Assembly (NCBI GenBank): GCA_000091205.1
Contig: AP006502.2
DNA: 64,000 bases
Source of the DNA: Cyanidioschyzon merolae
Lineage: Eukaryota
Direction: 5' to 3' (one strand)
Part shown: one piece after another, positions 1 to 64,000 of the stretch
How positions within the stretch are numbered: position 1 is the stretch's first letter
Layout of the letters: each line of letters opens with the position of its first letter
Notes under the pieces: model-generated
Databases searched by the model: none
Seen by the model: only the letters and a program-made list of their open reading frames with translations
What the model was told of the DNA's origin: nothing
Position numbers and translations under genes: made by a program

Positions 1-1048
1 CTCGGTGAACTCTAGTCTCCGGCAACGGTTGGCGAGAAACGCTGCGCACGCTTCCGCACGACCAGGACATTGCGGATGTCGTTGAAGAGGCGCGTGCTGT
101 AGCACTGCATACGCGGAGGCGCTTCAGTAAAGCCTGATGCGAACAGCTCTCGTCCGTTTACGAATAGTGCGGGACTTGTATGAATAGCTTCGGTAGTCCC
201 TGAGCGGAAAACTTGCGACTTGATTGAGCAGCTGTGTTGTTCTGCGTTCGAAAGGCTCGGAACGGTTGTAAGCACCCGTCAGAGCGCGAGCTGCGACTGA
301 CAAGCAGGTTGCCTTTGGTTTAGGTATCGACCACCGATGCAAGTGCTGGGGCTTGCACATCTCTGGCAGAGCGCCGAGGCGGTACCTCGGTAGTGTCTAA
401 CACGTTCGCACTCCGGGGCAGTGGAAACGGCCCTCGTGCGTATCCGTCAGGGCTCTTGCTCTCGCCGCAACTAATGTAATGGAGAGCAGGTTCGAAGACC
501 ACAAGGGTTTTTGAGTGTTGCAGGGAAGCTGTATTGTCTTCAGAGAAAAAGAAAAATGTCTACGAAGAAATAGAGGCTGGAGCACTTGTAGTTGGTCCGT
601 CCGCCTTCTTCTGTCCATGGGAACAGAGCTCTACCCTCGTGTCAGGCTAGAATAGAGCACTGGCCTATTTGCGCTGTTCCTACTTTTCGATTTCTCCCTC
701 AAACTTTTCTAGATGCACAGCTTTGACATTCGAAGCGCACCAGTGAGGGCATACGAATACAAACGTAACTTCAGGATTCTCTGCCGCCTGTTGTGGAGAG
801 GCTCTACTGACCCTTTGCTGCTGGGATTCATTTTGTCACCGGATTCAAGATGGTTTGCAATGCCCTTGAACAATGGATCGTAAAACAAGCGATATCATTA
901 TCCTATTTTATCGTGCAAGATTCCACGCTTCGCCATGACTTGCGTATAAAGCTTGCTCAAAGCACGAATTCTTCAAGTTTTCGATCTATGATTTGTTTCA
1001 TCTCATGGGCGGGGCAAATCGCCTTGTTTGACTGGTGAGGAAAACAAC

Positions 1049-1632
1049 TCTACGTCGTCCCCAGATGAATATTTCATGCGCTCGTGCCGCATGTTCACTG
1101 AGCTGGTCACGTCGAATGATCGATTCCGCCGAAAAGCAAATCTTCCTCTGTACGTGACCATCGACGAAACGGCATCCGCCAGCACCATCAAGATACCACT
1201 CACAAGATACGCATCACGAGTCTCTCATCTCTTCTGTGTGCCTGAAGAATGGTTAAGGACTCGGACACCAGTCATCGAAACGATCGCTACGAACGGAGCG
1301 TACATCCACTTTCGGAACCGGAAGCGCAGATTGATCGAAATTTCTAGACATGAACTCCAGACTGGATTTTCGTTCCGGTACTTTTTTCCATATGGACGAT
1401 ATGAGGAATCACAAATTCATGATTGCATGGAACAGCGCGCACTTCCATGTGCAACTGACCGAGTAGACGACGTGGGGATCGCCCAGACAAAGCCATTGCT
1501 TGTAAGGTCTAGCGCTGGGCACCAAGACGCAGGAGGGTATCGAGGCGAGGCTTTTGCACCTGGGAACGGTATGTGCTGAGTGCCGAAGCCAGCGTCGACA
1601 CTGTACGGGGCGGTGCTCGCAGGTGGACATTT
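1049..1632. repeat. Left arm of a ~580-bp near-identical inverted repeat (partner at 5634-6214); similarity decays over ~80 bp beyond the inner edge
   Basis: The ORF 1028..1579(+) and the ORF 5543..6256(-) translate to almost the same protein (STSSPDEYFMRSCRMFTELV ... GEAFAPGNGMC, with 2-3 substitutions). The reverse complement of 5634-6214 matches 1049-1632 at the nucleotide level. The antisense ORFs 1409..1717(-) and 5501..5854(+) also match each other. Confidence 0.85.
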
Positions 1633-1753
1633 GGTGGGCGTTTGGGATCACCTGAACATAGTCAGGTATCCCGGCTGCGAAAAGCGCACCTGAGCTGCAT
1701 GCAAGGAAGAGGAGCACGGTAATTGAATACTAGATCGTATCTTCCGACTGTTC

Positions 1754-3018
1754 ATGAAAGACATCGACAACAGCGCGAAACTGTACAATCGGTTTCTTTA
1801 CGCTGCCATTAGCATCCTTCGATTCCTGAAGACGGCGCTCGAGAAAAACAAGAGACCGGCGTATTTGCAGCCAGAGATAACAAGAGGAAAAAGAAACTGT
1901 CACAAAACAATCCCACACAAGCTGGCGTCGGTGACAGTGGGAAAAACCAAAAGTTTCGCGTGTACCACCGAATTAGACAGACGACGTCCGTTCCACTCTA
2001 GTCTGACACGGGTCTAGTTCGTTGACGCGGTGAAGCATGAAGATGAGAAGGAGGCGGATCCTTCGACACAGAAAGTGCATGAGAACGACTTTGTCGTCAG
2101 TGCGGACCCTGGAAAAACGAAAATCGTAACCATCGCAGCATCCAGGCGTGCAGAAGATGGCACTGACGGTAACTTACGTCAGAAAGACATGCGTCTTTTG
2201 ATGTTCTCGAGAGCGAGATACTTCCGAAAATCCGGTATAATGAATGCAAGGAAGAAAATTGTACGTGGAATGCAGGAATGAAGGACCACCTTGAAGCTTT
2301 GAGCGAGGTGACGAGCCGAGGAGCGGACTTTGAAGCGTTTCGGAAATTCATGGAAGTTCGCGTTGCGCACTGGGATGCGCTGTGGGAGGATTATACCAAG
2401 CCCCGGTGGGCTCGTCTGCGTATGAATCTGTACTGCGGAAAGCAGCGTGCATTTGCGAACTTTTTCAATGAGTTGAGTGCCTTGAAGGAGGATGAAATTC
2501 AGAGGCTCGTAGCAGCGTACGGAGCAGGGCGCTGGAAGAACCGAAAAGGGACTACGCCAGCTCCAACGACCAGAACATACAAAGAGTGCGCACGGCGTTT
2601 CGTTACGATAGCTTTAGATGAGTCCCGAACGTCCTATACACACCATGAACTCGGGTGTGCGCTTCAGAGAGTGGACATGGAAAAGCGCCAGCGGAACCCT
2701 GAGGATATGAAAAAGTACGGACTGCTGACGGAGGAGCAAATGGAAAGGCGAGCGAAAGTTCGTGGACTACTCGCATTAGTAAGTACAACTATTGACGGCA
2801 AGAAACATATGGAGTATGTGAATCGTGACTGTAATGCCGCTATCAATATAAGGAGATGTGCGGTGATGGAGGAAAGACCTCCGGCGTTGACACGAGAGAA
2901 TTTTATGGGGCAACCTCTGAAAGCCGAACTATATGAGACAAAATTTGAAGCAGAAGTTCGTGGCCGGTTCAAAAAGACGGGTAGGCGTCTGCACGTCAGT
3001 CGGAGACGTCTAGTCTAG
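1754..3018 (+). pseudogene. TnpB/Fanzor-like RuvC nuclease (OMEGA family), copy 1. About 420 codons, interrupted by an in-frame TAG at 2015-2017 and a +1 frame change at ~2279
   Basis: The translation carries a RuvC-I-like VVSADPGKTKIVTIA followed by a SRARYFRKSG helper segment. It then has a RuvC-II/Zn-finger region, VTIALDESRTSYTHHELGC, with the Zn-finger Cys partly replaced by His/Tyr. The C-terminal RuvC-III reads HMEYVNRDCNAAINIRRCAV. The three ORF pieces 1754..2017, 2030..2281 and 2278..3018 are collinear. Confidence 0.6.
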
Positions 3019-3068
3019 GGCGCGTCGCTCGCCACTACTGTACACGGTCGGCATCGTTCGACTCTAGA

Positions 3069-4097
3069 ATGGCGTTCAGCGGAAGTTCGCCTGAGCGAGA
3101 GCGCTCTGGGAGTTGGATACCGAATGGATCCGAGTCCTTTTTCGGGAGTGAAGGATCAGAGGCACCTGAGGGCGCTGAAGGTCTGGGCACCGTATACACA
3201 CCGGTGCTCAATGCGGCCCAACGAGCGAAACTAGAAGCGCTTTCGGAGCTGGTGCGCTCTGCCGCCGAACTAAATCTCACGCCGACCGAAAAGGCCTGGA
3301 TGGATGAGGCGTGCCTATCCCGGTTTCTACGGGCGCGACGATATCACGTTCAAAAAGCGTTCCGGCAGCTGCACGAAACGATTGTGTGGCGGCGCAGTTT
3401 CGGGGTAGAGCAGTTGATGCTCGATCCCGAGCTCGCGGACGTCAAGCGCCAGTCTGAGACCGGCAAGTTGTATGTGCACGGTAAAGACCGGTTTGGTCGA
3501 CCAGCAGTCTTCATGAAACCGCGACTGCAGAACACCAGTGAGCGGAAAACGGCTCACGAACAAATGAGGCAGCTTGTGTACACGCTCGAACGAGCTGTTG
3601 CGGAGATGATGCCGCCAGTCGAGAAAATCTGCCTCGTGATTGACTTTCCCGGTTATTCGTTGCGAAATGCACCGTCTATTAAAGTACAGCGACAGACGTT
3701 GAAGATTCTCCAAGACTACTATCCGGAGCGCTTAGGATTCGCTGTTTGCATTGATGCACCGGCAATTTTCTGGACATTTTTTGAGATTGTCAAACCATTC
3801 ATCGATCGGCGAACATCCGCAAAAATACAGTTTTGCAGTCGAAAGGCGAAAGAAGGCACCAAACAAAATATGCGGACGCTGATGAATCAATTATTTGACC
3901 CAGAGGCGCTGGAAATCGAACTCGGCGGGCGAAGCGCTTGGCGATACTCCAATGAGGAATACTTTCGCGAACGAGTGCTTCCTGAGTATTTGAGAATTAA
4001 ATCCTATCCAGAGCGCGTGGAAATGATTCCTTGTGCTGAGGAGGACGTTAATAATACACAGGACGTTTTCTACGACAGCATGAGCTGCCTCGATTGA
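3069..4097 (+). CDS. CRAL-TRIO (Sec14-like) lipid-transfer protein
   Basis: It has a CRAL-TRIO N-terminal helix, WMDEACLSRFLRARRYHVQKAFRQLHETIVWRR. The lipid-binding core GKDRFGRPAVFMKPRLQN ... ICLVIDFPGYSL ... follows. The ATG at 3069 was verified. It lies between the inverted repeats, 50 bp downstream of the Fanzor-like remnant. Confidence 0.75.
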   Translation: MAFSGSSPERERSGSWIPNGSESFFGSEGSEAPEGAEGLGTVYTPVLNAAQRAKLEALSELVRSAAELNLTPTEKAWMDEACLSRFLRARRYHVQKAFRQLHETIVWRRSFGVEQLMLDPELADVKRQSETGKLYVHGKDRFGRPAVFMKPRLQNTSERKTAHEQMRQLVYTLERAVAEMMPPVEKICLVIDFPGYSLRNAPSIKVQRQTLKILQDYYPERLGFAVCIDAPAIFWTFFEIVKPFIDRRTSAKIQFCSRKAKEGTKQNMRTLMNQLFDPEALEIELGGRSAWRYSNEEYFRERVLPEYLRIKSYPERVEMIPCAEEDVNNTQDVFYDSMSCLD

Positions 4098-5633
4098 GTC
4101 CAGCACCACAGGGCCCCGTTGATTTTGCTGTTTACTTGTTCAGTGGGCAAACGAAGCGCTGATAGAATCAGAGTCCTTCGATATCATGATCTGCGTAGCG
4201 TACATCGGTCGTTGGAATTCGTGCGTAGGGAGGATCAGCGACGCTCGAGATACCACGCTCGATGGATATGGAGTTCGATCAGATTTCCGATACGGTATGC
4301 TCTTGACGGATGATGATCAGCGCTTCGAGCTATGAAGGAAATATCGCTTATCAATGATGCGCAGTGTTCGGTTTTAGGCGCAAGGTGCCTGATCATGGAG
4401 CGTGCAGTGGATTCTACTGCACGCAGAGCGATTCGGAATGGTTTTTGAGATGCCAGCACGGTCGCAGCAGGCACTCCTAGAGAATGGTGATACCGAATGC
4501 CGATATGGCGCAATGTGACGACACGAATGTATTCGTTTCGGATGATCTCGGTGTGCACGTCAGAAGCGATCTCGCAGGATGCAACTCGCTTCGTGCGGAT
4601 GTATTGCGCAAGCCGCGGCGCGTTTCAGGAACGACTTGCGTGGGCCCATTCGCAAAGTTTACGAAATCATGCATTGTGCCCAATGCTCGAGTTCCAGCTT
4701 CTAGGTGCTGCAGTCGAACGCCACTCCTGTATCCAGAGAATCATGTTCGGAGGCATATCGAGCTGGCTGTACAGCGGTCTCTTCAAGACGAGTTTTATTA
4801 AAGCCACTGAGTGCATTCGCAAGCCGCTTCGTTTATTTGCGAGCCGCCCAGGTCAACCTTTTTTCAACTCATGGCCTCAGCGAAGTTCATCGAAAAGACA
4901 AACGGGCGCGGGGACACCCCGCAGCACCTACATGGGTACCGGCTTGGAAGCTTCTTGTCAAATAAATTGCGGTACTCGTCATTCGACATCCAGCAACGTC
5001 ATAGATAACGTTCCTGTTGGAAGCTGCGCTCTCGATGGAGTCCGCATCCCCTTTTCAGGTTCCGGAAATTCATGTAAAATAATTTTCCGCGAATAACGCT
5101 CTGCGGACCACGCCTTATCCGATAGCACGTCGAGGCAGGAATCGCGTCGTGTTGAAAACGCAATATGCTCATCCGAATACAAAGCTGAATATAACCTTAT
5201 ACAGTGTGACATAGCTGCTTCCACTCGAATATTGCTACACCTGTGTCAGCATAAATTGGAACGTATTCACTTGGGCAACTCGGGCCTGCTCACTAGAGTC
5301 TAGGTGTCTTCCAATTGTTATCAACACTAGGCTTTGCGGGCTCGTTATCCAACTACCTTCTTTTCCTCACTCTCTAACCTCTCAACTTATAACACATCGG
5401 CCTCTCCGTGTCATGCCGCTGCATTGGCACCAGTCGCAGGATCCTGATAGCGGCATTCGAGTCCCGAGTTGGCTGCTGACGGCAGCTGTCGACGCATTGC
5501 ATGCACCGACGGAAGTTGCGACCGATGCCCCGCGTCCCATGTTCATCTATTCGCATGGAGCCGCAATGCGCTGTTCGCAGTGCAGACGCACCTGACTACG
5601 GTCAGCTGTTCCCATTTGTGCACGAGCACACCT

Positions 5634-6214
5634 GCTCCACCTGCGAGCACCGCCCCGTACAGTGTCGACGCTGGCTTCGGCACCCAGCACATACCGTTCC
5701 CAGGTGCAAAAGCCTCGCCTCGATACCCTCCTGCGTCTTGGTGCCCAGCGCTATACCTTACAAGCAATGGCTTTGTCTGGGCGATCCCCACGGCGTCTAC
5801 TCGGTCTGTTGCACATGCAAGTGCGCGCTGTTCCATGCAATCATGAATTTGTGATTCCTCATATCGTCCATATGGAAAAAAGTACCGGAACGAAAATCCA
5901 GTCTGGAGTTCATGTCTAGAAATTTCGATCAGTCTGCGCTTCCGGTTCCGAAAGTGGATGTACGCTCCGTTCGTAGCGATCGTTTCGATGACTGGTGTCC
6001 GAGTCCTTAACCATTCTTCAGGCACACAGAAGAGATGAGAGACTCGTGATGCATATCTTGTGAGTGGTATCTTGATGGTGCTGGCGGATGCCGTTTCGTC
6101 GATGGTCACGTACAGCGGAAGATTTGCTTTTCGGCGGAATCGATCATTCGACGTGACCAGCTCAGTGAACATGCGGCACGAGCGCATGAAATATTCATCT
6201 GGGGACGACGTAGA
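5634..6214. repeat. Right arm of the ~580-bp inverted repeat (partner at 1049-1632)
   Basis: See the left arm. Homology begins at 6214 (the codon for S in STSSPDEY of the minus ORF) and runs to about 5636 (AVLAGG). Confidence 0.85.
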
Positions 6215-9200
6215 GTCTTGCTCGTCGTCAATGCAGTAGAGCGATTTGCCGTACAACGAGTTGCCTTGAAACTGAAAAATCGAAAACGTGACATGTACGT
6301 GATTCGAGCAAGCTGCACAACTCTAAAGAAAAAGCGTACAGGCTTGTACGTATGACTCGGATGATCAGATCGGTTATAGCACGATTCTTTGTTTACGCGT
6401 TACGTGAATCATCTTGATTCCTGTCATGTAATGAATGCTGGTGTAGCATAGATAGAGCGAGCACTAGTGACGAAATGCATATTAGGTATGCATCTTTCAA
6501 TATGCCATATGCATGACAAAATACTGCACATAAGATTATCCGATCCAATGAGCGCTAGATGTGGCGTATACCTGTGCTCGATCCCGAACTGGAGCGCGAC
6601 GCATTCGCGCTGCACCGCCGGCGATAGCGTACAGCAAGTTCGGGTGTCCAACGCACACGTACTGCATACCATACGCTTGCCACATTCGTGAGCGCGCGTT
6701 GATGCTCCAGTGCCATCGCGGCATCATCTCGAATACGCAACCATCGTGCGTACGCATTCGCAACGCTCCCAGCGGGCGCCGGTCATCGCCTTTGGAACCG
6801 CTTCTTGAGCTGGGCTTGATGGCGTCTTTCAATTTATTGATGGAGTAACATCCCACGATTGACACCATAATCGTTCACCAAATGCTCAAGAAAACCGCTC
6901 CTGGGGTAAATATACGGCGGTCACGCCTTGCTGGATTTCCGACCATATCACACGAATACCGTGCTGCAGGCGGAAACCCAATGCCCTTTCTACTGGCCAC
7001 TGAGTTCGGTCGTCGCAGGTCTCCGTCGTTTTGGGACAATGACCAGATCGAATACTAAGCGTTTCCTTCGAAAATTCTCCGGAGTCAAAGCATCTTGACG
7101 TTCTAGATGCATGAGTCATTTCCGTATATCGGTGGAGGTAATGAGATTTCTTTGCAGAGGATACTTATGTGGGCAAGGTTACAGCGGGAATCACTCTAGA
7201 GTAGCGTCTGTCGTCTCCCATTGCCTCGTAAGCTGGCATTCGCTCGGCCTGCCGCATACGACCTCGTGCATCTGGATCTGTTTCACGCGCTTTGTCTCTA
7301 AGTTTCACAGCGGACATTCACGCCTTTGATGCATGTATGACGTCCTGTAAGTTTCGATGGGAATCGTATAGAATTGACCCCTAGATTCGCAGGATGTTCT
7401 CGTCGTCAAAGGAGCAAAAGTCCAGCACCATGGTCTACCACAAACCACCGCGGCGTGTCGATCGTATCCTTGTCTAGCCCACGGAGCAACTTGGCGAATA
7501 CACGATTCCTACCTCCGTACAACCGAGACGGTTGGCGACACCAGCGCAGTCGCCTGAACTCATGCTAAGGATCGTTCGCAGCAGCGACTTGGGTGCTCGA
7601 CGACACTTGACTGAAGCGTACGGAGCATTCGCTTCTGCTCGATTCGGCGGTCAGCGCGTCCAGATGGGTCATTGCGTCGTCGTTCCACTCGTTGGTATGT
7701 CTCCCGGTGTCCATGATTTTCGATATCCCATGCAACCGAGCAATGGAAAAACCAGGCAGTTGTTCAACGTTTTTCCCGAGCATCAGTTGGCACACGAAAA
7801 ATCTGACTGAAACATTCGAGAGGAATGTAGACAGATGGCAGCTCCGCCTCTGGAATTCCTATGCTATGCATCAATCCTGCCCTAAGAACCGGTTCGCTAC
7901 CGCTTGCGCACGCGCAGCAGAGCAATACAGCAGCCCAAAGCTGTTGAAGGCAGAGAGGAACTTGCCTTTGGAACTTTGAGCTTAAAAGAATAGTTCGACA
8001 ACAGAGAAGACGCCCACGATGGATTTGATCCAGAGAGGATGCCTCGGTACGTAGGATGACTTGATACCAAGCTCAACTGTGCACTACATGACCGCTGTAC
8101 GGTCATGGACAGCGATGTTGCGTACGATCAGGACATAAATATGTGGCAAAGAGAAGCCACGGAGTGCATCAGCAAAGCATTTGGTGTCGAATGATCTCGC
8201 CCGTTTGGCGACTTGTGGTCCACTGAAACTTGAATCGCACGCTAGAGCTGATGCTGTCGGAATGCTCGGTTTTCTATTCCTTGTGAACAGTTGTTTGCCG
8301 TCCTTGGAACACTTATAGATAGGTCTGCCATATTCCCATGGCGCATGCTCGTCGCCCGAGACAAAAGGTAGGCTCTCCTGGAACACGCGTTCGCGTTCCC
8401 GCTCGAGATCGATTGTGTGCCGGGCATCGGACAGCGCTCCACCACAGAGACATGCGCTTTTGGTTGCCCATACGTGTGTCTTAATCACCGGTGCTCCCAA
8501 TGGTATAGATACTTCACAACTCCGAGCTTCCTGGATAGTATTTCGAACAGAACATTTGGAGTGGAGTGTCTTGAGAAGGAAACAGTGATGTGGATAGATT
8601 CTGATGCATTCTGGTTTCGCAGCACGATTGTCAAGATCGCGACTTCAAGAAGGGTGCATCATTTACCAGCTGACCAAAGATTAACCGGTTTCCGCGAGTA
8701 AGGCCAGTTTTCGGAACCCAGCGATAGCAGTACAAAGTCTTTCGGCTACCTAAACCCTATGTGCAGAACCAAACTTGTTCTGCTGAATACCTGCGAGGGA
8801 AACGAACAAAAACGAAAAACAAGTGTGCTGGCACACGAATTCCAGAATGCACTTATCTGCGTATAACGTTGCTTACATGTAGCATACATCACCGTAGTAC
8901 AAAAAATACGGTCGACGACTTGTCCGGTTTCCCGCATGCTCGAGACACTGACGCCTGCAACGGAAGGATTCGTTTAACCGAAATGTCCATCCGCGGCACA
9001 CGCAGAAGCGGCATGACACCAGGCCCGTTCCGGAGAGATTTGATGCATCCGAATTCCCAATCGAGGGACATTGCGATGCCGTGCGACTCACCCAAGACCA
9101 CGAGGCCTTGCGCCTTACACGACGGTGACCTGCTTTCCTGAAAGATCTCTCAATTTATGGGCGCATCATCGCAGTCTCTTCTCGTGGATCGAGAAATTCG

Positions 9201-9674
9201 TCGCATGCCAGAAGCGAGAGTCACGCGCGCAGCAGTTCCTACGCATCCCGCGCGCCGCGCGCACCCAGTAATGTCTACGACATGCGCCCTGCCCATGTTC
9301 CAGGCGAGCGCGAGCAGCCCAAAAATACACTTCCATGACCCGAACGGAACCTCCTCGTGCTAAACGACCGTAAATCTCCGCGCAAAACGCTCCTCCTACA
9401 TGACAGAGCGACATCCAACGTGCCCTCTGCCAGAAAAAAAAAGTCCAATTCAGCGCATGCGCTAGCATCGCCCGCGCCGTGTCTCTTCTTCTCAGCACGT
9501 GTCTGTGTCGTGCGCACCTCTGCATCAGTCAGAGCGCAACGACGCCTTTCGGTATCGATGAAAAGTCTGTAAGAGGCATTGCCGAAGGCAGCAGCGCATC
9601 CGCACCTCCCGAAATCGAGACAAAGCCGTCGCATCCAGGGCATACTGCTCCAACGCACAGCACATCAAGTCTCG

Positions 9675-9950
9675 CTATCGCTTCCTCATGTAATAGAGGC
9701 GCTTTAAATGATACATGACCGTACTCTTCGGCTTCTTGTTGACTGTCGCGCTCGCTCTGGCCTTTGCTTGTGCAACGCACTCCTCGAGCGCTGCTTTATC
9801 CTTCGCACAAGCAGCCTCATTGAACTCGTTTGCCCCCAGACACTGTAAAAAGCTAATTAACTCGGAGGTGCACACCGGGCCGTGCCTTACGAGGCGCTCG
9901 ATCTGGGAGCGCTTCGGTAGCGCCAGCTCCCTGGTGTTGCTCTTGACCAT
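9675..9950 (-). CDS. Twin Cx9C (CHCH-domain) protein, mitoribosomal mS37/CHCHD1/Mrp10-like
   Basis: A 91-aa ORF with a verified ATG at 9948-9950. It contains two Cx9C motifs, CTSELISFLQC and CAKDKAALEEC. The spacing and flanking residues (NEFNEAAC) resemble CHCHD1/mS37. Confidence 0.5.
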   Translation of the reverse strand: MVKSNTRELALPKRSQIERLVRHGPVCTSELISFLQCLGANEFNEAACAKDKAALEECVAQAKARASATVNKKPKSTVMYHLKRLYYMRKR

Positions 9951-11205
9951 GCTTCACTCTGTGCAAACCCAACGCACCAAGAACAAGAGAAAGCAACCCG
10001 ACGGAAGTGTAGCAGCCAAGTGGAGCTTGCTCCAGTTAGCCGCGAGCGTGCGTGGGCAACGCTGAGCTCTAGCGGCTGCCGCCTCGACAACCTGGACCTC
10101 AAACCCTGCGAAAGAAAGGTTTATGAATGCACCCCGCCCCGCCGCCGGTGGCGTACCAAACCAGCACGTCGTCTGCGGCACGGGCAGGGGTGGCGCTCAG
10201 AGGCGGCCCGCGCGCCATACCCCATAACATGGGATTGGTGCTTTTCTTTTGAGAATGATTCTTCTCCCAGATTCTGTGAAGTGATGAACGGGAGATGTCA
10301 GACTCTATGTCTGAAGAGCGGTACGCCTTGTGAGAAGCATGGAAGTAGTGCGTACGCAAAGCTTTCATGAAAGGCCGCGTTCATCGAGTTCTGATCCAGG
10401 ATCTGAGCGTTCGTTCACTGCGCACTGGTTAGCTGCAGCAACACCCTGCAGTATTGGAAGACGGCTCCGCAGTCCACCAGCTGCGAAAATGTTGCGGAGT
10501 GAATGTTCCAGCATGTCCTCAAGTCCGATATCTGGTTTGCGTCCGAGCGCACGCGGCACCACCCGTGTCTAGAGCTGCGCTCTGTAGCTTGCGACGCCGG
10601 GTTGCCACTATTCAAGGCGGTAGGCGCTGTTTTCCCTTTTCCCCTCTGCATACCCGAATATCATGTACCTCGGCTGTCGCCCGTGGAATCCCTGATCCCT
10701 CAATACTCCTCTGAATAGACCAGTGAACGCCACTACGAACGCGCCTTGCTACCCGCGCTGCAGCGCACGAGCACTGGACCCATAGCGTCCACCTGTCTCT
10801 GGATACGGATAACCGCCGCACCTCTGCGCGAGAGGTCTGTACTTCGACGCATCGATTCAGCACCATAACGCGAACCGTCCAGGAGCATCGTACCCGCCGG
10901 GAGCCTGGCAGCTCCGCCACGCTGCCGCATAGGCTGCACGAGCTGCGACAGACGTTGTCGATGTGACGTCCAGGCTTACCAAAGCGCATGCACATTCATT
11001 GGCGGCACTCTTATGCCGTCTACGCTAAATGAGCGCATCACGTACCGGTCGGCTGCACGGGGCGCTGTGCAATCAGACTTTTACGTTGAGCGAATGATGT
11101 CTCCATGGTCGAGCAGCGCTGCTGCGACGCACCCTCAGTCCCAGTGGCGAAACGTGTTTTTTGGCCTCGAGGGCCTGCACGTGCCAGCCAGATAAAAATT
11201 CGTGC

Positions 11206-13113
11206 CTATCCAATGCGGGCAAAGAGCTTGAATATATCACCAGTAACAAAATTATTGTCGACGACGTTCACCAACCAGAATGTCTCTCGGATGTGTTCTA
11301 TCAGTGCATACGCGCGACGCTCCTCCGGCGTTCCGTTTTCGGGATCGTAGATCGAGGACCAGTTCTGTTTCCATAGGGCAAACGCCTCTTTGCTCCATAC
11401 TTTGAAACTTTCTGGGCAGACAACAGTCGGTTGGATGACTTCACGATCGGGGAAAATACCCCAAGTGACTGCGTTTGTGCGCGGCTTCCTGACGTTCGTG
11501 CGCAGGTCGCCACGACTATTGATCGCATAGATCGATAGCGACCCGAACTCGGGCGTGTTTCCGCGGACTGCGTCGAGGAGCTGTATCATCCGCTCCTCAG
11601 AACAGAAAAATTCAACGTACGCTTTCTGGTAAACGTAGCCGCCAGCGCCGCCCCAGCCGACCGTGACATCCGTAGATGGTGCACCATTCACCCTGGGCTG
11701 CGAATTAATGGTCAGAAATCCTTGCCAGTTCATCCGCTCGAGCGCAGCTGCGATCAAATTCGTCTCATTGGCAAGCGGCTCGGAAGCCCAGGGGAACGGC
11801 GCTTTCGTCTCACCACGTAAAAACTTGACAAAGACCGCGGAGACGTCGTGGAGATTCTGCGGCGTGCCGAGGGCCTCGCGCATGCGCTCAAGTTGGTCGG
11901 CCGTGTAGAGACCTCCACCACCCAACAGATGATGCTCTCTGAGCTCACCATACGCCGGAGAGCGAGAATCGCCCCAGCGACCATTCGGGAAATCATCCCA
12001 GGTCTCGGTGCGAAGGAGGTAACTCGCAGGTCGATTGGCCCAGAATATTGGACGCACATCTTCGGAGCGGCGTCCGTCAATCGTGGCAGGTCGCCAGGGC
12101 AACGCGCGCACTGACTCGAACTTGGGCACCAAGCCGAGGTTTTCTAATATGGAAACCGTGGCTTTTTCCAGGTTGAGCGTGTAAAAGTGGAGGCCTAGTG
12201 AGAGTTTCGAATTCAGAATACGTCGACACATTTCAGTGCCGTATTCGATACCAAAGTTCTTGACCGCCTCCTCGTCGTCTTTGAGGCGCTCGACGGTCTC
12301 GGCGACCGCTTCGGGGACGTGCGTTCGACAGAATCCAGTCATGCGCTTGAAACCCGAATAAGACTGGATTGGCAAGATACCCGGAAGTATAGGCACTTGG
12401 ATACCGATACTGCGGCAGTCCCGGACAAAGCGCAGAAACTGATCAACATCGTAGAACATCTGCGTGATGATGAGGTCCCCACCGGCATCAACTTTTTCCT
12501 TGAGGTAGTTGAGTTCTTGTTCGTATGTCAGTTTGCCGTCAAGGAGCCCCGCTGGATGTCCTTCTGGGTAGCCAGCAACGATCAGACAAAAGTAGTCACC
12601 ATAGACTTTCCGAACGTGGCGCACGAGGTCGCTCGCATGCGCAAAGCCGTCTTTGCACTGCCGCCACTCCTGGCCAACCGGCGGATCACCGCGCAGACTC
12701 ACGATATTCCGGATACCTCGTTTCCGTGCCTCCTCAAGTGCTTTATCGACCATACCCTCTTCCATATTCGTACAGGTCAAATGCATGGCCACATCGAGTC
12801 CGAAAAACTTTTGGATGTTTCCACTCAGTTCCAGTGTCAGGTCGGAGGTGCTGCCCCCGGCACCCCAGGTGACATCAACGAAAAGCGGCTCTAAGCGCGA
12901 CAGGCGTGCGATCCGCTCATACAGTCCTAGAAGTCCTTGCTCGGTTTTTGGCGGAAAGAACTCAAAGCTATAAAACCGTTTACCTTCCTCCACACAGTGG
13001 GCAATCTTGTCCTTGATTTGGGGAAGCTCACGAACGGTCGGCTCACGGAACGCGGCCACACTGTTTCGACTTTCCGGCCGCTTGGGGCACTCCACCTCAA
13101 CGGTGCCGTTCAT
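11206..13113 (-). CDS. MTHFR: Methylenetetrahydrofolate reductase, eukaryotic two-domain type
   Basis: A 635-aa uninterrupted ORF with a verified ATG. The catalytic TIM-barrel region (FFPPKTEQG, VTWGAGGS, LRGDPP) is followed by a eukaryotic C-terminal regulatory domain. Confidence 0.9.
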   Translation of the reverse strand: MNGTVEVECPKRPESRNSVAAFREPTVRELPQIKDKIAHCVEEGKRFYSFEFFPPKTEQGLLGLYERIARLSRLEPLFVDVTWGAGGSTSDLTLELSGNIQKFFGLDVAMHLTCTNMEEGMVDKALEEARKRGIRNIVSLRGDPPVGQEWRQCKDGFAHASDLVRHVRKVYGDYFCLIVAGYPEGHPAGLLDGKLTYEQELNYLKEKVDAGGDLIITQMFYDVDQFLRFVRDCRSIGIQVPILPGILPIQSYSGFKRMTGFCRTHVPEAVAETVERLKDDEEAVKNFGIEYGTEMCRRILNSKLSLGLHFYTLNLEKATVSILENLGLVPKFESVRALPWRPATIDGRRSEDVRPIFWANRPASYLLRTETWDDFPNGRWGDSRSPAYGELREHHLLGGGGLYTADQLERMREALGTPQNLHDVSAVFVKFLRGETKAPFPWASEPLANETNLIAAALERMNWQGFLTINSQPRVNGAPSTDVTVGWGGAGGYVYQKAYVEFFCSEERMIQLLDAVRGNTPEFGSLSIYAINSRGDLRTNVRKPRTNAVTWGIFPDREVIQPTVVCPESFKVWSKEAFALWKQNWSSIYDPENGTPEERRAYALIEHIRETFWLVNVVDNNFVTGDIFKLFARIG

Positions 13114-16100
13114 TGGTTCAGCTCAGATGGACTGCGGTCTCGTCGCCACGATGACTGGCTGGTGCGAGGTTCGCGAAACGCACGCTCTCGTGTATGGATG
13201 CGTACTGGAAGTAGAGCGCCCCGGCAGACGAGCGAATCATCTATCATTCGACGCCGGAGCGCAGGCGCTCCGTTGCGATCGACAAGCGCCGCCGCCGTAC
13301 CCGTATTTGCGCCATGCGGTGTATTCTGTCGCGATTTCATGGCAGGTGAAGTGCAGCAATCTCTCGATGTCGATACATATGTAATGTAATCGGGATGTGG
13401 TACACGGATGCTGCTACTGCTGCCACATTAGTCGTGTGATGCAGGCTGGCGCTGCTGTACGCATCGATGCATTTCGTTACGGGAGATCGGTGCGCCTGTG
13501 TGCATCTTCCGAATGTGCTTCTTCTTTGGACAGCAGCTTCGTCTTGAGGATGACGGATCGATGACTTGACGTAGATATTTTCGGACGTACGTGGAACGAA
13601 CTGCAGTAGCGCCTGCGTTAGTGTCCGATTTTCCCGGTACCCGGTGGTGCTCGTTGCATTGAGGGAAATCAGCGGCACGCATGCATCTGGAGGATTCTTG
13701 CTCTTGCGTATTACTTTCCGGGAGATTTCCTGATAACGATAGGAATTGCAGCTGCATTGTGCGGGCTCTAGTGTTGCGATGGCACCGGTAGACAATGGAC
13801 GTGCTCTTGGGCGGGAACGGTCATCAGTTGAACACGTGCGAATGCATCGAACGTCCGACCTCGGGACGCTTTGCTATGGTGCCAGGCATCTTGGTATATG
13901 CACAGGCTCTGAACATTGAGTTTCTTGTGTTCATTGAAATCGAGACAGAGGCTTTTATGAGTATTGCATGCTTTTTACCTTGAAGACAGACAAACGCCAA
14001 CCGCACTTGCACTGCAGCTTACAAGGCTCATGGAGCCGTGCGAGCCTCGTTGACGCGATGCATTTGCCAGATTGGATCGGATGTTATTAACGTGCACTGC
14101 CGAGTCCCGACGCTCGCTCTGCGTTCAACAGAACCAAGGCCCTCTGACGATGGTACCGAGAGCATCGGTCGCATCCTGAGCCATGTCCCGGCCCGCCGAC
14201 GCATCTCGTTGCTTCCGCACAAGCAGCGGCACTCGTGCCTATCTGTTGGTAAACTCAATTCCGGGTAAGATGGGAAGGATCCACACACGAGACTCGAGCG
14301 TAGATGCTCACGTTGGGGTCGCTTCGTACGGTTATCAATACAAATCTTTGCGCGCTGCTCTTCGATCGCTTCCACTTCATCAGTCCCACCTCTGCATTAA
14401 AGAACGCAGATGCTGCCTTTTGCTTCAAGCTCCGTCGTCAGCAGTCGAATGATACGGATTGTAGTTATAAAGTCCCGATTTCGCTGCTTTCGTCTGCATT
14501 CAATGCACTGCATGCAAAAATGGCATTTGCGATGTACGCATCGCTTGCCATTTTCATCTTTTTTGTACAAATCCCCAGTGTACGCTTTGCATTTGCGACG
14601 CCTGGTTGTGGGCTGATGGTCCGGTATAGCTACCGCCACACGTCCTCCTGCTCTTCGGGTCGTCGTGTGGAGTATCAACGCGTGCTTCATTCCGCTGTAC
14701 ATGCCGTTGGCGGGTACGGGAGCCCCCGTCCAATGCCATCCCCAGTTTCACGCGCGATTCCGTACCCTACAATCACGCTCCTCTCATGGGCAATACCCGC
14801 GGTGCGTACGCTATCCGCTGCGCGCGGCAACGAACGTGCTTCTATTCGCAAATAGAATTGTGGAACGCAGTATTATATACTATAAAGCAACTAACGACAG
14901 TAGCGTCCAGGCTGACGAGCAAGTCGGGAATTTTCAATCCTTGTGTGCTCCCATCGAACAAAGCGGTGACGCACTCCAGACTCGGAGCGATCGCATCGCT
15001 CATTGGTGTCGACGTCCGAGACCCTTTTCCATGTAAATAAAAGAAACGCGAGCCTCTGGGAGCTTATCCAGTGACATGTATCTTGTTGATCGCGAATGCC
15101 GTTTCATCGACGGCCACGAAGAAGCGAGGACTTGCCTTTCGAACGGAACCAATTTTATATATGACGGGTTCGCCAAACATTCCTCATCGGCTTGTGACCA
15201 AGTCGCCAAGAGATGACGTCCTGCTTTTTTTCATCGTCAATCGAGCGGCAGGAATACCTGCGCCTACACCTTGCCTTGGAACAGAGGGACGGAATCCGTG
15301 CAGCGTGAATCATTTGAGCATGCGACACCTACGGAAATGAGAAGCGTGAAGGTATATACGCACGGACCCAATACTGATATCGTTTATCTTACGAACTCTT
15401 GGTCCAGCGTGTCGCGAATCTCCCCGATGATGTTGATGTGACGAATCTCATTAGCAAGGAGTCGAAGGAGCCGCACCACCCCACGCCTCCGAAAGCACTA
15501 TCCAGAATCCTAAAACTACTTATGGATCCGTAACCCCTTATTATTGTTCACCGAAATGTCGACGGCGTGCCTCTGAAAGAGTTTGGCAAACAATCGCAAC
15601 GCAAGAACACGGCGAGTAGATCATCGCTTCATGATAAGCAGATTCAAAAGCAGTCGCTGCTGAAACGCGCGATTCGGTAGCGCAGCATGAATGTTCTGAG
15701 CTTGCGCGCTCAAAACAAGATTTCCATTACCTCATTGACACACTGAAAGACTCACAAAGCCGTGCAACCTCTACGATACCTGTCGATCACATTCCGATGC
15801 ACCTGCTCTCTAAAAAAGGCTTCCGCGCTCACCCAGGCACGCCAACTCGCTACGTCTCTACCACGATGGTACCCCACGACAGCTACCAAGGCTGCAAACC
15901 GCTTGCATAGAAACACAAAGTTACCTCAAGCCGCTCCCATGGTGCTTTCGGAGCTGCACACCGAAGCCAGGTCGAGCGGATCGACCCGCTGCCGCACCGA
16001 GGTGTCGTCAAGTGCCTCGCGCCCCTGCCCAGGACGCTGCACACGCGATCCTTTGCCACAAACGCCCAGTCGCGCTGCGCCAGCACGGCAACGTTCATTG

Positions 16101-16155
16101 CGAATTCGTACCACGACGTATCGCCGCGTAACAGCACGAGAAGTTTGCGTTCATC

Positions 16156-17199
16156 ATGGAAAGTCTGGCTCGTTTGACACCTTTATATCCAGATCGCGCT
16201 CTAATTGTTGCAGTGACGGGCGCTGCTGGTCAAATCGCGTACTCGCTTCTTCCGCTTCTCGCGTCGGGTACGGTGTTCGGGCCTCAGCAGCGGATCAAGC
16301 TCCAACTGCTCGACGTGCCCGCAGCAGAGAGCGTTTTAAAAGGCGTCTGTTGTGAGCTTGAGGATGGCGCGTATCCGCTTCTTGATCATCCGGTGCTGTA
16401 CACGTCCGTTGCTGATGAGGCTTTTGCCGGTGCAGACATTGTTGTGCTGCTTGGATCGTTTCCTCGCAAGCCCGGTATGGAGCGGAAAGACTTGTTGGCG
16501 AAAAACGGTACCATCTTTCGTGATCAGGGGCAAGCTCTGAATCGCGTCGCTAAAGCGGACGCGCACGTGATTGTTGTGGGCAATCCCGCCAACACGAATG
16601 CCTGGACGCTTTCGCAGTTTTGCACGAAAATCCCGAAGGAGCACATCACCGCGCTCGCCCGGCTTGATCACAACCGCTTAAAGTCACTGGTCGCGAGGAA
16701 ACTCGACTCTGCGGTATCGGACGTCCACAATGTGATTATTTGGGGCAACCACTCAGCGACGCAATACCCGGACGTGACCTATGCCTATACCCCGCAGATT
16801 GTACAAGGAAAGATGCGGGCGGCACTCGGAGGCGATTCGCAGCTCGCTTCGGAAGTGATTCCTTTGATTCAAAAGCGTGGTGCTGAGGTACTTGCGCTTC
16901 GCAAGCTGAGCAGTGCCATGTCGGCGGCGAAGGCCATCGGCGACCATCTGCGCGACTGGATGTTTGGCACCCAAACGGAAAACGAGATCGTCAGTATGAT
17001 TGTGCCTTCGGATGGGAGCTATGGTATCGACAAAGGTCTGATGTTCGCGTTCCCGGTCCAGTGTCATCGTGGTGGCAAATATAGAATAGTTTCGGATCTT
17101 CGTATCGACGATTTCAGCCGCAAATACATTGAGACAACGCTTGCTGAGCTGCGCAGTGAACGCGAAGAGGCCATGCGCCTGGTCTCTAAGATGTGTTGA
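16156..17199 (+). CDS. MDH1: Malate dehydrogenase, cytosolic (LDH/MDH superfamily, MDH1-type)
   Basis: A 347-aa ORF with a verified ATG. It has the NAD-binding motif VAVTGAAGQIAYSLL and the catalytic IWGNHS motif, and its overall length is typical of cytosolic MDH. Confidence 0.9.
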   Translation: MESLARLTPLYPDRALIVAVTGAAGQIAYSLLPLLASGTVFGPQQRIKLQLLDVPAAESVLKGVCCELEDGAYPLLDHPVLYTSVADEAFAGADIVVLLGSFPRKPGMERKDLLAKNGTIFRDQGQALNRVAKADAHVIVVGNPANTNAWTLSQFCTKIPKEHITALARLDHNRLKSLVARKLDSAVSDVHNVIIWGNHSATQYPDVTYAYTPQIVQGKMRAALGGDSQLASEVIPLIQKRGAEVLALRKLSSAMSAAKAIGDHLRDWMFGTQTENEIVSMIVPSDGSYGIDKGLMFAFPVQCHRGGKYRIVSDLRIDDFSRKYIETTLAELRSEREEAMRLVSKMC

Positions 17200-17900
17200 A
17201 TGGTGTCTGCCTCGCCTTGGTGTATTCAACATCGCGCCATGTGTTCTTCCTTGCAAGCGATGTCACGGACTGTAAACCACGGCTCAACGGAAAACGTATG
17301 ACGGCCCACAGACGGTTCGCGGATGTGTGTATACCTTGAGTGTCTGAACCGCCGTGCATTCACGACAAAAGTTGTGTGAAATTCGCTGCACCGTGTCATT
17401 TGCAAGCGCGTGGCTCTTAGTCGGCGGCTTTGCGCTCTTGCACAAAGGACGCAACGCCGACGCCCATGCCGGACGCCGCATGGACAGTCAACCGCTAATC
17501 GCCCAGGCTGCTGCGGGCATTTCAGACCGGACCCCGAAGCGTCCGGTTTGTACTCATGCTCGTATTGCCGCATGCATGTCTGTCATAGCACAGGACGCCG
17601 AAATGAGGTTCTATGTGATGTTCAGATGAACGCATCTGTTTCTGCAAGTTGCCTGGGAAGTGAGTGACGCTCTGGCGATCGCGACGATGGTTTACATCTG
17701 GATGGCGCTGGATGAGATCAGCGGGCGACGGCAAACCGATGAGGACGATGTCCTCTATTCTAGGTATCCGATGGAGCTTGATCAATCGCCGCAGCGCTCG
17801 AAAGGCGTGTACAGGAACACGCTTAATAGGCTCGTGCGCCACAGACACCATCCACGAGAGGTGCGCAGGCCAGTTTTCCTGGAAAGGCCGAACGAAATGG

Positions 17901-17944
<44 letters not shown>
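17901..17944. repeat. (CTG)n microsatellite of ~15 units, followed by a short (ATG)n run
   Basis: A direct read of ctgctgctg...; it generates a polyQ track in one reading direction and a polyL track in the other within the ORF track. Confidence 0.9.
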
Positions 17945-17953
<9 letters not shown>

Positions 17954-18572
17954 ATCATCTATGGTGCGCATGCTCGCCAGGTGTCGTGTGTTATCTGGGG
18001 CTTCGTCGCTCTCGATTGCCCTTTGCCGGCTCAAGTAGCCAAGAATTCCTTGTGGAACGACATGCTTCCATGAGATATCCGCGTTTTGCGCTAGCCGCGC
18101 TGCTGTTCTTGTGCTACCGATGCCTCTACATTAGACACTGACCCCAGTGCAATCATACTGGTGGAGTCGGCGCCTCTTGTAGATTCGCCGGTGATGATGC
18201 GCCTTGATTACTTCCGGGCTCGGCATTCTTTGAGGTCGCCGCATGCTGCGAAGTGCTGCAATCATGCGGTCATTTTTCGAGTACTTGGACGAGCACATGT
18301 CTTGCGCCAGAGAGATCCGCTCGACCCGGTACCGATATTCTTGTAAACTTACCATCGTTTGATGCAGCTCCGCACTGTCACCTCAGACTACATAAGCGAT
18401 CGAGGGCGCGGCATCCGACCGAAAAGTCTATGCCAAACGGCGGCATGCTCTTCTTCGCCTCTGGTATCCGCGGCATGACCGTTATCGTGTCTGAGTCGCT
18501 TCGAGCGCACATACGACACAGCTTGCTCGCGAGCGTTTCCAATTCAAACCAAGGCTTTCGACTCGGCTCAGA

Positions 18573-18971
18573 CTAGCTGTCTGTGTCGTACTCGCGACCG
18601 GTCTTGTGCCGGCGCCGCACGGCGTCTCGCCGCTGTTGCTTAAACTCCTTCATCAGCTGCGGCCGCTGCTCCTCCCACTGCTGACGGCGAACGGTCTCCC
18701 CTTCAGTGAGGTAAAACGTCGACCCTAGACCGGCGTTCTCCGCTGGAACCCGCGAAACACTGCTGGCAGCGGTGGGGCGCTCCACATCGGATCTGCGCAC
18801 AACTTTTGGCACGCGTTGCAGCGGAAGTTGCTGCCTGGGTTTGCGACGACTGTGCTCTTGAGCTACTGCTTTTGGTTGTTGAGGCGCGCCCGAAAACCAG
18901 GCGCCAGACGGCGGCTCTAAAACACTGCACCCCACGACAGGCTTTGCGTCTTCCAAACCCGAATCGAACAT
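18573..18971 (-). CDS. Hypothetical small basic, charged protein (132 aa)
   Basis: An ATG-initiated ORF with an R/K/E/Q-rich C-terminus (RRQQWEEQRPQLMKEFKQQRRDAVRRRHK). I recognise no family, so this could be spurious. Confidence 0.25.
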   Translation of the reverse strand: MFDSGLEDAKPVVGCSVLEPPSGAWFSGAPQQPKAVAQEHSRRKPRQQLPLQRVPKVVRRSDVERPTAASSVSRVPAENAGLGSTFYLTEGETVRRQQWEEQRPQLMKEFKQQRRDAVRRRHKTGREYDTDS

Positions 18972-19711
18972 ATTTTCCTCTACAGGTTCTTTGTCGAGTT
19001 AAGTTCAAATCGGGTGTTCTTCGCGACTGCCGGTCTGCATTCAGTAGAAACGAGTGCAGCTCGCAGACCACTGCTCTCGAGACGCTGAACGCCAAAAAAA
19101 TCGCTTCTCCGCTAGTGTCGTGAATCGCAGCCCAATATGACACCGACGCACGCACTCTATCTATAATGCACGCTAGTACGCGCTCTAGTATGTAGTCTAG
19201 TATGTAACCTATTAGGCAATCTCTAGTTTACGCCTTGGTATGCACTCTAGTACGCACACACTCGAGCGTATACCCGAGAGCACACGTTGCACGGCTCGCG
19301 CATCGATGGAAGCAGCGCCGAAACGCGTATCCATACGATTGTTCAAACACAGGTTCTCTAGCTTGTACACTTACACAGCGCGTGCCACGGGGTCATACGG
19401 GAACGCGTTGAGCTGCGAGAGAGCTCAAATGCCTGCCGCGGTACGCTCTGCCGCTCCTGTTGTATACCACGCCAGAGCGCAGCGTATCGACCGTTCTGCA
19501 TCTGCTTCTGGGCATTGCGAACCGCTCACTGCTCCAATACGTTCTGTGAAAGATCCCAGCACATGACCTGGTATCCCTGAAAGTCATCGATAGGAGCAAA
19601 TACCTGCCCGAGCTCCATAGGCGTTTCCGTGCGGCCGCCACCTGGCTTTGCGTATTTGGCCGCGGGCCTGTCTGTAGCGGAGCCTGGTGCAACCCGCTTC
19701 GATAGCACTGA

Positions 19712-21037
<1,326 letters not shown>

Positions 21038-21799
21038 GCCCTGCGCCTCGACAGCGTCCACTTTCTGCCATAGCTACACCTATGTCCTAGAAATACATCG
21101 ATCAAGGACGCGCGTCGTGTGGTATTCCTCAGTGCCGCAACCACGGAATCCCGCAGTGCAAGTCCCGTTATCGCTAACGAGATGAAGCGTCGCATCGTAC
21201 CGCGAAGGAGCATCTGACGCTCGATGCGCTGTATCGCGCTCGCGAATATAGCTGTCGCTCATTGCGATAGCTGTCTGTGAGACCATTACGGGCTCAAGTC
21301 GAAGCGTAAAAAGAAGCCAGTGCCCTCAATCTACATCGCTTTCAGGACCTACTATGACTCTGCTGCCTCGCCACAAACGAGCAAACGCTGCAGCGAGCGT
21401 CCATCGGTCCGTACTGCTCAGATGCACGCGCACAAACAGCGACATGGTTCGCTATCCCAGTCTATATATATGTCAGATCTGAAGGTGGTGTCCCCGATGG
21501 TTCAAGTGACGTTCAGGTTCGTGATTCTCTCCACTTATCGATCGATAAAATGCAGCGGGATCGCTGGCGCGCGTACCGGCACCCGTGTCGGAAACAGTGT
21601 CGAGAATTTTATCGATCTCCTCGCAGCATTGGATTCTTCCAACAAATTAATCTGTTTACAAATCCCATATTTGATCGTAGTTGCAACGAAATCGACAAAG
21701 TTGTTCGCACCTGTTCCACCAGCGCTAAAGCGACGCGACACAGCAACGCGGAAATCATCAGTGGAGCGAACAATGCCTCGCACCCATGGGCGGCAAATA

Positions 21800-22130
21800 C
21801 AGACACTCACGCGCAGACGCTTCCCAGACTTTTTAGACCGGCAGTCCGGTATCGGCGGCAGCTCTTGCGTCTACAAGTTGAGCATCAGAGGCTGCACTAC
21901 AAAGTCGGATCGCGCCTGCTCCTCGGGTCTCGTCCTCAGCACCGCACATCGTATGATATTGGTGGCGGCGTTCAAGTCTCGGTTCACGAACTCCATGTCT
22001 GCATCGACGCTGGTTGAACGCACCATGGCGAGGAATCGTCGAACTCGTGCCCTCTGTGCCAATTGGTGCACTGTCAGCTCTGCATGCTTTTCTATCGCCG
22101 AAGCGCTGCGCGGCTTTCGCTGCATGTCGT
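21800..22130 (-). pseudogene. TnpB/Fanzor-like nuclease remnant, copy 2 (C-terminal RuvC-III region; upstream part decayed)
   Basis: The ORF 21871..22125(-) contains VDADMEFVNRDLNAATNIIRCAVLRTRPEEQARSDFVVQPLMLNL, which aligns to the copy-1 tail NRDCNAAINIRRCAVMEERPPALTRENFMGQPLKAEL. About 300 nt here are ~75% identical to 59320-59600. Confidence 0.45.
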
Positions 22131-24522
22131 CCTTCTGAAACGTACACCCCAGGTCATCGCTTAATTTTTAAAATGCGCGCACCTGCTTATGCCCTTAGGT
22201 GAGGAGCCTCCCACTGGGAGAAGGACCTGTGGAAGAGAGACGACAAACGCCCTGGTGTCACTGGACGGTGCGCTTCAGTGATTTACCCAGTCGAGCGATC
22301 ATTGCGTTTCATGAGAGAAAACACACTTCTTCGATGGCGACGGACCACGTAGCACGCGGCGCAATGAAAAGCAGCTCTACGCTGACGGAATCCGCATATG
22401 CTCGAACGCAAGGGGAATGGTGAAATCCTATGTTGTGTAATAGAAAAACGTCGCCAGACGTCAGGGAAAAGTCTTCAATGATTCGACAAATTGGATGGTA
22501 CTGTTCGACGAGCCTTCTCCACGAGAGAATTGAAGCTGCCAAATGAATCCACTGGAGCTCCAACAGATGATGATGTGGGCGTTCTCCTCGAGTTCGATCG
22601 AACGGACGACGGATTCGTTTCATTTCGAATACCCGTGCGCGCTCCGAGAGTTTCGTCCCAAGCAAGTCACATTGATTGAAAACAACAAACAGATGATCCG
22701 GTGGTTTCTATAGATCGCAACGCTCCAGGAACTCTTTGCGCGCTTTTTCGGTGCAAGATGGTCGTGCGTGAACTAGGTGTTTATGTTTGTGACTCTCTCC
22801 TGGTGTTCTCAGGATCACACGAGCAAGCTGTTGTGAAGCAGAGACGCTTGTGTTGGATACTGTCCTCGCTTTTGCGCCACATAAAATGACCAACTGGTCG
22901 TTTTCCTACGATTGACAGCAAGTGCGCTTGAAGAATATCGGCTTTTGGCACGGAGCGCATATCCTTTTTCCTTTCAGTGTCCTGCAATGATCTGAGCAAT
23001 GTGTTATGACTGACCCGACGGGCGAATACAGTGCTCTTTGCGCTATTCATTAAAGAATCTATCCTATAGACAATTCGTCTACGATCTATACGGTATATGG
23101 CCCCGGCAAGTCGATCTCCTTCCATACACTGCAGCATGACGTACAACAGCATCGATTTGAAAGACGATACCGCTACCCAGCGCGTGAGATCATGAACCCG
23201 CCCAGAGCCTGTCCACGGCATCGCACGCTCGACGACGCTAGGCAGCGTTCGGGGAGTTGAGGCGGTGGCTTCGGTCAGCTCTACTTGCTCCCTTTTCGCC
23301 GTTCGTCGGTAAACGAGCGGGGAAGCAGCGCGTATTCGCCACTAGTCCCGCAGGGATCAACAGCAGAACGCCCTATCCGCGCGTCCTCGCTTGCTGCTGT
23401 GATCGACTGGAGCGGGCATAGGTGCCAGAGCCGTTGACGCGCAGTTCAGCGTTCGGTGTGCTTGTGGGATAACAGAGACGTCGTTGGCGCACTCGAGCCG
23501 ACCATGTCCGTGCCTGCAGCACCCAGAGGCCCAGCGATTAGTGATGATATTGAAATCGTCGCACATCCTTGTAATGAACGCATTGACGATTTAATAAATG
23601 TTCTATTCGATGACCCGCGGAGTCTGGGAGAGCCCTGGCGGGCACTGCGCTCGTGTCTGCGGAGGTACGGACTATTCCCGAGGCGAGAGCTCTGGAAACC
23701 CCAGCCTCATAAGCTTCGAGAAAAGCGGTATTCCGGTGAGCCAGATCCGGTGGACGCAGGCATCGGTGATACGTCACACGGCGCCGGACCTGAAACCCAC
23801 GAATAAGCGCGTTGGCCATCGGGGCGGCTCGCCTCTGACACAGGAGCGCGACAATGCGAGCATCATTTCCATGCGACAAACTCGCCCGCAACGTCCTCAG
23901 CATGATCTTGCATGCGAAACCTGTTGTTTCTCCTCAGCTTGTATGACTGATCGAGAAGGTTGCTTCCGAACCTGCCGCGGCGCAGAAAGCGTACGATGCG
24001 CTGCCAATTTCGAGCACCGACTTTGAGATGAGCTCGGGAGCGTCCGACCAGAGCATCTCATGGAGCCTTGAACGTGCTCGATGATCTCGTGCATGGGCCT
24101 TATCCATCACATCGGCAGGTGTGGCTGTTTCATGTACTGTTGCGTTGCGCGGCATCGCTGGACATCTTCATGCGCCGTAGACGCTCTTCCCGATGACGAC
24201 CATCAGGGTAACAGCATTACACTGGCGCCGGCAAGTGGGTGGCCAGGCCTCGAACACCCCAAAATGGAAACAATCATGTGTGGGCTCCGATGGGGACTTG
24301 GCGTCGCCAAGCGGCGTTCACAGGAACCCCGCCGATGCTCCCCCTGAAAAATGGTCCCTCATACCGCACAGACCAGGATGGCGTTATGGCGAACGCCAGC
24401 GCGCATGCGGGACGCTCGCGCCACTGCCACGTACTCGTTGTTGTGTAGTACCAGCGGTAGCGCTTCGAAGGTCGCATCACCAGGCCGAAACTGGTGACAC
24501 CCTATCCCGCAGCGCGGTATGA

Positions 24523-25695
24523 TCAACTCGCGATGCGCAAATTCGCGTGCAGCGACGCTACATCTTCGATGAGCTTGGCGAGCTCCTCTACTTTTTCCCA
24601 TTCGCTGGCCTCGATTTCTGGCTGAGCGAAGATGAGCAAAATGAGTGCGCTATTCTGGGTTGTGCTGTCCATGGAAGCGACGGAATAGAGCCCTCCAATG
24701 CTGCTTGTGTCCGTGGTTTCGTCGTCCTCGCTCTCGCCGACATACAGACGACGGATGAGAACAAGGCCGCTTTCACTTTCGAACAGCAAATCACGCATCT
24801 CGTCACCCTGCACCATTAGAATCTGCTCCGTGTCATCAATGAGAAACTGAACATTCGCTAGCAGGGCGACCTGGTCTACCGTGGCATTCGAGGCGATGAC
24901 CTTGTTGCCCCGCAGCAGAATCGCTCGCTTCACGTTTCGGAGGCGCGTGAACTCTGCCACGACCGCTAGTGCGCTCTTCTGGATCGCGTCTGAAAAGGCG
25001 CCGTCGAACTGACGGAAACGATCCAAAAGCGTCACGTTCTGGACAAGGCTCCTCGATGAAAACGGGGGTTTGCGTCCGGAGATGCCGGGCACCAGCGACG
25101 GCATCGTGACAGCGCCCCTGGGACTAGCCGTGAAGCCAAGACTCGGCGCTGCCGCCCGAAGCTCACTGTCTATCACGTGATGGACCAGCTCAGGCGCACT
25201 TCGAGGTATCGGGGAGCCTCCGGAGACCTCCGAGGCGTTGCGCATGTGCTGGCTGGGGTGTCCGGGGGCATCCCCGTCGGTCAACGGGCTCGCTGCATGC
25301 GCGCTCAGCGAGTCGTCCGAGGTGTAGCTTCTGCCGTAGGTCGCACTTCTCGAGAACCCTTGTCCGTCCGTGGTCAGGCCGCTCAATAAAACATCTTCAA
25401 ACATTGTCAGAAAGTCATCTAGTAGCTTCGTGGCGACCAAACGTCCAAGTTGGCAAGAGTCAGACAGGTCCTGGAAAAGCGCTGCCGTTATTCTCGCTCG
25501 TTTGGCGGTAACCAACGTCAGGAGCATATCGTCGAACTGGACCTGAGAGATGTTGCGGCGGGTTTGCCGCGTGACAAACTCCATCACCGCCGTCAACAAC
25601 GAGCCCACAAGCCGTGGTTGCTCGACAGGCCGTAGCACCGCCTTGCTATAGAGAACGAGACCCGACTGCGAAACGATGAGAAAAGTTCGAATCAT
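24523..25695 (-). CDS. Longin/roadblock-domain protein, possibly a tri-longin of the Fuzzy/Mon1/HPS1 class (function uncertain)
   Basis: A 390-aa ORF with a verified ATG. It has an N-terminal MIRTFLIVSQSGLVLYSK longin-like start and a second SESGLVLIRRLYVG longin-like segment, with no other motif. Confidence 0.45.
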   Translation of the reverse strand: MIRTFLIVSQSGLVLYSKAVLRPVEQPRLVGSLLTAVMEFVTRQTRRNISQVQFDDMLLTLVTAKRARITAALFQDLSDSCQLGRLVATKLLDDFLTMFEDVLLSGLTTDGQGFSRSATYGRSYTSDDSLSAHAASPLTDGDAPGHPSQHMRNASEVSGGSPIPRSAPELVHHVIDSELRAAAPSLGFTASPRGAVTMPSLVPGISGRKPPFSSRSLVQNVTLLDRFRQFDGAFSDAIQKSALAVVAEFTRLRNVKRAILLRGNKVIASNATVDQVALLANVQFLIDDTEQILMVQGDEMRDLLFESESGLVLIRRLYVGESEDDETTDTSSIGGLYSVASMDSTTQNSALILLIFAQPEIEASEWEKVEELAKLIEDVASLHANLRIAS

Positions 25696-27346
25696 CGTTC
25701 ATGGTTTTTTCCCCAGAGCTTTGATTGTGAAACGCGGACTCAAGCAGGTCCCGTTCACCACGAACAGGCACAAAGCGATAAACCGTCACAGAGTCGCTGC
25801 CAACGGAGTTCTTCGTTCCAGGTTCGCGAACGGGTGCGCTTGGCTGGACCGCGCCCCGAGGAGCATCTGAGCCGCTGCAGGCGACTCTGGCTTTTGCTCT
25901 GGATCCATGAAGCAGCGGATGACTTCTGTTCGGATATTGTAGGATGGGGGTACCACGTGCATTTGATGTATGTTGCCGTGGAGTCGTTGGTCGAGTTGAA
26001 TCTGAGGCAATCTGTATGACCCGGACGGAACGAGGTGCGGGAGCATGCGCCGAGCCGTTCGTTGACGGTGCTCGTGCGCTGCCGACTTTTTCTTCCAATG
26101 TCAACGCTGCACAAGCGTGCTTGCGTGCAGCAGCTCGCATAGACGTTGTGGGTTATAGATTCTGTCAGAGGCGCCGGAAAACCTGCTCTCAGCGTCGCGT
26201 GCACGCGCTGCCTATTCACAGACTGATTGCCGTTCAGGACGCACTTGAAAAAGACACTGCAACATAAAAGTCTTTCCGAATGCATGAACTGTGAAGTGCA
26301 TAAAGGAGTAAACCATTGATAGGGTTGATTTTCGAAAGACTGACGCGAGCCGCTTCTTTGCTGGGCGGTAGCTACTGACGGCCTCGTGGCGGGTTTGGGA
26401 GTTTCGCCCCATACGCTGCAGCCGACGATGATAGACGACGTTGTATGGAGGCGGCCGCAGACACGCAGCATGAGACCGTCTTCACTGTGATACGTAAAAC
26501 GGAGCCTCTGTGGTTGAAGAAAGATGCGAGATGCCTACTGGAGCTTTGCGAGCGTGCACAGAAAGAGCACGATCATGAAACCTTCCCGAACGGAACCGAC
26601 GCGAATGCCAAGACTAGCGCAACGTTCTCCACATCGAGGTTGATCTCCACGGACGCTTCGCAGCAAGTCACTTGCTCTCAGGATCTCTGAAGCTGGTCCA
26701 CGTATACATGCAGGAATACATGTTCGGGTACACGCTTTGCAACCGCGATACCAGAAGATGTACAGCACGACTCCATTACGAGAAGCTCATGCAGCTTACA
26801 TTGTACAGGAACTCGAAGCCTGGTGCTCGGATCCTCGATATTCGAGCCCAACAGCAGCGAATCCGTTACGTAGCAGCATCGGAATTGCCCAGGAGCAGAC
26901 GGCACTGCCGTTGCATGCTCCAGTCTCGACAATCTCACGCAGCAGTAGCGTTCACCGATATCTCTCGACCTAGATGTCTACACAACTCGACGCTATATCT
27001 ACTATGAACCGCAAGCTCCATTACAGGTCCTGGGGGAGTGTCGGCTGCGTTGCCAGGTTCGCGATTTTCAATGACCGTTTTGGGAACTCGTCGCATTTGA
27101 TTCACACGGTAACGCTCGGAGACCCGTTGCCTTTTGCGCGTTGAAGCACCCAAGCTGGGATTCACGCGCAAAGACGTCGAACCGGGAGCATTAGCCTCCG
27201 GGCAGAGATGTTCTGGAGCTCTGGGTGTGCACTTCGTGCAGGGCACTAGCCGGACGCATGACTGATAGCGTCCTCGTCTATGGCTGCGAGAGCTCTGCGA
27301 CGCATGCCCGCAAGCGTGTTTCTCGCTGGGCGCTGGTATTCTAGGT

Positions 27347-27371
27347 TTAGAGTCTCAGTAGACGCAATGGG

Positions 27372-27407
<36 letters not shown>

Positions 27408-29152
27408 GGCTCTGAGATTCCCCGTATGCGCGGGCGCTTCCGAATGATAGGGCTGCGGGTGTCAAACGTGACGCCAAACTCGCGTTCGAAATCCTTTTTC
27501 ACCTCGATTACCTCATCTATGGATCGCGCGAGTCCCAGGTGCTGCATCATCCTGCCGAAACGCTGTTCATCGCGAATGGACCCACGAGGGTGCTCATTTC
27601 GCAGATCTTCGTCAGAGGGGCCTCCCGAAGAAGCTGCTGCATTCGCATCTTGCCGCGTACTCGTTTCCAGGGCACTCGCAGCGCTCTGGCTAGCCGCTCC
27701 ACTTCCGAGATGGACTCTCGCGGAAAACTTGGACCCGGGAACAGCTGCGCCGGTTCCTCCCGCGCCAAGCCGATGCTCTTTCTGGTTAGCATTGTCTGAT
27801 ACGAGCATCCGACCCGATTCTAAATAAAAAAGTTGCTTATCGGGATTTTCCGGGCCCGTGACGGCCATGGTTTCAGTACTCACACTACTGAATCCCAAGA
27901 TTTTGCGATTTCCAGGATCACTGATAGCGTTCGGTAACCGCTTGACGAGTTGCACGCTCTCGAACACGCGTTTGAGCAGAGTTGTGTTACGCAGCCATCG
28001 TGCGATAGCCTCTACCCGCTCCAAGGTCTCGTTGGGATCAACGCATGTCTTAAAGTACTTTGCTGCGTTCACGAACACAGGGACACGATCGGGTCCGAGG
28101 CCGTTCAGCGCAGCCATGTACTTGGACCGGGACACCAAAGCATGTTGCTCTTCGGGAACAGAGACTTTGACGCCACCAGGAAACCCGAACGGCGGCAACA
28201 CAGGTGTTCCAGCGCCTGCTCGGCTGGAGAAGAAAGCGCTCAACTCATTCTGGTAGAAAATAGGATCACATTTCAGAATATGTAGGTACCAGTTGTGGAA
28301 GCGAGTAGAAACATCCGTGCCACAGCGACTACACCAGCGATACGCTGCATGGCTTGACGGATGGAGACCCAACAAGATATCACCCTCGGGTTCCGGCAGA
28401 TGAAGGACACCGGAGCGGATATTGCCCGGCTCTACCGCAGTGGCGCGAGCAGCGGCGATGCCAGCCGGTGTCTGCAAGTTCGGAACCAGTTGCGCAAGTC
28501 GCAAACTCGCCTGATCAACCTGGCGGTCTGTACCAGTGACCGCTGCTGGAAAGTGCAGCAGACCGGTCTGGGCAGCGGCAGCAGCAGCTGCTGCTGCCGC
28601 CGCCGTGCTCGTTCGACGGTTACCAGAACCACGGCCGGTCATGTCGGCAAACGTGCCGTCCATAATGAAGGGTCGAGCACCAACCAGCTGTCTCTGTACA
28701 TAATTGTTCCCTAACCTCTTGGGTTCGCTGGCCTGAAACTTGCTCAGATCATAGGCTGGATCCCCGGGGTGGTAGGCCGCTAGCTTTTCAGCGAGGCTGA
28801 GCTCGAGGTCCGCTCGCGTTCGCCCTCGAGGAGCGTCATAGACCATAGCAATGACACGCAAAACATCTCGTTGCGTTTGCTTAATTTCTTCAAAGGTAAA
28901 CTGCGGCAGTGGTTTGATGCCAAACTCGAGCAACTTCTGCTCCCGTTCCGCGTCGTTGGCGTAGTTCCGGCGAACGGGTCCGCCGCCCGAGTGCGCGGCA
29001 GCACCAGCCACAGTCGAGCGCGCCGAGGTAATCGCCCCAAACCCAGGCGCTCGCCACACTGGCACGTTTTCCGGTTTTGAAGAAGTGTCTGAGCGGGTAT
29101 CTCCTCCTTGCAATCCTCTCGCCGAAGACGAGACTGGAGGTAGGGTCGCCAT
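27347..29152 (-). CDS. Hypothetical protein with polyA and polyQ tracts and a C2H2/C2HC-like motif
   Basis: A long minus-strand ORF. The first in-frame ATG is at 29150-29152 (MATLPP...), while the track start at 29281 is GTG. It contains WCSRCGTDVSTRFHNWYLHILKC. The C-terminus ends in an uninterrupted 14-residue Q run (QQQQQQQQQQQQQQ). Confidence 0.45.
27373..27406. repeat. (GCT)n microsatellite (polyQ-coding on the minus strand)
   Basis: gctgctgctgctgctgctgctgctgctgctgctg, read directly. Confidence 0.9.
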
Positions 29153-32053
29153 ACGCGCCTCGGAGTCAAGCGTGCAGCGCGACAACAATTGCGAAAGGAG
29201 TTTGGAAGGCGCCCTCGGGGCATGTGCAGGGCCCTGTCCAAAATGTGTGGTATATCCTATTTGGCATCTGAAAAAAGTCACCCGCTTACGATCTGTCCGC
29301 TGCGAGCAACGTGTCAGGCTGCGCGCTGTATATTTGTCACTAAATAGTCATAATTGTTCTAGGATTGGTAGTGGGTCCGGGCATGTGCCGAGCGCCCGAC
29401 AGCATTGCCCGTGTGATCTGCGGCGCTCGCGCACCTTGACGTTCTGGTTCGATTCCTCGGTGCTATCCATAGAAATAAATGCGAGCATGAGCGTCTGCAG
29501 TGCTCGGACACCATCATGTTTCCGAACGTTTCCAGTTGGTGCATTTATTCGAGGAGGGCGCTGCGATCGCATGGGAACAAGTACAAGTTTGAACGCTGCG
29601 TAGCGTCTGATGCCCAGAGTCTGGACTGAATGGAAACGAACTTAAAGTTTGAGCATGGTCGGTATAGCCGTCGGTGGGTATCTCCCGTCCAGAGAGCTGT
29701 ACCGCTGGTGTCTGTAGCACTGCGTCTGTTCCAGATTCGAATAGAAACAGGGAACTGCGCGCTTTGTACTTTCTGTCATGAGTTTTTCCTGCAAAATTTT
29801 TTAGACTTCCAGCCACGACATTCGCTATGCACCTCGAGAAGCTTACAGATTCAAATGCCTTCTCAGGATACTTCATCGTGTTTTTGGAGCGGCGCTTTCG
29901 ACGCTTCGTCGATGGAATTCTTTATGCCATCTTTGTCAAGATGATTCACGGGGCTCTTGAACGAGCGTTGGTACAAGAACTGATATCACTATCGAATTCA
30001 CAGGTATATGCCTCCATGTGTCTTTGTTCCTTGCGAGTAGCATGCTCGAGTCACGCATTCTTCATGATTGGGTCCGCTTGTTTCAAATCCATTCCTCGAC
30101 GCTGGATGGATGATGGAGAAATCGAAAAAGTCCCATGACTACTTGTTTACCAGCTTGGATTTTGTTCCCGCTATTCGTTTCCCCATGGTCAACATCGCGT
30201 TCCACACACCAATTATCGAAAGGGATAGCATGCGCGTGCAGCCGACAGAGTGCTCGCCGCAGAGATCACCCAAAAGTAACCGGTAATTTCAAGATACAGC
30301 ACTGGACTCGAAAGCGGAGTAGGGCGTTGAGGGCGGCCTCATGCACCCGTCATGGACTTGTGCTGAGCGATGAGGCGAGCGCGTTTGCCCCTCAGTGCAG
30401 CGCTCGGAGCAGCGGCCCAGATCGTACCTATATACATGTATATTGAAACACCTGAGCACAGTCCAAGTTTCACCGCTACGATCTACGCGCCCAGGCTGTA
30501 CACGAAGAACATGAAAACGACAAGCGAACCGCAGATCGCAACTTTCATTTGTGCACAACAAGCGTCGACTCCCACCAAAGGCGGTGTAATCGGAGCTACC
30601 TCGCTGCCACCAACATCTGTCGACTACTGCCGATAAAGCTGGATGGAAAGGGGAAACAGGCCGGTTTAAAGCCAGAGCTTCGAGAGAAGCAAAGCAAACA
30701 TTTGCAGATGTAGCTCACATCGGCCAGCGTTTATGACATTGCGACGAGACCCAAACTTTCGTATATGCACCGGAATGCGTAAAGTGTACCCGTTTCATTG
30801 TATGTTGACATTGGCGTTGAGCAATGATAAATTCGACGTGTAGCCGCGGAACCAACAAATGCTGTGCTCGCCCCGTGGCCGCAAAAAACCGCAACAAGAC
30901 AGGTGAATGCCCTTAAACGACAACGGTACAACGCGTGGATGTGCAGACGACGACAGAAATGGCCAAATGCGAACAGGCATCGACATACTGGGGCTGCTCA
31001 GTGGCCCGCGCCAGACGACCAGTGCGCAGTGAACGCACCTTCTGGCTCGGTGTGAAACTATTCTGAATTTTACCGGAAGCATATTCGTGCTTGTGCTTAT
31101 AGAGCAAGGCGTGTGTGAGACGCATCTGGACTTGCGCGATACGCACGCTCACTGTCGACATGCCGACGGGGATTTTCGTACTCAGCGTTACCGCGCGGGG
31201 ACACCACAGCGCGTTGCGCACGGTACCTCGAGCTTCCGAAATGCGCGGTTGCAGCGTTTGGAATACGTTTACGCTGGGTCTACCTCCGAGCTAGCCGTCA
31301 GCGACGGCACTCGGAGGAGCAGCGTATCCGCCCGAAACGGAGCATTTCTTGCGGTGTGCGACACGCACCGCATTCGGCTCCCCATGGAGCTGGTGTCAGT
31401 TCCGAGAGCGCGCTCATCGTTGCCAAATGCCGGAGCTTGCGCGCGGCGTTTCGTTTTATGTGACTCCGGAATGATGCACAAGGCGTTCTTGCTTGATATT
31501 CTGTAGCGATTTGCGCTCTTGCTGCCCACGAGCAGCCTCGGCAGTTACGTGATTCCGCGTCGTTTCCAGTGTACTGCGCTCGCTGGTTGTGCCTATGCTC
31601 CAGAACGACGCGAGCGAAGCGTCGCGAGAAATACACAGTACTCCCGCATGCTGACGTGACCAAGCGTTCCACGACGGGTCGGGTGACGGCAGCTATTGGC
31701 GACGCAACTCGTTTCTCCATCGAGTCAGTAACTCCAATGCCGTTATGCGCAGCTCTGAACGTACGTTGCGAGTCGCTTGCATCCAGCAAACGAGTGGAAT
31801 TTTCATCCGCAACCTAAATTCATGATCCATTCGCCATCCATACAGTGTCCTGGATACAACGGTTCTTCGGGAGAGGATCCCGTATTCCTGGAAGCAGCGC
31901 TCATCGTAGAGCGCATCGTGCCCGCTGGCACGACGCTGAGCGCCCGTGTGGCGGCCTTGAAGGCCGATCGCGCGTGCCCTAGCCATGGCGGTTTCACGGC
32001 ATCGTTGTGCCGGCGAGCAGGATACGCGAAAGTACCCATACACCGTGGCTGAT

Positions 32054-32096
32054 AGACAGGCAGACAGACAGGCAGACAGACAGACAGACAGACAAG
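32054..32096. repeat. (GACA)n/(CAGA)n microsatellite in the COPB2 5' intergenic region
   Basis: gacaggcagacagacaggcagacagacagacagacagacaag, read directly. Confidence 0.9.
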
Positions 32097-32177
32097 TAGG
32101 CAGGCATTCATCTAGGTACGCAAATAGTCCGGCTTGACCAGTATCCGGCTCACTTGCCCAAAAGTGCACCCCATAAG

Positions 32178-34895
32178 ATGCCTCTACGTCTTGATCCCGT
32201 GAAAGTTGCCCAGGTGCGGAGTGAGCGCGTCAAGGGTGTAGAGCTACACTCGCGAGAGCCGTGGGTGCTGGTGGCCCTCTACACCGGCCAGGTGCTGATC
32301 TTCGACTACGATCGCTGTGTTGCGTTGAAGCAGTTCGAAGTGTCAGACCAGCCGGTGCGTTGTGCGCGCTTCGTGGAGCGGAAGAACTGGGTTATCGCCG
32401 CCGCAGATGATCTCTACGTTCGTGTCTATAACTACAACACCATGGAAAAAGTGTGCGAGTTTGAAGCGCATCAGGACTATGTGCGTTCGATAGCTGTGCA
32501 CCCGACTCGCCCTCTGCTCCTGACAGCTTCCGACGACATGGCTATCAAACTGTGGGACTGGGAGAGAAACTGGAACTGCACGATGGTATTCGAGGGTCAC
32601 TCGCACTACGTTATGCAGGTGGTGTTCAACCCCAAGGATCCGAACACGTTCGCCTCAGCGTCACTCGACTGCACCGTGAAAATCTGGAGTCTGTCGAGCC
32701 CAGTTCCGAACATGTCGCTTGAGGGTCACCGCAAGGGCGTCAACAGTGTCGACTACTACCCGGGTAACGACAAACCGTTCCTGATCAGTGGCGGCGACGA
32801 TGAGCGCGCGATCGTCTGGGATATGCAGACAAGGACCCCGGCACAGGAACTCGTTGGCCACACGGCGAATGTCAGTGCTGTACAGTTTCACCCGGTGCGT
32901 CCACTGATACTCACCGCCAGCGAGGATGGCACCGTTCGTGTGTGGAACAGCAACACCTACCGTCTAGAGACGATGCTGTCGTACGGCTTTGAGCGCTGCT
33001 GGAGCCTGGCTTGTCTCAGATCGAGCAGCGTCATCGCCATCGGCTGTGACCTCGGGACGATCGTCGTGCGCATCGGAAAGGACGAGCCCGTTTACAGCAT
33101 GGATCAGAGTGGAAAAGTGGTTTTCGCAAAAAACAACGAGATATTCTTCGTAGCGCTGCGTCAAGCACAACTGGATCAGGTAGCGGATGGTGCGCGCGTT
33201 TCGGCACCGTTGAAGGAGATGGGTACCACGGAAATCTACCCGCAACGAATCAGTCATTCACCGAACGGCCGTTTCATTGCAGTTTGCGGCGATGGCGAGT
33301 ACATGATCTATACGGCGTTGGCATGGCGTAACAAATCGTTTGGCACCGGAGACGAGCTTGTCTGGGATAATGGCCCGGGAGAGTATGCCGTCCGTGAAGG
33401 CAACGCCCGGGTGCACGTCTTCAATCGAATGCAGAAGGAACGGGCGGTCATTCGCGCACCTTTTCCGATCAAAGCGATTTACGGTGGACCGCTGCTCGGC
33501 CTTGGCGGTGAGGATTGTATCTGCTTCTACGACTGGGCTTCGTTACAAATCGTCCAGCGTATTGACGTAGCTGCAACGAACGTGCTATGGTCCGACACAG
33601 CCGATCTGCTTGCGATTATAACATCAGATAGCTTTTTCGTCGTTCGCTACAATAGATCCACAGTGGATGCAGCTCTAGAAGCGAGTCAGGGAGTGCTTGG
33701 CGCGGACGGCGTAGACGACGCATTCTCTGTGCTCCATGAGCAGGCCGATCGCATTGGTACGGGTCGTTGGAGCGGGGAATGCTTTGTCTTCTGCACACAT
33801 AGCGGGCGTCTGGCGTTCCTCGTGGGGACCGAATCCACGACCATCGCGCACCTGGATAGACAGCTGTACCTCATGGGCTATCTGCCGACGGACAATCGCG
33901 TGTACCTGGTCGATCGTGACCTCCAGATTATCTCATATGCTTTGCTCGCCAGCATTGTGCAGTTTAAGTCCTACATCCAGAAAGGCATGCTCAGGGAAGC
34001 GCTCGACCTGCTCCAGTCAATACCGCACGCCGAGCACAATCGTCTCGCCCAGTCCCTTGAGAGAGCCGGATACAAGCAGGCAGCGCTGGAGGTTGCCACG
34101 GATACCGACTATCGCTTTGAGTTGGCCTTGACTCTGAACAAACTGGATCTTGCACGTTCCATTGCGGAGCAAGCACCCAGTGAGACTCGTTGGCGCCAGC
34201 TCTCCGAAGCTGCAATGGCCAACAATGATCTCCCACTGGCCGAAATTTGCATGCGAAACGCCCACGATGCCAGCAGTTTACTGTTGTTGCAGGTAGCGCG
34301 CGGCGATGCCGCCGGCCTCCGCGACGTTGCCTCGATTGCGCTCAGGGCAGGCGAATCGAATACGGCATTTTTGGCGAAGCTGCTCCTGCACGATCGACAA
34401 GGCTGCTTGGACATCCTCATTCAGAGTCAGCGATTTCCAGAGGCTGCGCTGTTTGCTCGCAGTTTTATACCGTCCAAGCTTGCCGAGACTGTCCAGTTAT
34501 GGAAGAAATGGCTCCGTTCCAAGGGTGAGGATCGCGCAGCCGAGCGCCTGGTAGATCCGGCGTTGCATCCTGAACGCTTTCCAGGCGTACCGCGCTCTCC
34601 ACTGGCCGATCACGGATTGGCCGATGCCAGAAACGGAACCAACAGCGTCTCAGATGAAAAGACCGAGGCGAACAAGCGGACACAAGTCAACCTGGTCTCC
34701 GATCTACCCGACGTATCTCAACTCGCCCTGGACCCTGGTTCACCTGTCGTGAGCAGCACTGGCACGGCAGACGCGCAGCGTCAAAGTACGGATGATGAGC
34801 TGGGGCGCTCTCCAGCGAGTGCGGGTCCGAGCTCTCTCGAGGTTGCGCGAACGCGGTCCGTTTCGCATGATAGCAACTGGGATGTCGACTTTTGA
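32178..34895 (+). CDS. COPB2: Coatomer subunit beta-prime (COPI)
   Basis: It has an N-terminal WD40 propeller (MPLRLDPVKV..., DYVRSIAVHPTRPLLLTASDDMAIKLWDW, FEGHSHYVMQVVFNPKD), and the C-terminal alpha-solenoid is collinear with COPB2 across ~900 aa. The track start at 32154 is TTG; the true ATG is at 32178. Confidence 0.9.
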   Translation: MPLRLDPVKVAQVRSERVKGVELHSREPWVLVALYTGQVLIFDYDRCVALKQFEVSDQPVRCARFVERKNWVIAAADDLYVRVYNYNTMEKVCEFEAHQDYVRSIAVHPTRPLLLTASDDMAIKLWDWERNWNCTMVFEGHSHYVMQVVFNPKDPNTFASASLDCTVKIWSLSSPVPNMSLEGHRKGVNSVDYYPGNDKPFLISGGDDERAIVWDMQTRTPAQELVGHTANVSAVQFHPVRPLILTASEDGTVRVWNSNTYRLETMLSYGFERCWSLACLRSSSVIAIGCDLGTIVVRIGKDEPVYSMDQSGKVVFAKNNEIFFVALRQAQLDQVADGARVSAPLKEMGTTEIYPQRISHSPNGRFIAVCGDGEYMIYTALAWRNKSFGTGDELVWDNGPGEYAVREGNARVHVFNRMQKERAVIRAPFPIKAIYGGPLLGLGGEDCICFYDWASLQIVQRIDVAATNVLWSDTADLLAIITSDSFFVVRYNRSTVDAALEASQGVLGADGVDDAFSVLHEQADRIGTGRWSGECFVFCTHSGRLAFLVGTESTTIAHLDRQLYLMGYLPTDNRVYLVDRDLQIISYALLASIVQFKSYIQKGMLREALDLLQSIPHAEHNRLAQSLERAGYKQAALEVATDTDYRFELALTLNKLDLARSIAEQAPSETRWRQLSEAAMANNDLPLAEICMRNAHDASSLLLLQVARGDAAGLRDVASIALRAGESNTAFLAKLLLHDRQGCLDILIQSQRFPEAALFARSFIPSKLAETVQLWKKWLRSKGEDRAAERLVDPALHPERFPGVPRSPLADHGLADARNGTNSVSDEKTEANKRTQVNLVSDLPDVSQLALDPGSPVVSSTGTADAQRQSTDDELGRSPASAGPSSLEVARTRSVSHDSNWDVDF

Positions 34896-34931
34896 AGCTG
34901 CTCCCCAGAGCTCCGTTCACGACCATCGTCT

Positions 34932-34947
34932 TGTGTGTGTGTGTGTG
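34932..34947. repeat. (GT)8 microsatellite just 3' of COPB2
   Basis: tgtgtgtgtgtgtgtg, read directly. Confidence 0.8.
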
Positions 34948-35592
34948 CGAATTGCATGCATATGAACTGCAGGGGATCCGCGGCCTTTCGAGATGCGTAT
35001 GGGGTTTCTCCATACAGGTCAATGGTTACCAGGTAAATGTCGCGTTTGCGGTCGATGCATCTATTCAGCATACGCGCGCTGCTTTGTTGGATCATGCTCA
35101 ATATCTATCCGAGCATGGTTTCTCGCGTGCAGCGCACAGTGCGAGAATCGCGCTGGGTGCACCGCTTTGACGATATCCGGACTTGATACGCGTTCGCGAT
35201 AGCGTTTCGCAAGCCCTTTGGTGCCCGGCACTTGCTACCGAAGTACTGCGCTGCGTACCATGGCAGACATCGAGGGTGTGACACGAACGAGTTCGCCGCG
35301 CACGCTCCTGCGGTGTCTCGGTAATGGTGCCGCGCTCCGGCTCAAGCAGACTCGTACCCGAGTATCCATCGACGAGAAGCATTACCCGCAGCAGGATTCT
35401 GGTGAGCAAAAGCACGGCCGCTGAGGAGGTGCCCTTCATAGCAGCTAGAGGCCGCAAGCAGTCGTCCACAGATGGAGCTCTTGGGACGCAGGCATAGTTC
35501 CCTACTGTACCCGGTGGCAGAGCAACATCCGCAGCAGGTGATGTGGTGTCCCGCGTATCCATGCGATGTACAGGAATGGCGGTGGTGCACGT

Positions 35593-35615
35593 CTTCTTCT
35601 TCTTCTTCTTCTTCA
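35593..35615. repeat. (CTT)n microsatellite
   Basis: cttcttcttcttcttcttcttct, read directly; it appears as polyK in the minus-strand ORF. Confidence 0.85.
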
Positions 35616-36183
35616 GATCGTCGTCCTTGCGGGAATGCGATTCCTTGTTCGATGCCGCGCGATGCTCACCGCGAGTCGCGCTCCAGACCCGACGAGGATT
35701 GTCAGAAACCTGGATGCTTCGCCCGCAATGCGCCATATTCAGCGCTCGGGCTTGAGACCTCGCGCCGTGCGGGAGCATTGCACGCATTCGTGCTTGTCCT
35801 AGTGTCCTGCGGAAAATCGCTGCCTCGGCTCGGGATTCCCACACTCGAGCGACGTCGCATTGCATCGCATCGCATCGGATCGGATCGTATCCAGACGAGT
35901 TGCTGCCATGCCAATGGTCACGAAGCGCCCCGCGGCATCTCCTCAGTTGGCATCGTGCCGCCGCCGCCGCCCTGCACCCGAGACAATCGAAAATCGCAGG
36001 TTCACAGCTCCAACAGAATTTTGGTTACTTCTCTCTGAACAGCACACATACCGCATATCCACGAATCATGCGTATTCGAGGACGATATCACGGGTATAGG
36101 TGTCGTCTTCGCCGTCGATCTCTTGCCTCAGGTCCACACCATCGAGGCGTCTTCTCGAATCCGGGTCGGAGTTTCAAGTACCG

Positions 36184-36519
36184 TTAACTGCTGTGGAGGT
36201 CGCCCGTCGCAGCCATGCCGTGTTTGGCATCGTAAACACGTCTCTCGGCATGAAAGATACTCTCGCGCATACCGCGTGTGAAAGACATCAGACCGTGCTT
36301 GCTCCGCTCGATATGTTCAGGTGGCGGGTTCTCAATATAATCAAACGGATGCTTGCCACGAATCTCGCGGTTCAGCTGCACATCGAGGCCCGACTGGAGC
36401 TTCCGCACCGACTGATAGACCGCTGCAAACACACCCGTGAGCACAGCGCCCACCAATGGGTACACGTCGGGCTTCAGCCACCTACGAAAGAACACGGAAC
36501 TGCGTGATGCTGTCAACAT
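36184..36519 (-). CDS. Small single-pass mitochondrial membrane protein, NDUFA4/COXFA4-like (tentative)
   Basis: A 111-aa ORF from the ATG at 36517-36519, with a presequence-like MLTASRSSVFFRRW. A hydrophobic helix, LVGAVLTGVFAAVYQSVRKL, is followed by DVQLNRE ... PPPEH. It resembles NDUFA4 only loosely. Confidence 0.3.
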   Translation of the reverse strand: MLTASRSSVFFRRWLKPDVYPLVGAVLTGVFAAVYQSVRKLQSGLDVQLNREIRGKHPFDYIENPPPEHIERSKHGLMSFTRGMRESIFHAERRVYDAKHGMAATGDLHSS

Positions 36520-37504
36520 TTTTTTACGCAGCTTGAGCGTCAAATCGAATACGGTATTACAGAACACCCCAAGGGTCGATAGCGTAAGTAACGCTTCGAA
36601 CGGAATCGCTCGAGGTCGGATGCGTTCGAGAGATTTGCCCGCGCATCTGGCGTCGCGATCTCCGCGTTGGACCTCCGGAAGATTCCCTGCGAAGCGCTGC
36701 GATACCCGTTACATGTTCTTTTGCGTGGACGAAACGTTACCATTGATGCGGGGTGTCGGCCTGCAGGCTGCGTACGGGTAATCGAGAAGGCGTCTATCAT
36801 GCAGCGCGCTGCGTTCAAGTTCCACGGTTCATAATTTCCTCTGTAATATTCAGGTCATTGCTTGCGTGCGATCGGGTGCAGAATACCTGCCTTGCTGCTC
36901 TCGACACAGTATCTATACCGGTGGTGCGGTTGCAGCACGGAGACAGACGGGCTCGGCCGCACCACAGAGGGCGTCGGCTCGAGGAATGCTTCCATCGATA
37001 AGGAATCGGGACTCATGATCATTCTGGGAGTCTGCACGCTGCCCAGATAGACGCACAGACTGCAACAGCGCGAAGCAAGTCGCTGCGTGATCAGTGCACC
37101 AGGGCGAAGCTCGGACGCATTTTACCCTGTGCTAGTCTTTGGATACACTGCGTTGCGCACAAGCCGCTCAGGTCTCGCCACAGCACCCGGCACTGCTGAC
37201 GCACACAGAGCGCTCGTCCAGCAGACTCTAGTAGACTCATCCGGATCGCGAGGCCTTCCTCCTAGAAGGTAAACGTACGAGACCACGGAGATTGCTTCCC
37301 CTTTTCAACGTTTACCGTAGAGATGGAACGAAATTCGTACCGAGTAGCTGGTTCGTAGTCCGTTTCCCTTGCTTTTACCGATCGTGTTGCATCCTGAGAA
37401 GATGCGCTGTCGCCGCCGCCTTTAATGCCGCTGGGCGGATGTTTGAAGCGCATGGCTCGCTTCTGCAGTAATCGCTGTGACGAAAGCGTTGCTCTCCTGT
37501 ATCT

Positions 37505-37875
37505 TTAGACAAAGGACCCGCGATCCCTAGAGGTGGCTATTGCCGTGTTGCACACTCCCTAGGCAAAGCTTGTCTGATCTGAATATATACGCAAAGGATC
37601 CGCGATCCTTAAGGGTGGCTATTGCCGTGTTGCACACTCCCTAGGCAAAGCTTGTCTGATCTGAATATATACGCAAAGGATCCGCGATCCCTAAAGGGTG
37701 GCTATTGTCGTGTTGCACACTCCCTAGGCAAAGCTTGTCTGATCTGAATATATACGCAAAGGATCCGCGATCCCTAAAGGGTGGCTATTGCCGTGTTGCA
37801 CACTCCCTAGGCAAAGCTTGTCTGATCTGAATATATACGCAAAGGATCCGCGATCCCTAAAGGTGGCCACTTTAG
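37505..37875. repeat. 83-bp minisatellite, ~4.4 tandem copies, about 150 bp upstream of the Pol5-like gene
   Basis: The unit caaaggatccgcgatccctaaagggtggctattgccgtgttgcacactccctaggcaaagcttgtctgatctgaatatatacg repeats with a few substitutions or indels. Confidence 0.9.
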
Positions 37876-38029
37876 CGTCATACTTTCCCTTAGCAAATCG
37901 TTTCGATCGATACCCGTCGCCGTCCGCACACGTCTTTTCGCACGCGAGGCTCCCTGTGCTGCTCCGGTGCAAGGTGCAACCTTTGCGCTTGTGCCGGACT
38001 CGTTGACGAAGTTGTGTGGGTGTCCGGAT

Positions 38030-41000
38030 ATGTCGACGCTCGCCGAGGTGAAGCAGGCGCTTTGGGAGCTGCTTTCCGCGGACGCGGACGTGCGGTGTCG
38101 TGCGGCGTCCACGATTTTGCAAGGCAGTTTGCACTTGCCCGATGAGGATTTCGCGTATACTTGCAGGCGTTTGGTTGCTGGTCTCGTATCATCAGTGCAG
38201 GGTGCTCGCGAAGGGTTCAGCCTCGCGCTCTGCGCTTGTCTACGGCAGCTGCGTGCGGCTGAGGTAGAAGCGACCGGGCACCGGCGACAAGCGCTTATCC
38301 TGGACGCATTGCATCGCGCTTACGATCTTGAAGGCGTACCTACGACATCAGATCCACTCCAGAACGTGAAACATGTCGGTGATGCGCGCGAAATAGCCCT
38401 CGCACGCCTGTTCGCACTGGGTGCTGTACTCGGCTCATGGGAGCCGTCGCACTGCGAGTCCTTGCCGCCGCTGCAGCTGGGCGGCATTCTTGAGGTTCTA
38501 GCGCATATCGCTGATCAGGATACGAAAAACTTTGCGGAAGCGTGTGGGCGTCTTGCCTGCGAGGCAGTGGCAAAACTTTGTGTCGATCGCTCCCTGTTCC
38601 GTGCAGGTTCAGGCGCACGTGCAGCAGTTCTGCGATACTGGAAACGCCGGCAACGACAGGGCCGTCCGACGCTTGATGCGCTTGCGGTCATGCTTTTCTG
38701 TCGAAATCGGTACACGCTGCGAGCCAGTGAAGCGGACTGTCCGCTCTGGGGCCAGGAATCGCCTTGCCGGAGCCCAGAGCTTCTCCGCAGGTACGTTGTA
38801 CCCGTGATCGAGGACCTGTCAACCGAGCATTCTCCAGTGATGCCACGTGCTTTTGATCTGCTTCTAGCAGAAATGGATGCCGATGTCACGCCTTCTGATG
38901 ATGGAAATGCTCCTGCTCGGAAACGTCATCGCAGTGGAGACAGCTCGAAAGCCGCGTGGATCATGCTTTACGAGCAGGTCGTGGCGCCGCACTTATTCTC
39001 CAGCAAGCATCCAGCGCATGTAGCGCTGGCGCTGCGGCTCTGCATGAAGGCTCTGCAAATTGCCGCGAGCTCGCCTTGCGTCCAAGCGCAAGACTGGCGT
39101 GCTATGCTCGCTCACGACGACTGGAATGAGCACCTTTGGAACGTTTCACCGCTTCATCGCAAGCACGCTCATGACCTGGAGCCGCTGCTCAAGGCGTTGA
39201 CGGATGCGCTTGTAGCGCTACTTGGCAGACGATGTCCACTGAGCACATCTCTGGCGGAAATCTTGTGGGAGAAGGAGCTGCAGCGAGCGCGGGGTGAACA
39301 CCAAGGGTCCCCAGCCGTTGTTGTCTTAGAGGCTGCCGCTCGCCATCTACGTGCGACCGAGCTGGCTCGAATGGTCAGGTCGTCGGTCGACCTGACGAAG
39401 CTCCCGTTACTCGTTCGTGGATGGAACGAGAGCCTTCGCCGTGGTGCAGCTGCCGAGCGCACCGAATGTTCGCATAAGGTTCTGGCACTGCTTGACTCCC
39501 TGGCTGCTCTGATTGAATCGGGTTCGTCTTCAAGGCTTGAGCGACAGCATTGGCGAGGTCCACTGTTCAGTGTCGCAGCGTTCATCGCAACCTGGTCTGA
39601 ATACGCTGCGAACGAGCCCGTGCCTGACTGGCTTGGAAGTATGAGATCTCTGCTTGGGTGTATGCAACGGAAAGCGCAGCCCGAGTCCGAACGTGCTCTA
39701 TGTGTATGTACTGCACACCTGGAAAGCCTTGCCGCGCTGTCGGAACACCGCGCAAGTCGCCTCGCGCTTCTCACGCTGGCCTTGGTTCTCATTGTAGCGG
39801 TGTCAGCGTGGAGTGCGCCTTCACCATCGCCAAAGAAGGGGGCACAGCGGACGCCCAGCGAGCCCTCTGACCTGATTTTGCATCATTGCGTACCATTCCT
39901 GGACCGCTGCATCGAGCATTTGCGGACTCCAGGTCTAGACGGCGACATGTTCGAGATCGAGCTCACGCGCCTCTGCTTGCAGTTGCTTCGTCTCGACGAC
40001 AGTGGCGTGCGGAGTGCTGTCGACGTGATTTTTGCTTCTATGATAGCTTCGACGCAGCAGACTGCGGCAGTGCTTCGAGTGGTACTGGGTGAGCTCCCTG
40101 GTCTTGCCGATCAGGACGACACAAGCACCGATGATCTTGATGATGCCGAGGCAGACCTGCGCTCAAGCTCGAGCGAGAGCGATGCGCCTAGCATCAGCGC
40201 TGACGAGGCCACGACGGATGCCTCGGATACCTCGGATGCCTCGGATGTGGAATCTAGCCGCCCGCAGGTCGACCTCCAGGCGGATCTCGAGTTGGATATG
40301 GATGAGGAGGAGCCGGCAGTGCTTGCGGCATACGATGCGCAACTGGTGGCTGCTCTAAAACCCCTCGTTGGGGAGCGACGACGAACAAGCCAGTTGTCGG
40401 CTTCAAACGCCGCGGAGAGGTTGCGGGAAAATGCCTTCCACCACCGGGTCTTGGACCTGGTCCAGATCGCGATTCGGTATCAGACTCGTGCTGCAGGTTT
40501 CGCACCGGTAACGCTCATGGATCTGCTGGGTGCGCTTCATCATGCTGCAGACTTTATCGCTGAGACCCAGGGTACCGACGCGGCCTTATACACAAGGCTC
40601 GTTCACGGAGTTCTTGGTCGCACGCAACGAGCAGCAGCAGCAGCATCCCAGGTGGTCGAAGCAGCGCACGAGCGTGCGTTCCTCGAGTCTTTCCAAAACC
40701 TACTGGAACAGGTCGTAGCGCTGGCAACCGCGAGACCGCACGCCGTACGCTTTACCGAACACGACGCAGTGGCACTGCATGCGGGTATTCGGCTGGCGTT
40801 GCAAGCTGCACGTTCAGCGCAAGCCTCTACCCGGATGGTGGAGCTGTTGTCTAGCGCGCTCTTGCAACCGATCCTGAATCACTATCTCACTACCCGGGGT
40901 CGCGTCGTTTCCGCTGAACCACAGAAGCGCAGTTCGATTGCTGTTTCGAGTCTAGTGACATTTCTGGGTGATTTGGGCCGACGCATGCCTGCTGTCTTCG

Positions 41001-41476
41001 CTTGTCCGATTCTGGAAGCGCTGCACGGAATGCTCGCCAACGCCCAGGCCATGCAGCAGGACGGCAGGCACGGGCTCCGCTCACATGCACTTCTCGAATG
41101 CTGGGCAGTGGTGCTGCCTCTGGCAACCAGCATGCCGACGGTAGCGTTCCTCAGTGTGGAACGGCGCTTACCGATTCTCGAACGCTGGATCGAGGCGATA
41201 GCAGCATGGAACCTGGGTAGTGCTGGTCAGCGCAAGCTACTGAAACTCAGTCAACCGTTTCTCCGTCAGTTGGCGAAAGACCTGAACACACTTACATCTT
41301 CCGCAGAGCGCGATACCTATCGGTGTCGGATTCGGTGCCTTGTCGAAAGTAAGCTCCAGGTTTTGGCGCTAGGCAATGCGGCAGGGTCGAAACAGCGCGA
41401 GCTGCTCGACCAGGTCCTGCAGACGTGCTGCAACAGTGTCGCTCAGGTCGCTGGATCCGTCCGTGCGATCTCTTGA
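38030..41476 (+). CDS. DNA polymerase phi / Pol5 / MYBBP1A-family nucleolar protein
   Basis: The N-terminus LHLPDEDFAYTCRRLVAGLVSSVQGAREGFSLALCACL matches the yeast Pol5 LPDDAEEWSYVLNRLIKGLSSDRNSARLGFSLCLTEV block. It is a long helical (ARM/HEAT-like) protein with an acidic D/E/S-rich insert (DDTSTDDLDDAEADL ... SDASDVESS). The track start at 37967 is GTG; the first ATG is at 38030. Confidence 0.7.
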   Translation: MSTLAEVKQALWELLSADADVRCRAASTILQGSLHLPDEDFAYTCRRLVAGLVSSVQGAREGFSLALCACLRQLRAAEVEATGHRRQALILDALHRAYDLEGVPTTSDPLQNVKHVGDAREIALARLFALGAVLGSWEPSHCESLPPLQLGGILEVLAHIADQDTKNFAEACGRLACEAVAKLCVDRSLFRAGSGARAAVLRYWKRRQRQGRPTLDALAVMLFCRNRYTLRASEADCPLWGQESPCRSPELLRRYVVPVIEDLSTEHSPVMPRAFDLLLAEMDADVTPSDDGNAPARKRHRSGDSSKAAWIMLYEQVVAPHLFSSKHPAHVALALRLCMKALQIAASSPCVQAQDWRAMLAHDDWNEHLWNVSPLHRKHAHDLEPLLKALTDALVALLGRRCPLSTSLAEILWEKELQRARGEHQGSPAVVVLEAAARHLRATELARMVRSSVDLTKLPLLVRGWNESLRRGAAAERTECSHKVLALLDSLAALIESGSSSRLERQHWRGPLFSVAAFIATWSEYAANEPVPDWLGSMRSLLGCMQRKAQPESERALCVCTAHLESLAALSEHRASRLALLTLALVLIVAVSAWSAPSPSPKKGAQRTPSEPSDLILHHCVPFLDRCIEHLRTPGLDGDMFEIELTRLCLQLLRLDDSGVRSAVDVIFASMIASTQQTAAVLRVVLGELPGLADQDDTSTDDLDDAEADLRSSSSESDAPSISADEATTDASDTSDASDVESSRPQVDLQADLELDMDEEEPAVLAAYDAQLVAALKPLVGERRRTSQLSASNAAERLRENAFHHRVLDLVQIAIRYQTRAAGFAPVTLMDLLGALHHAADFIAETQGTDAALYTRLVHGVLGRTQRAAAAASQVVEAAHERAFLESFQNLLEQVVALATARPHAVRFTEHDAVALHAGIRLALQAARSAQASTRMVELLSSALLQPILNHYLTTRGRVVSAEPQKRSSIAVSSLVTFLGDLGRRMPAVFACPILEALHGMLANAQAMQQDGRHGLRSHALLECWAVVLPLATSMPTVAFLSVERRLPILERWIEAIAAWNLGSAGQRKLLKLSQPFLRQLAKDLNTLTSSAERDTYRCRIRCLVESKLQVLALGNAAGSKQRELLDQVLQTCCNSVAQVAGSVRAIS

Positions 41477-41741
41477 CACAAGGGGACGCACCCAAAACCT
41501 GACGAATGCGCATGCGGTGTCGGAAAGGCAGCGCCTAGGACGTCCAGCAAGTGTTGACGGAGGCCGCCTGCTCGCTTGCAGCATCGCCTGCGTTCCCTGA
41601 TCAACATACAGCTTTCTAAAGGACTCCTGGAGCAGGCGTCTGCAGTGCGGACGATACAGCCGGGTCTACAGTGGATGCTCCGAGGCGTGCTCCAAGCTTC
41701 GCTTGGGCATCTCTTGTTGGAACCTGGATCCTAGGATCCGT

Positions 41742-44700
41742 TTATGGTTGGAGAAGCTTGCGTAAGCGCTCCTTGTAGGCGTTGCATTCCATTTCCATTT
41801 CTGCGAGGCAGATAAGGAGCTCGTTGTGTTCTTCTCGAAGACGCCAAAGCTCCGCCTCCATGTCCGCAGCGCGCGGATCCACGTGGACTTGTGTGGCGTC
41901 CTGCTCTTGCTCCTGCGCTTTCACCACTGCCGCACCTGTTGCTGGTACTGCTGCTGATGCTGTTGCGAAAGCTGACGACGGCAACCAGGCGTGCTGCGAG
42001 CTGTCAGCACCGGATGCGTCCAGCTCGTTGACGTGCGTTGCTCGCCAGGGTTGCTGTGGTTGCGCCCGCTTGTCGTGGTGGTGCTGCTCGGCGAGTTGCT
42101 TGCGCAGCAACATGTTCTCATCGTGCACCATTTCGACTGCGCTGGCAAGTCGTGACTCGCGGGCAATGAGTTCCTCGATCTGTTTCTCTAGTTGCGCGAT
42201 GAGGTCGCGCTGTGCAGCTGCACTGCTTGGCAACTCTGCCGCCGTCTCCATATGCTGGCTGTGGCTCCCTCTGGTATCGTCGGATGGATGCGCTGGCTCC
42301 AGTCGGGGCAGGTTCGTGTCGGTGAGCGCTTCTCGTGAAGATACCTGGTCGTCGCCGTTGTCGTCGTCGTCGTCGTCGTCGTCGTTGGGTGTCCCAGCAA
42401 GCACGCTGGCACGAGTTCCAGAGGCATTTGGATGCTGGGCGTGCTCCCATGCTGCCAAGCGTGCGCGTAGGGCGCTGATACAGGTCTGAAGACGAATGTT
42501 CTCTTGGCGAAGATCGCCGCTCGCCATGCGTTCTTTCACGAGAGAGCGCTGTAGCGCATCGACGGACGCTGGATCCGCTGCTGGGCCGTCCACATCATAT
42601 GAAGCGCTGGAATCGTTTTCGGGACTTGCTCGGTACTGGGTTGTTTCTGGCGCTGATGCTTCGTCGAACGCGCGCTTGTGCGATGACGCAAGCGCAATCG
42701 TGCGCAGGTGTTCGATCTCTTCCTCGAGTTCCTGGAGGACTTGTTCATGGACCCGCATCATTTCACGCATACTGGCCTCGTGCCTAGATTCAAGTTCAGC
42801 TAACTGCCGTTCATAGGCATCGCGGACAAGTTGTACTTGATGGGTATGCTGCTCTCCAGCGAACGCTTTGTCAGCCCTGATCGCTGACTCGGCGTGATCA
42901 TCATCATCATCATGATCGTCATCGCCATCGTTATCATCGGGGTCGTGCTCACCATGCATCGCTAGCACCGCAGGAACTGGCTGCGGTGAGCGCTCGTTGC
43001 GCCTCGCCTCCGAGTCTGCGACTTGTTCGGTACCCGTAGCACCAGCTGATAGGATGACAGCGCGGATTTGCGCCTGGAGGTTGTCAAACTCAAGTTCACA
43101 TTCTTGCAATGTTGCCTGCTGATCAGTGAGCATATCAAGCTGCCGGTCGATTATGGCGAATTGCTTATCCCTCCAGAAGTGAACGGTCGACGCACATGCA
43201 CTGACCTCGGATGCGGTCGCGTCTATCACTCCAGTGATCTGATCCGTAAGCGCTCGTCTCCATCGATGATGCTCCGCTTCGATCATATGGATGCGAGCAC
43301 AGAGTGCTTCCTGTTGCTCCTCAGCGGTAGCCAGTCTCTGGTTGGTCTGGTGAAGCTCCGCTACGCACTCATCGTGCGCAAGCTGAGTCTCGGCGTGCTC
43401 CGCGAGTACTCGGTCCAGCTGCGATTGCAGTTCGTGGCTGATTTCCTCGTACTGCTTTTCCGCCGCCAGTGCTTCTTCACGCTCCAGGCCGAGGGCATTT
43501 TGCAAGTTCTGCACTTGACTCTGTAGGTGCTGTACTTGGTCTTCTCGAGATGCAAGCGTTTCTTGCAAGAGTAAAACCTGAGCGCTAAGTTCCTCCAATT
43601 CAGCATCGCGCGTTTCGCTTTTGGATTCGAGCTCGCGATTTCTCGCTTCCAGTTCAGCAAGTTTCTCCCTATCCGCCTGGGCCTGTTCTAAAGAGATTTC
43701 CAACTCCCGTCGTTCACTCTCAAGCTCTTCGCACCTTCGCGTGATCGTTCGCATGGAATCCTCCAGATCCTCGAGCCGGCGGCGGTCTCTGGTAGCCGCA
43801 GTCAACGCTTCTTCGTATTCCTCGATGCGAGTCTGGTAGAGCTGCACCAGCTCCTCGAGTCTCTGTAGCTCTGCAGTTTGTCCGTCGCAGTCTGCATGCT
43901 GCTCTCTGAGCACAGTGAAGCTGTGGGAAACCTGCGCTAGATCTTCCTCCAGAGACCGGATACGCGAGTTCAACAACGCCTTCTCATGTACGTGAGCATC
44001 CAGTTCGGATTTCAGATTTGTGCATGTTTCCTGAACACTTTCGAGACGACTTGCATGCTCCAGCAGAGAGTCTCGTTCGTCACAGACGTTTCGATATTGG
44101 GTTTCGAGTTCTGCGAGTTGCGTTTGCGCTGCTTGCTGGGCTGCTACCGCATGCCCGAGAGACGCGCATTCGCTCCGAAGCCTGTCTCGTTCGTCACAGA
44201 CGTTTCGATATTGGGTTTCGAGTTCTGCGAGTTGCGTTTGCGCTGCTTGCTGGGCTGCTACCGCATGCCCGAGAGACGCGCATTCGCTCCGAAGCCTGTC
44301 TCGCTCGTCACAGACGCTTCGATACTGGGTTTCGAGTTCTGCGAGTTGCGTTTCAGACCGACGCAATTCCGCAAATGCATCCTCTAAACGCTGCCAGGAT
44401 CCAACAGCATGCGAGACAGGCCCTGCCTCGGCATACCCAGGCTTCAGATATCCAAACAGTTTCACCGCAGCGTCCTTGAGCGCACCCAGCGCAAGCCCTT
44501 TAATCAGTATCTCTTCCAGTATCAAAACCTCTACCCTGAACGCACCATAACCAGCAGCACGCTCCCGAGCGATTGCCTGATTCTTTCGCAAGGCATAAGC
44601 GAATAGTTCGGGAAGCGCCTCCAAGGGCGCAACACACGTCCCTACCTCTGGTGCAGTGCAGGCACCGACCGTCGTGCGCTGCAGCGTCATCTTCGCTTCT

Positions 44701-47700
44701 GCACTCCCGGACAGCACCACAGATGCATCGCTGCCACGCGGGATATGTGCTGGCAGGATTGCGCTACACCGCCAGATGCGGGTACACAATGTATCCACGC
44801 GAGCCTCCATGGAGCGCAACGAGGCCAACACATGGACTAGGTCTCCATCGAAGCGATTGGACAGGTTGTGCAGGGCATCGAGGGCGATGCTGAGACGCCC
44901 ACTTGCTGTCGTACCAGCAGCGAGCGCATTCGCCGGTGCAACCTCGCACCGCAAACTGTCCCCTGTTACCCAACGATCGATGAGTGCATCTGGAGGTTGA
45001 TCAGCACTCGGCACACGCCCAGATACCACCATTGATGCGACTTGGGCTGCTCGTTCACCGCTCACACGAGACGCTGCCTCGAGCTCCGATTCACTGGGCT
45101 GCAGAGCGGCAAGCACATCTGTTTGCGTGCCCGTCGAGGCCACGTCAGGTCGCTGGTGCTGGTCGTGCGTCGTCACCCGCTCTGCCGCTGAACGCAACGA
45201 CGCCAGTTCCGTGCGCAGCGTATCACGTTCCTGTTCAAGTCGAATAACCTGTTCTTCAAGGATTTGCTGTGTTTCATAGGCATCTTCTTCGGATCGTTCC
45301 AACATTTTCTGCAGTGAAACAAGTTGGGTTTCGAGGTCCGCGATACGTTGCTCTCGGGAGCCTGCGTCGATAGCAGGGTCGAACGATGTATCTGCTCGCA
45401 GTACGGTAGCGAATCGATCCTCGCTCGAAGAACGCAGAGGCGGTGCCTCACTCGCAGGATAGCGCGGACTTGCGGAGCCGCTGCCGCTAGCGTCTTCAGC
45501 GGCACTTTCGATCACTGCATCTGAGGGTGCCCCGTCAGCCCCAGTATTCGTACGATTTTGGGACTGGATGTAGTCCTCGAGCGCTCGCAACCGCTCTCGC
45601 AAGTGCGCATTCTCGATTCGCACGAGTTCCGATGCGCTATCCTCGCCTCGCTCTGCATCCTCGAACTGGTTCAGGAGAATCATCAACCGCTCATTCTTCT
45701 GCCGTTCTTCGGCGAGTGCGCGTTCCAATATCCTGACATCAGTGATATCGCATGCTGACGACTCTGACGTCTCGTCGATGTACGCGTGCGCTTCGTTGCT
45801 TCGGAAATGATCCGCAGTCGTTCGCTCCGCGGGATCGCGGAAAACTCCACTATGCACGTGCTGTGCTGGCAGAACGCTCGACCCGTCATCGACGTGTGCA
45901 CCAGCGTTCCTCAGTTGCTCGTTCTCTAGGGCGAGCGCTTCGCACGCTTTCGATATCGACTCCACATCGCGCTGGCGGCTCTGTAATGCCTGCTCCAGCG
46001 ACGCCACCTGTTCCGTTAGTCGCCGTACCAAATCCTCGCGCTCAGTTAACTGGTCACGAACGAGCCTCAGTTCCTCCCTAAAACGCGACTCTGAGCCGCG
46101 CAGAAGCGAATCTGCATAATCCTGACTCTCACGAAGGCTCCTGCGGAGCATTTCAACTTCTTCTTTGGATGCCAACAGCGCCTCGTCTTGTTTTCGAATC
46201 ATTCTTTTGTATTCGTCGAGCTGAGCCACCATATCCTCGAGTTCTCGGATTCGCATCTGCATGGCTCGAATCTCATTTGATGATTTGTTTGTGGTGTCAT
46301 CGAAGTGCCGGTTATCGATAGATAACGAGCCGGGCGTCGCAAACTCCTTTGCGTTTCGAGGTGACGCACTCACCCCAACCTCAGCGGACTTGAGAGTCGA
46401 GCCCTGCATCTCGGTATCAGAAGGCGGAACCTCTTGCTCCACATACTCGTGAAGAAGGCGTTTTTGGACGCAGTCATATACAGGCTCCATAATGGAGACA
46501 AGTTCTTGAGGAAAGATATACATATGTCCAAGTTCTTCAACTAGACCAGATCCTTGACGGGATTCGGTCGTCAAGACGCCTCTCGCGAAGCGTTGTTCCA
46601 GCAGCAGTCCAGGAGAGCCCGTGATCGCCGCTGCAAAGTATGCCGACGCTCGCACATCATCCAAGTAAGAAGCAAAGCGCATCAGTCCAATGCGTTTCCG
46701 CACAATACCGACCAGGGTTCTTGGCGATATCACCAGCGATTCCGCTTCTGCACACTCGAGTTCCATGCACTCGGCGATCGCCAGCGCTGCGAGGCCGCGG
46801 ATATGCACGAAGAGCATACCTTCAGCACGGCTTCCCGACGATGAGACCAGGTCCATCAGCAGCGGCACATTCAGCGGTGTGGACAAGAACTTTTGGCGTG
46901 CTCTGTCTGAAACATACAGCCAACAGCACAGGAGCAGCAACAGCGCTAGTCGCACTAATGGAGGACTGTTTTCGCGCACCGCACGCCCCAACGTACGCAG
47001 CAGCTTCATAAACAGAGGCTCACCTGCTGAGCATTCGCCCGTGAGCGCACCAGCACCTAGGACGACACGATATCTAGATACTGGCATCAGCAGCGGGTCC
47101 TGGTCGGCCACCGATGAACCCTGAGCACAGCAGCGTACCATCCACGACGCCAACAGCGAGCACGCGTACAATACAGCAGCTGGGTCAGCTTCATCGGGCC
47201 AGCCGACAGCAACACCCAGCAGTTCAGAGACAACGCGCTGGAGCGCATGAGCAGTGCGTTCATCGATCGATTCGACGTCCTTCAATACTTCGGAAGCGTG
47301 CGGATTACTGGAGGCGGGATCGACGGCACCACAAGTCTGACGCTTGTCTGCCAACATCCAGGTGAACCAGCACAAGCCTGATTCGCTTTCCAGCCATACC
47401 ATAGAAAGAAAGCAGAACGCTGCTGCTCGCAGCTCCTGTGATGCGTGCTCCGTCATCATGTCCAACACGAATGCAAGAAAAAGCGTATGCACCTCTTTCC
47501 CGTTTGGTGCCCGGCTGGTACGTGCTTGGCTGGAATCATCGACTTCAGCGACAACAACCCAAAGTCCATGCAAGAATGATAGGGTCGCGACGTGATCTCG
47601 AGACAGGCGGCCTAAAGTCAGAAGACCTTGGACAACGACGGCGTCCGCGTTGCGAGCACTACAAATCAAGCGCGCGATGCTCTCTGTAACACCGTAATGG

Positions 47701-49106
47701 AGACAAAGTGCTCGAGTCCGTGGTTCCTTGTTCGTAGACTCGGCGCGCGACAAGTGATCGACTAAACCAATCGTCAAAATCAGGTTGTCCACTTGCACGG
47801 GTCGCAGTGCTTTCGCTGGATGATCAGCCAGGAACAAGAGCGGACAGAGCTTTGGGATGCAACCAGCCTCGGCGAAGAGCGTCGCGATCGCCGGATCACC
47901 ATCCAGCAAAATATCCATAAAAATCAGACAGTCTCGCGTGACCAAGTCCATGACGTCTGACGTGGACGCCAACACCATCGGTACATGTTGTTGCTGTCGT
48001 AGACTCTCGTCGGATGCAGATGTTCTCGCTAGCGACTCTGACTGCGGGCGGCCGGATGCTGGAAAGCCATCCGTATCATCTGTTTCTGAGTTATCGTCGG
48101 CATCGCCGTTTTCAGCAGGTGCGTATCTCCGAGATATCTGAACCTCATCGCTCTGCTCATCGACATGGACACTGACTTCCTCATAGCGTGCCTTGTCGAT
48201 CATTTCGAACAAAAGTTCGAAAATATTTTCAAAAGCAAGTATTCTCTGGATTTCCCCGCTGTTGCGCGAGAGCTCCATGACGAGACGGAGGCCGTAGGTT
48301 CGTACCACCTCGCGCGGGTCCCGCAGTAAATCCATCATTCGCGAGACTCCTCGCGGGCAGCGAAGAACGGCTTTCTGTAATGGTGGCAGGGCATGCCTCG
48401 CGATATGCGTCAGCAAGTCGGACACCTGAAGCCGAACGGAGTAGTCACCGTCTGCGAGCAAGTCGAGCAGGCACGGTACAAGACCCAGTCCCGCTCGCTC
48501 GGAAGCGGTGACGGGTGGACTGGCGGCACCGAGCATCATAGACACAGCGGTGCGTATCGTGGACGCTGTGTCGGCACTCCACTTCCGCCAAATGTCTTCG
48601 TTTCGGTGCAACGGCGCAACGGCTTCCTTCGATTGGCAGCTGGTATTGCTTCGACGTCGCACGAGCGAACGCCTCTCTGAAGAGGCGGCCTGCGTGCTGT
48701 CCTCGAGCGAGCCCGCAAGACTCACGGTCGGCGCACAGAGAAGCAGTTGTAGCAAAGCGAGCGTACTTTGGATAAGTTCAGACTCCGTCCTGTCCTGCTC
48801 GAGGATAGCTCCCAGAAGAGGCACGCCCTTCGTTACCAACTCTTCCCGGAGGCTCAGCGCGACCCGCAGCGCTTCTGAGACCTCGTCACAGGCATCAGCA
48901 TCAGCCTGCTCTAAGAGCTCGGCGACCTTATCGTCTGCCGCAGTCACCCGTCGGAGCAGGACCTCGACACACTGGAGACGTTCAGAGGGAAACCGCCCAC
49001 AATGCAGCCGGTGTATAATCAGGTCGAGCGCTTCTGTAACACCAGAGGTGGCCGGATTACGGTCAGCTCCAGCAACGTAGCGCGCTGCCTTGGTGATCAA
49101 GTTCAT
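41742..49106 (-). CDS. USO1: General vesicular transport factor p115 / Uso1-like golgin with an unusually long coiled-coil tail (2454 aa)
   Basis: The N-terminal armadillo region aligns to p115 (SRMMDLLRDPREVVRTYGLRLVMELSRNSGEIQRILAFENIFELLFEMI versus SRLMDLLADSREVIRNDGVLLLQALTRSNGAIQKIVAFENAFERLLDII). About 1500 aa of heptad-rich coiled coil follow, with polyD acidic tracts. The ATG at 49104-49106 was verified. Confidence 0.8.
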   Translation of the reverse strand: MNLITKAARYVAGADRNPATSGVTEALDLIIHRLHCGRFPSERLQCVEVLLRRVTAADDKVAELLEQADADACDEVSEALRVALSLREELVTKGVPLLGAILEQDRTESELIQSTLALLQLLLCAPTVSLAGSLEDSTQAASSERRSLVRRRSNTSCQSKEAVAPLHRNEDIWRKWSADTASTIRTAVSMMLGAASPPVTASERAGLGLVPCLLDLLADGDYSVRLQVSDLLTHIARHALPPLQKAVLRCPRGVSRMMDLLRDPREVVRTYGLRLVMELSRNSGEIQRILAFENIFELLFEMIDKARYEEVSVHVDEQSDEVQISRRYAPAENGDADDNSETDDTDGFPASGRPQSESLARTSASDESLRQQQHVPMVLASTSDVMDLVTRDCLIFMDILLDGDPAIATLFAEAGCIPKLCPLLFLADHPAKALRPVQVDNLILTIGLVDHLSRAESTNKEPRTRALCLHYGVTESIARLICSARNADAVVVQGLLTLGRLSRDHVATLSFLHGLWVVVAEVDDSSQARTSRAPNGKEVHTLFLAFVLDMMTEHASQELRAAAFCFLSMVWLESESGLCWFTWMLADKRQTCGAVDPASSNPHASEVLKDVESIDERTAHALQRVVSELLGVAVGWPDEADPAAVLYACSLLASWMVRCCAQGSSVADQDPLLMPVSRYRVVLGAGALTGECSAGEPLFMKLLRTLGRAVRENSPPLVRLALLLLLCCWLYVSDRARQKFLSTPLNVPLLMDLVSSSGSRAEGMLFVHIRGLAALAIAECMELECAEAESLVISPRTLVGIVRKRIGLMRFASYLDDVRASAYFAAAITGSPGLLLEQRFARGVLTTESRQGSGLVEELGHMYIFPQELVSIMEPVYDCVQKRLLHEYVEQEVPPSDTEMQGSTLKSAEVGVSASPRNAKEFATPGSLSIDNRHFDDTTNKSSNEIRAMQMRIRELEDMVAQLDEYKRMIRKQDEALLASKEEVEMLRRSLRESQDYADSLLRGSESRFREELRLVRDQLTEREDLVRRLTEQVASLEQALQSRQRDVESISKACEALALENEQLRNAGAHVDDGSSVLPAQHVHSGVFRDPAERTTADHFRSNEAHAYIDETSESSACDITDVRILERALAEERQKNERLMILLNQFEDAERGEDSASELVRIENAHLRERLRALEDYIQSQNRTNTGADGAPSDAVIESAAEDASGSGSASPRYPASEAPPLRSSSEDRFATVLRADTSFDPAIDAGSREQRIADLETQLVSLQKMLERSEEDAYETQQILEEQVIRLEQERDTLRTELASLRSAAERVTTHDQHQRPDVASTGTQTDVLAALQPSESELEAASRVSGERAAQVASMVVSGRVPSADQPPDALIDRWVTGDSLRCEVAPANALAAGTTASGRLSIALDALHNLSNRFDGDLVHVLASLRSMEARVDTLCTRIWRCSAILPAHIPRGSDASVVLSGSAEAKMTLQRTTVGACTAPEVGTCVAPLEALPELFAYALRKNQAIARERAAGYGAFRVEVLILEEILIKGLALGALKDAAVKLFGYLKPGYAEAGPVSHAVGSWQRLEDAFAELRRSETQLAELETQYRSVCDERDRLRSECASLGHAVAAQQAAQTQLAELETQYRNVCDERDRLRSECASLGHAVAAQQAAQTQLAELETQYRNVCDERDSLLEHASRLESVQETCTNLKSELDAHVHEKALLNSRIRSLEEDLAQVSHSFTVLREQHADCDGQTAELQRLEELVQLYQTRIEEYEEALTAATRDRRRLEDLEDSMRTITRRCEELESERRELEISLEQAQADREKLAELEARNRELESKSETRDAELEELSAQVLLLQETLASREDQVQHLQSQVQNLQNALGLEREEALAAEKQYEEISHELQSQLDRVLAEHAETQLAHDECVAELHQTNQRLATAEEQQEALCARIHMIEAEHHRWRRALTDQITGVIDATASEVSACASTVHFWRDKQFAIIDRQLDMLTDQQATLQECELEFDNLQAQIRAVILSAGATGTEQVADSEARRNERSPQPVPAVLAMHGEHDPDDNDGDDDHDDDDDHAESAIRADKAFAGEQHTHQVQLVRDAYERQLAELESRHEASMREMMRVHEQVLQELEEEIEHLRTIALASSHKRAFDEASAPETTQYRASPENDSSASYDVDGPAADPASVDALQRSLVKERMASGDLRQENIRLQTCISALRARLAAWEHAQHPNASGTRASVLAGTPNDDDDDDDDNGDDQVSSREALTDTNLPRLEPAHPSDDTRGSHSQHMETAAELPSSAAAQRDLIAQLEKQIEELIARESRLASAVEMVHDENMLLRKQLAEQHHHDKRAQPQQPWRATHVNELDASGADSSQHAWLPSSAFATASAAVPATGAAVVKAQEQEQDATQVHVDPRAADMEAELWRLREEHNELLICLAEMEMECNAYKERLRKLLQP
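42359..42386. repeat. (GTC)n microsatellite, polyD-coding within USO1
   Basis: gtcgtcgtcgtcgtcgtcgtcgtcg, read directly. Confidence 0.85.
44068..44372. repeat. 114-bp (38-aa) coding tandem repeat, ~2.7 copies, inside the USO1 coiled coil
   Basis: The protein repeat is QLAELETQYR(S/N)VCDERDRLRSECASLGHAVAAQQAAQT, present twice plus a partial copy. The DNA copies are near-identical with period 114. Confidence 0.9.
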
Positions 49107-49951
49107 AAGGGGTCTTCCCTGAGAGGCAACAGCCCTACCGTGTCTATGGCTTCAACGCTAGTTATACGCACGATCCCTGCGCGAGTATAACGTACCGCGC
49201 CTGTCTATCGATGTTGCGTTCGCGCGGCGGGGCGGGCGCTCTGCGGCAGTGCCGGGCACAGCGCTCCTGCGCTCTTCCCGGCACTGCCGCGTTGTGAAGC
49301 ACCGCGCACATCCACGAAAGCCGTGCATGATTCCCGCACCACAGAAAGCACCCCAGACGCGACATCGAAGCCAGTGGATAACGACGCGTTGGTATCGCAA
49401 TATCCGCCTTGCCGATACCGTGGAAAATCCATACTCTGGTGTGTAGCGTCGTGTGGGATCGTGTGGTATACACGAATACGCATGCTTGCTTGGAGGCCTC
49501 GGTGTAGGCCTATCGTTGAATCTCTTCGCCAGCACGCTGCTGGGCGTTGCGCTGTGTGGCAACGGCCGCTATGTCCGCCCCCAGCGCCACCAGGCATGCC
49601 ACAAAACAAAACTCCAGTATGAGCAAGCGCTTCTCTGCGCCAGAAACGCCAGCACCGTTGTGTGGAAAACTGCCGCTCGAATGAGCTTCCTGATGAAGGT
49701 ATGAATACGCTGCGATTGACAAATGCTGCAACGATGGGATGGTTCAGGTGCGGGCGTCCTGCCTATCGATGGGGAACGAGGCCCGACGCATGGGAGCGCT
49801 TCCGCAGTTCCGCAGGCATCGAACGCCTGTGGCGCTGCGGGCGCGGTGCGCCGCATGTCGTTGCGCCCGCTCCAGCAGCCGTGTGTCACCCGAACAGCGT
49901 CCTTCTGGGTAACCCGTGCGTTCTCATTGCTGTGTGCGTTCGCCGGGCTCC

Positions 49952-51457
49952 ATGAATAAAGAAGACGCTGATGCGTGTCTGAAGTTTGCCCATGAGGCAC
50001 TCCGGGACGCTGACCTGGTGAGCGCGCTCAAGTGGGCCCGAAAAGCGTGTCGTTTGCATGATAGCGCTGAAGCGCGGAGTTTACTCGAGACGCTTGAGAA
50101 ATCTGCTCGTCGAACAGGTTTTGTCCTGAACAGTGCAGACCATGACCAAGCTGTGGTTGGTGCGGGAGAAGATGACGCGGCGGGTGCCGGCCAGGTGCCT
50201 CCCGTGAACACCCACGACCGCAGAGGGCAACCTAGCGCTCCTGTTGAAGACGCTGCTGGTGCTGGTGCATCGGGTAAGCGCGAGGCAGACGCGCACGCAA
50301 AGCACCAGCCAAGATCCAACAATTACGTGAACACAGGTGCTAGTCACTCAAACGGTCATTCGCAGGCAGCTTCTGAAGAGGCAGCGAGCGCTGCTTCGCA
50401 TACGCGCACGCAAAAGCCGCAACCTGCCCAAACATCGAGACAGCGCTCTAGCCGATCTCCTTCGCAGCGACCTTCGACCTCACGCGAAGATATTGCAGAA
50501 ATACTGAATGCTCGAGATCTCTACCGAGTATTATCTGTGGAGCGAAACGCATCTGACGACGACCTTCGCCGTGCCTATCGCCGACTCGCATTGCGCTTTC
50601 ATCCGGACAAGAACAGCGAGCCGGGCGCCGACGCTGCGTTCAAGCGCATTGCACACGCTTTTCAGACGTTGTCCAACCCGGACCGGCGTCGACTCTACGA
50701 TCAGACTGGCATTGACGACGAGCAGTCTGCGCTGAGGTACCAACAAGCACAGGCTCAGGCAGAGCACCACGCGGATGTGTTTTTCATGACAGGCTCGTCA
50801 TCTTTTCACGGCGCACGTGGTGCCCGCATCTATACCCCGGACGCTTTTGACGGTTTCTTTTTTGGACCTGGAGAAATGAGTGCCGAAGAGCTTTTTGAGG
50901 CGTTCTTCTACGGCGGCTTTGGGGCCGGCATGCCCATGTCGTACTTGGCACAACGCCGGGCAGCGTTTTTGTCGCGAGCACGACAACAGCGCCAACGTGG
51001 CCACCCGTCCGCAGCGGGAAACGCGGGTCATGCTCGTCGACTTGGCATGTTTTGGCACTTTATGCCCTTTCTGATTTTTCTTTTCTTACCGTACATACTC
51101 TCCGCACTCGCACCTCTGCCCAGTTTTGTACTGGAGCCACAAGGCGCGTTTCGTTGGGAACGACGCACCACGGACACCAATCTTCCGTATTTCGTTCGCG
51201 ATGAAGCGCATAAGCGACAGAAGGAGCAGCATATCGAACTTGAGCGCAGGGTTGAACGGGAATGGCTCCAGCGATACGCCGATTCATGTCGCGCAAGACG
51301 GCGGGAACAGGCGCAACTACTTGGCTTTGCTCGACGCGCATGGACACATCGCTCGCGAACTGCTTACGAGAATGCTGCCGAGGCCGTGCCAATGCACGAT
51401 TGCGAATCCTTTGAGCATCTACGTCTTAGGTTAGCGAACACATCCCGTTCCCGTTGA
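49952..51457 (+). CDS. Membrane-anchored J-protein of the DNAJB12/DNAJB14/Hlj1 class (J-domain, TM helix and DUF1977-like C-terminus)
   Basis: The N-terminus MNKEDADACLKFAHEALRDADLVSALKWARKA resembles DNAJB12. The J-domain reads DLYRVLSVERNASDDDLRRAYRRLALRFHPDKN. The hydrophobic segment is LGMFWHFMPFLIFLFLPYILSALAPLP. The track start at 49916 is GTG; the first ATG is at 49952. Confidence 0.75.
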   Translation: MNKEDADACLKFAHEALRDADLVSALKWARKACRLHDSAEARSLLETLEKSARRTGFVLNSADHDQAVVGAGEDDAAGAGQVPPVNTHDRRGQPSAPVEDAAGAGASGKREADAHAKHQPRSNNYVNTGASHSNGHSQAASEEAASAASHTRTQKPQPAQTSRQRSSRSPSQRPSTSREDIAEILNARDLYRVLSVERNASDDDLRRAYRRLALRFHPDKNSEPGADAAFKRIAHAFQTLSNPDRRRLYDQTGIDDEQSALRYQQAQAQAEHHADVFFMTGSSSFHGARGARIYTPDAFDGFFFGPGEMSAEELFEAFFYGGFGAGMPMSYLAQRRAAFLSRARQQRQRGHPSAAGNAGHARRLGMFWHFMPFLIFLFLPYILSALAPLPSFVLEPQGAFRWERRTTDTNLPYFVRDEAHKRQKEQHIELERRVEREWLQRYADSCRARRREQAQLLGFARRAWTHRSRTAYENAAEAVPMHDCESFEHLRLRLANTSRSR

Positions 51458-52930
51458 AGCACTAGCGCTACGTTCGTAGGCGCTCGCACACGCGAATCTG
51501 CATCATCGCGTAGCGCTCACGCTCATCGCCCGAATACGCTCATGGCTACGCGAACATTCATACAATCGTCAGGGCTGCCTGTCTTGCGAGTGCCTTTCAC
51601 ACGCGTGCTCGCTCACGGGTATGCTGCATACCTGCTCTGGTGCGTGGCTGTCTCTGATCTACGGCACGGTAGCGAGATGGTGTCGCGAATACACTTTAGA
51701 AGAGGTCTGCGCGCATTCGGGCTCTGCACATGTATACCAAGCCTCGGTGACGCCTCGTCTATTTCCTGAAGCGCATCAGATGCAAGTATGCAGTCATAGC
51801 GGCCTCTGACGGACTTGCGGTACCATCCGAGGTTCATATTCTCGATGCCTGCATGCTACGAGGGCACTGCAACTGGCTCAGTGGTGCATACGTTTCAGCC
51901 GGTGAGCAAATGCTCAGCAGTTGCTCGTCGAGATTTGTTTCGGAAGCAATAGAAGCCCCCTGTACATTCTAAACGGTGCTCGTTGTACAAGTATTGCATA
52001 GCGCTTGGTTCAGAGTCGGTACGGATTTCTTTCCGCCTGCGGAGGCGCCGCGGCCGTTCCGAGCGCTGCTTAGCTATCGGATGCCTGCAAAGCATAACGT
52101 GTCGGTGCTTTGAACGCTCGTTTCGTGCTTCTTGTTCCAGTGATTCCAGAACGAATTCATGGTATCTGAAGACGAGTCTCGAGGGCACAGTTCCATCAGA
52201 GGGCATACAATGAGCACGACAAGCTTTACGCGTGCGTTCTACGCTCGATACATCGCGACTAGGGTCCGAATTCGGCACTTGCCTCTCACATTGAAGCGGA
52301 ATCGAGTTGGGCACTGTTACCAGTGTCCAAACGTACATCATGAGCGTCTTGGAAGCCACTTGTGGAACCTGTCGAGACTCTTGCGGCCAACTGAAGTACG
52401 TCGCGAGCAGGCGTCAACAGCAAGCGGCGCCAGTGCTGGCGTAAACTCGAACCGGAGACATTCAGTGTACACTGTAACGTTTTCGAGGGGTTCGTGACCA
52501 GACTGAGAGGAGGTCAACGCACTGTCCCGTTTCGTCACGCGAGAGACGTTTCAAGTCACGGCCCAGAGGCAAAGCACTCCTACGCAGCTTCCGTGCCTAA
52601 GATTCTTGATGCTTCACAAAACTTATATTTTCCTGGGTCCCGTTTATAACAAGAGTCATATTACACTACAGTCGGGCACGAGATACTGGAATGGAACACG
52701 ACAGCCCCACCATGTGTGAGCGTGCCTGAGCGTTATCGCTTCGCGCACTCTGGAACGGTGGACTCTCACATCCCCAAGGACGGCAAAAGATCACACAAAG
52801 GCAGTCCTATTTGTACACATATATACGATGATGATCCGTTTCGCGGGCATCATGCGCTGCATACACGGTCTCGCACCAGCGCTGACGTCCCGCAAGACAT
52901 CTAGGTCCTGCGAGGCGCGGTTCAGTGCTG

Positions 52931-55897
52931 ATGTGGGCGCTATTCGAAAGAAAAGTCGAATGGAGCGCTCTTCACTCGGCTCACGCTTTTCATCTTGATA
53001 AGTATACTATAGATAGTTTGTTCCGTAGCGATTCCTTGGCGAAATCGGGGCAGTTGCACTTGGGGGCTCGGCACGGGTACACGAGCGGCACCGCTGTGCG
53101 GCAAGGCGAGTTGAGCTGGGTGTCGCCGGTTTGTTCGGGACTATTCGTAGCGCTCTCTGGGCGTTTAGTACAGAGACAGTGTTCTGGATGGAACGGTTTT
53201 GCGGCCGCACCGAGGCGTAGGCGTCGCGGCCAGCGCTGCGTTCTAAGCGTCAATCAACCTAAGGAAGAGCCGTCACCGCAACGAGCGCCACCTGCACACC
53301 CAGCGCCAACGCTACATCAGCCGCAGCCGCTGCCACTACAGCAGCAGAATCAGCAGCAACCTCAACAGGCAACGGTGAACGCGTCACCGCTGTCGCTGTC
53401 GCCTTCGCTGCAGCAAGCGGAACAGCACTCGGCGCCCAAGTCGAGCACAACCCGCGTGCCAGCCTACAGCGCTCCGGTTGAACAGACCTTCCCAAGCCCA
53501 GACACCAGTACTGGCGAGCCTCTGAAATCTGAAAAGAATGGGAACACGTCTGCAACAGGGAAACATGCTTGCGAAGCCGATGCTACGCTGGACGCTATCT
53601 CCGCTAAAGTGATGCGAGAAATCCTGGGACCTCTCGTTGCTTATCTGGGCCCAGTGCCGTGCTTCAGCATTGAGCAGGCATTAAGTTTTGTGCTTAAGAG
53701 TCGCGCCGCCAAGGGAGAACATGTGTCTGAAGCTAGCCTCGAGCGCGCCACCGGGATCACGAGTATTCTCGCAGAACTCCAAATGGATAGCGATACGATT
53801 ATCGCGGGAATCTTGACGGAGCTCGTGGAGAGTGGCGTTGCATCCCTGGCCTCCATCGCGGAGCAGTTTGGCAATGCTGTTGCGCGCCTCATTGAGGGCG
53901 AGGCAAAAGTCAGCCGCCTACCTGAAATGGCCGAGAGTCCGATAGCTGATGAAAACGTTGAAAACCTACGCCAAATGTTCATCGCCATGGCTTCCGATTT
54001 TCGTATCATCGTTATCAAGCTCGCAGCTCGCCTGCACACCATGCGAACACTGCAGACGCTCCCAGCAGAGCGCCAACGACGAATCGCTCGGGAAACACTG
54101 GACATCTTTGCACCGCTAGCGCACCGCCTAGGAATCTGGTCAGTGAAGAGCCACTTGGAGAATCTCGCCTTTCTCTATCTCTACCCCGAAGAGTACCGGA
54201 AGATTCGGTCTCATATCGAGGGGCGCATGCCCTCCTACAAACGGATTCTGGAGGAGAGCAAAGCGCGCCTCGAGCATGCGCTGAGCAGCGATCCAATCCT
54301 CAGGCGCACGGTTAGTCGTATTGAGGTTGCAGCGCGTTCCAAGGAAATCTATTCCATTTGGCAGAAACTACAACGCGGACGCGCACAGCGCCTGGATCAT
54401 ATATACGACCTGGTTGCGTTGCGGGTGACGATTGATCCGCGCGAGGACCTGTCCGTAGTCGGCACGAGCGGTACAAATGAAATGGATCGAGATGAGGCCG
54501 AGAAAACGCGGCTCCGCGATGACGAGAATGGGCTCTGCTATTACGTGCTCGGTATCGTCCATCAACTGTGGCACCCCGTTCCCGGACGTGTGAAGGACTA
54601 CATCGCTTTTCCGAAACCGAATGGCTATCAGTCACTGCACACCACGGTCGTGGTAGACAACGGCTCCGATCAGGCACCGCTCGAGGTTCAAATTCGAACC
54701 CGGGCGATGGATCGCACAGCAGAGTACGGTATGGCTGCACACTGGTACTTCAAGGAACATGACCAACTGACGGCCGCCGCGTCCAACTCCTGGTTAACGA
54801 GCATTCAAGAGTGGAATCTGGATATCCAGTCTTCTCACGAATTTGTGGAACTTGTAAGACGCGAATTGCTCGGCAACCGGGTTTTTGTGTTCGTGAACGA
54901 TACGAATACCGAGAACGCGACCCGCATCCTGAATCTACCTCGAGGGTCCACGGTGGTGGATGTTGCATTCGCGATCAGCGCAGATGCCGGGTACCGCATG
55001 ATCGCGGCGAAAGTGAATGGCTCGATGGTACCCATGAACTACGTTCTCCAAAATGCGGACATGATCCAGATCGTGCGGAGCAAGTACTCACCAGGTCCCA
55101 GCTTGGAGTGGGTCCAGTACGCGAAGACGAGGCTTGCGCAGCATGCGCTGCGGCAGTTTTTCGCCCGTTGGCAAGGTGAGACGGAGCTTCCAAAACATTT
55201 TACGAGTGCTGCGGATCCGGACCTCGAGTCTGGGAGTAGCGCAAACGACAAGAATGGTGAGCCAGGTATCGACGGGAACTCGTCGAAAGCGGCTTCTAAT
55301 GAGGAACGCCAGTTCCGCTGGGATCGTTCACAGCGCAGCGAAGACGCCGTGAACAGCTTCCTAAGTAGCATGAAGCCAGAAGACCTTCTCGATGATATGT
55401 GCTTACAAATCTCGCCTGCTCAACTCGTTTTCGAGGACGGACTCGAAATCGCTTCCGCGTCCATGGCGCGCTGCTGCCTGCCTCTGCCGAGCGACAAAAT
55501 TTTCGGTGTCATCGCAGACGGTGCCAGTCAGGTGGAAATTCATCGACAGGGATGCGCAGTAGGGCAGCGCGCCCTAGTGCAGACCAGCGGCGCGCGCAAA
55601 CTCTCCGTCCAGTGGCAGAGCCCAGCGCGTAGCGGGACCACGCGTGCAGCACGGCTTCCCGCTTGTCTGAAAGTGACCTGCATTGATCGAAATGGCCTTC
55701 TCAGCGATGTCAGTCGGGCAGTTATTGAAAAAGGCATCACAATTCTGTCGACCCGAAGCACCTCTACGCAGAACACAGCTTACCTGGAGTACTGCGTTGC
55801 TGTCATCAATCGAACTGAACTTGATTCCTTATGTGCCGCCCTGCGCGATATCCCTGGGGTTGTCACCGTGGAAGACGGCTTGGCGCCGCACGTCTAA
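52931..55897 (+). CDS. Long RelA/SpoT homologue (RSH): degenerate HD hydrolase, intact (p)ppGpp synthetase, TGS and ACT domains, with a ~230-aa N-terminal extension
   Basis: The synthetase motifs are present: RSKEIYSIWQKLQRG, DLVALRVTI, GYQSLHTTV and EVQIRTRAMDRTAEYGMAAHWYFKE. The HD region aligns to SpoT, but the catalytic HD reads TE (IIAGILTELVESG). A TGS-like segment (RVFVFVNDTNTE ... VNGSMVPMNYVLQNADMIQIV) and a C-terminal ACT domain (LKVTCIDRNGLLSDVSRAVIEKGITIL) follow. The N-terminal extension is Q/P-rich. Confidence 0.85.
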   Translation: MWALFERKVEWSALHSAHAFHLDKYTIDSLFRSDSLAKSGQLHLGARHGYTSGTAVRQGELSWVSPVCSGLFVALSGRLVQRQCSGWNGFAAAPRRRRRGQRCVLSVNQPKEEPSPQRAPPAHPAPTLHQPQPLPLQQQNQQQPQQATVNASPLSLSPSLQQAEQHSAPKSSTTRVPAYSAPVEQTFPSPDTSTGEPLKSEKNGNTSATGKHACEADATLDAISAKVMREILGPLVAYLGPVPCFSIEQALSFVLKSRAAKGEHVSEASLERATGITSILAELQMDSDTIIAGILTELVESGVASLASIAEQFGNAVARLIEGEAKVSRLPEMAESPIADENVENLRQMFIAMASDFRIIVIKLAARLHTMRTLQTLPAERQRRIARETLDIFAPLAHRLGIWSVKSHLENLAFLYLYPEEYRKIRSHIEGRMPSYKRILEESKARLEHALSSDPILRRTVSRIEVAARSKEIYSIWQKLQRGRAQRLDHIYDLVALRVTIDPREDLSVVGTSGTNEMDRDEAEKTRLRDDENGLCYYVLGIVHQLWHPVPGRVKDYIAFPKPNGYQSLHTTVVVDNGSDQAPLEVQIRTRAMDRTAEYGMAAHWYFKEHDQLTAAASNSWLTSIQEWNLDIQSSHEFVELVRRELLGNRVFVFVNDTNTENATRILNLPRGSTVVDVAFAISADAGYRMIAAKVNGSMVPMNYVLQNADMIQIVRSKYSPGPSLEWVQYAKTRLAQHALRQFFARWQGETELPKHFTSAADPDLESGSSANDKNGEPGIDGNSSKAASNEERQFRWDRSQRSEDAVNSFLSSMKPEDLLDDMCLQISPAQLVFEDGLEIASASMARCCLPLPSDKIFGVIADGASQVEIHRQGCAVGQRALVQTSGARKLSVQWQSPARSGTTRAARLPACLKVTCIDRNGLLSDVSRAVIEKGITILSTRSTSTQNTAYLEYCVAVINRTELDSLCAALRDIPGVVTVEDGLAPHV

Positions 55898-57004
55898 GCG
55901 GCGTTCGCACGACGCTTCGCCTTCAAAGTCCGCCGTCCCGTGCGTCGAGGAGCATCTCGAGAAGCGGAAATCGCCGCGCTTTTCGCCAACAGGTTGCCAG
56001 TGTCGCGTCGCAAGCAGACAGACACTGAGTGATTCGGGGGGAAACATCAGAACTGACGGCGGCGACGGCAACATCGAAGTCGTTTTAGCAGCAGTACCAG
56101 CATCTGTTCAACGTTTGGAGCCAACACACAACGCAGTGTGGACCGACCGGGACGCGTGCCCAGACAACAGCACGATTACCCGCCATCGCCATCGATATTC
56201 ACGGGGAAACGAAACCTGCATCGTCATTGCCAGGTTGACGCGTCCGATGATACGGATACCGGTGCGGCACGCGTCGCGAACCCAGTACACCATGAACACG
56301 CTCCGAGCCGCTTCTCGGTAACGCCGCCAGCCGACGAACCGCTGATTCAGCAAGAGCACCACGAACAACACGAATCATTACCATTAGCGCAGGATTCAGT
56401 AGTTCATTCTTCGAAAGCGTCCAAAATCTCTTCCGAAACTTCAGTAAGGCTGGGTGCATCGCAGAGGCTGCGGTTCAGCAGCGACGATGATGCGTGCACG
56501 GAGCGATTCAGCGGCACGCATGATGCTCGTTGTTTGATGTTCGTACGCTGCACAGAGGGCGGCGTCCAGTATCCGCAGGCACCTTTCGCCTCGTTATCCT
56601 GCGGATGTTTATGAACCATGCGGAACAGAGGCTCAAAGCATTCCACGCAAAGCTGGGTCACGATGCGCGCACCGAAGACACCCGGCATCCTGCACTACTG
56701 TACCGATAGTGCATGTCGCTCCGTAGGAGGCGCAATGGATACAGGCTTCAAGGGCAAGGGCGGCATGCCAGTATGTTCGGCAATGTGCATGCGCTCCGCA
56801 GGCTGGCTTCGGAGCTGCACGCACTGGTGGTGGCATCGACAGAGGGCCAGCATCGAAGTGAGCGTCGCCGCCTCCGCAGCAGGCGCGTTGCGGCGACGCG
56901 CAGTTCCAGGATGCATCCGAGGATGCGTGCTGCCACGAGCGCTATGACGCAGTGTCCGGAATGTCTCACTGGGCATGCGCCTGCATGCAGCATGCCTCCG
57001 GTAC

Positions 57005-57898
57005 TCATTCCTGGTTCATTCCCATCGGATGGAAGAACTGCTTCACCGGTGCGAAGGATCGACGATGGATGGGGCTGGGCCCGAGCTCACGCAGCAGCTC
57101 CAGATGCCGTGGAGTCGGATATCCCTTGTTGTCTGCAAACTCATAACCGGGGTAGTGTTTGTCCAGGTTCTCCATGAGTCGATCCCGAGTGACTTTGGCA
57201 ACGATGCTCGCCGCGGCAATGCTCAAGCTAGACGCATCGCCGTTGACGATTCCGAAGAACTCTGTGGCGGATGCGTTGTGCGCGTTCCGCTCATTTTCTC
57301 GTTTCAGTGTGGCCGGGAGCGATCCGTCAATAAGGGCAACTGCAGGCGAGCCGTTCCGCAGCGCTTGTAGAGCCTTCTGCATCGCGATCACGGTCGCTTC
57401 GAGGATGTTGACGGCGTCGATGACGTCCGCTTCGACGATGCCAACGCCCACGTCCACCCCAGTGCGCGGGTCCAACAGAAGATCGTAAATTTCGTCGCGA
57501 GCGAATGGAGAGAGCTTCTTCGAGTCGTTGAGGTTTTCGATCCAGAGGTCGCGCGGCAGAACGCACGCGGCTGCGACCACTGGACCGGCGAGGCTGCCGC
57601 GTCCGGCCTCGTCGACACCGGCCAAGCGGAAGGCATCCTCTCTGGAAGAACTGTAAAACGCACGCTCTAGCTCGCCTAAGAGATGAAGTCGATTCTTCTC
57701 TTTCTCGGTGAGCAGGTGGGTGAGGCGCGAGTCTCGACGCAGAATGCGGTACTCGGAGTCGTCGGAGAAGCCCCGCACGGTCACGTAGGTATGGGCTGCA
57801 GCTCCAAGTGCGCTCAGAGCACCCCTGCTTCTCCGCATTGCGCGCTTTGGAAACCGGCATGCACGGCACCACCGCGACAGAGAGACCAAATACGCCAT
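57005..57898 (-). CDS. Ribonuclease HII (bacterial RnhB type) with an N-terminal organelle-presequence-like extension
   Basis: The catalytic motif is GVDEAGRGSLAGPVVAAACVL, followed by DSKKLS ... . The N-terminal ~55 aa are Arg-rich (MAYLVSLSRWCRACRFPKRAMRRSRG). The ATG at 57896-57898 was verified. Confidence 0.8.
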   Translation of the reverse strand: MAYLVSLSRWCRACRFPKRAMRRSRGALSALGAAAHTYVTVRGFSDDSEYRILRRDSRLTHLLTEKEKNRLHLLGELERAFYSSSREDAFRLAGVDEAGRGSLAGPVVAAACVLPRDLWIENLNDSKKLSPFARDEIYDLLLDPRTGVDVGVGIVEADVIDAVNILEATVIAMQKALQALRNGSPAVALIDGSLPATLKRENERNAHNASATEFFGIVNGDASSLSIAAASIVAKVTRDRLMENLDKHYPGYEFADNKGYPTPRHLELLRELGPSPIHRRSFAPVKQFFHPMGMNQE

Positions 57899-59159
57899 GA
57901 CTGCGCTGCAAAAGCGGTATGTTCGTAGTTACATAGACCCAAGAGGAAAGACGTAGAGCTGGTGCAATGTGCGCCCGCGCCATGCCAGCGCTGTGAAACA
58001 TTCGCATCTGGAGATGTGCTGGTATGGGGCGCGCTTACTATCACCCGGTGCTGCGCTGAACGGGATCACGTCGGGACGACACACGCTCCGGCACGCTTCG
58101 AGTGTTCGTCGTTGTTTCCAGTTGGACCTGGTCGTGTCTCGCCACGTACGAAATCTCTGCTCTTTTGAGGGATGCCCGCCGGACGCGACGGCAACTCGTT
58201 CTTCGAGGCGTCGCCTCGTTGGCGCTGCCTCCAGCGTGTTACGCCCAAGCTCTGTTTGGTGTTGCTCAGGTGACTGGGCCAGTGGCGTCAGTCTGAGCAC
58301 TGTATTCTGTTGCCACGGTAAGCAACGTGTGTATATGTTTGTTTATGTACAGGGTGCAGAGCAGCGCGTTGCGGGATACCGTCCTGCCCTGGCTTGTTGC
58401 TGCTGGTAAGGTGCTGTGCGCTCTCTGGGCGCACGGTGCTCATTTGTCATAGGTTCTTCAGGGATTTGTTTTGCATCCATATGAGCTGGTCCTTTTGCTA
58501 CGGTTGCACGTAGCGTAGAGAGCTACAGGTCCGCTCCCGGGGCACTACAGGCGCTGCCAACCAAAAAACATGTGCTCGCGGGTACCAGGAGCACGAATAT
58601 GTTCGTGACGCTCCGAGGCTCTACTTCGCTCCGCGAAAAACTGGAAACGCTTTTGCGTTCTACAGCTTTCGCCTACGCTGAATACGGAATTCTTTATTGC
58701 TGACGGACCTGCGAAGTTACCTAGCTCCCGCGTATGCCCAAACTGTCGCCTACAACCTGGGCAGCACGCGCAGCTCCACATGCGTCAAGCGCTCGCAGTG
58801 CGGAACAGGATCCGCAGCTCGGGCACGAAGTGAGCAGCAACGGTATCTGCCCTGTATCGAAAAGGACGGTGAGTTGCTGCATCTTCTCGAACCAGAACAG
58901 AATTGATTGATGCGCGCGCCCAGTCATTCGATGAACGATCCTCAGGTGGTCCGTAGCATTCACATCATGGGCTGGGCATTTCAACGAAGCACCTTCAAAA
59001 CCGAGAGCCTGGTGCATGCCTGCATGCGGGGAGTTCCGATGGATACGCAGGGCCACGTTCGCATCTGTCGAGGCTGGACAGACGCCCACATTGATGGTCT
59101 CATCCGCGAATCGCATTGCCTGCATGGTGCCTGGAACGGCGTCCTGTGCCGGCCGGGGT

Positions 59160-59650
59160 TCCTATTCGGCTAAGACGATCGTACATACCGACTTGTCATT
59201 ACCAGAGCGCATGCGGAGTTGCTTCCGTATCCGGGTATCAAAGCAGCCTGTTCTTTGCGTTAAGGGCTCGGACAATGCCCAGCGAAACATTGAATGTCCC
59301 ACGACGGTAGAGTGTATAAAGACACCCGCGCGCAGACGCTTCCCAACGTTTCTGGACCCACCGACTGCTATCGGTTTCAATTTCTCTTTGCAAACTTGGA
59401 GCTTGAGAGGATGTCCCGCAAAGTTGGCTGGTACCAGCTCCCCGGGTTTCGTTTTCAGCACCGCACATCGTCGGATGCCGTTGACGTGTCGGTTCACGAA
59501 CTGCATGCGTTTATTGCATCTGATGGAACTCACCATTGCAAGGATTCCTAGAACTAGCGCCCTCTGTGCCACTACAGCCTTGTCATCGTCCGGTCGGGCA
59601 AACACCTTTTCTTGTCTGTCTCTCATCGTCATCTTCTTCCTCGTCACGTG
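59160..59650 (-). pseudogene. TnpB/Fanzor-like nuclease remnant, copy 3 (degenerate RuvC-III region)
   Basis: The ORF 59162..59647(-) contains RALVLGILAMVSSIRCNKRMQFVNRHVNGIRRCAVLKTKPGELVPANFAGHPLKLQ, which aligns to the copy-1 tail. The catalytic D is replaced by H, and there is a 2-aa deletion in NAAxNI. The nucleotide sequence is ~75% identical to copy 2. Confidence 0.4.
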
Positions 59651-59974
59651 CTTATCTTCGCTCGATGGTCGGCGAGATGAGGATTTTTTCGTTTTTTCGG
59701 CAGCCGGTGGCGGCGGTCCTCATGGTTCCCAACTGTCATGTCCATACGTTTCCCACGTCTTTTATATTTGAAAATGAACGCACTTCGAACACATCTGCGA
59801 TAAACGGCGAAACGGCATTTGATGACACGCACCGAGCGGTGACTCTCCAACGAGGTAAACGACTATAGGAGAGAGAACCAGCCTCGCTAGCGCCGATGAT
59901 CTCATGGCAGCATGCAAAGCGCACACGCTGCTTTCCTCACCTGCACAGTAACATGCATTGTGTGCAGTATCTCC

Positions 59975-60568
59975 TTAGCGATTCGCTTTGGCGACACGCT
60001 CGATTTCATCCTTCTTCTTGATGGCGAAGGAGTTTGAGCTCCCTTTCGCGGCGTTGATCAGTTCATCAGCCAAGCACTCGGCAATTGTTTTCACGTTCCG
60101 GAACGCGGACTCTCGCGCGCCCGTCGTGAGAAGCCAGAGCGCGACATTCACGCGTCGCAGCGGCGATACGTCAACAGCCTGGCGTCGAACCGTCCCCGCG
60201 GAGCCGATACGCGTCGAGTCCTCGCGTGGACCCGAATTGATCACAGCGTCCACGAGAATCTGCACCGGGTTCTGATCAGTGAGAACGTGCATGATTTCGA
60301 AGCAGTGTTTCACAATCCGAACTGCCATAAGTTTCTTTCCATTGTTCCTTCCGTGCTTCATCAGGGCGTTCACGAGACGCTCCACTATTGGGCACTGCGC
60401 CTTTTTGAAGCGTCGCGTCTGGTACCGCCCCGCCGTGTGCGGCAGGTACACTGCGTACTTCTGCTTCACAGCGATGTAGTCAGCCAGGGCAATATCTGAA
60501 ACCTCAACATCCTCCAGTGACCACTTATTAAAGAGAAGAATCTCACGAGCTGGGACCTGCGCCTCCAT
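59975..60568 (-). CDS. RPS5: 40S ribosomal protein S5 (uS7)
   Basis: It is near-collinear with eukaryotic RPS5 ([23 protein letters not shown] ... [31 protein letters not shown] ... [31 protein letters not shown]). The track start at 60616 is GTG; the first ATG is at 60566-60568. Confidence 0.9.
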
Positions 60569-60988
60569 GGCGGCTGCTTTAGCACCAGCGAGGTTTCCGA
60601 GCGTCGGAACCTGCACGTCGTAGCTCTATCCTTGCCTTGCGGGGGTTGCGCGGCCGCAAGCCCATGGACGCCGCCGTAGGGAGGTGGTAGAGATCTTGAC
60701 AAAAAGGCAATTTAGTGGACGTTAAGGCCAGGTCTATCGCATGCGCAATCGGCTGGCCCTGGGGGCACCAGTGCTGGCCGAGCGCATTCTCTCTTGCGTG
60801 GTGCTGCGTCTCCGTCGACGCACAGACGCCAGGAGCCCTCTGTAGCGTCCTTGCGCCGACCAGTCGAGGGTGTTTCGGGAGCGTCCTTGTTGTTGGACGG
60901 GTACTCTGCTCGTTACCATGTCTACTGGACTCTGCGATATTTGATCTCCGTATACAGACATAGACTGCGGGAAAGATTCTCATAAACT

Positions 60989-62329
60989 ATGTCGATGGAA
61001 GGGAACGCCGACCCAGCGCTGGCCGCTCGGCAGTACCTGGAGCAGTGCACGGACACGTCGACGGCCGCTGTTCCACGAGAGCGACCAACCAAGGCGCTAC
61101 CTGTTCCGAGGCGTTGGCGAACTGGCGAAAGTGACGAGGCTGAACGTCTTCTCGCAGACGAGCTGCTTCTTCGATCACTCAGCGCGCTGCCGCAGAACTA
61201 TGACTTTGAAATCGCCAAAACGGTGGAACGCATACGCCGCGATCGGATCCAAAGCGTGGCGCTGCAGCTGCCGGAAGGCCTCCAAGTCTATGCATGTACG
61301 CTTGCGGACATTTTGCAGCGTCTATGTCAAACGAAGGGCAGCCATACCTGCCTGAAAGTCGTGATTCTGGCAGAAGTCACGTATGGAGCTTGTTGCGTGG
61401 ACGACCTTGCAGCCCAACGATGCGGTTGTGAACTCCTCATACATTACGGACATAGTTGTCTGGTTCCGATCCAGCATGCCTGCGTGCGTACCATGTATAT
61501 ATTTGTTCGCGTGTCCTTCGAAACGGAGCACTTGATCCAATGTATTATGAAAGAGTTCGAAGAGCGCTCTGAAAGGATCCGTTTGTACCTCGTGAGCACG
61601 ATTCAGTTTCAGGGCCTGTTGGGGACTGTTGCGAAGGCGCTGCGCGAACGGGGGCGTTTTTCGGAGATTTTTATACCACAAGCGCGTCCGCTGTCTCGAG
61701 GCGAGCTGCTCGGCTGTACAGCACCGATGGTATCAACCGAGCACGAGGCACAAGAGACGGTACCCTCGATTGGAGACTCGTGGGCAGTCCTGTACATAGG
61801 AGACGGTCGCTTTCATTTAGAGTCTGTGATGATTCAAAATGCCCATGTGGAAGCATTCTACCGCTATGATCCCTACGGGAAAACCTTGACAAGGGAATTC
61901 TACGATCATGACTCGATGGTGCGGGAGCGATGGGAGGCGATCGAAGCAGCTCGTCGGCCCAATGTTCGTCTCTGGGGGGTTATTTTGGGTACTCTTGGGC
62001 GGCAGGGGAACCTGAACATCCTCCGTCGAATTCTAGGCATGCTTCGGGAAGATTGTAAGCAGTACGTTGCGATCCTTTGCAATGAGGTGACACCGGAGAA
62101 GCTGCGCTTGCTCAGCGGCAGCGGCATCGACGTTTGGGTGCAGGTGGCATGTCCGCGGCTCAGTATCGACTGGGGTCGAAACCTGGCGCCGGACGGTGCC
62201 CCCGTTCTGACACCATACGAGGCCATGGTGGCCCTGGGTCGGGTTCCATGGCGAGGACGGCGGTATCCCATGGACTATTACGCTGGCAGCGGAGGCCCCT
62301 GGTCGAACTATTACCGTGATGGGTCATAG
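60989..62329 (+). CDS. DPH1: Diphthamide biosynthesis protein 1 (2-(3-amino-3-carboxypropyl)histidine synthase subunit 1)
   Basis: It carries NYDFEIAKTVERIRRDRIQSVALQLPEGLQVYACTLADIL, the VTYGACCVDD motif and the LIHYGHSCLVPI motif. The ATG was verified. Confidence 0.85.
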   Translation: MSMEGNADPALAARQYLEQCTDTSTAAVPRERPTKALPVPRRWRTGESDEAERLLADELLLRSLSALPQNYDFEIAKTVERIRRDRIQSVALQLPEGLQVYACTLADILQRLCQTKGSHTCLKVVILAEVTYGACCVDDLAAQRCGCELLIHYGHSCLVPIQHACVRTMYIFVRVSFETEHLIQCIMKEFEERSERIRLYLVSTIQFQGLLGTVAKALRERGRFSEIFIPQARPLSRGELLGCTAPMVSTEHEAQETVPSIGDSWAVLYIGDGRFHLESVMIQNAHVEAFYRYDPYGKTLTREFYDHDSMVRERWEAIEAARRPNVRLWGVILGTLGRQGNLNILRRILGMLREDCKQYVAILCNEVTPEKLRLLSGSGIDVWVQVACPRLSIDWGRNLAPDGAPVLTPYEAMVALGRVPWRGRRYPMDYYAGSGGPWSNYYRDGS

Positions 62330-63266
62330 TGTGGGCCAATGTGCCGATCGCATGTGCTGGTATCACCACGGACTAGGCCAAGGCTGTGAATATGCAGTAA
62401 ACCATGACCCAGATTTCTGAAGTGTGCGCTCAAACACACGACAGGTGCATTTACAAGATGTTGTCGGATAGGATAGCGCTGGTGATGGGTTATCGAGCGG
62501 CCCTATGAACCGCGTCACAGACGCTGTATCGTTTGCGCTGGTCGCAGCGATAATCCACCACGTTGTCTTCAGTTGCTTTCGAAGGCACCAACTTGCAAGC
62601 GTACGCATCAAACCGCTTTCCATGTGTGTTACGAATCGGGCCTCATGCGTTACTGACTGCGACACTGCGGGAACGCCTAAGGAGCAGGTATCCAGGCTGT
62701 TTTCGCACACACACGATGCGATACGGTCCAAAGCGCAAGATACGTACACTGTGCAATGCACTGAAAATTCGAGTGCAGGCTCAATTCAAGCAGCAACGCC
62801 GGATTCCTACCAAGAATCGATCCCGACGCAACCGTGTGCATCTTTTGGACTCTTGCACCACAAAAGGCGAAAAACATTCCCAATGCGGAGAGCGCATGGA
62901 GCGTCCCTGTTGAGCGCACTGGGCCGAGCCATCTATGACACCGGGCCGGGGCACCGCTGCATGCAGGACAACTCCTCGGCGGTGGCAGCATCTGCGTAAA
63001 GGCCAGACTTTACGCGGATTATTCACTTTCGGACCAAGCATCGTCATTGTCCGATGCAGCACCGTATTCGTTCGCATCCACATTGGTTGAATCCTTTTAA
63101 CATCGGGTCGAAACAAACCAGCAATTTTGCAGAGCTTCCGCACGTCGGCAGCCGCCCCCGCGCATCCGCTAACGGCATACTTCACGCGTCATCGCTGCGA
63201 GGCGCTTCCGCCGCTGTTGAACACACTTAGGTGGTGCTGGTTCTGGTAGTGGTGGCGAAGACGGCC

Positions 63267-63836
63267 CTATTGCACCTCAGATTTGCGCTTTGCTTCTTTT
63301 ATCAACGTTACCAGCTCTCCGCGCTCGTATGCCTCCATCGTCTCCGAACAACCGCCAATGTGCTTACCACCGATGAAGACGTTCGGAACCGTTCGTTGCC
63401 CAGTCCAGCCATATAAGAGGTTCTGTATCTCTATGCCATCGTTCCCAAGCTCGTCAAGTTCTATGATTTGAGCAGGTGCCTGAAGTTCTTGCATCAGACT
63501 TTTCACCTGGGCGCAGAAGCCACACCAGCTCTTGGAGAAAACAACCACCGGCTGGCTGGCAACCAGTTCCCGCAGCTGCTGCTCCAGTCCGGAGCTCGAG
63601 CTCATCGTCACCCGCTGCACCCTACACGCAAACCTGGTAACTCCCAGACCGACACCCTGCGTTTGCCGCTGAACAAACGTGTCGAGAGCACGTCTCGTGT
63701 ACGGTGTCACAGCAGGCGCACGCACCCACTGGTGCAGAAGCGCACGGTGGTACTGCATACCAGCTCGCAGCGCGTTGCACCTACCTGCTGCCACGAGGAC
63801 TCCAACACCTGCAAAGTTAAAGCAGATATGCCCCAT
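63267..63836 (-). CDS. Glutaredoxin (dithiol type, active site CGFC) with a possible N-terminal targeting extension; the core domain begins at the internal Met encoded at 63603-63605
   Basis: The Grx fold elements are present: VVVFSKSWCGFC, TVPNVFIGGKHIGGCSETMEAYERGEL. The ATG at 63836 and an in-frame ATG at 63605 give two possible isoforms, a 189-aa ORF or a 113-aa core. Confidence 0.75.
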   Translation of the reverse strand: MGHICFNFAGVGVLVAAGRCNALRAGMQYHRALLHQWVRAPAVTPYTRRALDTFVQRQTQGVGLGVTRFACRVQRVTMSSSSGLEQQLRELVASQPVVVFSKSWCGFCAQVKSLMQELQAPAQIIELDELGNDGIEIQNLLYGWTGQRTVPNVFIGGKHIGGCSETMEAYERGELVTLIKEAKRKSEVQ

Positions 63837-64000
63837 CGCAACCGCGAGCGTACGTCAGCTCCCTATGCCGCGAAGCCCGTCGTAGCTCGTTTACGCGGGC
63901 AGCACGGCGTCGTCAGCCTGCATCACGCCGCTGTCGCCTTCAGGCAGCCGCATCTGCGAAGCGCGCAGCCGTTGCGCCTCCATCGGCCGCCGGCCTCCAG

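Follow-up and report, generated by a model that had tools for sequence, protein, structure and literature searches.

The closest described relatives of the locus analysed here belong to the same species. A single Fanzor1 family, CMe-1A (also in Repbase), has been reported from Cyanidioschyzon merolae, with about 150 copies that are each about 80% identical to a consensus of about 3 kb and of which some are still intact (Bao and Jurka, 2013, Mobile DNA 4:12; PMC3627910). The same study placed the encoded protein, CMe-1, in Fanzor1 by phylogeny, found the 5' module of the element to be common to TE-N2_CMe, left the element unclassified, and reported that it lacks TIRs and that its TSDs could not be determined (PMC3627910). 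Its termini (a T-rich 5' flank, a terminal palindrome, no TIRs or TSDs) are suggestive at most of a Helitron or IS200/IS605-like class, and we too leave it unclassified. The 3169-bp CMe-1A consensus and the 734-aa CMe-1 protein used below were taken from the supplements of that paper (PMC3627910).

Outside red algae, the closest named relatives are VCa-1 of Volvox carteri and proteins of Tetrabaena (PNH08370.1) and Haematococcus (KAJ9522957.1). They share with CMe-1 a layout without a zinc finger (...EFR[ST]...RGLLW...NRD), but are only about 30-40% identical to it, come from another host lineage and, where their carrier elements are known, sit in different ones. The Fanzor1 proteins of solved structure, SpuFz1 (8GKH, 9CEU-9CEZ), PpFz1 (9CF0-9CF3) and GtFz1 (9CER), are only 13-16% identical to CMe-1 in sequence. 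Bacterial TnpB (ISDra2, 8H1J) and Cas12f are much smaller and possess a zinc finger; they reside in IS200/IS605 elements with a TnpA partner, and their likeness to CMe-1 is detectable by fold only. A CCCC zinc finger is found in the TNB/NUC domain of SpuFz1, and TnpB also has one (PMC10432273). The C4 finger has been listed among the 'strictly conserved' Fanzor motifs (Bao and Jurka, 2013; PMC3627910) and ascribed to 'many' TnpBs and Fanzors (Yoon et al., preprint), while DPG is described as the Fanzor-typical RuvC-I signature (Yoon et al., preprint). Published Fanzor1 omega-RNAs measure 75-150 nt (PMC11423790).

A 5'-truncated CMe-1A copy and its surroundings

By the window we mean the whole stretch of 64,000 nt that was analysed. 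We conclude, with a probability of about 0.93, that positions 2026-3074 of its + strand are a dead, 5'-truncated insertion remnant of CMe-1A. By blastn and Smith-Waterman alignment this segment matches positions 2117-3169 of the consensus with 87.9% identity over 1054 columns, beyond the 80% nucleotide identity over a long stretch that defines the family, and the encoded protein is 82-85% identical to published CMe-1. The alignment extends to the final base of the consensus, and the copy retains the last 1053 of its 3169 bp. Homology begins abruptly at consensus position 2117, where a 75-80-bp unit starts that other copies carry in one to six tandem repeats. Because homology starts there and nothing upstream matches, the coding capacity of the copy is limited to residues 405-734, the C-terminal 330 of the 734, which correspond to the RuvC/TNB half of the protein. 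It has neither the non-coding module of the 5' end nor residues 1-404 with the WED/REC half. The consensus and the copy thus resemble each other in host species, in collinearity to the 3' terminus and in motifs including DEFRTSYTHHELGC and NRDFNAAINI, whereas the copy differs in lacking positions 1-2116, in being frameshifted and in carrying substitutions at several conserved residues. It is therefore not a full-length member, which would span about 3.2 kb with an intact 734-aa ORF. The parts of the locus are as follows.

1754..2017 (+): upstream ORF unrelated to the element; no DNA or profile homology, the region matching orthologous loci only
2026..3074 (+): 5'-truncated CMe-1A copy that extends to the very end of the element on the 3' side; aligned to the consensus by blastn and Smith-Waterman
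2027..2260 (+): coding remnant, CMe-1 residues 405-482, with RuvC-I (ADPG; catalytic GAC at 2105-2107) and the SRARY helper segment; HMM E=2.3e-13
2261..2262 (+): site of a frame-shifting 1-bp deletion (consensus A2353); consensus alignment and gapless ortholog
2263..3018 (+): coding remnant, CMe-1 residues 484-734 plus stop (TAG at 3016-3018), with the catalytic codons GAG at 2620-2622 (RuvC-II) and GAC at 2827-2829 (RuvC-III), YTHH at 2635-2646 in place of the first CxxC, and a Cys-to-Arg change at 2686-2688; HMM E=1e-80
3019..3074 (+): untranslated 3' end of the element, as seen when 58 distinct copy ends were compared
3069..4097 (+): host gene SEC14 (BAM83510.1); exact protein match, Pfam CRAL_TRIO E=7e-39

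A preliminary description, made from the letters alone, had regarded the locus as belonging to an unannotated family. The feature is in fact already known, being a fragment of an element family published in 2013 with consensus, protein and copy number; what stands of that claim is that no CMe-1-like ORF occurred among the NCBI-sourced proteins in our homologue search, which returned 216 unnamed metagenome proteins of up to 582 aa with 70-80% identity. The three + strand ORFs on which the description was built (1754-2017, 2030-2281 and 2278-3018) are all present, as are the in-frame TAG at 2015-2017 and the four peptides that it quoted (VVSADPGKTKIVTIA, SRARYFRKSG, VTIALDESRTSYTHHELGC and HMEYVNRDCNAAINIRRCAV).

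Stitching these ORFs together had yielded a 'TnpB-sized' protein from 1754 to 3018. This product is an artefact, since the protein does not include segment 1754-2014. The DNA of this segment has no similarity to the CMe-1A consensus (Smith-Waterman score 11, shuffle mean 11.8), the score of positions 1628-2025 against the consensus ORF does not exceed that of shuffled sequences, and the clade HMM described below gives the ORF at 1727-2014 an insignificant E=0.49, in an alignment that falls at the wrong end of the model and is not collinear. The ORF at 1754-2017, or the region 1628-2025, as the missing N-terminal part of CMe-1 was ruled out by blastn, tblastn, HMM and Smith-Waterman comparison, and a likeness to the consensus noticed by eye (KLYNRFLY.../GKRN...) did not hold under blastn, tblastn, HMM or Smith-Waterman shuffles. 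Nor do the copies whose truncation falls near consensus 2093-2117 have a 5' end in common, the DNA upstream of the remnant in the window matching orthologous loci only.

The number of copies given for the window, three, was also too low, as it holds four protein-level remnants (the one at 2026-3074 included) and one fragment of the 5' module. The additional elements are listed here.

7287..7858 (-): very old Fanzor1-like remnant in several frames, about 32% amino-acid identity to any family member; HMM E=7.9e-6
21805..22167 (-): older diverged remnant, consensus 2737-3092, 70% nucleotide and about 50% amino-acid identity; HMM E=1.5e-13
36782..37359 (+): piece of the non-coding module from the 5' end of CMe-1A, 73% identical to consensus 59-621; comparison with the consensus
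59165..59828 (-): older remnant in which a large internal deletion has joined consensus 826-969 to 2840-3087; HMM E=1.8e-4

Elsewhere in the window, the ORF at 19736-21037 exactly matches DnaJ (BAM83513.1), which like SEC14 is a protein of C. merolae 10D from the 1.62-Mb chromosome. The remnant and SEC14 lie between the two arms of a 615-bp inverted repeat (1013-1627 and 5636-6250), which are 98.6% identical. These repeats were considered as transposon ends or as a transposase gene and set aside: since their ORF has neither a Pfam match nor a homologue outside the species, they are treated as a local inverted duplication.

Frame lesion and neutral drift

The reading frame is broken by a 1-bp deletion at window position ~2262 (consensus 2353, ATTGAGACG to ATTG-TACG), which is the sole indel inside the ORF in the alignment to the consensus. 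The frame change that the preliminary description reported is real, but it does not lie at ggaATGAagg (~2279), where the ORFs 2030-2281 and 2278-3018 do no more than overlap, at ATGA 2278-2281. An orthologous locus in a sister strain (L001, an ENA metagenome contig) carries the remnant followed by SEC14 and is 98.8% identical to the window over 4584 bp. As this alignment is gapless, the sister strain has the same frameshift.

Comparison of the two strains also indicates how the sequence has evolved. The remnant differs by 12 non-synonymous and 3 synonymous substitutions (pN 0.021, pS 0.018, pN/pS ~1.2), whereas SEC14 differs by 3 non-synonymous and 6 synonymous ones (pN 0.0038, pS 0.0253, pN/pS 0.15), so that the ratios rest on few substitutions, 15 and 9 respectively. 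They indicate that the remnant is neutral and that SEC14 is under purifying selection. Relative to the family consensus, the pN/pS of the copy is 0.26, implying that its lineage was under protein-level selection before the copy died and that most of its divergence from the consensus dates from a time when this lineage still had a protein under selection. The remnant is thus a pseudogene that has drifted neutrally since the two Cyanidioschyzon strains diverged, and this copy is unable to make a Fanzor1 nuclease.

Could the locus nevertheless yield a working product? This would call for a programmed +1 or -1 frameshift near 2262-2281, or for the 246-aa ORF at 2278-3018 to be a domesticated RuvC-II/III protein. 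It is true that the ORFs overlap at the ATGA, that the codons for D, E and D are all intact, and that gene calling in a sister strain likewise yields the 246-aa ORF (P0014). However, the consensus and dozens of copies have no shift at this point, the 246-aa ORF by itself lacks the RuvC-I Asp, and the WED/REC half, which is needed for RNA and TAM binding in the solved Fanzor1 structures, is absent. Moreover, of the copy-specific changes relative to the consensus (GADPGN to SADPGK, DEF to DES, EKC to EKR and NRDF to NRDC), the last three hit residues that are conserved in the clade, and pN/pS between the strains is ~1.2. We therefore hold such a product to be very improbable. The programmed frameshift or sequencing error that had been suggested is likewise very unlikely: at this site the frame is uninterrupted in the consensus and in many copies, the deletion recurs in the sister strain and the region is neutral.

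Fanzor1 membership and the missing zinc finger

The place of the family in Fanzor1 was examined independently of the published assignment, and in profile searches the link to the solved Fanzor1 proteins emerged only once distant relatives of CMe-1 were included. CMe-1 matches Volvox VCa-1 in a phmmer search (E=6e-9, Z set to 1e6), and an exhaustive profile search returned 1517 cluster representatives at E<=1e-3, of which 733, clustered at 50% identity, lie at E<=1e-10, the threshold by which we define the size of the clade. These relatives are of algal origin, green (among them Tetrabaena and Haematococcus) and red, or stem from related metagenomes; they are not bacterial. A narrow profile of 24 sequences of about 75% identity (A1) had no match in the PDB. 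A profile of 83 diverse clade members to which distant ones had been added (A3) matched PpFz1 (9CF0, E=1.2e-20) and SpuFz1 (8GKH, E=1.9e-14), in an alignment that is collinear through FTG.IeTDG, DPG, DEFRT, RGLL.C and NRD. The AlphaFold model obtained from a shallow alignment was set aside (pLDDT 37); with the A3 alignment, the AF2 model of family member P0028 reached pLDDT 83.6 and pTM 0.79, and Foldseek ranked SpuFz1 first (E=2e-13, TM 0.65), followed by PpFz1 and GtFz1 (to E=5e-9) and then by Cas12 proteins and TnpB. Both the profile and the fold of the family are thus significantly similar to those of solved Fanzor1 proteins.

Against the six-frame translation of the window, the clade HMM matches 2173-3015 with E=1e-80 and 2018-2278 with E=2.3e-13, which is much more than chance would produce. 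In the remnant the RuvC-I, -II and -III motifs (DPG, DE.RTS, NRD) are collinear and the D-E-D triad is intact, as had been proposed from the sequence. RuvC-I reads SADPGK in this copy, the DPG being kept in the clade with D in 83/83, P in 78/83 and G in 81/83 members. RuvC-II and RuvC-III read LDESRTS and NRDCN, and the order of D, E and D aligns with that in SpuFz1 and PpFz1. Throughout the clade the triad is invariant (D 83/83, E 83/83, D 80/80). Family members also possess the WED/REC lobe, whose FTG.IETDG strand aligns to PpFz1 and SpuFz1; it is absent from the copy in the window, which starts at residue 405.

Pfam alone did not reveal this relationship. The single ORFs of the window gave nothing significant (PF07282, Cas12f1-like TNB, at E=0.14 and 12.7 bits against a cut-off of 26.3), six long homologues gave no significant match, and PF26935, a precomputed label on some homologues, was not reproduced by the Pfam search. 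One might therefore suspect that the motifs stem from another family, such as a transferred bacterial IS605 OrfB or a DDE transposase, or that they are due to chance, since Pfam makes no significant assignment and its top nominal match is an unrelated Umbravirus family (E=4e-4, below the cut-off of that family). However, profile and fold searches rank the solved Fanzor1 proteins first, then Cas12 and TnpB, with nothing else significant; the relatives are algal and not bacterial, and the published phylogeny has CMe-1 within Fanzor1 (PMC3627910). An origin from another family is so improbable that it can be neglected. The view of the locus as a decayed gene of the Fanzor1/TnpB superfamily, inside a mobile-element family of an intron-poor eukaryote, is upheld.

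The zinc finger is a different matter. Loss of its cysteines had been described as degeneracy, with loss of function as one possible meaning, but it characterises the family and its clade as a whole and is no sign of decay in this copy: the published consensus itself reads DEFRTSYTHHELGC...EKC, with the same YTHH as the copy in the window, and the C4 finger is absent from the copy, from the consensus and from 82 of 83 clade members, the CxxC...CxnC pattern occurring in a single one. Relative to the four cysteine ligands of SpuFz1, C1, C2 and C4 are replaced in the algal clade. At C1 the 83 members have H (36), Y (10), F (9), C (8) or others, and at C2 D (40), T (26) or others; C3 is kept as C in 57, and no residue is conserved at C4. 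It had also been considered that the histidines might form an unusual metal site. The two His of YTHH are found in only 36/83 and 27/83 members, and their lack of conservation argues against a His-based site. Nor is the missing finger a ground to exclude the clade from Fanzor1, given the strong homology in sequence and fold.

A possible, and for now tentative, interpretation is that CMe-1 forms the red-algal tip of an extensive Fanzor1 clade, spread over red and green algae and related metagenomes, in which a zinc-free hairpin (...L..V...VRGLLWC.ST...) has taken the place of the CCCC finger while D-E-D has stayed invariant. The invariance of the triad across the algal clade suggests that the nuclease is still under selection despite the lost CCCC finger. 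We found no discussion of a zinc-finger-less Fanzor1 architecture in the accessible Fanzor literature.

The element terminus, SEC14 and the meaning of the locus

The 3' end of the element was compared across copies by collecting 80 related loci from hot-spring metagenomes and aligning 45 distinct 3' ends. A conserved box, CGCCACTACTGTACAC, follows the stop codon in common among copies and lies at 3030-3045 in the window. Most copies end in a short palindrome, CGTTCGACTTTCGAACGGCG or GCGTTTTTCTTTTGAAAGGCG, beyond which the flanks diverge; the copy in the window has a degenerate terminal palindrome ending in GGCG (3055-3074).

The terminus reaches into the neighbouring gene. The annotated ATG of SEC14 (3069-3071) lies inside the last 6 bp of the element, whose terminus here reads GAATGGCG, and GAACGGCG or GAAAGGCG in most copies. 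Perhaps the host has co-opted the remnant, with the 3' terminus serving as promoter, 5' UTR and start codon of SEC14, which would be compatible with its being a dead CMe-1A copy. The position of the ATG, the retention of this arrangement in 4/4 orthologous metagenome loci and in the sister strain, and the distance to the next in-frame Met of SEC14, some 77 residues downstream, speak in favour of this idea. On the other hand, substitutions in the body of the remnant are at least as fast as those at synonymous sites of SEC14, and plain adjacency is expected in a very compact genome. We thus consider co-option unlikely, if clearly less so than a working protein product. In any case this start codon illustrates on a small scale how the end of a transposon can supply sequence close to a gene in a very compact genome.

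It is also conceivable that the 3' end specifies a guide RNA. The check on a conserved omega-RNA scaffold across copies revealed no statistically supported structure by RNAalifold, pair counts, folding or Rfam. Three candidate stems in the last ~95 nt are able to pair in 83-92% of cells, with covariation not above shuffles (31/500 and 62/500); RNAalifold on 45 and on 31 copies gave a weak consensus only (-6.2 to -6.8 kcal/mol); the fold of the consensus RNA is moderately better than that of shuffles (z=-2.3); and an Rfam search had no match. The data are compatible with an omega-RNA. By homology to SpuFz1, PpFz1 and GtFz1, intact family members would be omega-RNA-guided double-strand DNA endonucleases. 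Their guide RNA may be a transcript of the 3' part of the element, with a scaffold that would end within the region corresponding to 3019-3074, and the nuclease may help the element to persist or spread. RNA guidance thus remains a putative property of the CMe-1 family, and what points to RNA-guided DNA cleavage is homology together with the invariant triad.

For annotation, the broad label of a Fanzor/TnpB-like remnant was right, while the suggestions of an undescribed family, of a metal site built on His and of programmed frameshifting fail. Window positions 2026-3074 should be masked as a CMe-1A fragment with no gene, and the ORF at 2278-3018 should not be called as a protein. Since the locus is one of about 150 copies of a family catalogued in 2013, its main value lies in correct annotation. 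The zinc-finger-less algal clade is mildly novel, and bears on the working of the TNB domain and on the mining of compact nucleases. If the clade is what it appears to be and its intact members are active, they would be RNA-guided nucleases that are independent of a zinc finger, some of them from a thermoacidophile.

The zinc finger and the repeated unit before RuvC-I

CMe-1, the 734-aa protein of the published element CMe-1A, belongs to a clade of red- and green-algal Fanzor1 proteins that lacks the CCCC zinc finger throughout, a C4-like pattern being present in only 1 of the 83 members of our clade alignment (A3). The D-E-D triad of the RuvC domain is nevertheless invariant in these proteins. 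The C4 finger has been described as strictly conserved in Fanzor (Bao and Jurka, 2013; PMC3627910).

In the ORFs of the CMe-1A family (related metagenome loci L002-L081), a 75-80-bp unit (~25 aa, VAKHEEKKEADPATQEVQENDFVVG) is also found one to six times in tandem, directly 5' of the DPG motif of RuvC-I.

2026-2105: tandem unit in the window (CMe-1A consensus 2117-2196)

The first base of the CMe-1A copy in the window falls exactly on a boundary of this unit, and truncation at consensus 2093-2117 is likewise seen in several other independent copies.

Element termini and the start of SEC14

At its 3' end the CMe-1A remnant reads GAATGGCG (3055-3074), while the majority of copies end in GAACGGCG or GAAAGGCG.

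3069-4097: SEC14 (BAM83510.1), annotated ATG within the final 6 bp of the CMe-1A remnant

Since the annotated start codon lies inside these last bases, SEC14's ATG and the sequence just 5' of the gene come from the end of the element.

Full-length copies are flanked on the 5' side by T-rich sequence (...GATTTTNTTTC / CAATGACAAAACG, the slash marking the junction; L007, L024, L025, L033, L050, L056 and L080), which is similar to the CGTTTTTCTTTT close to the 3' terminus of one subfamily. This may reflect a target-site or TAM-like preference, as judged from only about eight independent junctions.

Strain differences and the flanking inverted repeat

Compared with the same locus in a sister strain (L001), the window shows 13 differences in the 250 bp at 2791-3040, versus 0-8 in other 250-bp bins. 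There L001 has the consensus-like residues KRVEFVNRDFN and the window copy KHMEYVNRDCN. This cluster could stem from ectopic gene conversion, with another copy as the donor, or from a local mutation burst.

1013-1627 and 5636-6250: inverted repeat, 615 bp, 98.6% identical, flanking the CMe-1A remnant and SEC14

The repeat carries a 183/237-aa ORF for which neither a Pfam match nor a homologue beyond the species was found. In one metagenome strain (L057) synteny with the window stops at ~1047, which gives the repeat's outer edge the appearance of a rearrangement breakpoint.

Other repeats and an older remnant

36782-37359: TE-N2_CMe-like fragment (5' module of CMe-1A)
37450-37904: tandem array of five 82-83-bp units, directly after this fragment
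44070-44411: separate tandem array, 114 bp x3
7287-7858 (-): multi-frame Fanzor1-like remnant

The last of these is at most ~32% identical to any member of the family or clade. It is far older than the CMe-1A copies, and it may be the relic of a second, extinct Fanzor1 lineage in the C. merolae genome.

What the first reader, a model, noticed from the sequence alone, without database searches (positions are those of the whole stretch)
52931..55897. Nuclear-encoded long RSH with an inactivated hydrolase (HD to TE) but intact ppGpp-synthetase motifs and a long Q/P-rich N-terminal extension
Long RelA/SpoT homologues are bacterial or plastid-associated. This one is an uninterrupted 990-aa nuclear ORF with the full synthetase signature (RxKxxxS, DxxGxR, YxSxH, ExQIRT), plus TGS and C-terminal ACT domains. 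The hydrolase active-site histidine and aspartate are both substituted, making it RelA-like. The 230-aa extension before the conserved core, with a QQQNQQQPQQ run, is not a typical transit peptide. This suggests either an organelle-targeted alarmone synthetase or a cytosolic ppGpp system.
Basis: partly seen in the sequence, partly recalled or inferred. Interest (0 to 1): 0.6.

Follow-up and report, generated by a model that had tools for sequence, protein, structure and literature searches.

The report
Red-alga ppGpp synthetase with dead hydrolase
This is the already annotated nuclear gene for one of four RelA/SpoT-type alarmone enzymes of the red alga Cyanidioschyzon merolae; its ppGpp-degrading site has decayed while its ppGpp-making site is almost fully preserved, an ordinary division of labour among plant and algal enzymes of this family.

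Summary
The ORF is real: ATG 52931 to TAA 55897, 988 aa (990 aa from GTG 52925). It is 100% identical to C. merolae 10D BAM83520.1/XP_005539556.1, "ppGpp synthetase/hydrolase Rel", on chromosome 20. Published RSH phylogenies already include it as an RSH1-family member.

The architecture is that of a full long RSH: HD_4, RelA_SpoT, TGS, zinc finger and ACT.

- **Hydrolase:** dead. All four Mn ligands are replaced (H53R, H77T, D78E, D144A), as are R44, D82 and N148. In 112 of 139 homologues this eight-residue signature is invariant.
- **Synthetase:** 19 of 20 signature residues match active Rel enzymes. A diatom enzyme with the same change is an active synthetase.
- **TGS domain:** the tRNA-sensing His is Ser.
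- **Paralogue:** XP_005538788.1 shows the reverse pattern, with an intact hydrolase and a degenerate synthetase.
- **N-terminus:** about 110 aa of basic presequence, then about 120 aa of disordered P/Q-rich linker.

Best reading: a hydrolase-dead, probably plastid-targeted, synthetase-only RSH1. It is functionally RelA-like but not a RelA family member. Activity and location are untested. Verdict: known gene, low interest.

The parts
52931..55897 (+). Complete intron-less CDS (988 aa plus TAA) of C. merolae RSH1-type long RSH, BAM83520.1 / XP_005539556.1
   Evidence: The ORF list and the translation, which is identical to P0127. An in-frame TGA lies upstream at 52883.
52931..53260 (+). Residues 1-110: N-terminal presequence, probably a plastid transit peptide. 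Phe is at position 5. Residues 61-110 carry 8 basic and 0 acidic residues. It ends in RRRRRGQRCVLSVNQP.
   Evidence: Composition and the alignment with the Cyanidiococcus and Cyanidium N-termini. AF2 pLDDT is below 50. Function is inferred, not tested.
53261..53614 (+). Residues 111-228: low-complexity P/Q/S/T-rich linker containing QQQNQQQPQQ. Predicted disordered and poorly conserved.
   Evidence: 33 of 118 residues are P or Q, and identity to Cyanidiococcus is 10-19%. pLDDT is 30-50.
53615..54145 (+). Residues 229-405: pseudo-hydrolase (HD_4) domain. The fold is kept and the catalytic site is lost: E263, R272, T296, E297, S301, A366 and T370 replace R44, H53, H77, D78, D82, D144 and N148.
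   Evidence: Pfam HD_4 E 3.9e-44 over the full profile. 20 of 54 conserved columns deviate. The structural match to Rel N-terminal domains reaches TM 0.87-0.90.
53816..53821 (+). Codons ACG GAG = T296 E297, in place of the catalytic His-Asp pair.
54311..54775 (+). Residues 461-615: (p)ppGpp synthetase domain. Motifs: A468-R-S-K-EIYS, D493-LVAL-R498, R553-V-K-D556 (RXKD type), Y566-QSL-H570 and E585-VQI-R589-T.
   Evidence: Pfam RelA_SpoT E 1.7e-33. 19 of 20 signature residues equal the consensus. 4 of 44 conserved columns deviate. Codons were verified.
54332..54334 (+). Codon GCG = Ala468, in place of the 'essential' Gly (RelSeq G240 / SAS1 G45).
   Evidence: The substitution is shared by all Cyanidiophyceae orthologues, including Galdieria.
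54893..55096 (+). Residues 655-722: TGS domain with a 6-residue insertion. Ser683 (54977-54979) replaces the His that reads the tRNA CCA end (B. subtilis Rel H420).
   Evidence: Pfam TGS E 1.1e-13. 7 of 16 conserved columns deviate.
55196..55336 (+). Residues 756-802: variable, predicted disordered insert between the helical domain and the zinc finger.
   Evidence: pLDDT is below 50 and conservation is low.
55466..55555 (+). Residues 846-875: zinc-finger / conserved-cysteine domain, ARCCLPLP...EIHRQGC.
   Evidence: The alignment with bacterial Rel keeps the CC..H..C pattern. The region is confidently modelled.
55655..55873 (+). Residues 909-981: C-terminal ACT/RRM domain.
   Evidence: Pfam ACT_4 E 1.1e-11. 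The model shows a beta-alpha-beta-beta-alpha-beta fold.

Best explanation
The ORF encodes a nuclear-encoded member of the RSH1 family ('red RSH1' subclade) of C. merolae. It has become a monofunctional (p)ppGpp synthetase.

**Proposed working.**
- An N-terminal presequence of about 110 aa most likely delivers it to the plastid. This step is inferred.
- The synthetase domain transfers the beta,gamma-pyrophosphate of ATP to the 3'-OH of GDP or GTP. This is inferred from the intact ATP and GDP/GTP-binding and catalytic residues D493 and E585, and from the Rel-type RXKD motif.
- The former hydrolase domain keeps its fold but can no longer bind Mn2+ or ppGpp. It would survive as a structural or regulatory partner of the synthetase, as in E. 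coli RelA.
- The TGS, helical, zinc-finger and ACT domains probably autoinhibit the enzyme or dock it on plastid 70S ribosomes. Sensing of uncharged tRNA is probably weakened, because the key TGS His is Ser.
- ppGpp breakdown would be done in trans by the paralogue XP_005538788.1. That protein keeps every hydrolase residue but has a degenerate synthetase site.

**History.** Hydrolase loss appears to have begun in the common ancestor of Cyanidium, Cyanidiococcus and Cyanidioschyzon. It has gone furthest in C. merolae.
For: **Identity and setting.**
- The protein is 100% identical to BAM83520.1/XP_005539556.1, which lies on a 1,621,617-bp contig.
- The neighbouring ORFs are eukaryotic housekeeping genes: Uso1/p115, DnaJ, COPB', Dph, Pol phi and MTHFR.

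**Architecture.**
- Full long-RSH domain set by Pfam and TIGR00691.
- PDB sequence hits to Rel/RelA at about E 1e-100.
- Foldseek: RelA 5iqr E 4e-36, and Rel N-terminal domains with TM up to 0.90.

**Hydrolase dead.**
- The signature R44 H53 H77 D78 E81 D82 D144 N148 reads ERTEESAT here and in all 13 C. merolae-like metagenome variants. It reads RHHDEDDN in 112 of 139 homologues.
- 20 of 54 highly conserved HD columns deviate, against 4 of 44 in the synthetase (Fisher p = 0.0018).

**Synthetase kept.**
- 19 of 20 signature residues match.
- The domain is 83% identical to Cyanidiococcus.
- None of the 16 polymorphic sites seen in natural variants falls in it.
- The same G-to-A change occurs in PtRSH4a, which is an active synthetase (PMC6881373).

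**Phylogeny.**
- It is sister to Galdieria XP_005705328.1 with support 94.2/0.997/99, next to the diatom/CASH RSH1 clade that contains the bifunctional PtRSH1.
- Its branch is 0.61 against 0.25 for Galdieria.

**Paralogue.** XP_005538788.1 has RRSGEP..H..HD..ED..D..N intact but G240V, R241A, R269Q and EVQIFT.

**Graded decay.** Galdieria is intact. Cyanidium reads AHYDEEDQ. Cyanidiococcus reads EHHDESDM or QHYDESDT. A third lineage reads QHHQEHDA.

**N-terminus.** All four orthologue N-termini share an early Phe and the motif 'RRRR..VL..[VM][NS]QP'.
Against: - No enzymatic or localisation data for this protein could be found. Imamura et al. 2018, the one experimental paper on C. merolae RSHs, was not obtainable.
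- Gly240 is regarded as essential in bacterial RSH. Its substitution is widely used to infer loss of synthetase activity (PMC6881373).
- Avilan et al. list no predicted chloroplast transit peptide for this protein in Table S2, unlike the other three C. merolae RSHs.
- The first 60 residues contain 6 acidic residues, which is unusual for a transit peptide.
- The TGS domain deviates at 7 of 16 conserved columns, so ribosome/tRNA-type regulation is uncertain.
Confidence: 0.7

Rival explanations
1. A doubly inactive pseudoenzyme. The G240A change also kills the synthetase, and the protein acts only as a non-catalytic regulator, for example a ribosome- or nucleotide-binding scaffold.
For: - Ala468 replaces the Gly that was shown to be essential in bacterial RSH. 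That position is routinely used to call synthetase loss (PMC6881373).
- H594D is a further deviation in the synthetase domain.
Against: - All other ATP/GDP-binding and catalytic residues are intact.
- The domain is the least deviant of the catalytic domains, at 4 of 44 conserved columns.
- No amino-acid polymorphism falls in it among natural variants.
- The G-to-A change is shared with Galdieria, whose orthologue otherwise looks fully bifunctional.
- PtRSH4a (G to A) and PtRSH4b (G to S) are active synthetases.
Confidence: 0.12
2. An active synthetase that is not plastidial. It would be mitochondrial or cytosolic and give C. merolae an alarmone source outside the chloroplast.
For: - Avilan Table S2 lists no predicted transit peptide for this protein, whereas the other three C. 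merolae RSHs are marked 'C'.
- There are acidic residues in the first 60 aa.
- C. merolae has a Mesh1-like protein without the HD motif in the mitochondrial nucleoid. It has been proposed to sense (p)ppGpp (PMC11808204).
Against: - The RSHs of plants and red algae localised experimentally were reported to be chloroplast-targeted (PMC6881373; PMC10107265).
- Residues 61-110 are basic, free of acidic residues and rich in hydroxylated residues.
- An early Phe is typical of red-algal transit peptides. This point is established knowledge and was not tested here.
- The Cyanidium orthologue starts MSPAFVAYG, a classical rhodophyte-type N-terminus.
- The hydrolase-bearing paralogue is predicted to be plastidial.
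Confidence: 0.15
3. A bifunctional Rel, as the database name 'ppGpp synthetase/hydrolase Rel' implies, with hydrolysis carried out by substitute residues.
For: - The HD_4 profile is matched end to end and the fold is preserved.
- E81 (E300) is retained.
Against: - All four Mn2+ ligands are replaced, as are the ppGpp-contacting R44 (within the RKSGEP motif), D82 and N148.
- These positions are invariant in 112 of 139 homologues.
- The HD positions differ between Cyanidiococcus sequences (H/Y at H77, M/T at N148), as expected for a site no longer under selection.
Confidence: 0.03

Closest known systems
Galdieria sulphuraria XP_005705328.1 (P0005) and the diatom PtRSH1: the 'red RSH1' clade of Avilan et al. 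2019
   Same: These are the closest relatives: sister to Galdieria with 94.2/0.997/99 support, and 50% identity over the catalytic core. They share the HD-SYN-TGS-ACT architecture, the RXKD motif and, with Galdieria, Ala at G240.
   Different: Galdieria and the diatom proteins keep the complete hydrolase signature RHHDEDDN, and PtRSH1 is experimentally bifunctional. The window protein has lost that signature and evolved about 2.5 times faster (branch 0.61 against 0.25). Galdieria lacks the CC..H..C zinc-finger motif that the window protein keeps.
E. coli RelA (monofunctional long RSH; PDB 5iqr, 5kpv)
   Same: The functional layout is the same: pseudo-hydrolase domain, active-looking synthetase, then TGS, helical, zinc-finger and ACT/RRM domains. 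RelA is the best Foldseek hit (E 4e-36).
   Different: The origin is independent. The protein is not in the gamma/beta-proteobacterial RelA subgroup. The NCBIfam RelA equivalog scores 328.5 against a cut-off of 728. It has the Rel-type RVKD motif rather than the RelA-type EXDD. The TGS His (RelA H432 / B. subtilis Rel H420) is Ser.
Land-plant RSH1 (Arabidopsis At4g02260) and the C. merolae paralogue XP_005538788.1
   Same: They belong to the same extended RSH1 family, related to Deinococcus-Thermus Rel, with the same domain order plus an N-terminal extension.
   Different: The specialisation is the opposite. Those proteins keep the hydrolase and have a dead synthetase: Gly and Arg of GRxK are lost, and the paralogue also has R269Q and EVQIFT (PMC10107265). 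The window protein keeps the synthetase and has a dead hydrolase.
CmRSH4b (CMN082C) and other RSH4/CRSH enzymes
   Same: They are nuclear-encoded algal RSHs with a degraded hydrolase domain and a conserved synthetase. CmRSH4b is a demonstrated plastid ppGpp synthetase in the same organism.
   Different: They belong to a different family, the RSH4 clade. The C. merolae RSH4s lack a proper TGS, a zinc finger and an ACT domain, and their hydrolase domain is far more eroded. The window protein keeps the full bacterial-type C-terminal region.
Deinococcus-Thermus Rel (Meiothermus P0016; T. thermophilus Rel, PDB 6s2t-6s2v)
   Same: These are the best bacterial matches: 38-39% identity over 71-76% of the query, and 42-43% identity with TM up to 0.87 to the T. 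thermophilus Rel N-terminal domain. This fits the published link between RSH1 and Deinococcus-Thermus.
   Different: The bacterial enzymes are bifunctional with an intact HD site. They have no N-terminal extension and no insert in the synthetase or TGS domains.

Membership tests
Long RSH (RelA/SpoT homologue) superfamily | HD-type hydrolase domain plus RelA_SpoT synthetase domain plus C-terminal TGS and ACT domains in one chain | tested here: met
   Pfam finds HD_4, RelA_SpoT, TGS and ACT_4. TIGR00691 scores 500.7, at or above its cut-off of 499.2. PDB Rel/RelA hits reach about E 1e-100. Foldseek agrees.
RSH1 family, 'red RSH1' subclade (Avilan et al. 2019) | Phylogenetic placement with red-algal and CASH RSH1, next to Deinococcus-Thermus Rel | tested here: met
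   The published IQ-TREE and RAxML trees include this very accession. My own homology ranking runs Cyanidiaceae, then Galdieria, then a mix of diatom RSH1-like proteins and Meiothermus Rel. I did not compute an independent tree.
RSH1 family, 'red RSH1' subclade (Avilan et al. 2019) | [quoted passage not shown] | tested here: met
RSH1 family, 'red RSH1' subclade (Avilan et al. 2019) | Intact (p)ppGpp hydrolase domain, stated as characteristic of the extended RSH1 clade | tested here: not met
   The signature reads ERTEESAT in place of RHHDEDDN. This is a derived loss within the clade. Membership by descent stands, but the functional description does not apply.
Bifunctional Rel / SpoT (the database name of the protein) | Mn2+ ligands H53, H77, D78 and D144, plus R44, E81-D82 and N148 of the hydrolase site | tested here: not met
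   Seven of the eight residues are substituted. The NCBIfam SpoT equivalog PRK11092 scores 357 against a cut-off of 947.
RelA subgroup (proteobacterial monofunctional synthetase) | Membership of the gamma/beta-proteobacterial RelA clade, and the EXDD motif in place of RXKD | tested here: not met
   The NCBIfam RelA equivalog PRK10872 scores 328.5 against a cut-off of 728. The motif reads RVKD. The published tree places the protein in RSH1.
Active (p)ppGpp synthetase (functional class) | Catalytic and substrate-binding residues: G240-R241-x-K243, S247, D264, R269, RXKD, K304, N306, Y308, H312, E324, Q326, R328 (B. subtilis Rel numbering) | tested here: inconclusive
   All are present except G240, which is Ala468. 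An experimental precedent shows G-to-A is tolerated, in PtRSH4a. There is no assay of this protein.
Active (p)ppGpp synthetase (functional class) | Demonstrated (p)ppGpp synthesis, in vitro or by complementation | not testable with these tools
   This needs E. coli delta-relA delta-spoT complementation or an enzyme assay. No published data were found.
Plastid-targeted nuclear-encoded RSH | Cleavable N-terminal transit peptide and plastid localisation | tested here: inconclusive
   The presequence-like region 1-110 is conserved in layout across three genera and is disordered. However, Avilan Table S2 lists no predicted transit peptide. No targeting predictor or localisation data were available.
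RSH4 / CRSH | Placement in the RSH4 clade, no complete TGS/ACT region, and in green lineages C-terminal EF-hands | tested here: not met
   There is no EF-hand hit, and full TGS, zinc-finger and ACT domains are present. The tree places it in RSH1.

The most novel reading that the evidence does not exclude
The protein is an active alarmone synthetase that does not go to the plastid, or not only there. It would make ppGpp in the mitochondrion or cytosol of a eukaryote. It might feed the HD-less Mesh1-like mitochondrial nucleoid protein CMO005C, which has been proposed to sense (p)ppGpp. A milder and likelier version is that this is an independently evolved eukaryotic 'RelA'. Its stepwise loss of the hydrolase site is preserved as a series across Galdieria, Cyanidium, Cyanidiococcus and Cyanidioschyzon.
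Probability: 0.1. Interest if true: 0.7.

Novelty: already known. Interest (0 to 1): 0.2.

Why it matters
The finding matters little beyond the field. It confirms that C. merolae splits ppGpp synthesis and hydrolysis between two RSH1 paralogues, in the same way that land plants split them between RSH2/3 or CRSH and RSH1.

Two details are useful to specialists.

First, this is a member of the RSH1 family that has lost the hydrolase, whereas the accessible text of the main algal RSH survey describes that family as having an intact hydrolase. The database name "synthetase/hydrolase Rel" is therefore probably wrong by half.

Second, the four cyanidiophycean genera form a graded series of active-site decay. 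Substrate-binding residues went first and metal ligands later. This could serve as a natural experiment on how a bifunctional Rel turns into a RelA-like enzyme.

C. merolae is genetically tractable, so the predictions are directly testable.

Tried and rejected
**Searches that gave nothing**
- Imamura et al. 2018 (Plant J 94:327) is the only experimental paper on C. merolae RSHs. It is not held in the library. I therefore could not learn whether this protein was named, assayed or localised there.
- Searches for 'CmRSH1' and for the accession numbers returned nothing relevant.
- The supplement of a 2026 C. merolae TOR proteomics paper had no ppGpp or RSH entries. A 2025 translation-map paper had no supplement held as text. 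So I have no expression evidence and no CMT locus tag.

**Not possible with these tools**
- No transit-peptide predictor (TargetP, ChloroP or similar) is available. I used composition and cross-species alignment of the N-termini instead.
- I did not compute dN/dS. At 72% amino-acid identity to the nearest other genus, synonymous sites would be saturated. I used per-domain identity, a conserved-column deviation test and natural polymorphism instead.

**Considered and rejected**
- *Bacterial contamination or recent horizontal transfer.* The flanking genes are eukaryotic housekeeping genes. GC content is even across the window. Orthologues exist in four cyanidiophycean genera.
- *Wrong start codon or a hidden intron explaining the long N-terminus.* There is no Met between residue 1 and about residue 230. 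At the position where Cyanidiococcus and Cyanidium have Met ('MNQP', 'MSQP'), C. merolae has Val. The region upstream of it aligns across genera from the first residues.
- *Sequencing error at the HD motif.* HD to TE needs several base changes. The same hydrolase-site signature, including TE, is present in all 13 full-length natural variants.

**Error corrected**
- My first attempt at the synthetase signature used guessed residue positions and gave nonsense columns. It was redone with positions located by motif search.


Full report
**1. What is in the sequence**

A single uninterrupted ORF lies on the + strand from GTG 52925, or ATG 52931, to TAA 55895-55897. From the ATG it encodes 988 aa. 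An in-frame TGA lies 48 nt upstream, at 52883. '990 aa' corresponds to the GTG start that prokaryotic gene callers use.

**2. Whose gene it is**

The translation is identical, residue for residue, to P0127. That entry is BAM83520.1 / XP_005539556.1 / UniRef M1V7Y9, named 'ppGpp synthetase/hydrolase Rel [Cyanidioschyzon merolae strain 10D]'. It is recorded on a 1,621,617-bp contig, the size of chromosome 20.

The other large ORFs in the window are ordinary eukaryotic genes:
- CRAL/TRIO
- MTHFR
- malate/lactate dehydrogenase
- two DnaJ proteins
- COP-beta'
- DNA polymerase phi-like
- a 2,454-aa Uso1/p115-like protein
- RNase HII
- a diphthamide-synthesis protein

GC content is even at 0.51-0.59. 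The gene is thus a nuclear gene in its normal context. It is not contamination.

Two published surveys of the RSH superfamily already include it. Atkinson et al. 2011 counted four RSHs in C. merolae, two of them Rsh1. Their text speaks of 'Rsh1[HS], Rsh1[S] and Rsh4[S]' and of algal proteins with 'degrading HD domains' (PMC3153485). Avilan et al. 2019 list this accession as RSH1 and use it in their trees (PMC6881373).

**3. Architecture**

Pfam finds HD_4 (250-403, E 3.9e-44, whole profile), RelA_SpoT (469-611), TGS (666-715) and ACT_4 (909-981). NCBIfam TIGR00691 'spoT_relA' scores just above its cut-off. The RelA and SpoT equivalog models fall far below theirs.

The alignment also shows the CC..H..C zinc-finger motif, ARCCLPLP...EIHRQGC at residues 846-875.

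An AlphaFold2 model built on 76 homologues has these features:
- confident for residues 211-755 and 803-988
- pLDDT below 50 for residues 1 to about 205 and for 756-802

Foldseek against the PDB returns ribosome-bound RelA (5iqr, E 4e-36), B. subtilis Rel (6yxa) and full-length SpoT. The catalytic half superposes on the N-terminal domains of S. aureus, T. thermophilus and S. equisimilis Rel with target-normalised TM 0.8-0.9. So the fold of the former hydrolase domain is preserved.

**4. The hydrolase site is gone**

I use the HMMER alignment to B. subtilis Rel (6yxa), whose numbering coincides with RelSeq for these residues. A MAFFT alignment gives the same result.

| Role | Rel residue | Window protein |
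|---|---|---|
| ppGpp contact | R44 | E263 |
| Mn2+ ligand | H53 | R272 |
| Mn2+ ligand | H77 | T296 |
| Mn2+ ligand | D78 | E297 |
| catalytic pair | E81 | E300 (kept) |
| catalytic pair | D82 | S301 |
| Mn2+ ligand | D144 | A366 |
| active site | N148 | T370 |

The whole RKSGEP motif is also replaced.

Across 139 aligned homologues the eight-residue signature behaves as follows:
- RHHDEDDN in 112 sequences, covering bacterial Rel, diatom RSH1 and Galdieria
- ERTEESAT in the window protein and in all 13 full-length C. merolae-like variants from hot-spring metagenomes

I then took the 149 columns that are at least 90% conserved among 72 homologues outside the Cyanidiaceae. The window protein deviates as follows:

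| Domain | Deviating columns | Fisher test against synthetase |
|---|---|---|
| HD | 20 of 54 | p = 0.0018 |
| Synthetase | 4 of 44 | n/a |
| TGS | 7 of 16 | p = 0.005 |

The HD domain as a whole is still 76% identical to Cyanidiococcus. It is therefore under selection for something other than catalysis.

**5. The synthetase site is nearly intact**

Of 20 signature residues, 19 equal the consensus of bifunctional Rel enzymes. In B. subtilis numbering these are R241, K243, S247, D264, R269, the R295-x-K297-D298 motif, K304, N306, Y308, Q309, H312, E324, Q326, R328 and others.

Ala at that position is the commoner state among the homologues, 93 sequences against 34 with Gly.

The one real deviation is Ala468, in place of the Gly that precedes RxK (RelSeq G240, SAS1 G45). 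This glycine has been reported as essential in bacterial RSH. Its substitution is commonly used to infer loss of synthetase activity. However, Avilan et al. showed that PtRSH4a (Gly to Ala) and PtRSH4b (Gly to Ser) both complement E. coli delta-relA delta-spoT (PMC6881373).

The Ala is shared by all Cyanidiophyceae orthologues, including Galdieria. So it predates the hydrolase decay.

None of the 16 amino-acid polymorphisms among the natural C. merolae variants falls in the 155-residue synthetase core. About 2.5 would be expected by chance, so this is weak support only.

The RVKD motif is of the Rel type rather than the RelA-type EXDD. By established knowledge of that motif (Sajish et al., not tested here), this goes with a preference for GDP.

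**6. The C-terminal region**

TGS, helical, zinc-finger and ACT domains are all present.

In the TGS domain, the His that stacks on the 3' CCA of uncharged tRNA is Ser683. This is H420 in B. subtilis Rel and H432 in E. coli RelA. Its role is established knowledge from mutational and cryo-EM work on those enzymes. There is also a six-residue insertion before it.

The state of this position differs among relatives:
- Ser in Cyanidiococcus
- Asp in Galdieria
- His in Cyanidium, the diatoms, the bacteria and the C. merolae paralogue

Classical activation by deacylated tRNA on the ribosome is therefore doubtful for this protein. That is an inference.

**7. The N-terminal 228 residues**

They are not one block.

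*Residues 1-110.* They have a net charge of +9. Residues 61-110 have 8 basic and no acidic residues. They end in RRRRRGQRCVLSVNQP.

The N-termini of the Cyanidiococcus proteins (P0136, P0138) and the Cyanidium protein (P0140) align with it from their first residues. They share three features:
- a Phe within the first five positions (MWALF, MFLIS, MFLSL, MSPAF)
- an 'AVR' patch
- the motif 'RR.R...VL..[VM][NS]QP'

Where those species have Met in that last motif, C. merolae has Val. There is no other Met before about residue 230. So translation from the first ATG is required.

An early Phe is a known hallmark of red-algal and glaucophyte transit peptides. This is established knowledge and was not tested here.

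*Residues 111-228.* They are P/Q/S/T-rich (33 of 118 are P or Q), 10-19% identical to Cyanidiococcus (30% over the 80 alignable residues of Cyanidium) and predicted disordered. The QQQNQQQPQQ run is specific to C. merolae. [quoted passage not shown]

*Evidence against a transit peptide.* Avilan et al. list no predicted transit peptide for this protein, but do for the other three C. merolae RSHs. The first 60 residues include six acidic ones. Localisation remains unverified.

**8. Evolutionary setting**

In the published IQ-TREE analysis this protein is sister to Galdieria XP_005705328.1 with support 94.2/0.997/99. Together they sit beside the diatom/CASH RSH1 clade, the 'red RSH1' clade. That clade contains PtRSH1, which is experimentally bifunctional. 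The C. merolae branch is 0.61 and the Galdieria branch 0.25.

My homology search agrees:

| Relative | Identity |
|---|---|
| Cyanidiococcus and a related lineage | 72-73% |
| Cyanidium | 55% |
| Galdieria | 50% over the core |
| diatom RSH1 | 40-46% |
| Meiothermus Rel | 38-39% |

The hydrolase signature forms a series:

| Lineage | Signature |
|---|---|
| Galdieria | RHHDEDDN (intact) |
| Cyanidium | AHYDEEDQ |
| Cyanidiococcus | EHHDESDM and QHYDESDT, in different sequences |
| third lineage, P0003/P0138 | QHHQEHDA |
| C. merolae | ERTEESAT |

R44, the RKSGEP motif, D82 and N148 are lost in all three non-Galdieria genera. The metal ligands are lost piecemeal and differently in each lineage. 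The simplest reading is that activity was lost once, in their common ancestor, and that neutral decay of the remaining ligands followed. This is an inference.

The other three C. merolae RSH sequences come from the supplement of Avilan et al.. They complete the picture:
- XP_005538788.1 is RSH1 of the plant-type subclade. It has every hydrolase residue. Its synthetase carries G240V, R241A, R269Q and EVQIFT.
- The two RSH4 proteins have GRxK, D..ALR and EVQ[IV]RS, with badly eroded hydrolase domains.

On sequence grounds, C. merolae thus has one hydrolase and up to three synthetases.

**9. Most likely mechanism**

*Shown by sequence and model:*
- a long-RSH fold
- no Mn2+ or ppGpp site in the HD domain
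- a complete set of catalytic and substrate-binding residues in the synthetase, apart from G240A
- a retained C-terminal regulatory region with an altered TGS

*Inferred:*
- the protein is imported into the plastid
- it synthesises (p)ppGpp, probably favouring GDP
- its pseudo-hydrolase domain and C-terminal region regulate the synthetase as in RelA, but with a weakened or different trigger
- degradation is left to XP_005538788.1

I put this at 0.7.

*Rivals:*

| Rival | Confidence |
|---|---|
| doubly dead pseudoenzyme | 0.12 |
| active but non-plastid enzyme | 0.15 (overlaps the main reading in everything except location) |
| truly bifunctional Rel | 0.03 |

**10. Comparison with known families**

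The protein works like E. coli RelA but is not a RelA. It belongs by descent to the RSH1 family. There it is the mirror image of land-plant RSH1 and of its own paralogue. It is also an exception, unremarked in the accessible text, to the statement that the extended RSH1 clade has an intact hydrolase domain. That paper's Figure 4 marks probable inactivations by colour, and I could not see the figure.

The gene, its family assignment and the general phenomenon of monofunctional plant and algal RSHs are all known. I therefore rate it 'already known' and of low interest.

The small additions made here are:
- the full residue-level account of the hydrolase loss
- the graded series across four genera
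- the reciprocal pattern in the paralogue
- the Gly-to-Ala and TGS His-to-Ser changes

**11. What led nowhere**

- The key experimental paper, Imamura et al. 2018, was not available.
- Searches for names and accessions, and two omics supplements, gave nothing.
- No targeting predictor was available.
- A first extraction of synthetase columns used wrong positions and was redone.

Noticed in passing
window 57005-57898 (- strand): A 297-aa RNase HII ORF (Pfam PF01351, E 7e-35) lies convergent with the RSH gene. The domain starts only at residue 93, so there is a ~90-aa N-terminal extension, rich in R, S and A, that could be an organelle-targeting sequence.
   Followed up: partly
window 54944-54946 (codon for residue 672, TGS domain): Among C. 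merolae-like metagenome variants of this protein, three (P0001, P0126, P0130) carry G672E in the otherwise nearly invariant 'LPxG(S/A)T' motif of the TGS domain. This is further evidence that TGS function is under altered constraint.
   Followed up: partly
orthologues P0135/P0137 (Cyanidiococcus yangmingshanensis KAF6003709.1 and KAF6003710.1) compared with P0136 (KAK4531360.1): One Cyanidiococcus assembly annotates the orthologue as two separate proteins of 662 and 164 aa, both named 'MESH1'. Another assembly has a single 940-aa protein. The split and the name look like annotation errors. The two Cyanidiococcus sequences also differ at the former catalytic His (H or Y).
   Followed up: partly
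orthologues P0005-P0007 (Galdieria), aligned to window residues 838-880: The Galdieria orthologues lack the CC..H..C zinc-finger segment that C. merolae, Cyanidium, the diatoms and bacteria keep. They are about 200 aa shorter, yet retain an intact hydrolase signature.
   Followed up: no
window 41742-49106 (- strand): A very long 2,454-aa ORF has only weak Uso1/p115-head and TMF hits, so it is probably a giant coiled-coil golgin or tethering protein. The composition profile shows strong AT skew (-0.25) at 42-44 kb inside it.
   Followed up: no
window 27347-29281 (-), 24523-25695 (-), 21320-22138 (+), 35098-35865 (-), 59016-59771 (+): Five ORFs of 251-644 aa have no Pfam match at E <= 1e-4. They may be lineage-specific proteins or chance ORFs.
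   Followed up: no
window 52828-52930, upstream of the RSH start: Out-of-frame ATGs at 52828 and 52831 open a reading frame that overlaps the start of the RSH coding sequence. It would act as an upstream ORF if the 5' UTR reaches that far. The transcription start is unknown.
   Followed up: no
literature: C. merolae CMO005C (not in this window): A 2025 paper describes a Mesh1-like protein without the His-Asp motif in the mitochondrial nucleoid of C. merolae, and speculates that it senses mitochondrial (p)ppGpp. No mitochondrial ppGpp source is known. This is why the localisation of the present protein is worth checking.
   Followed up: no
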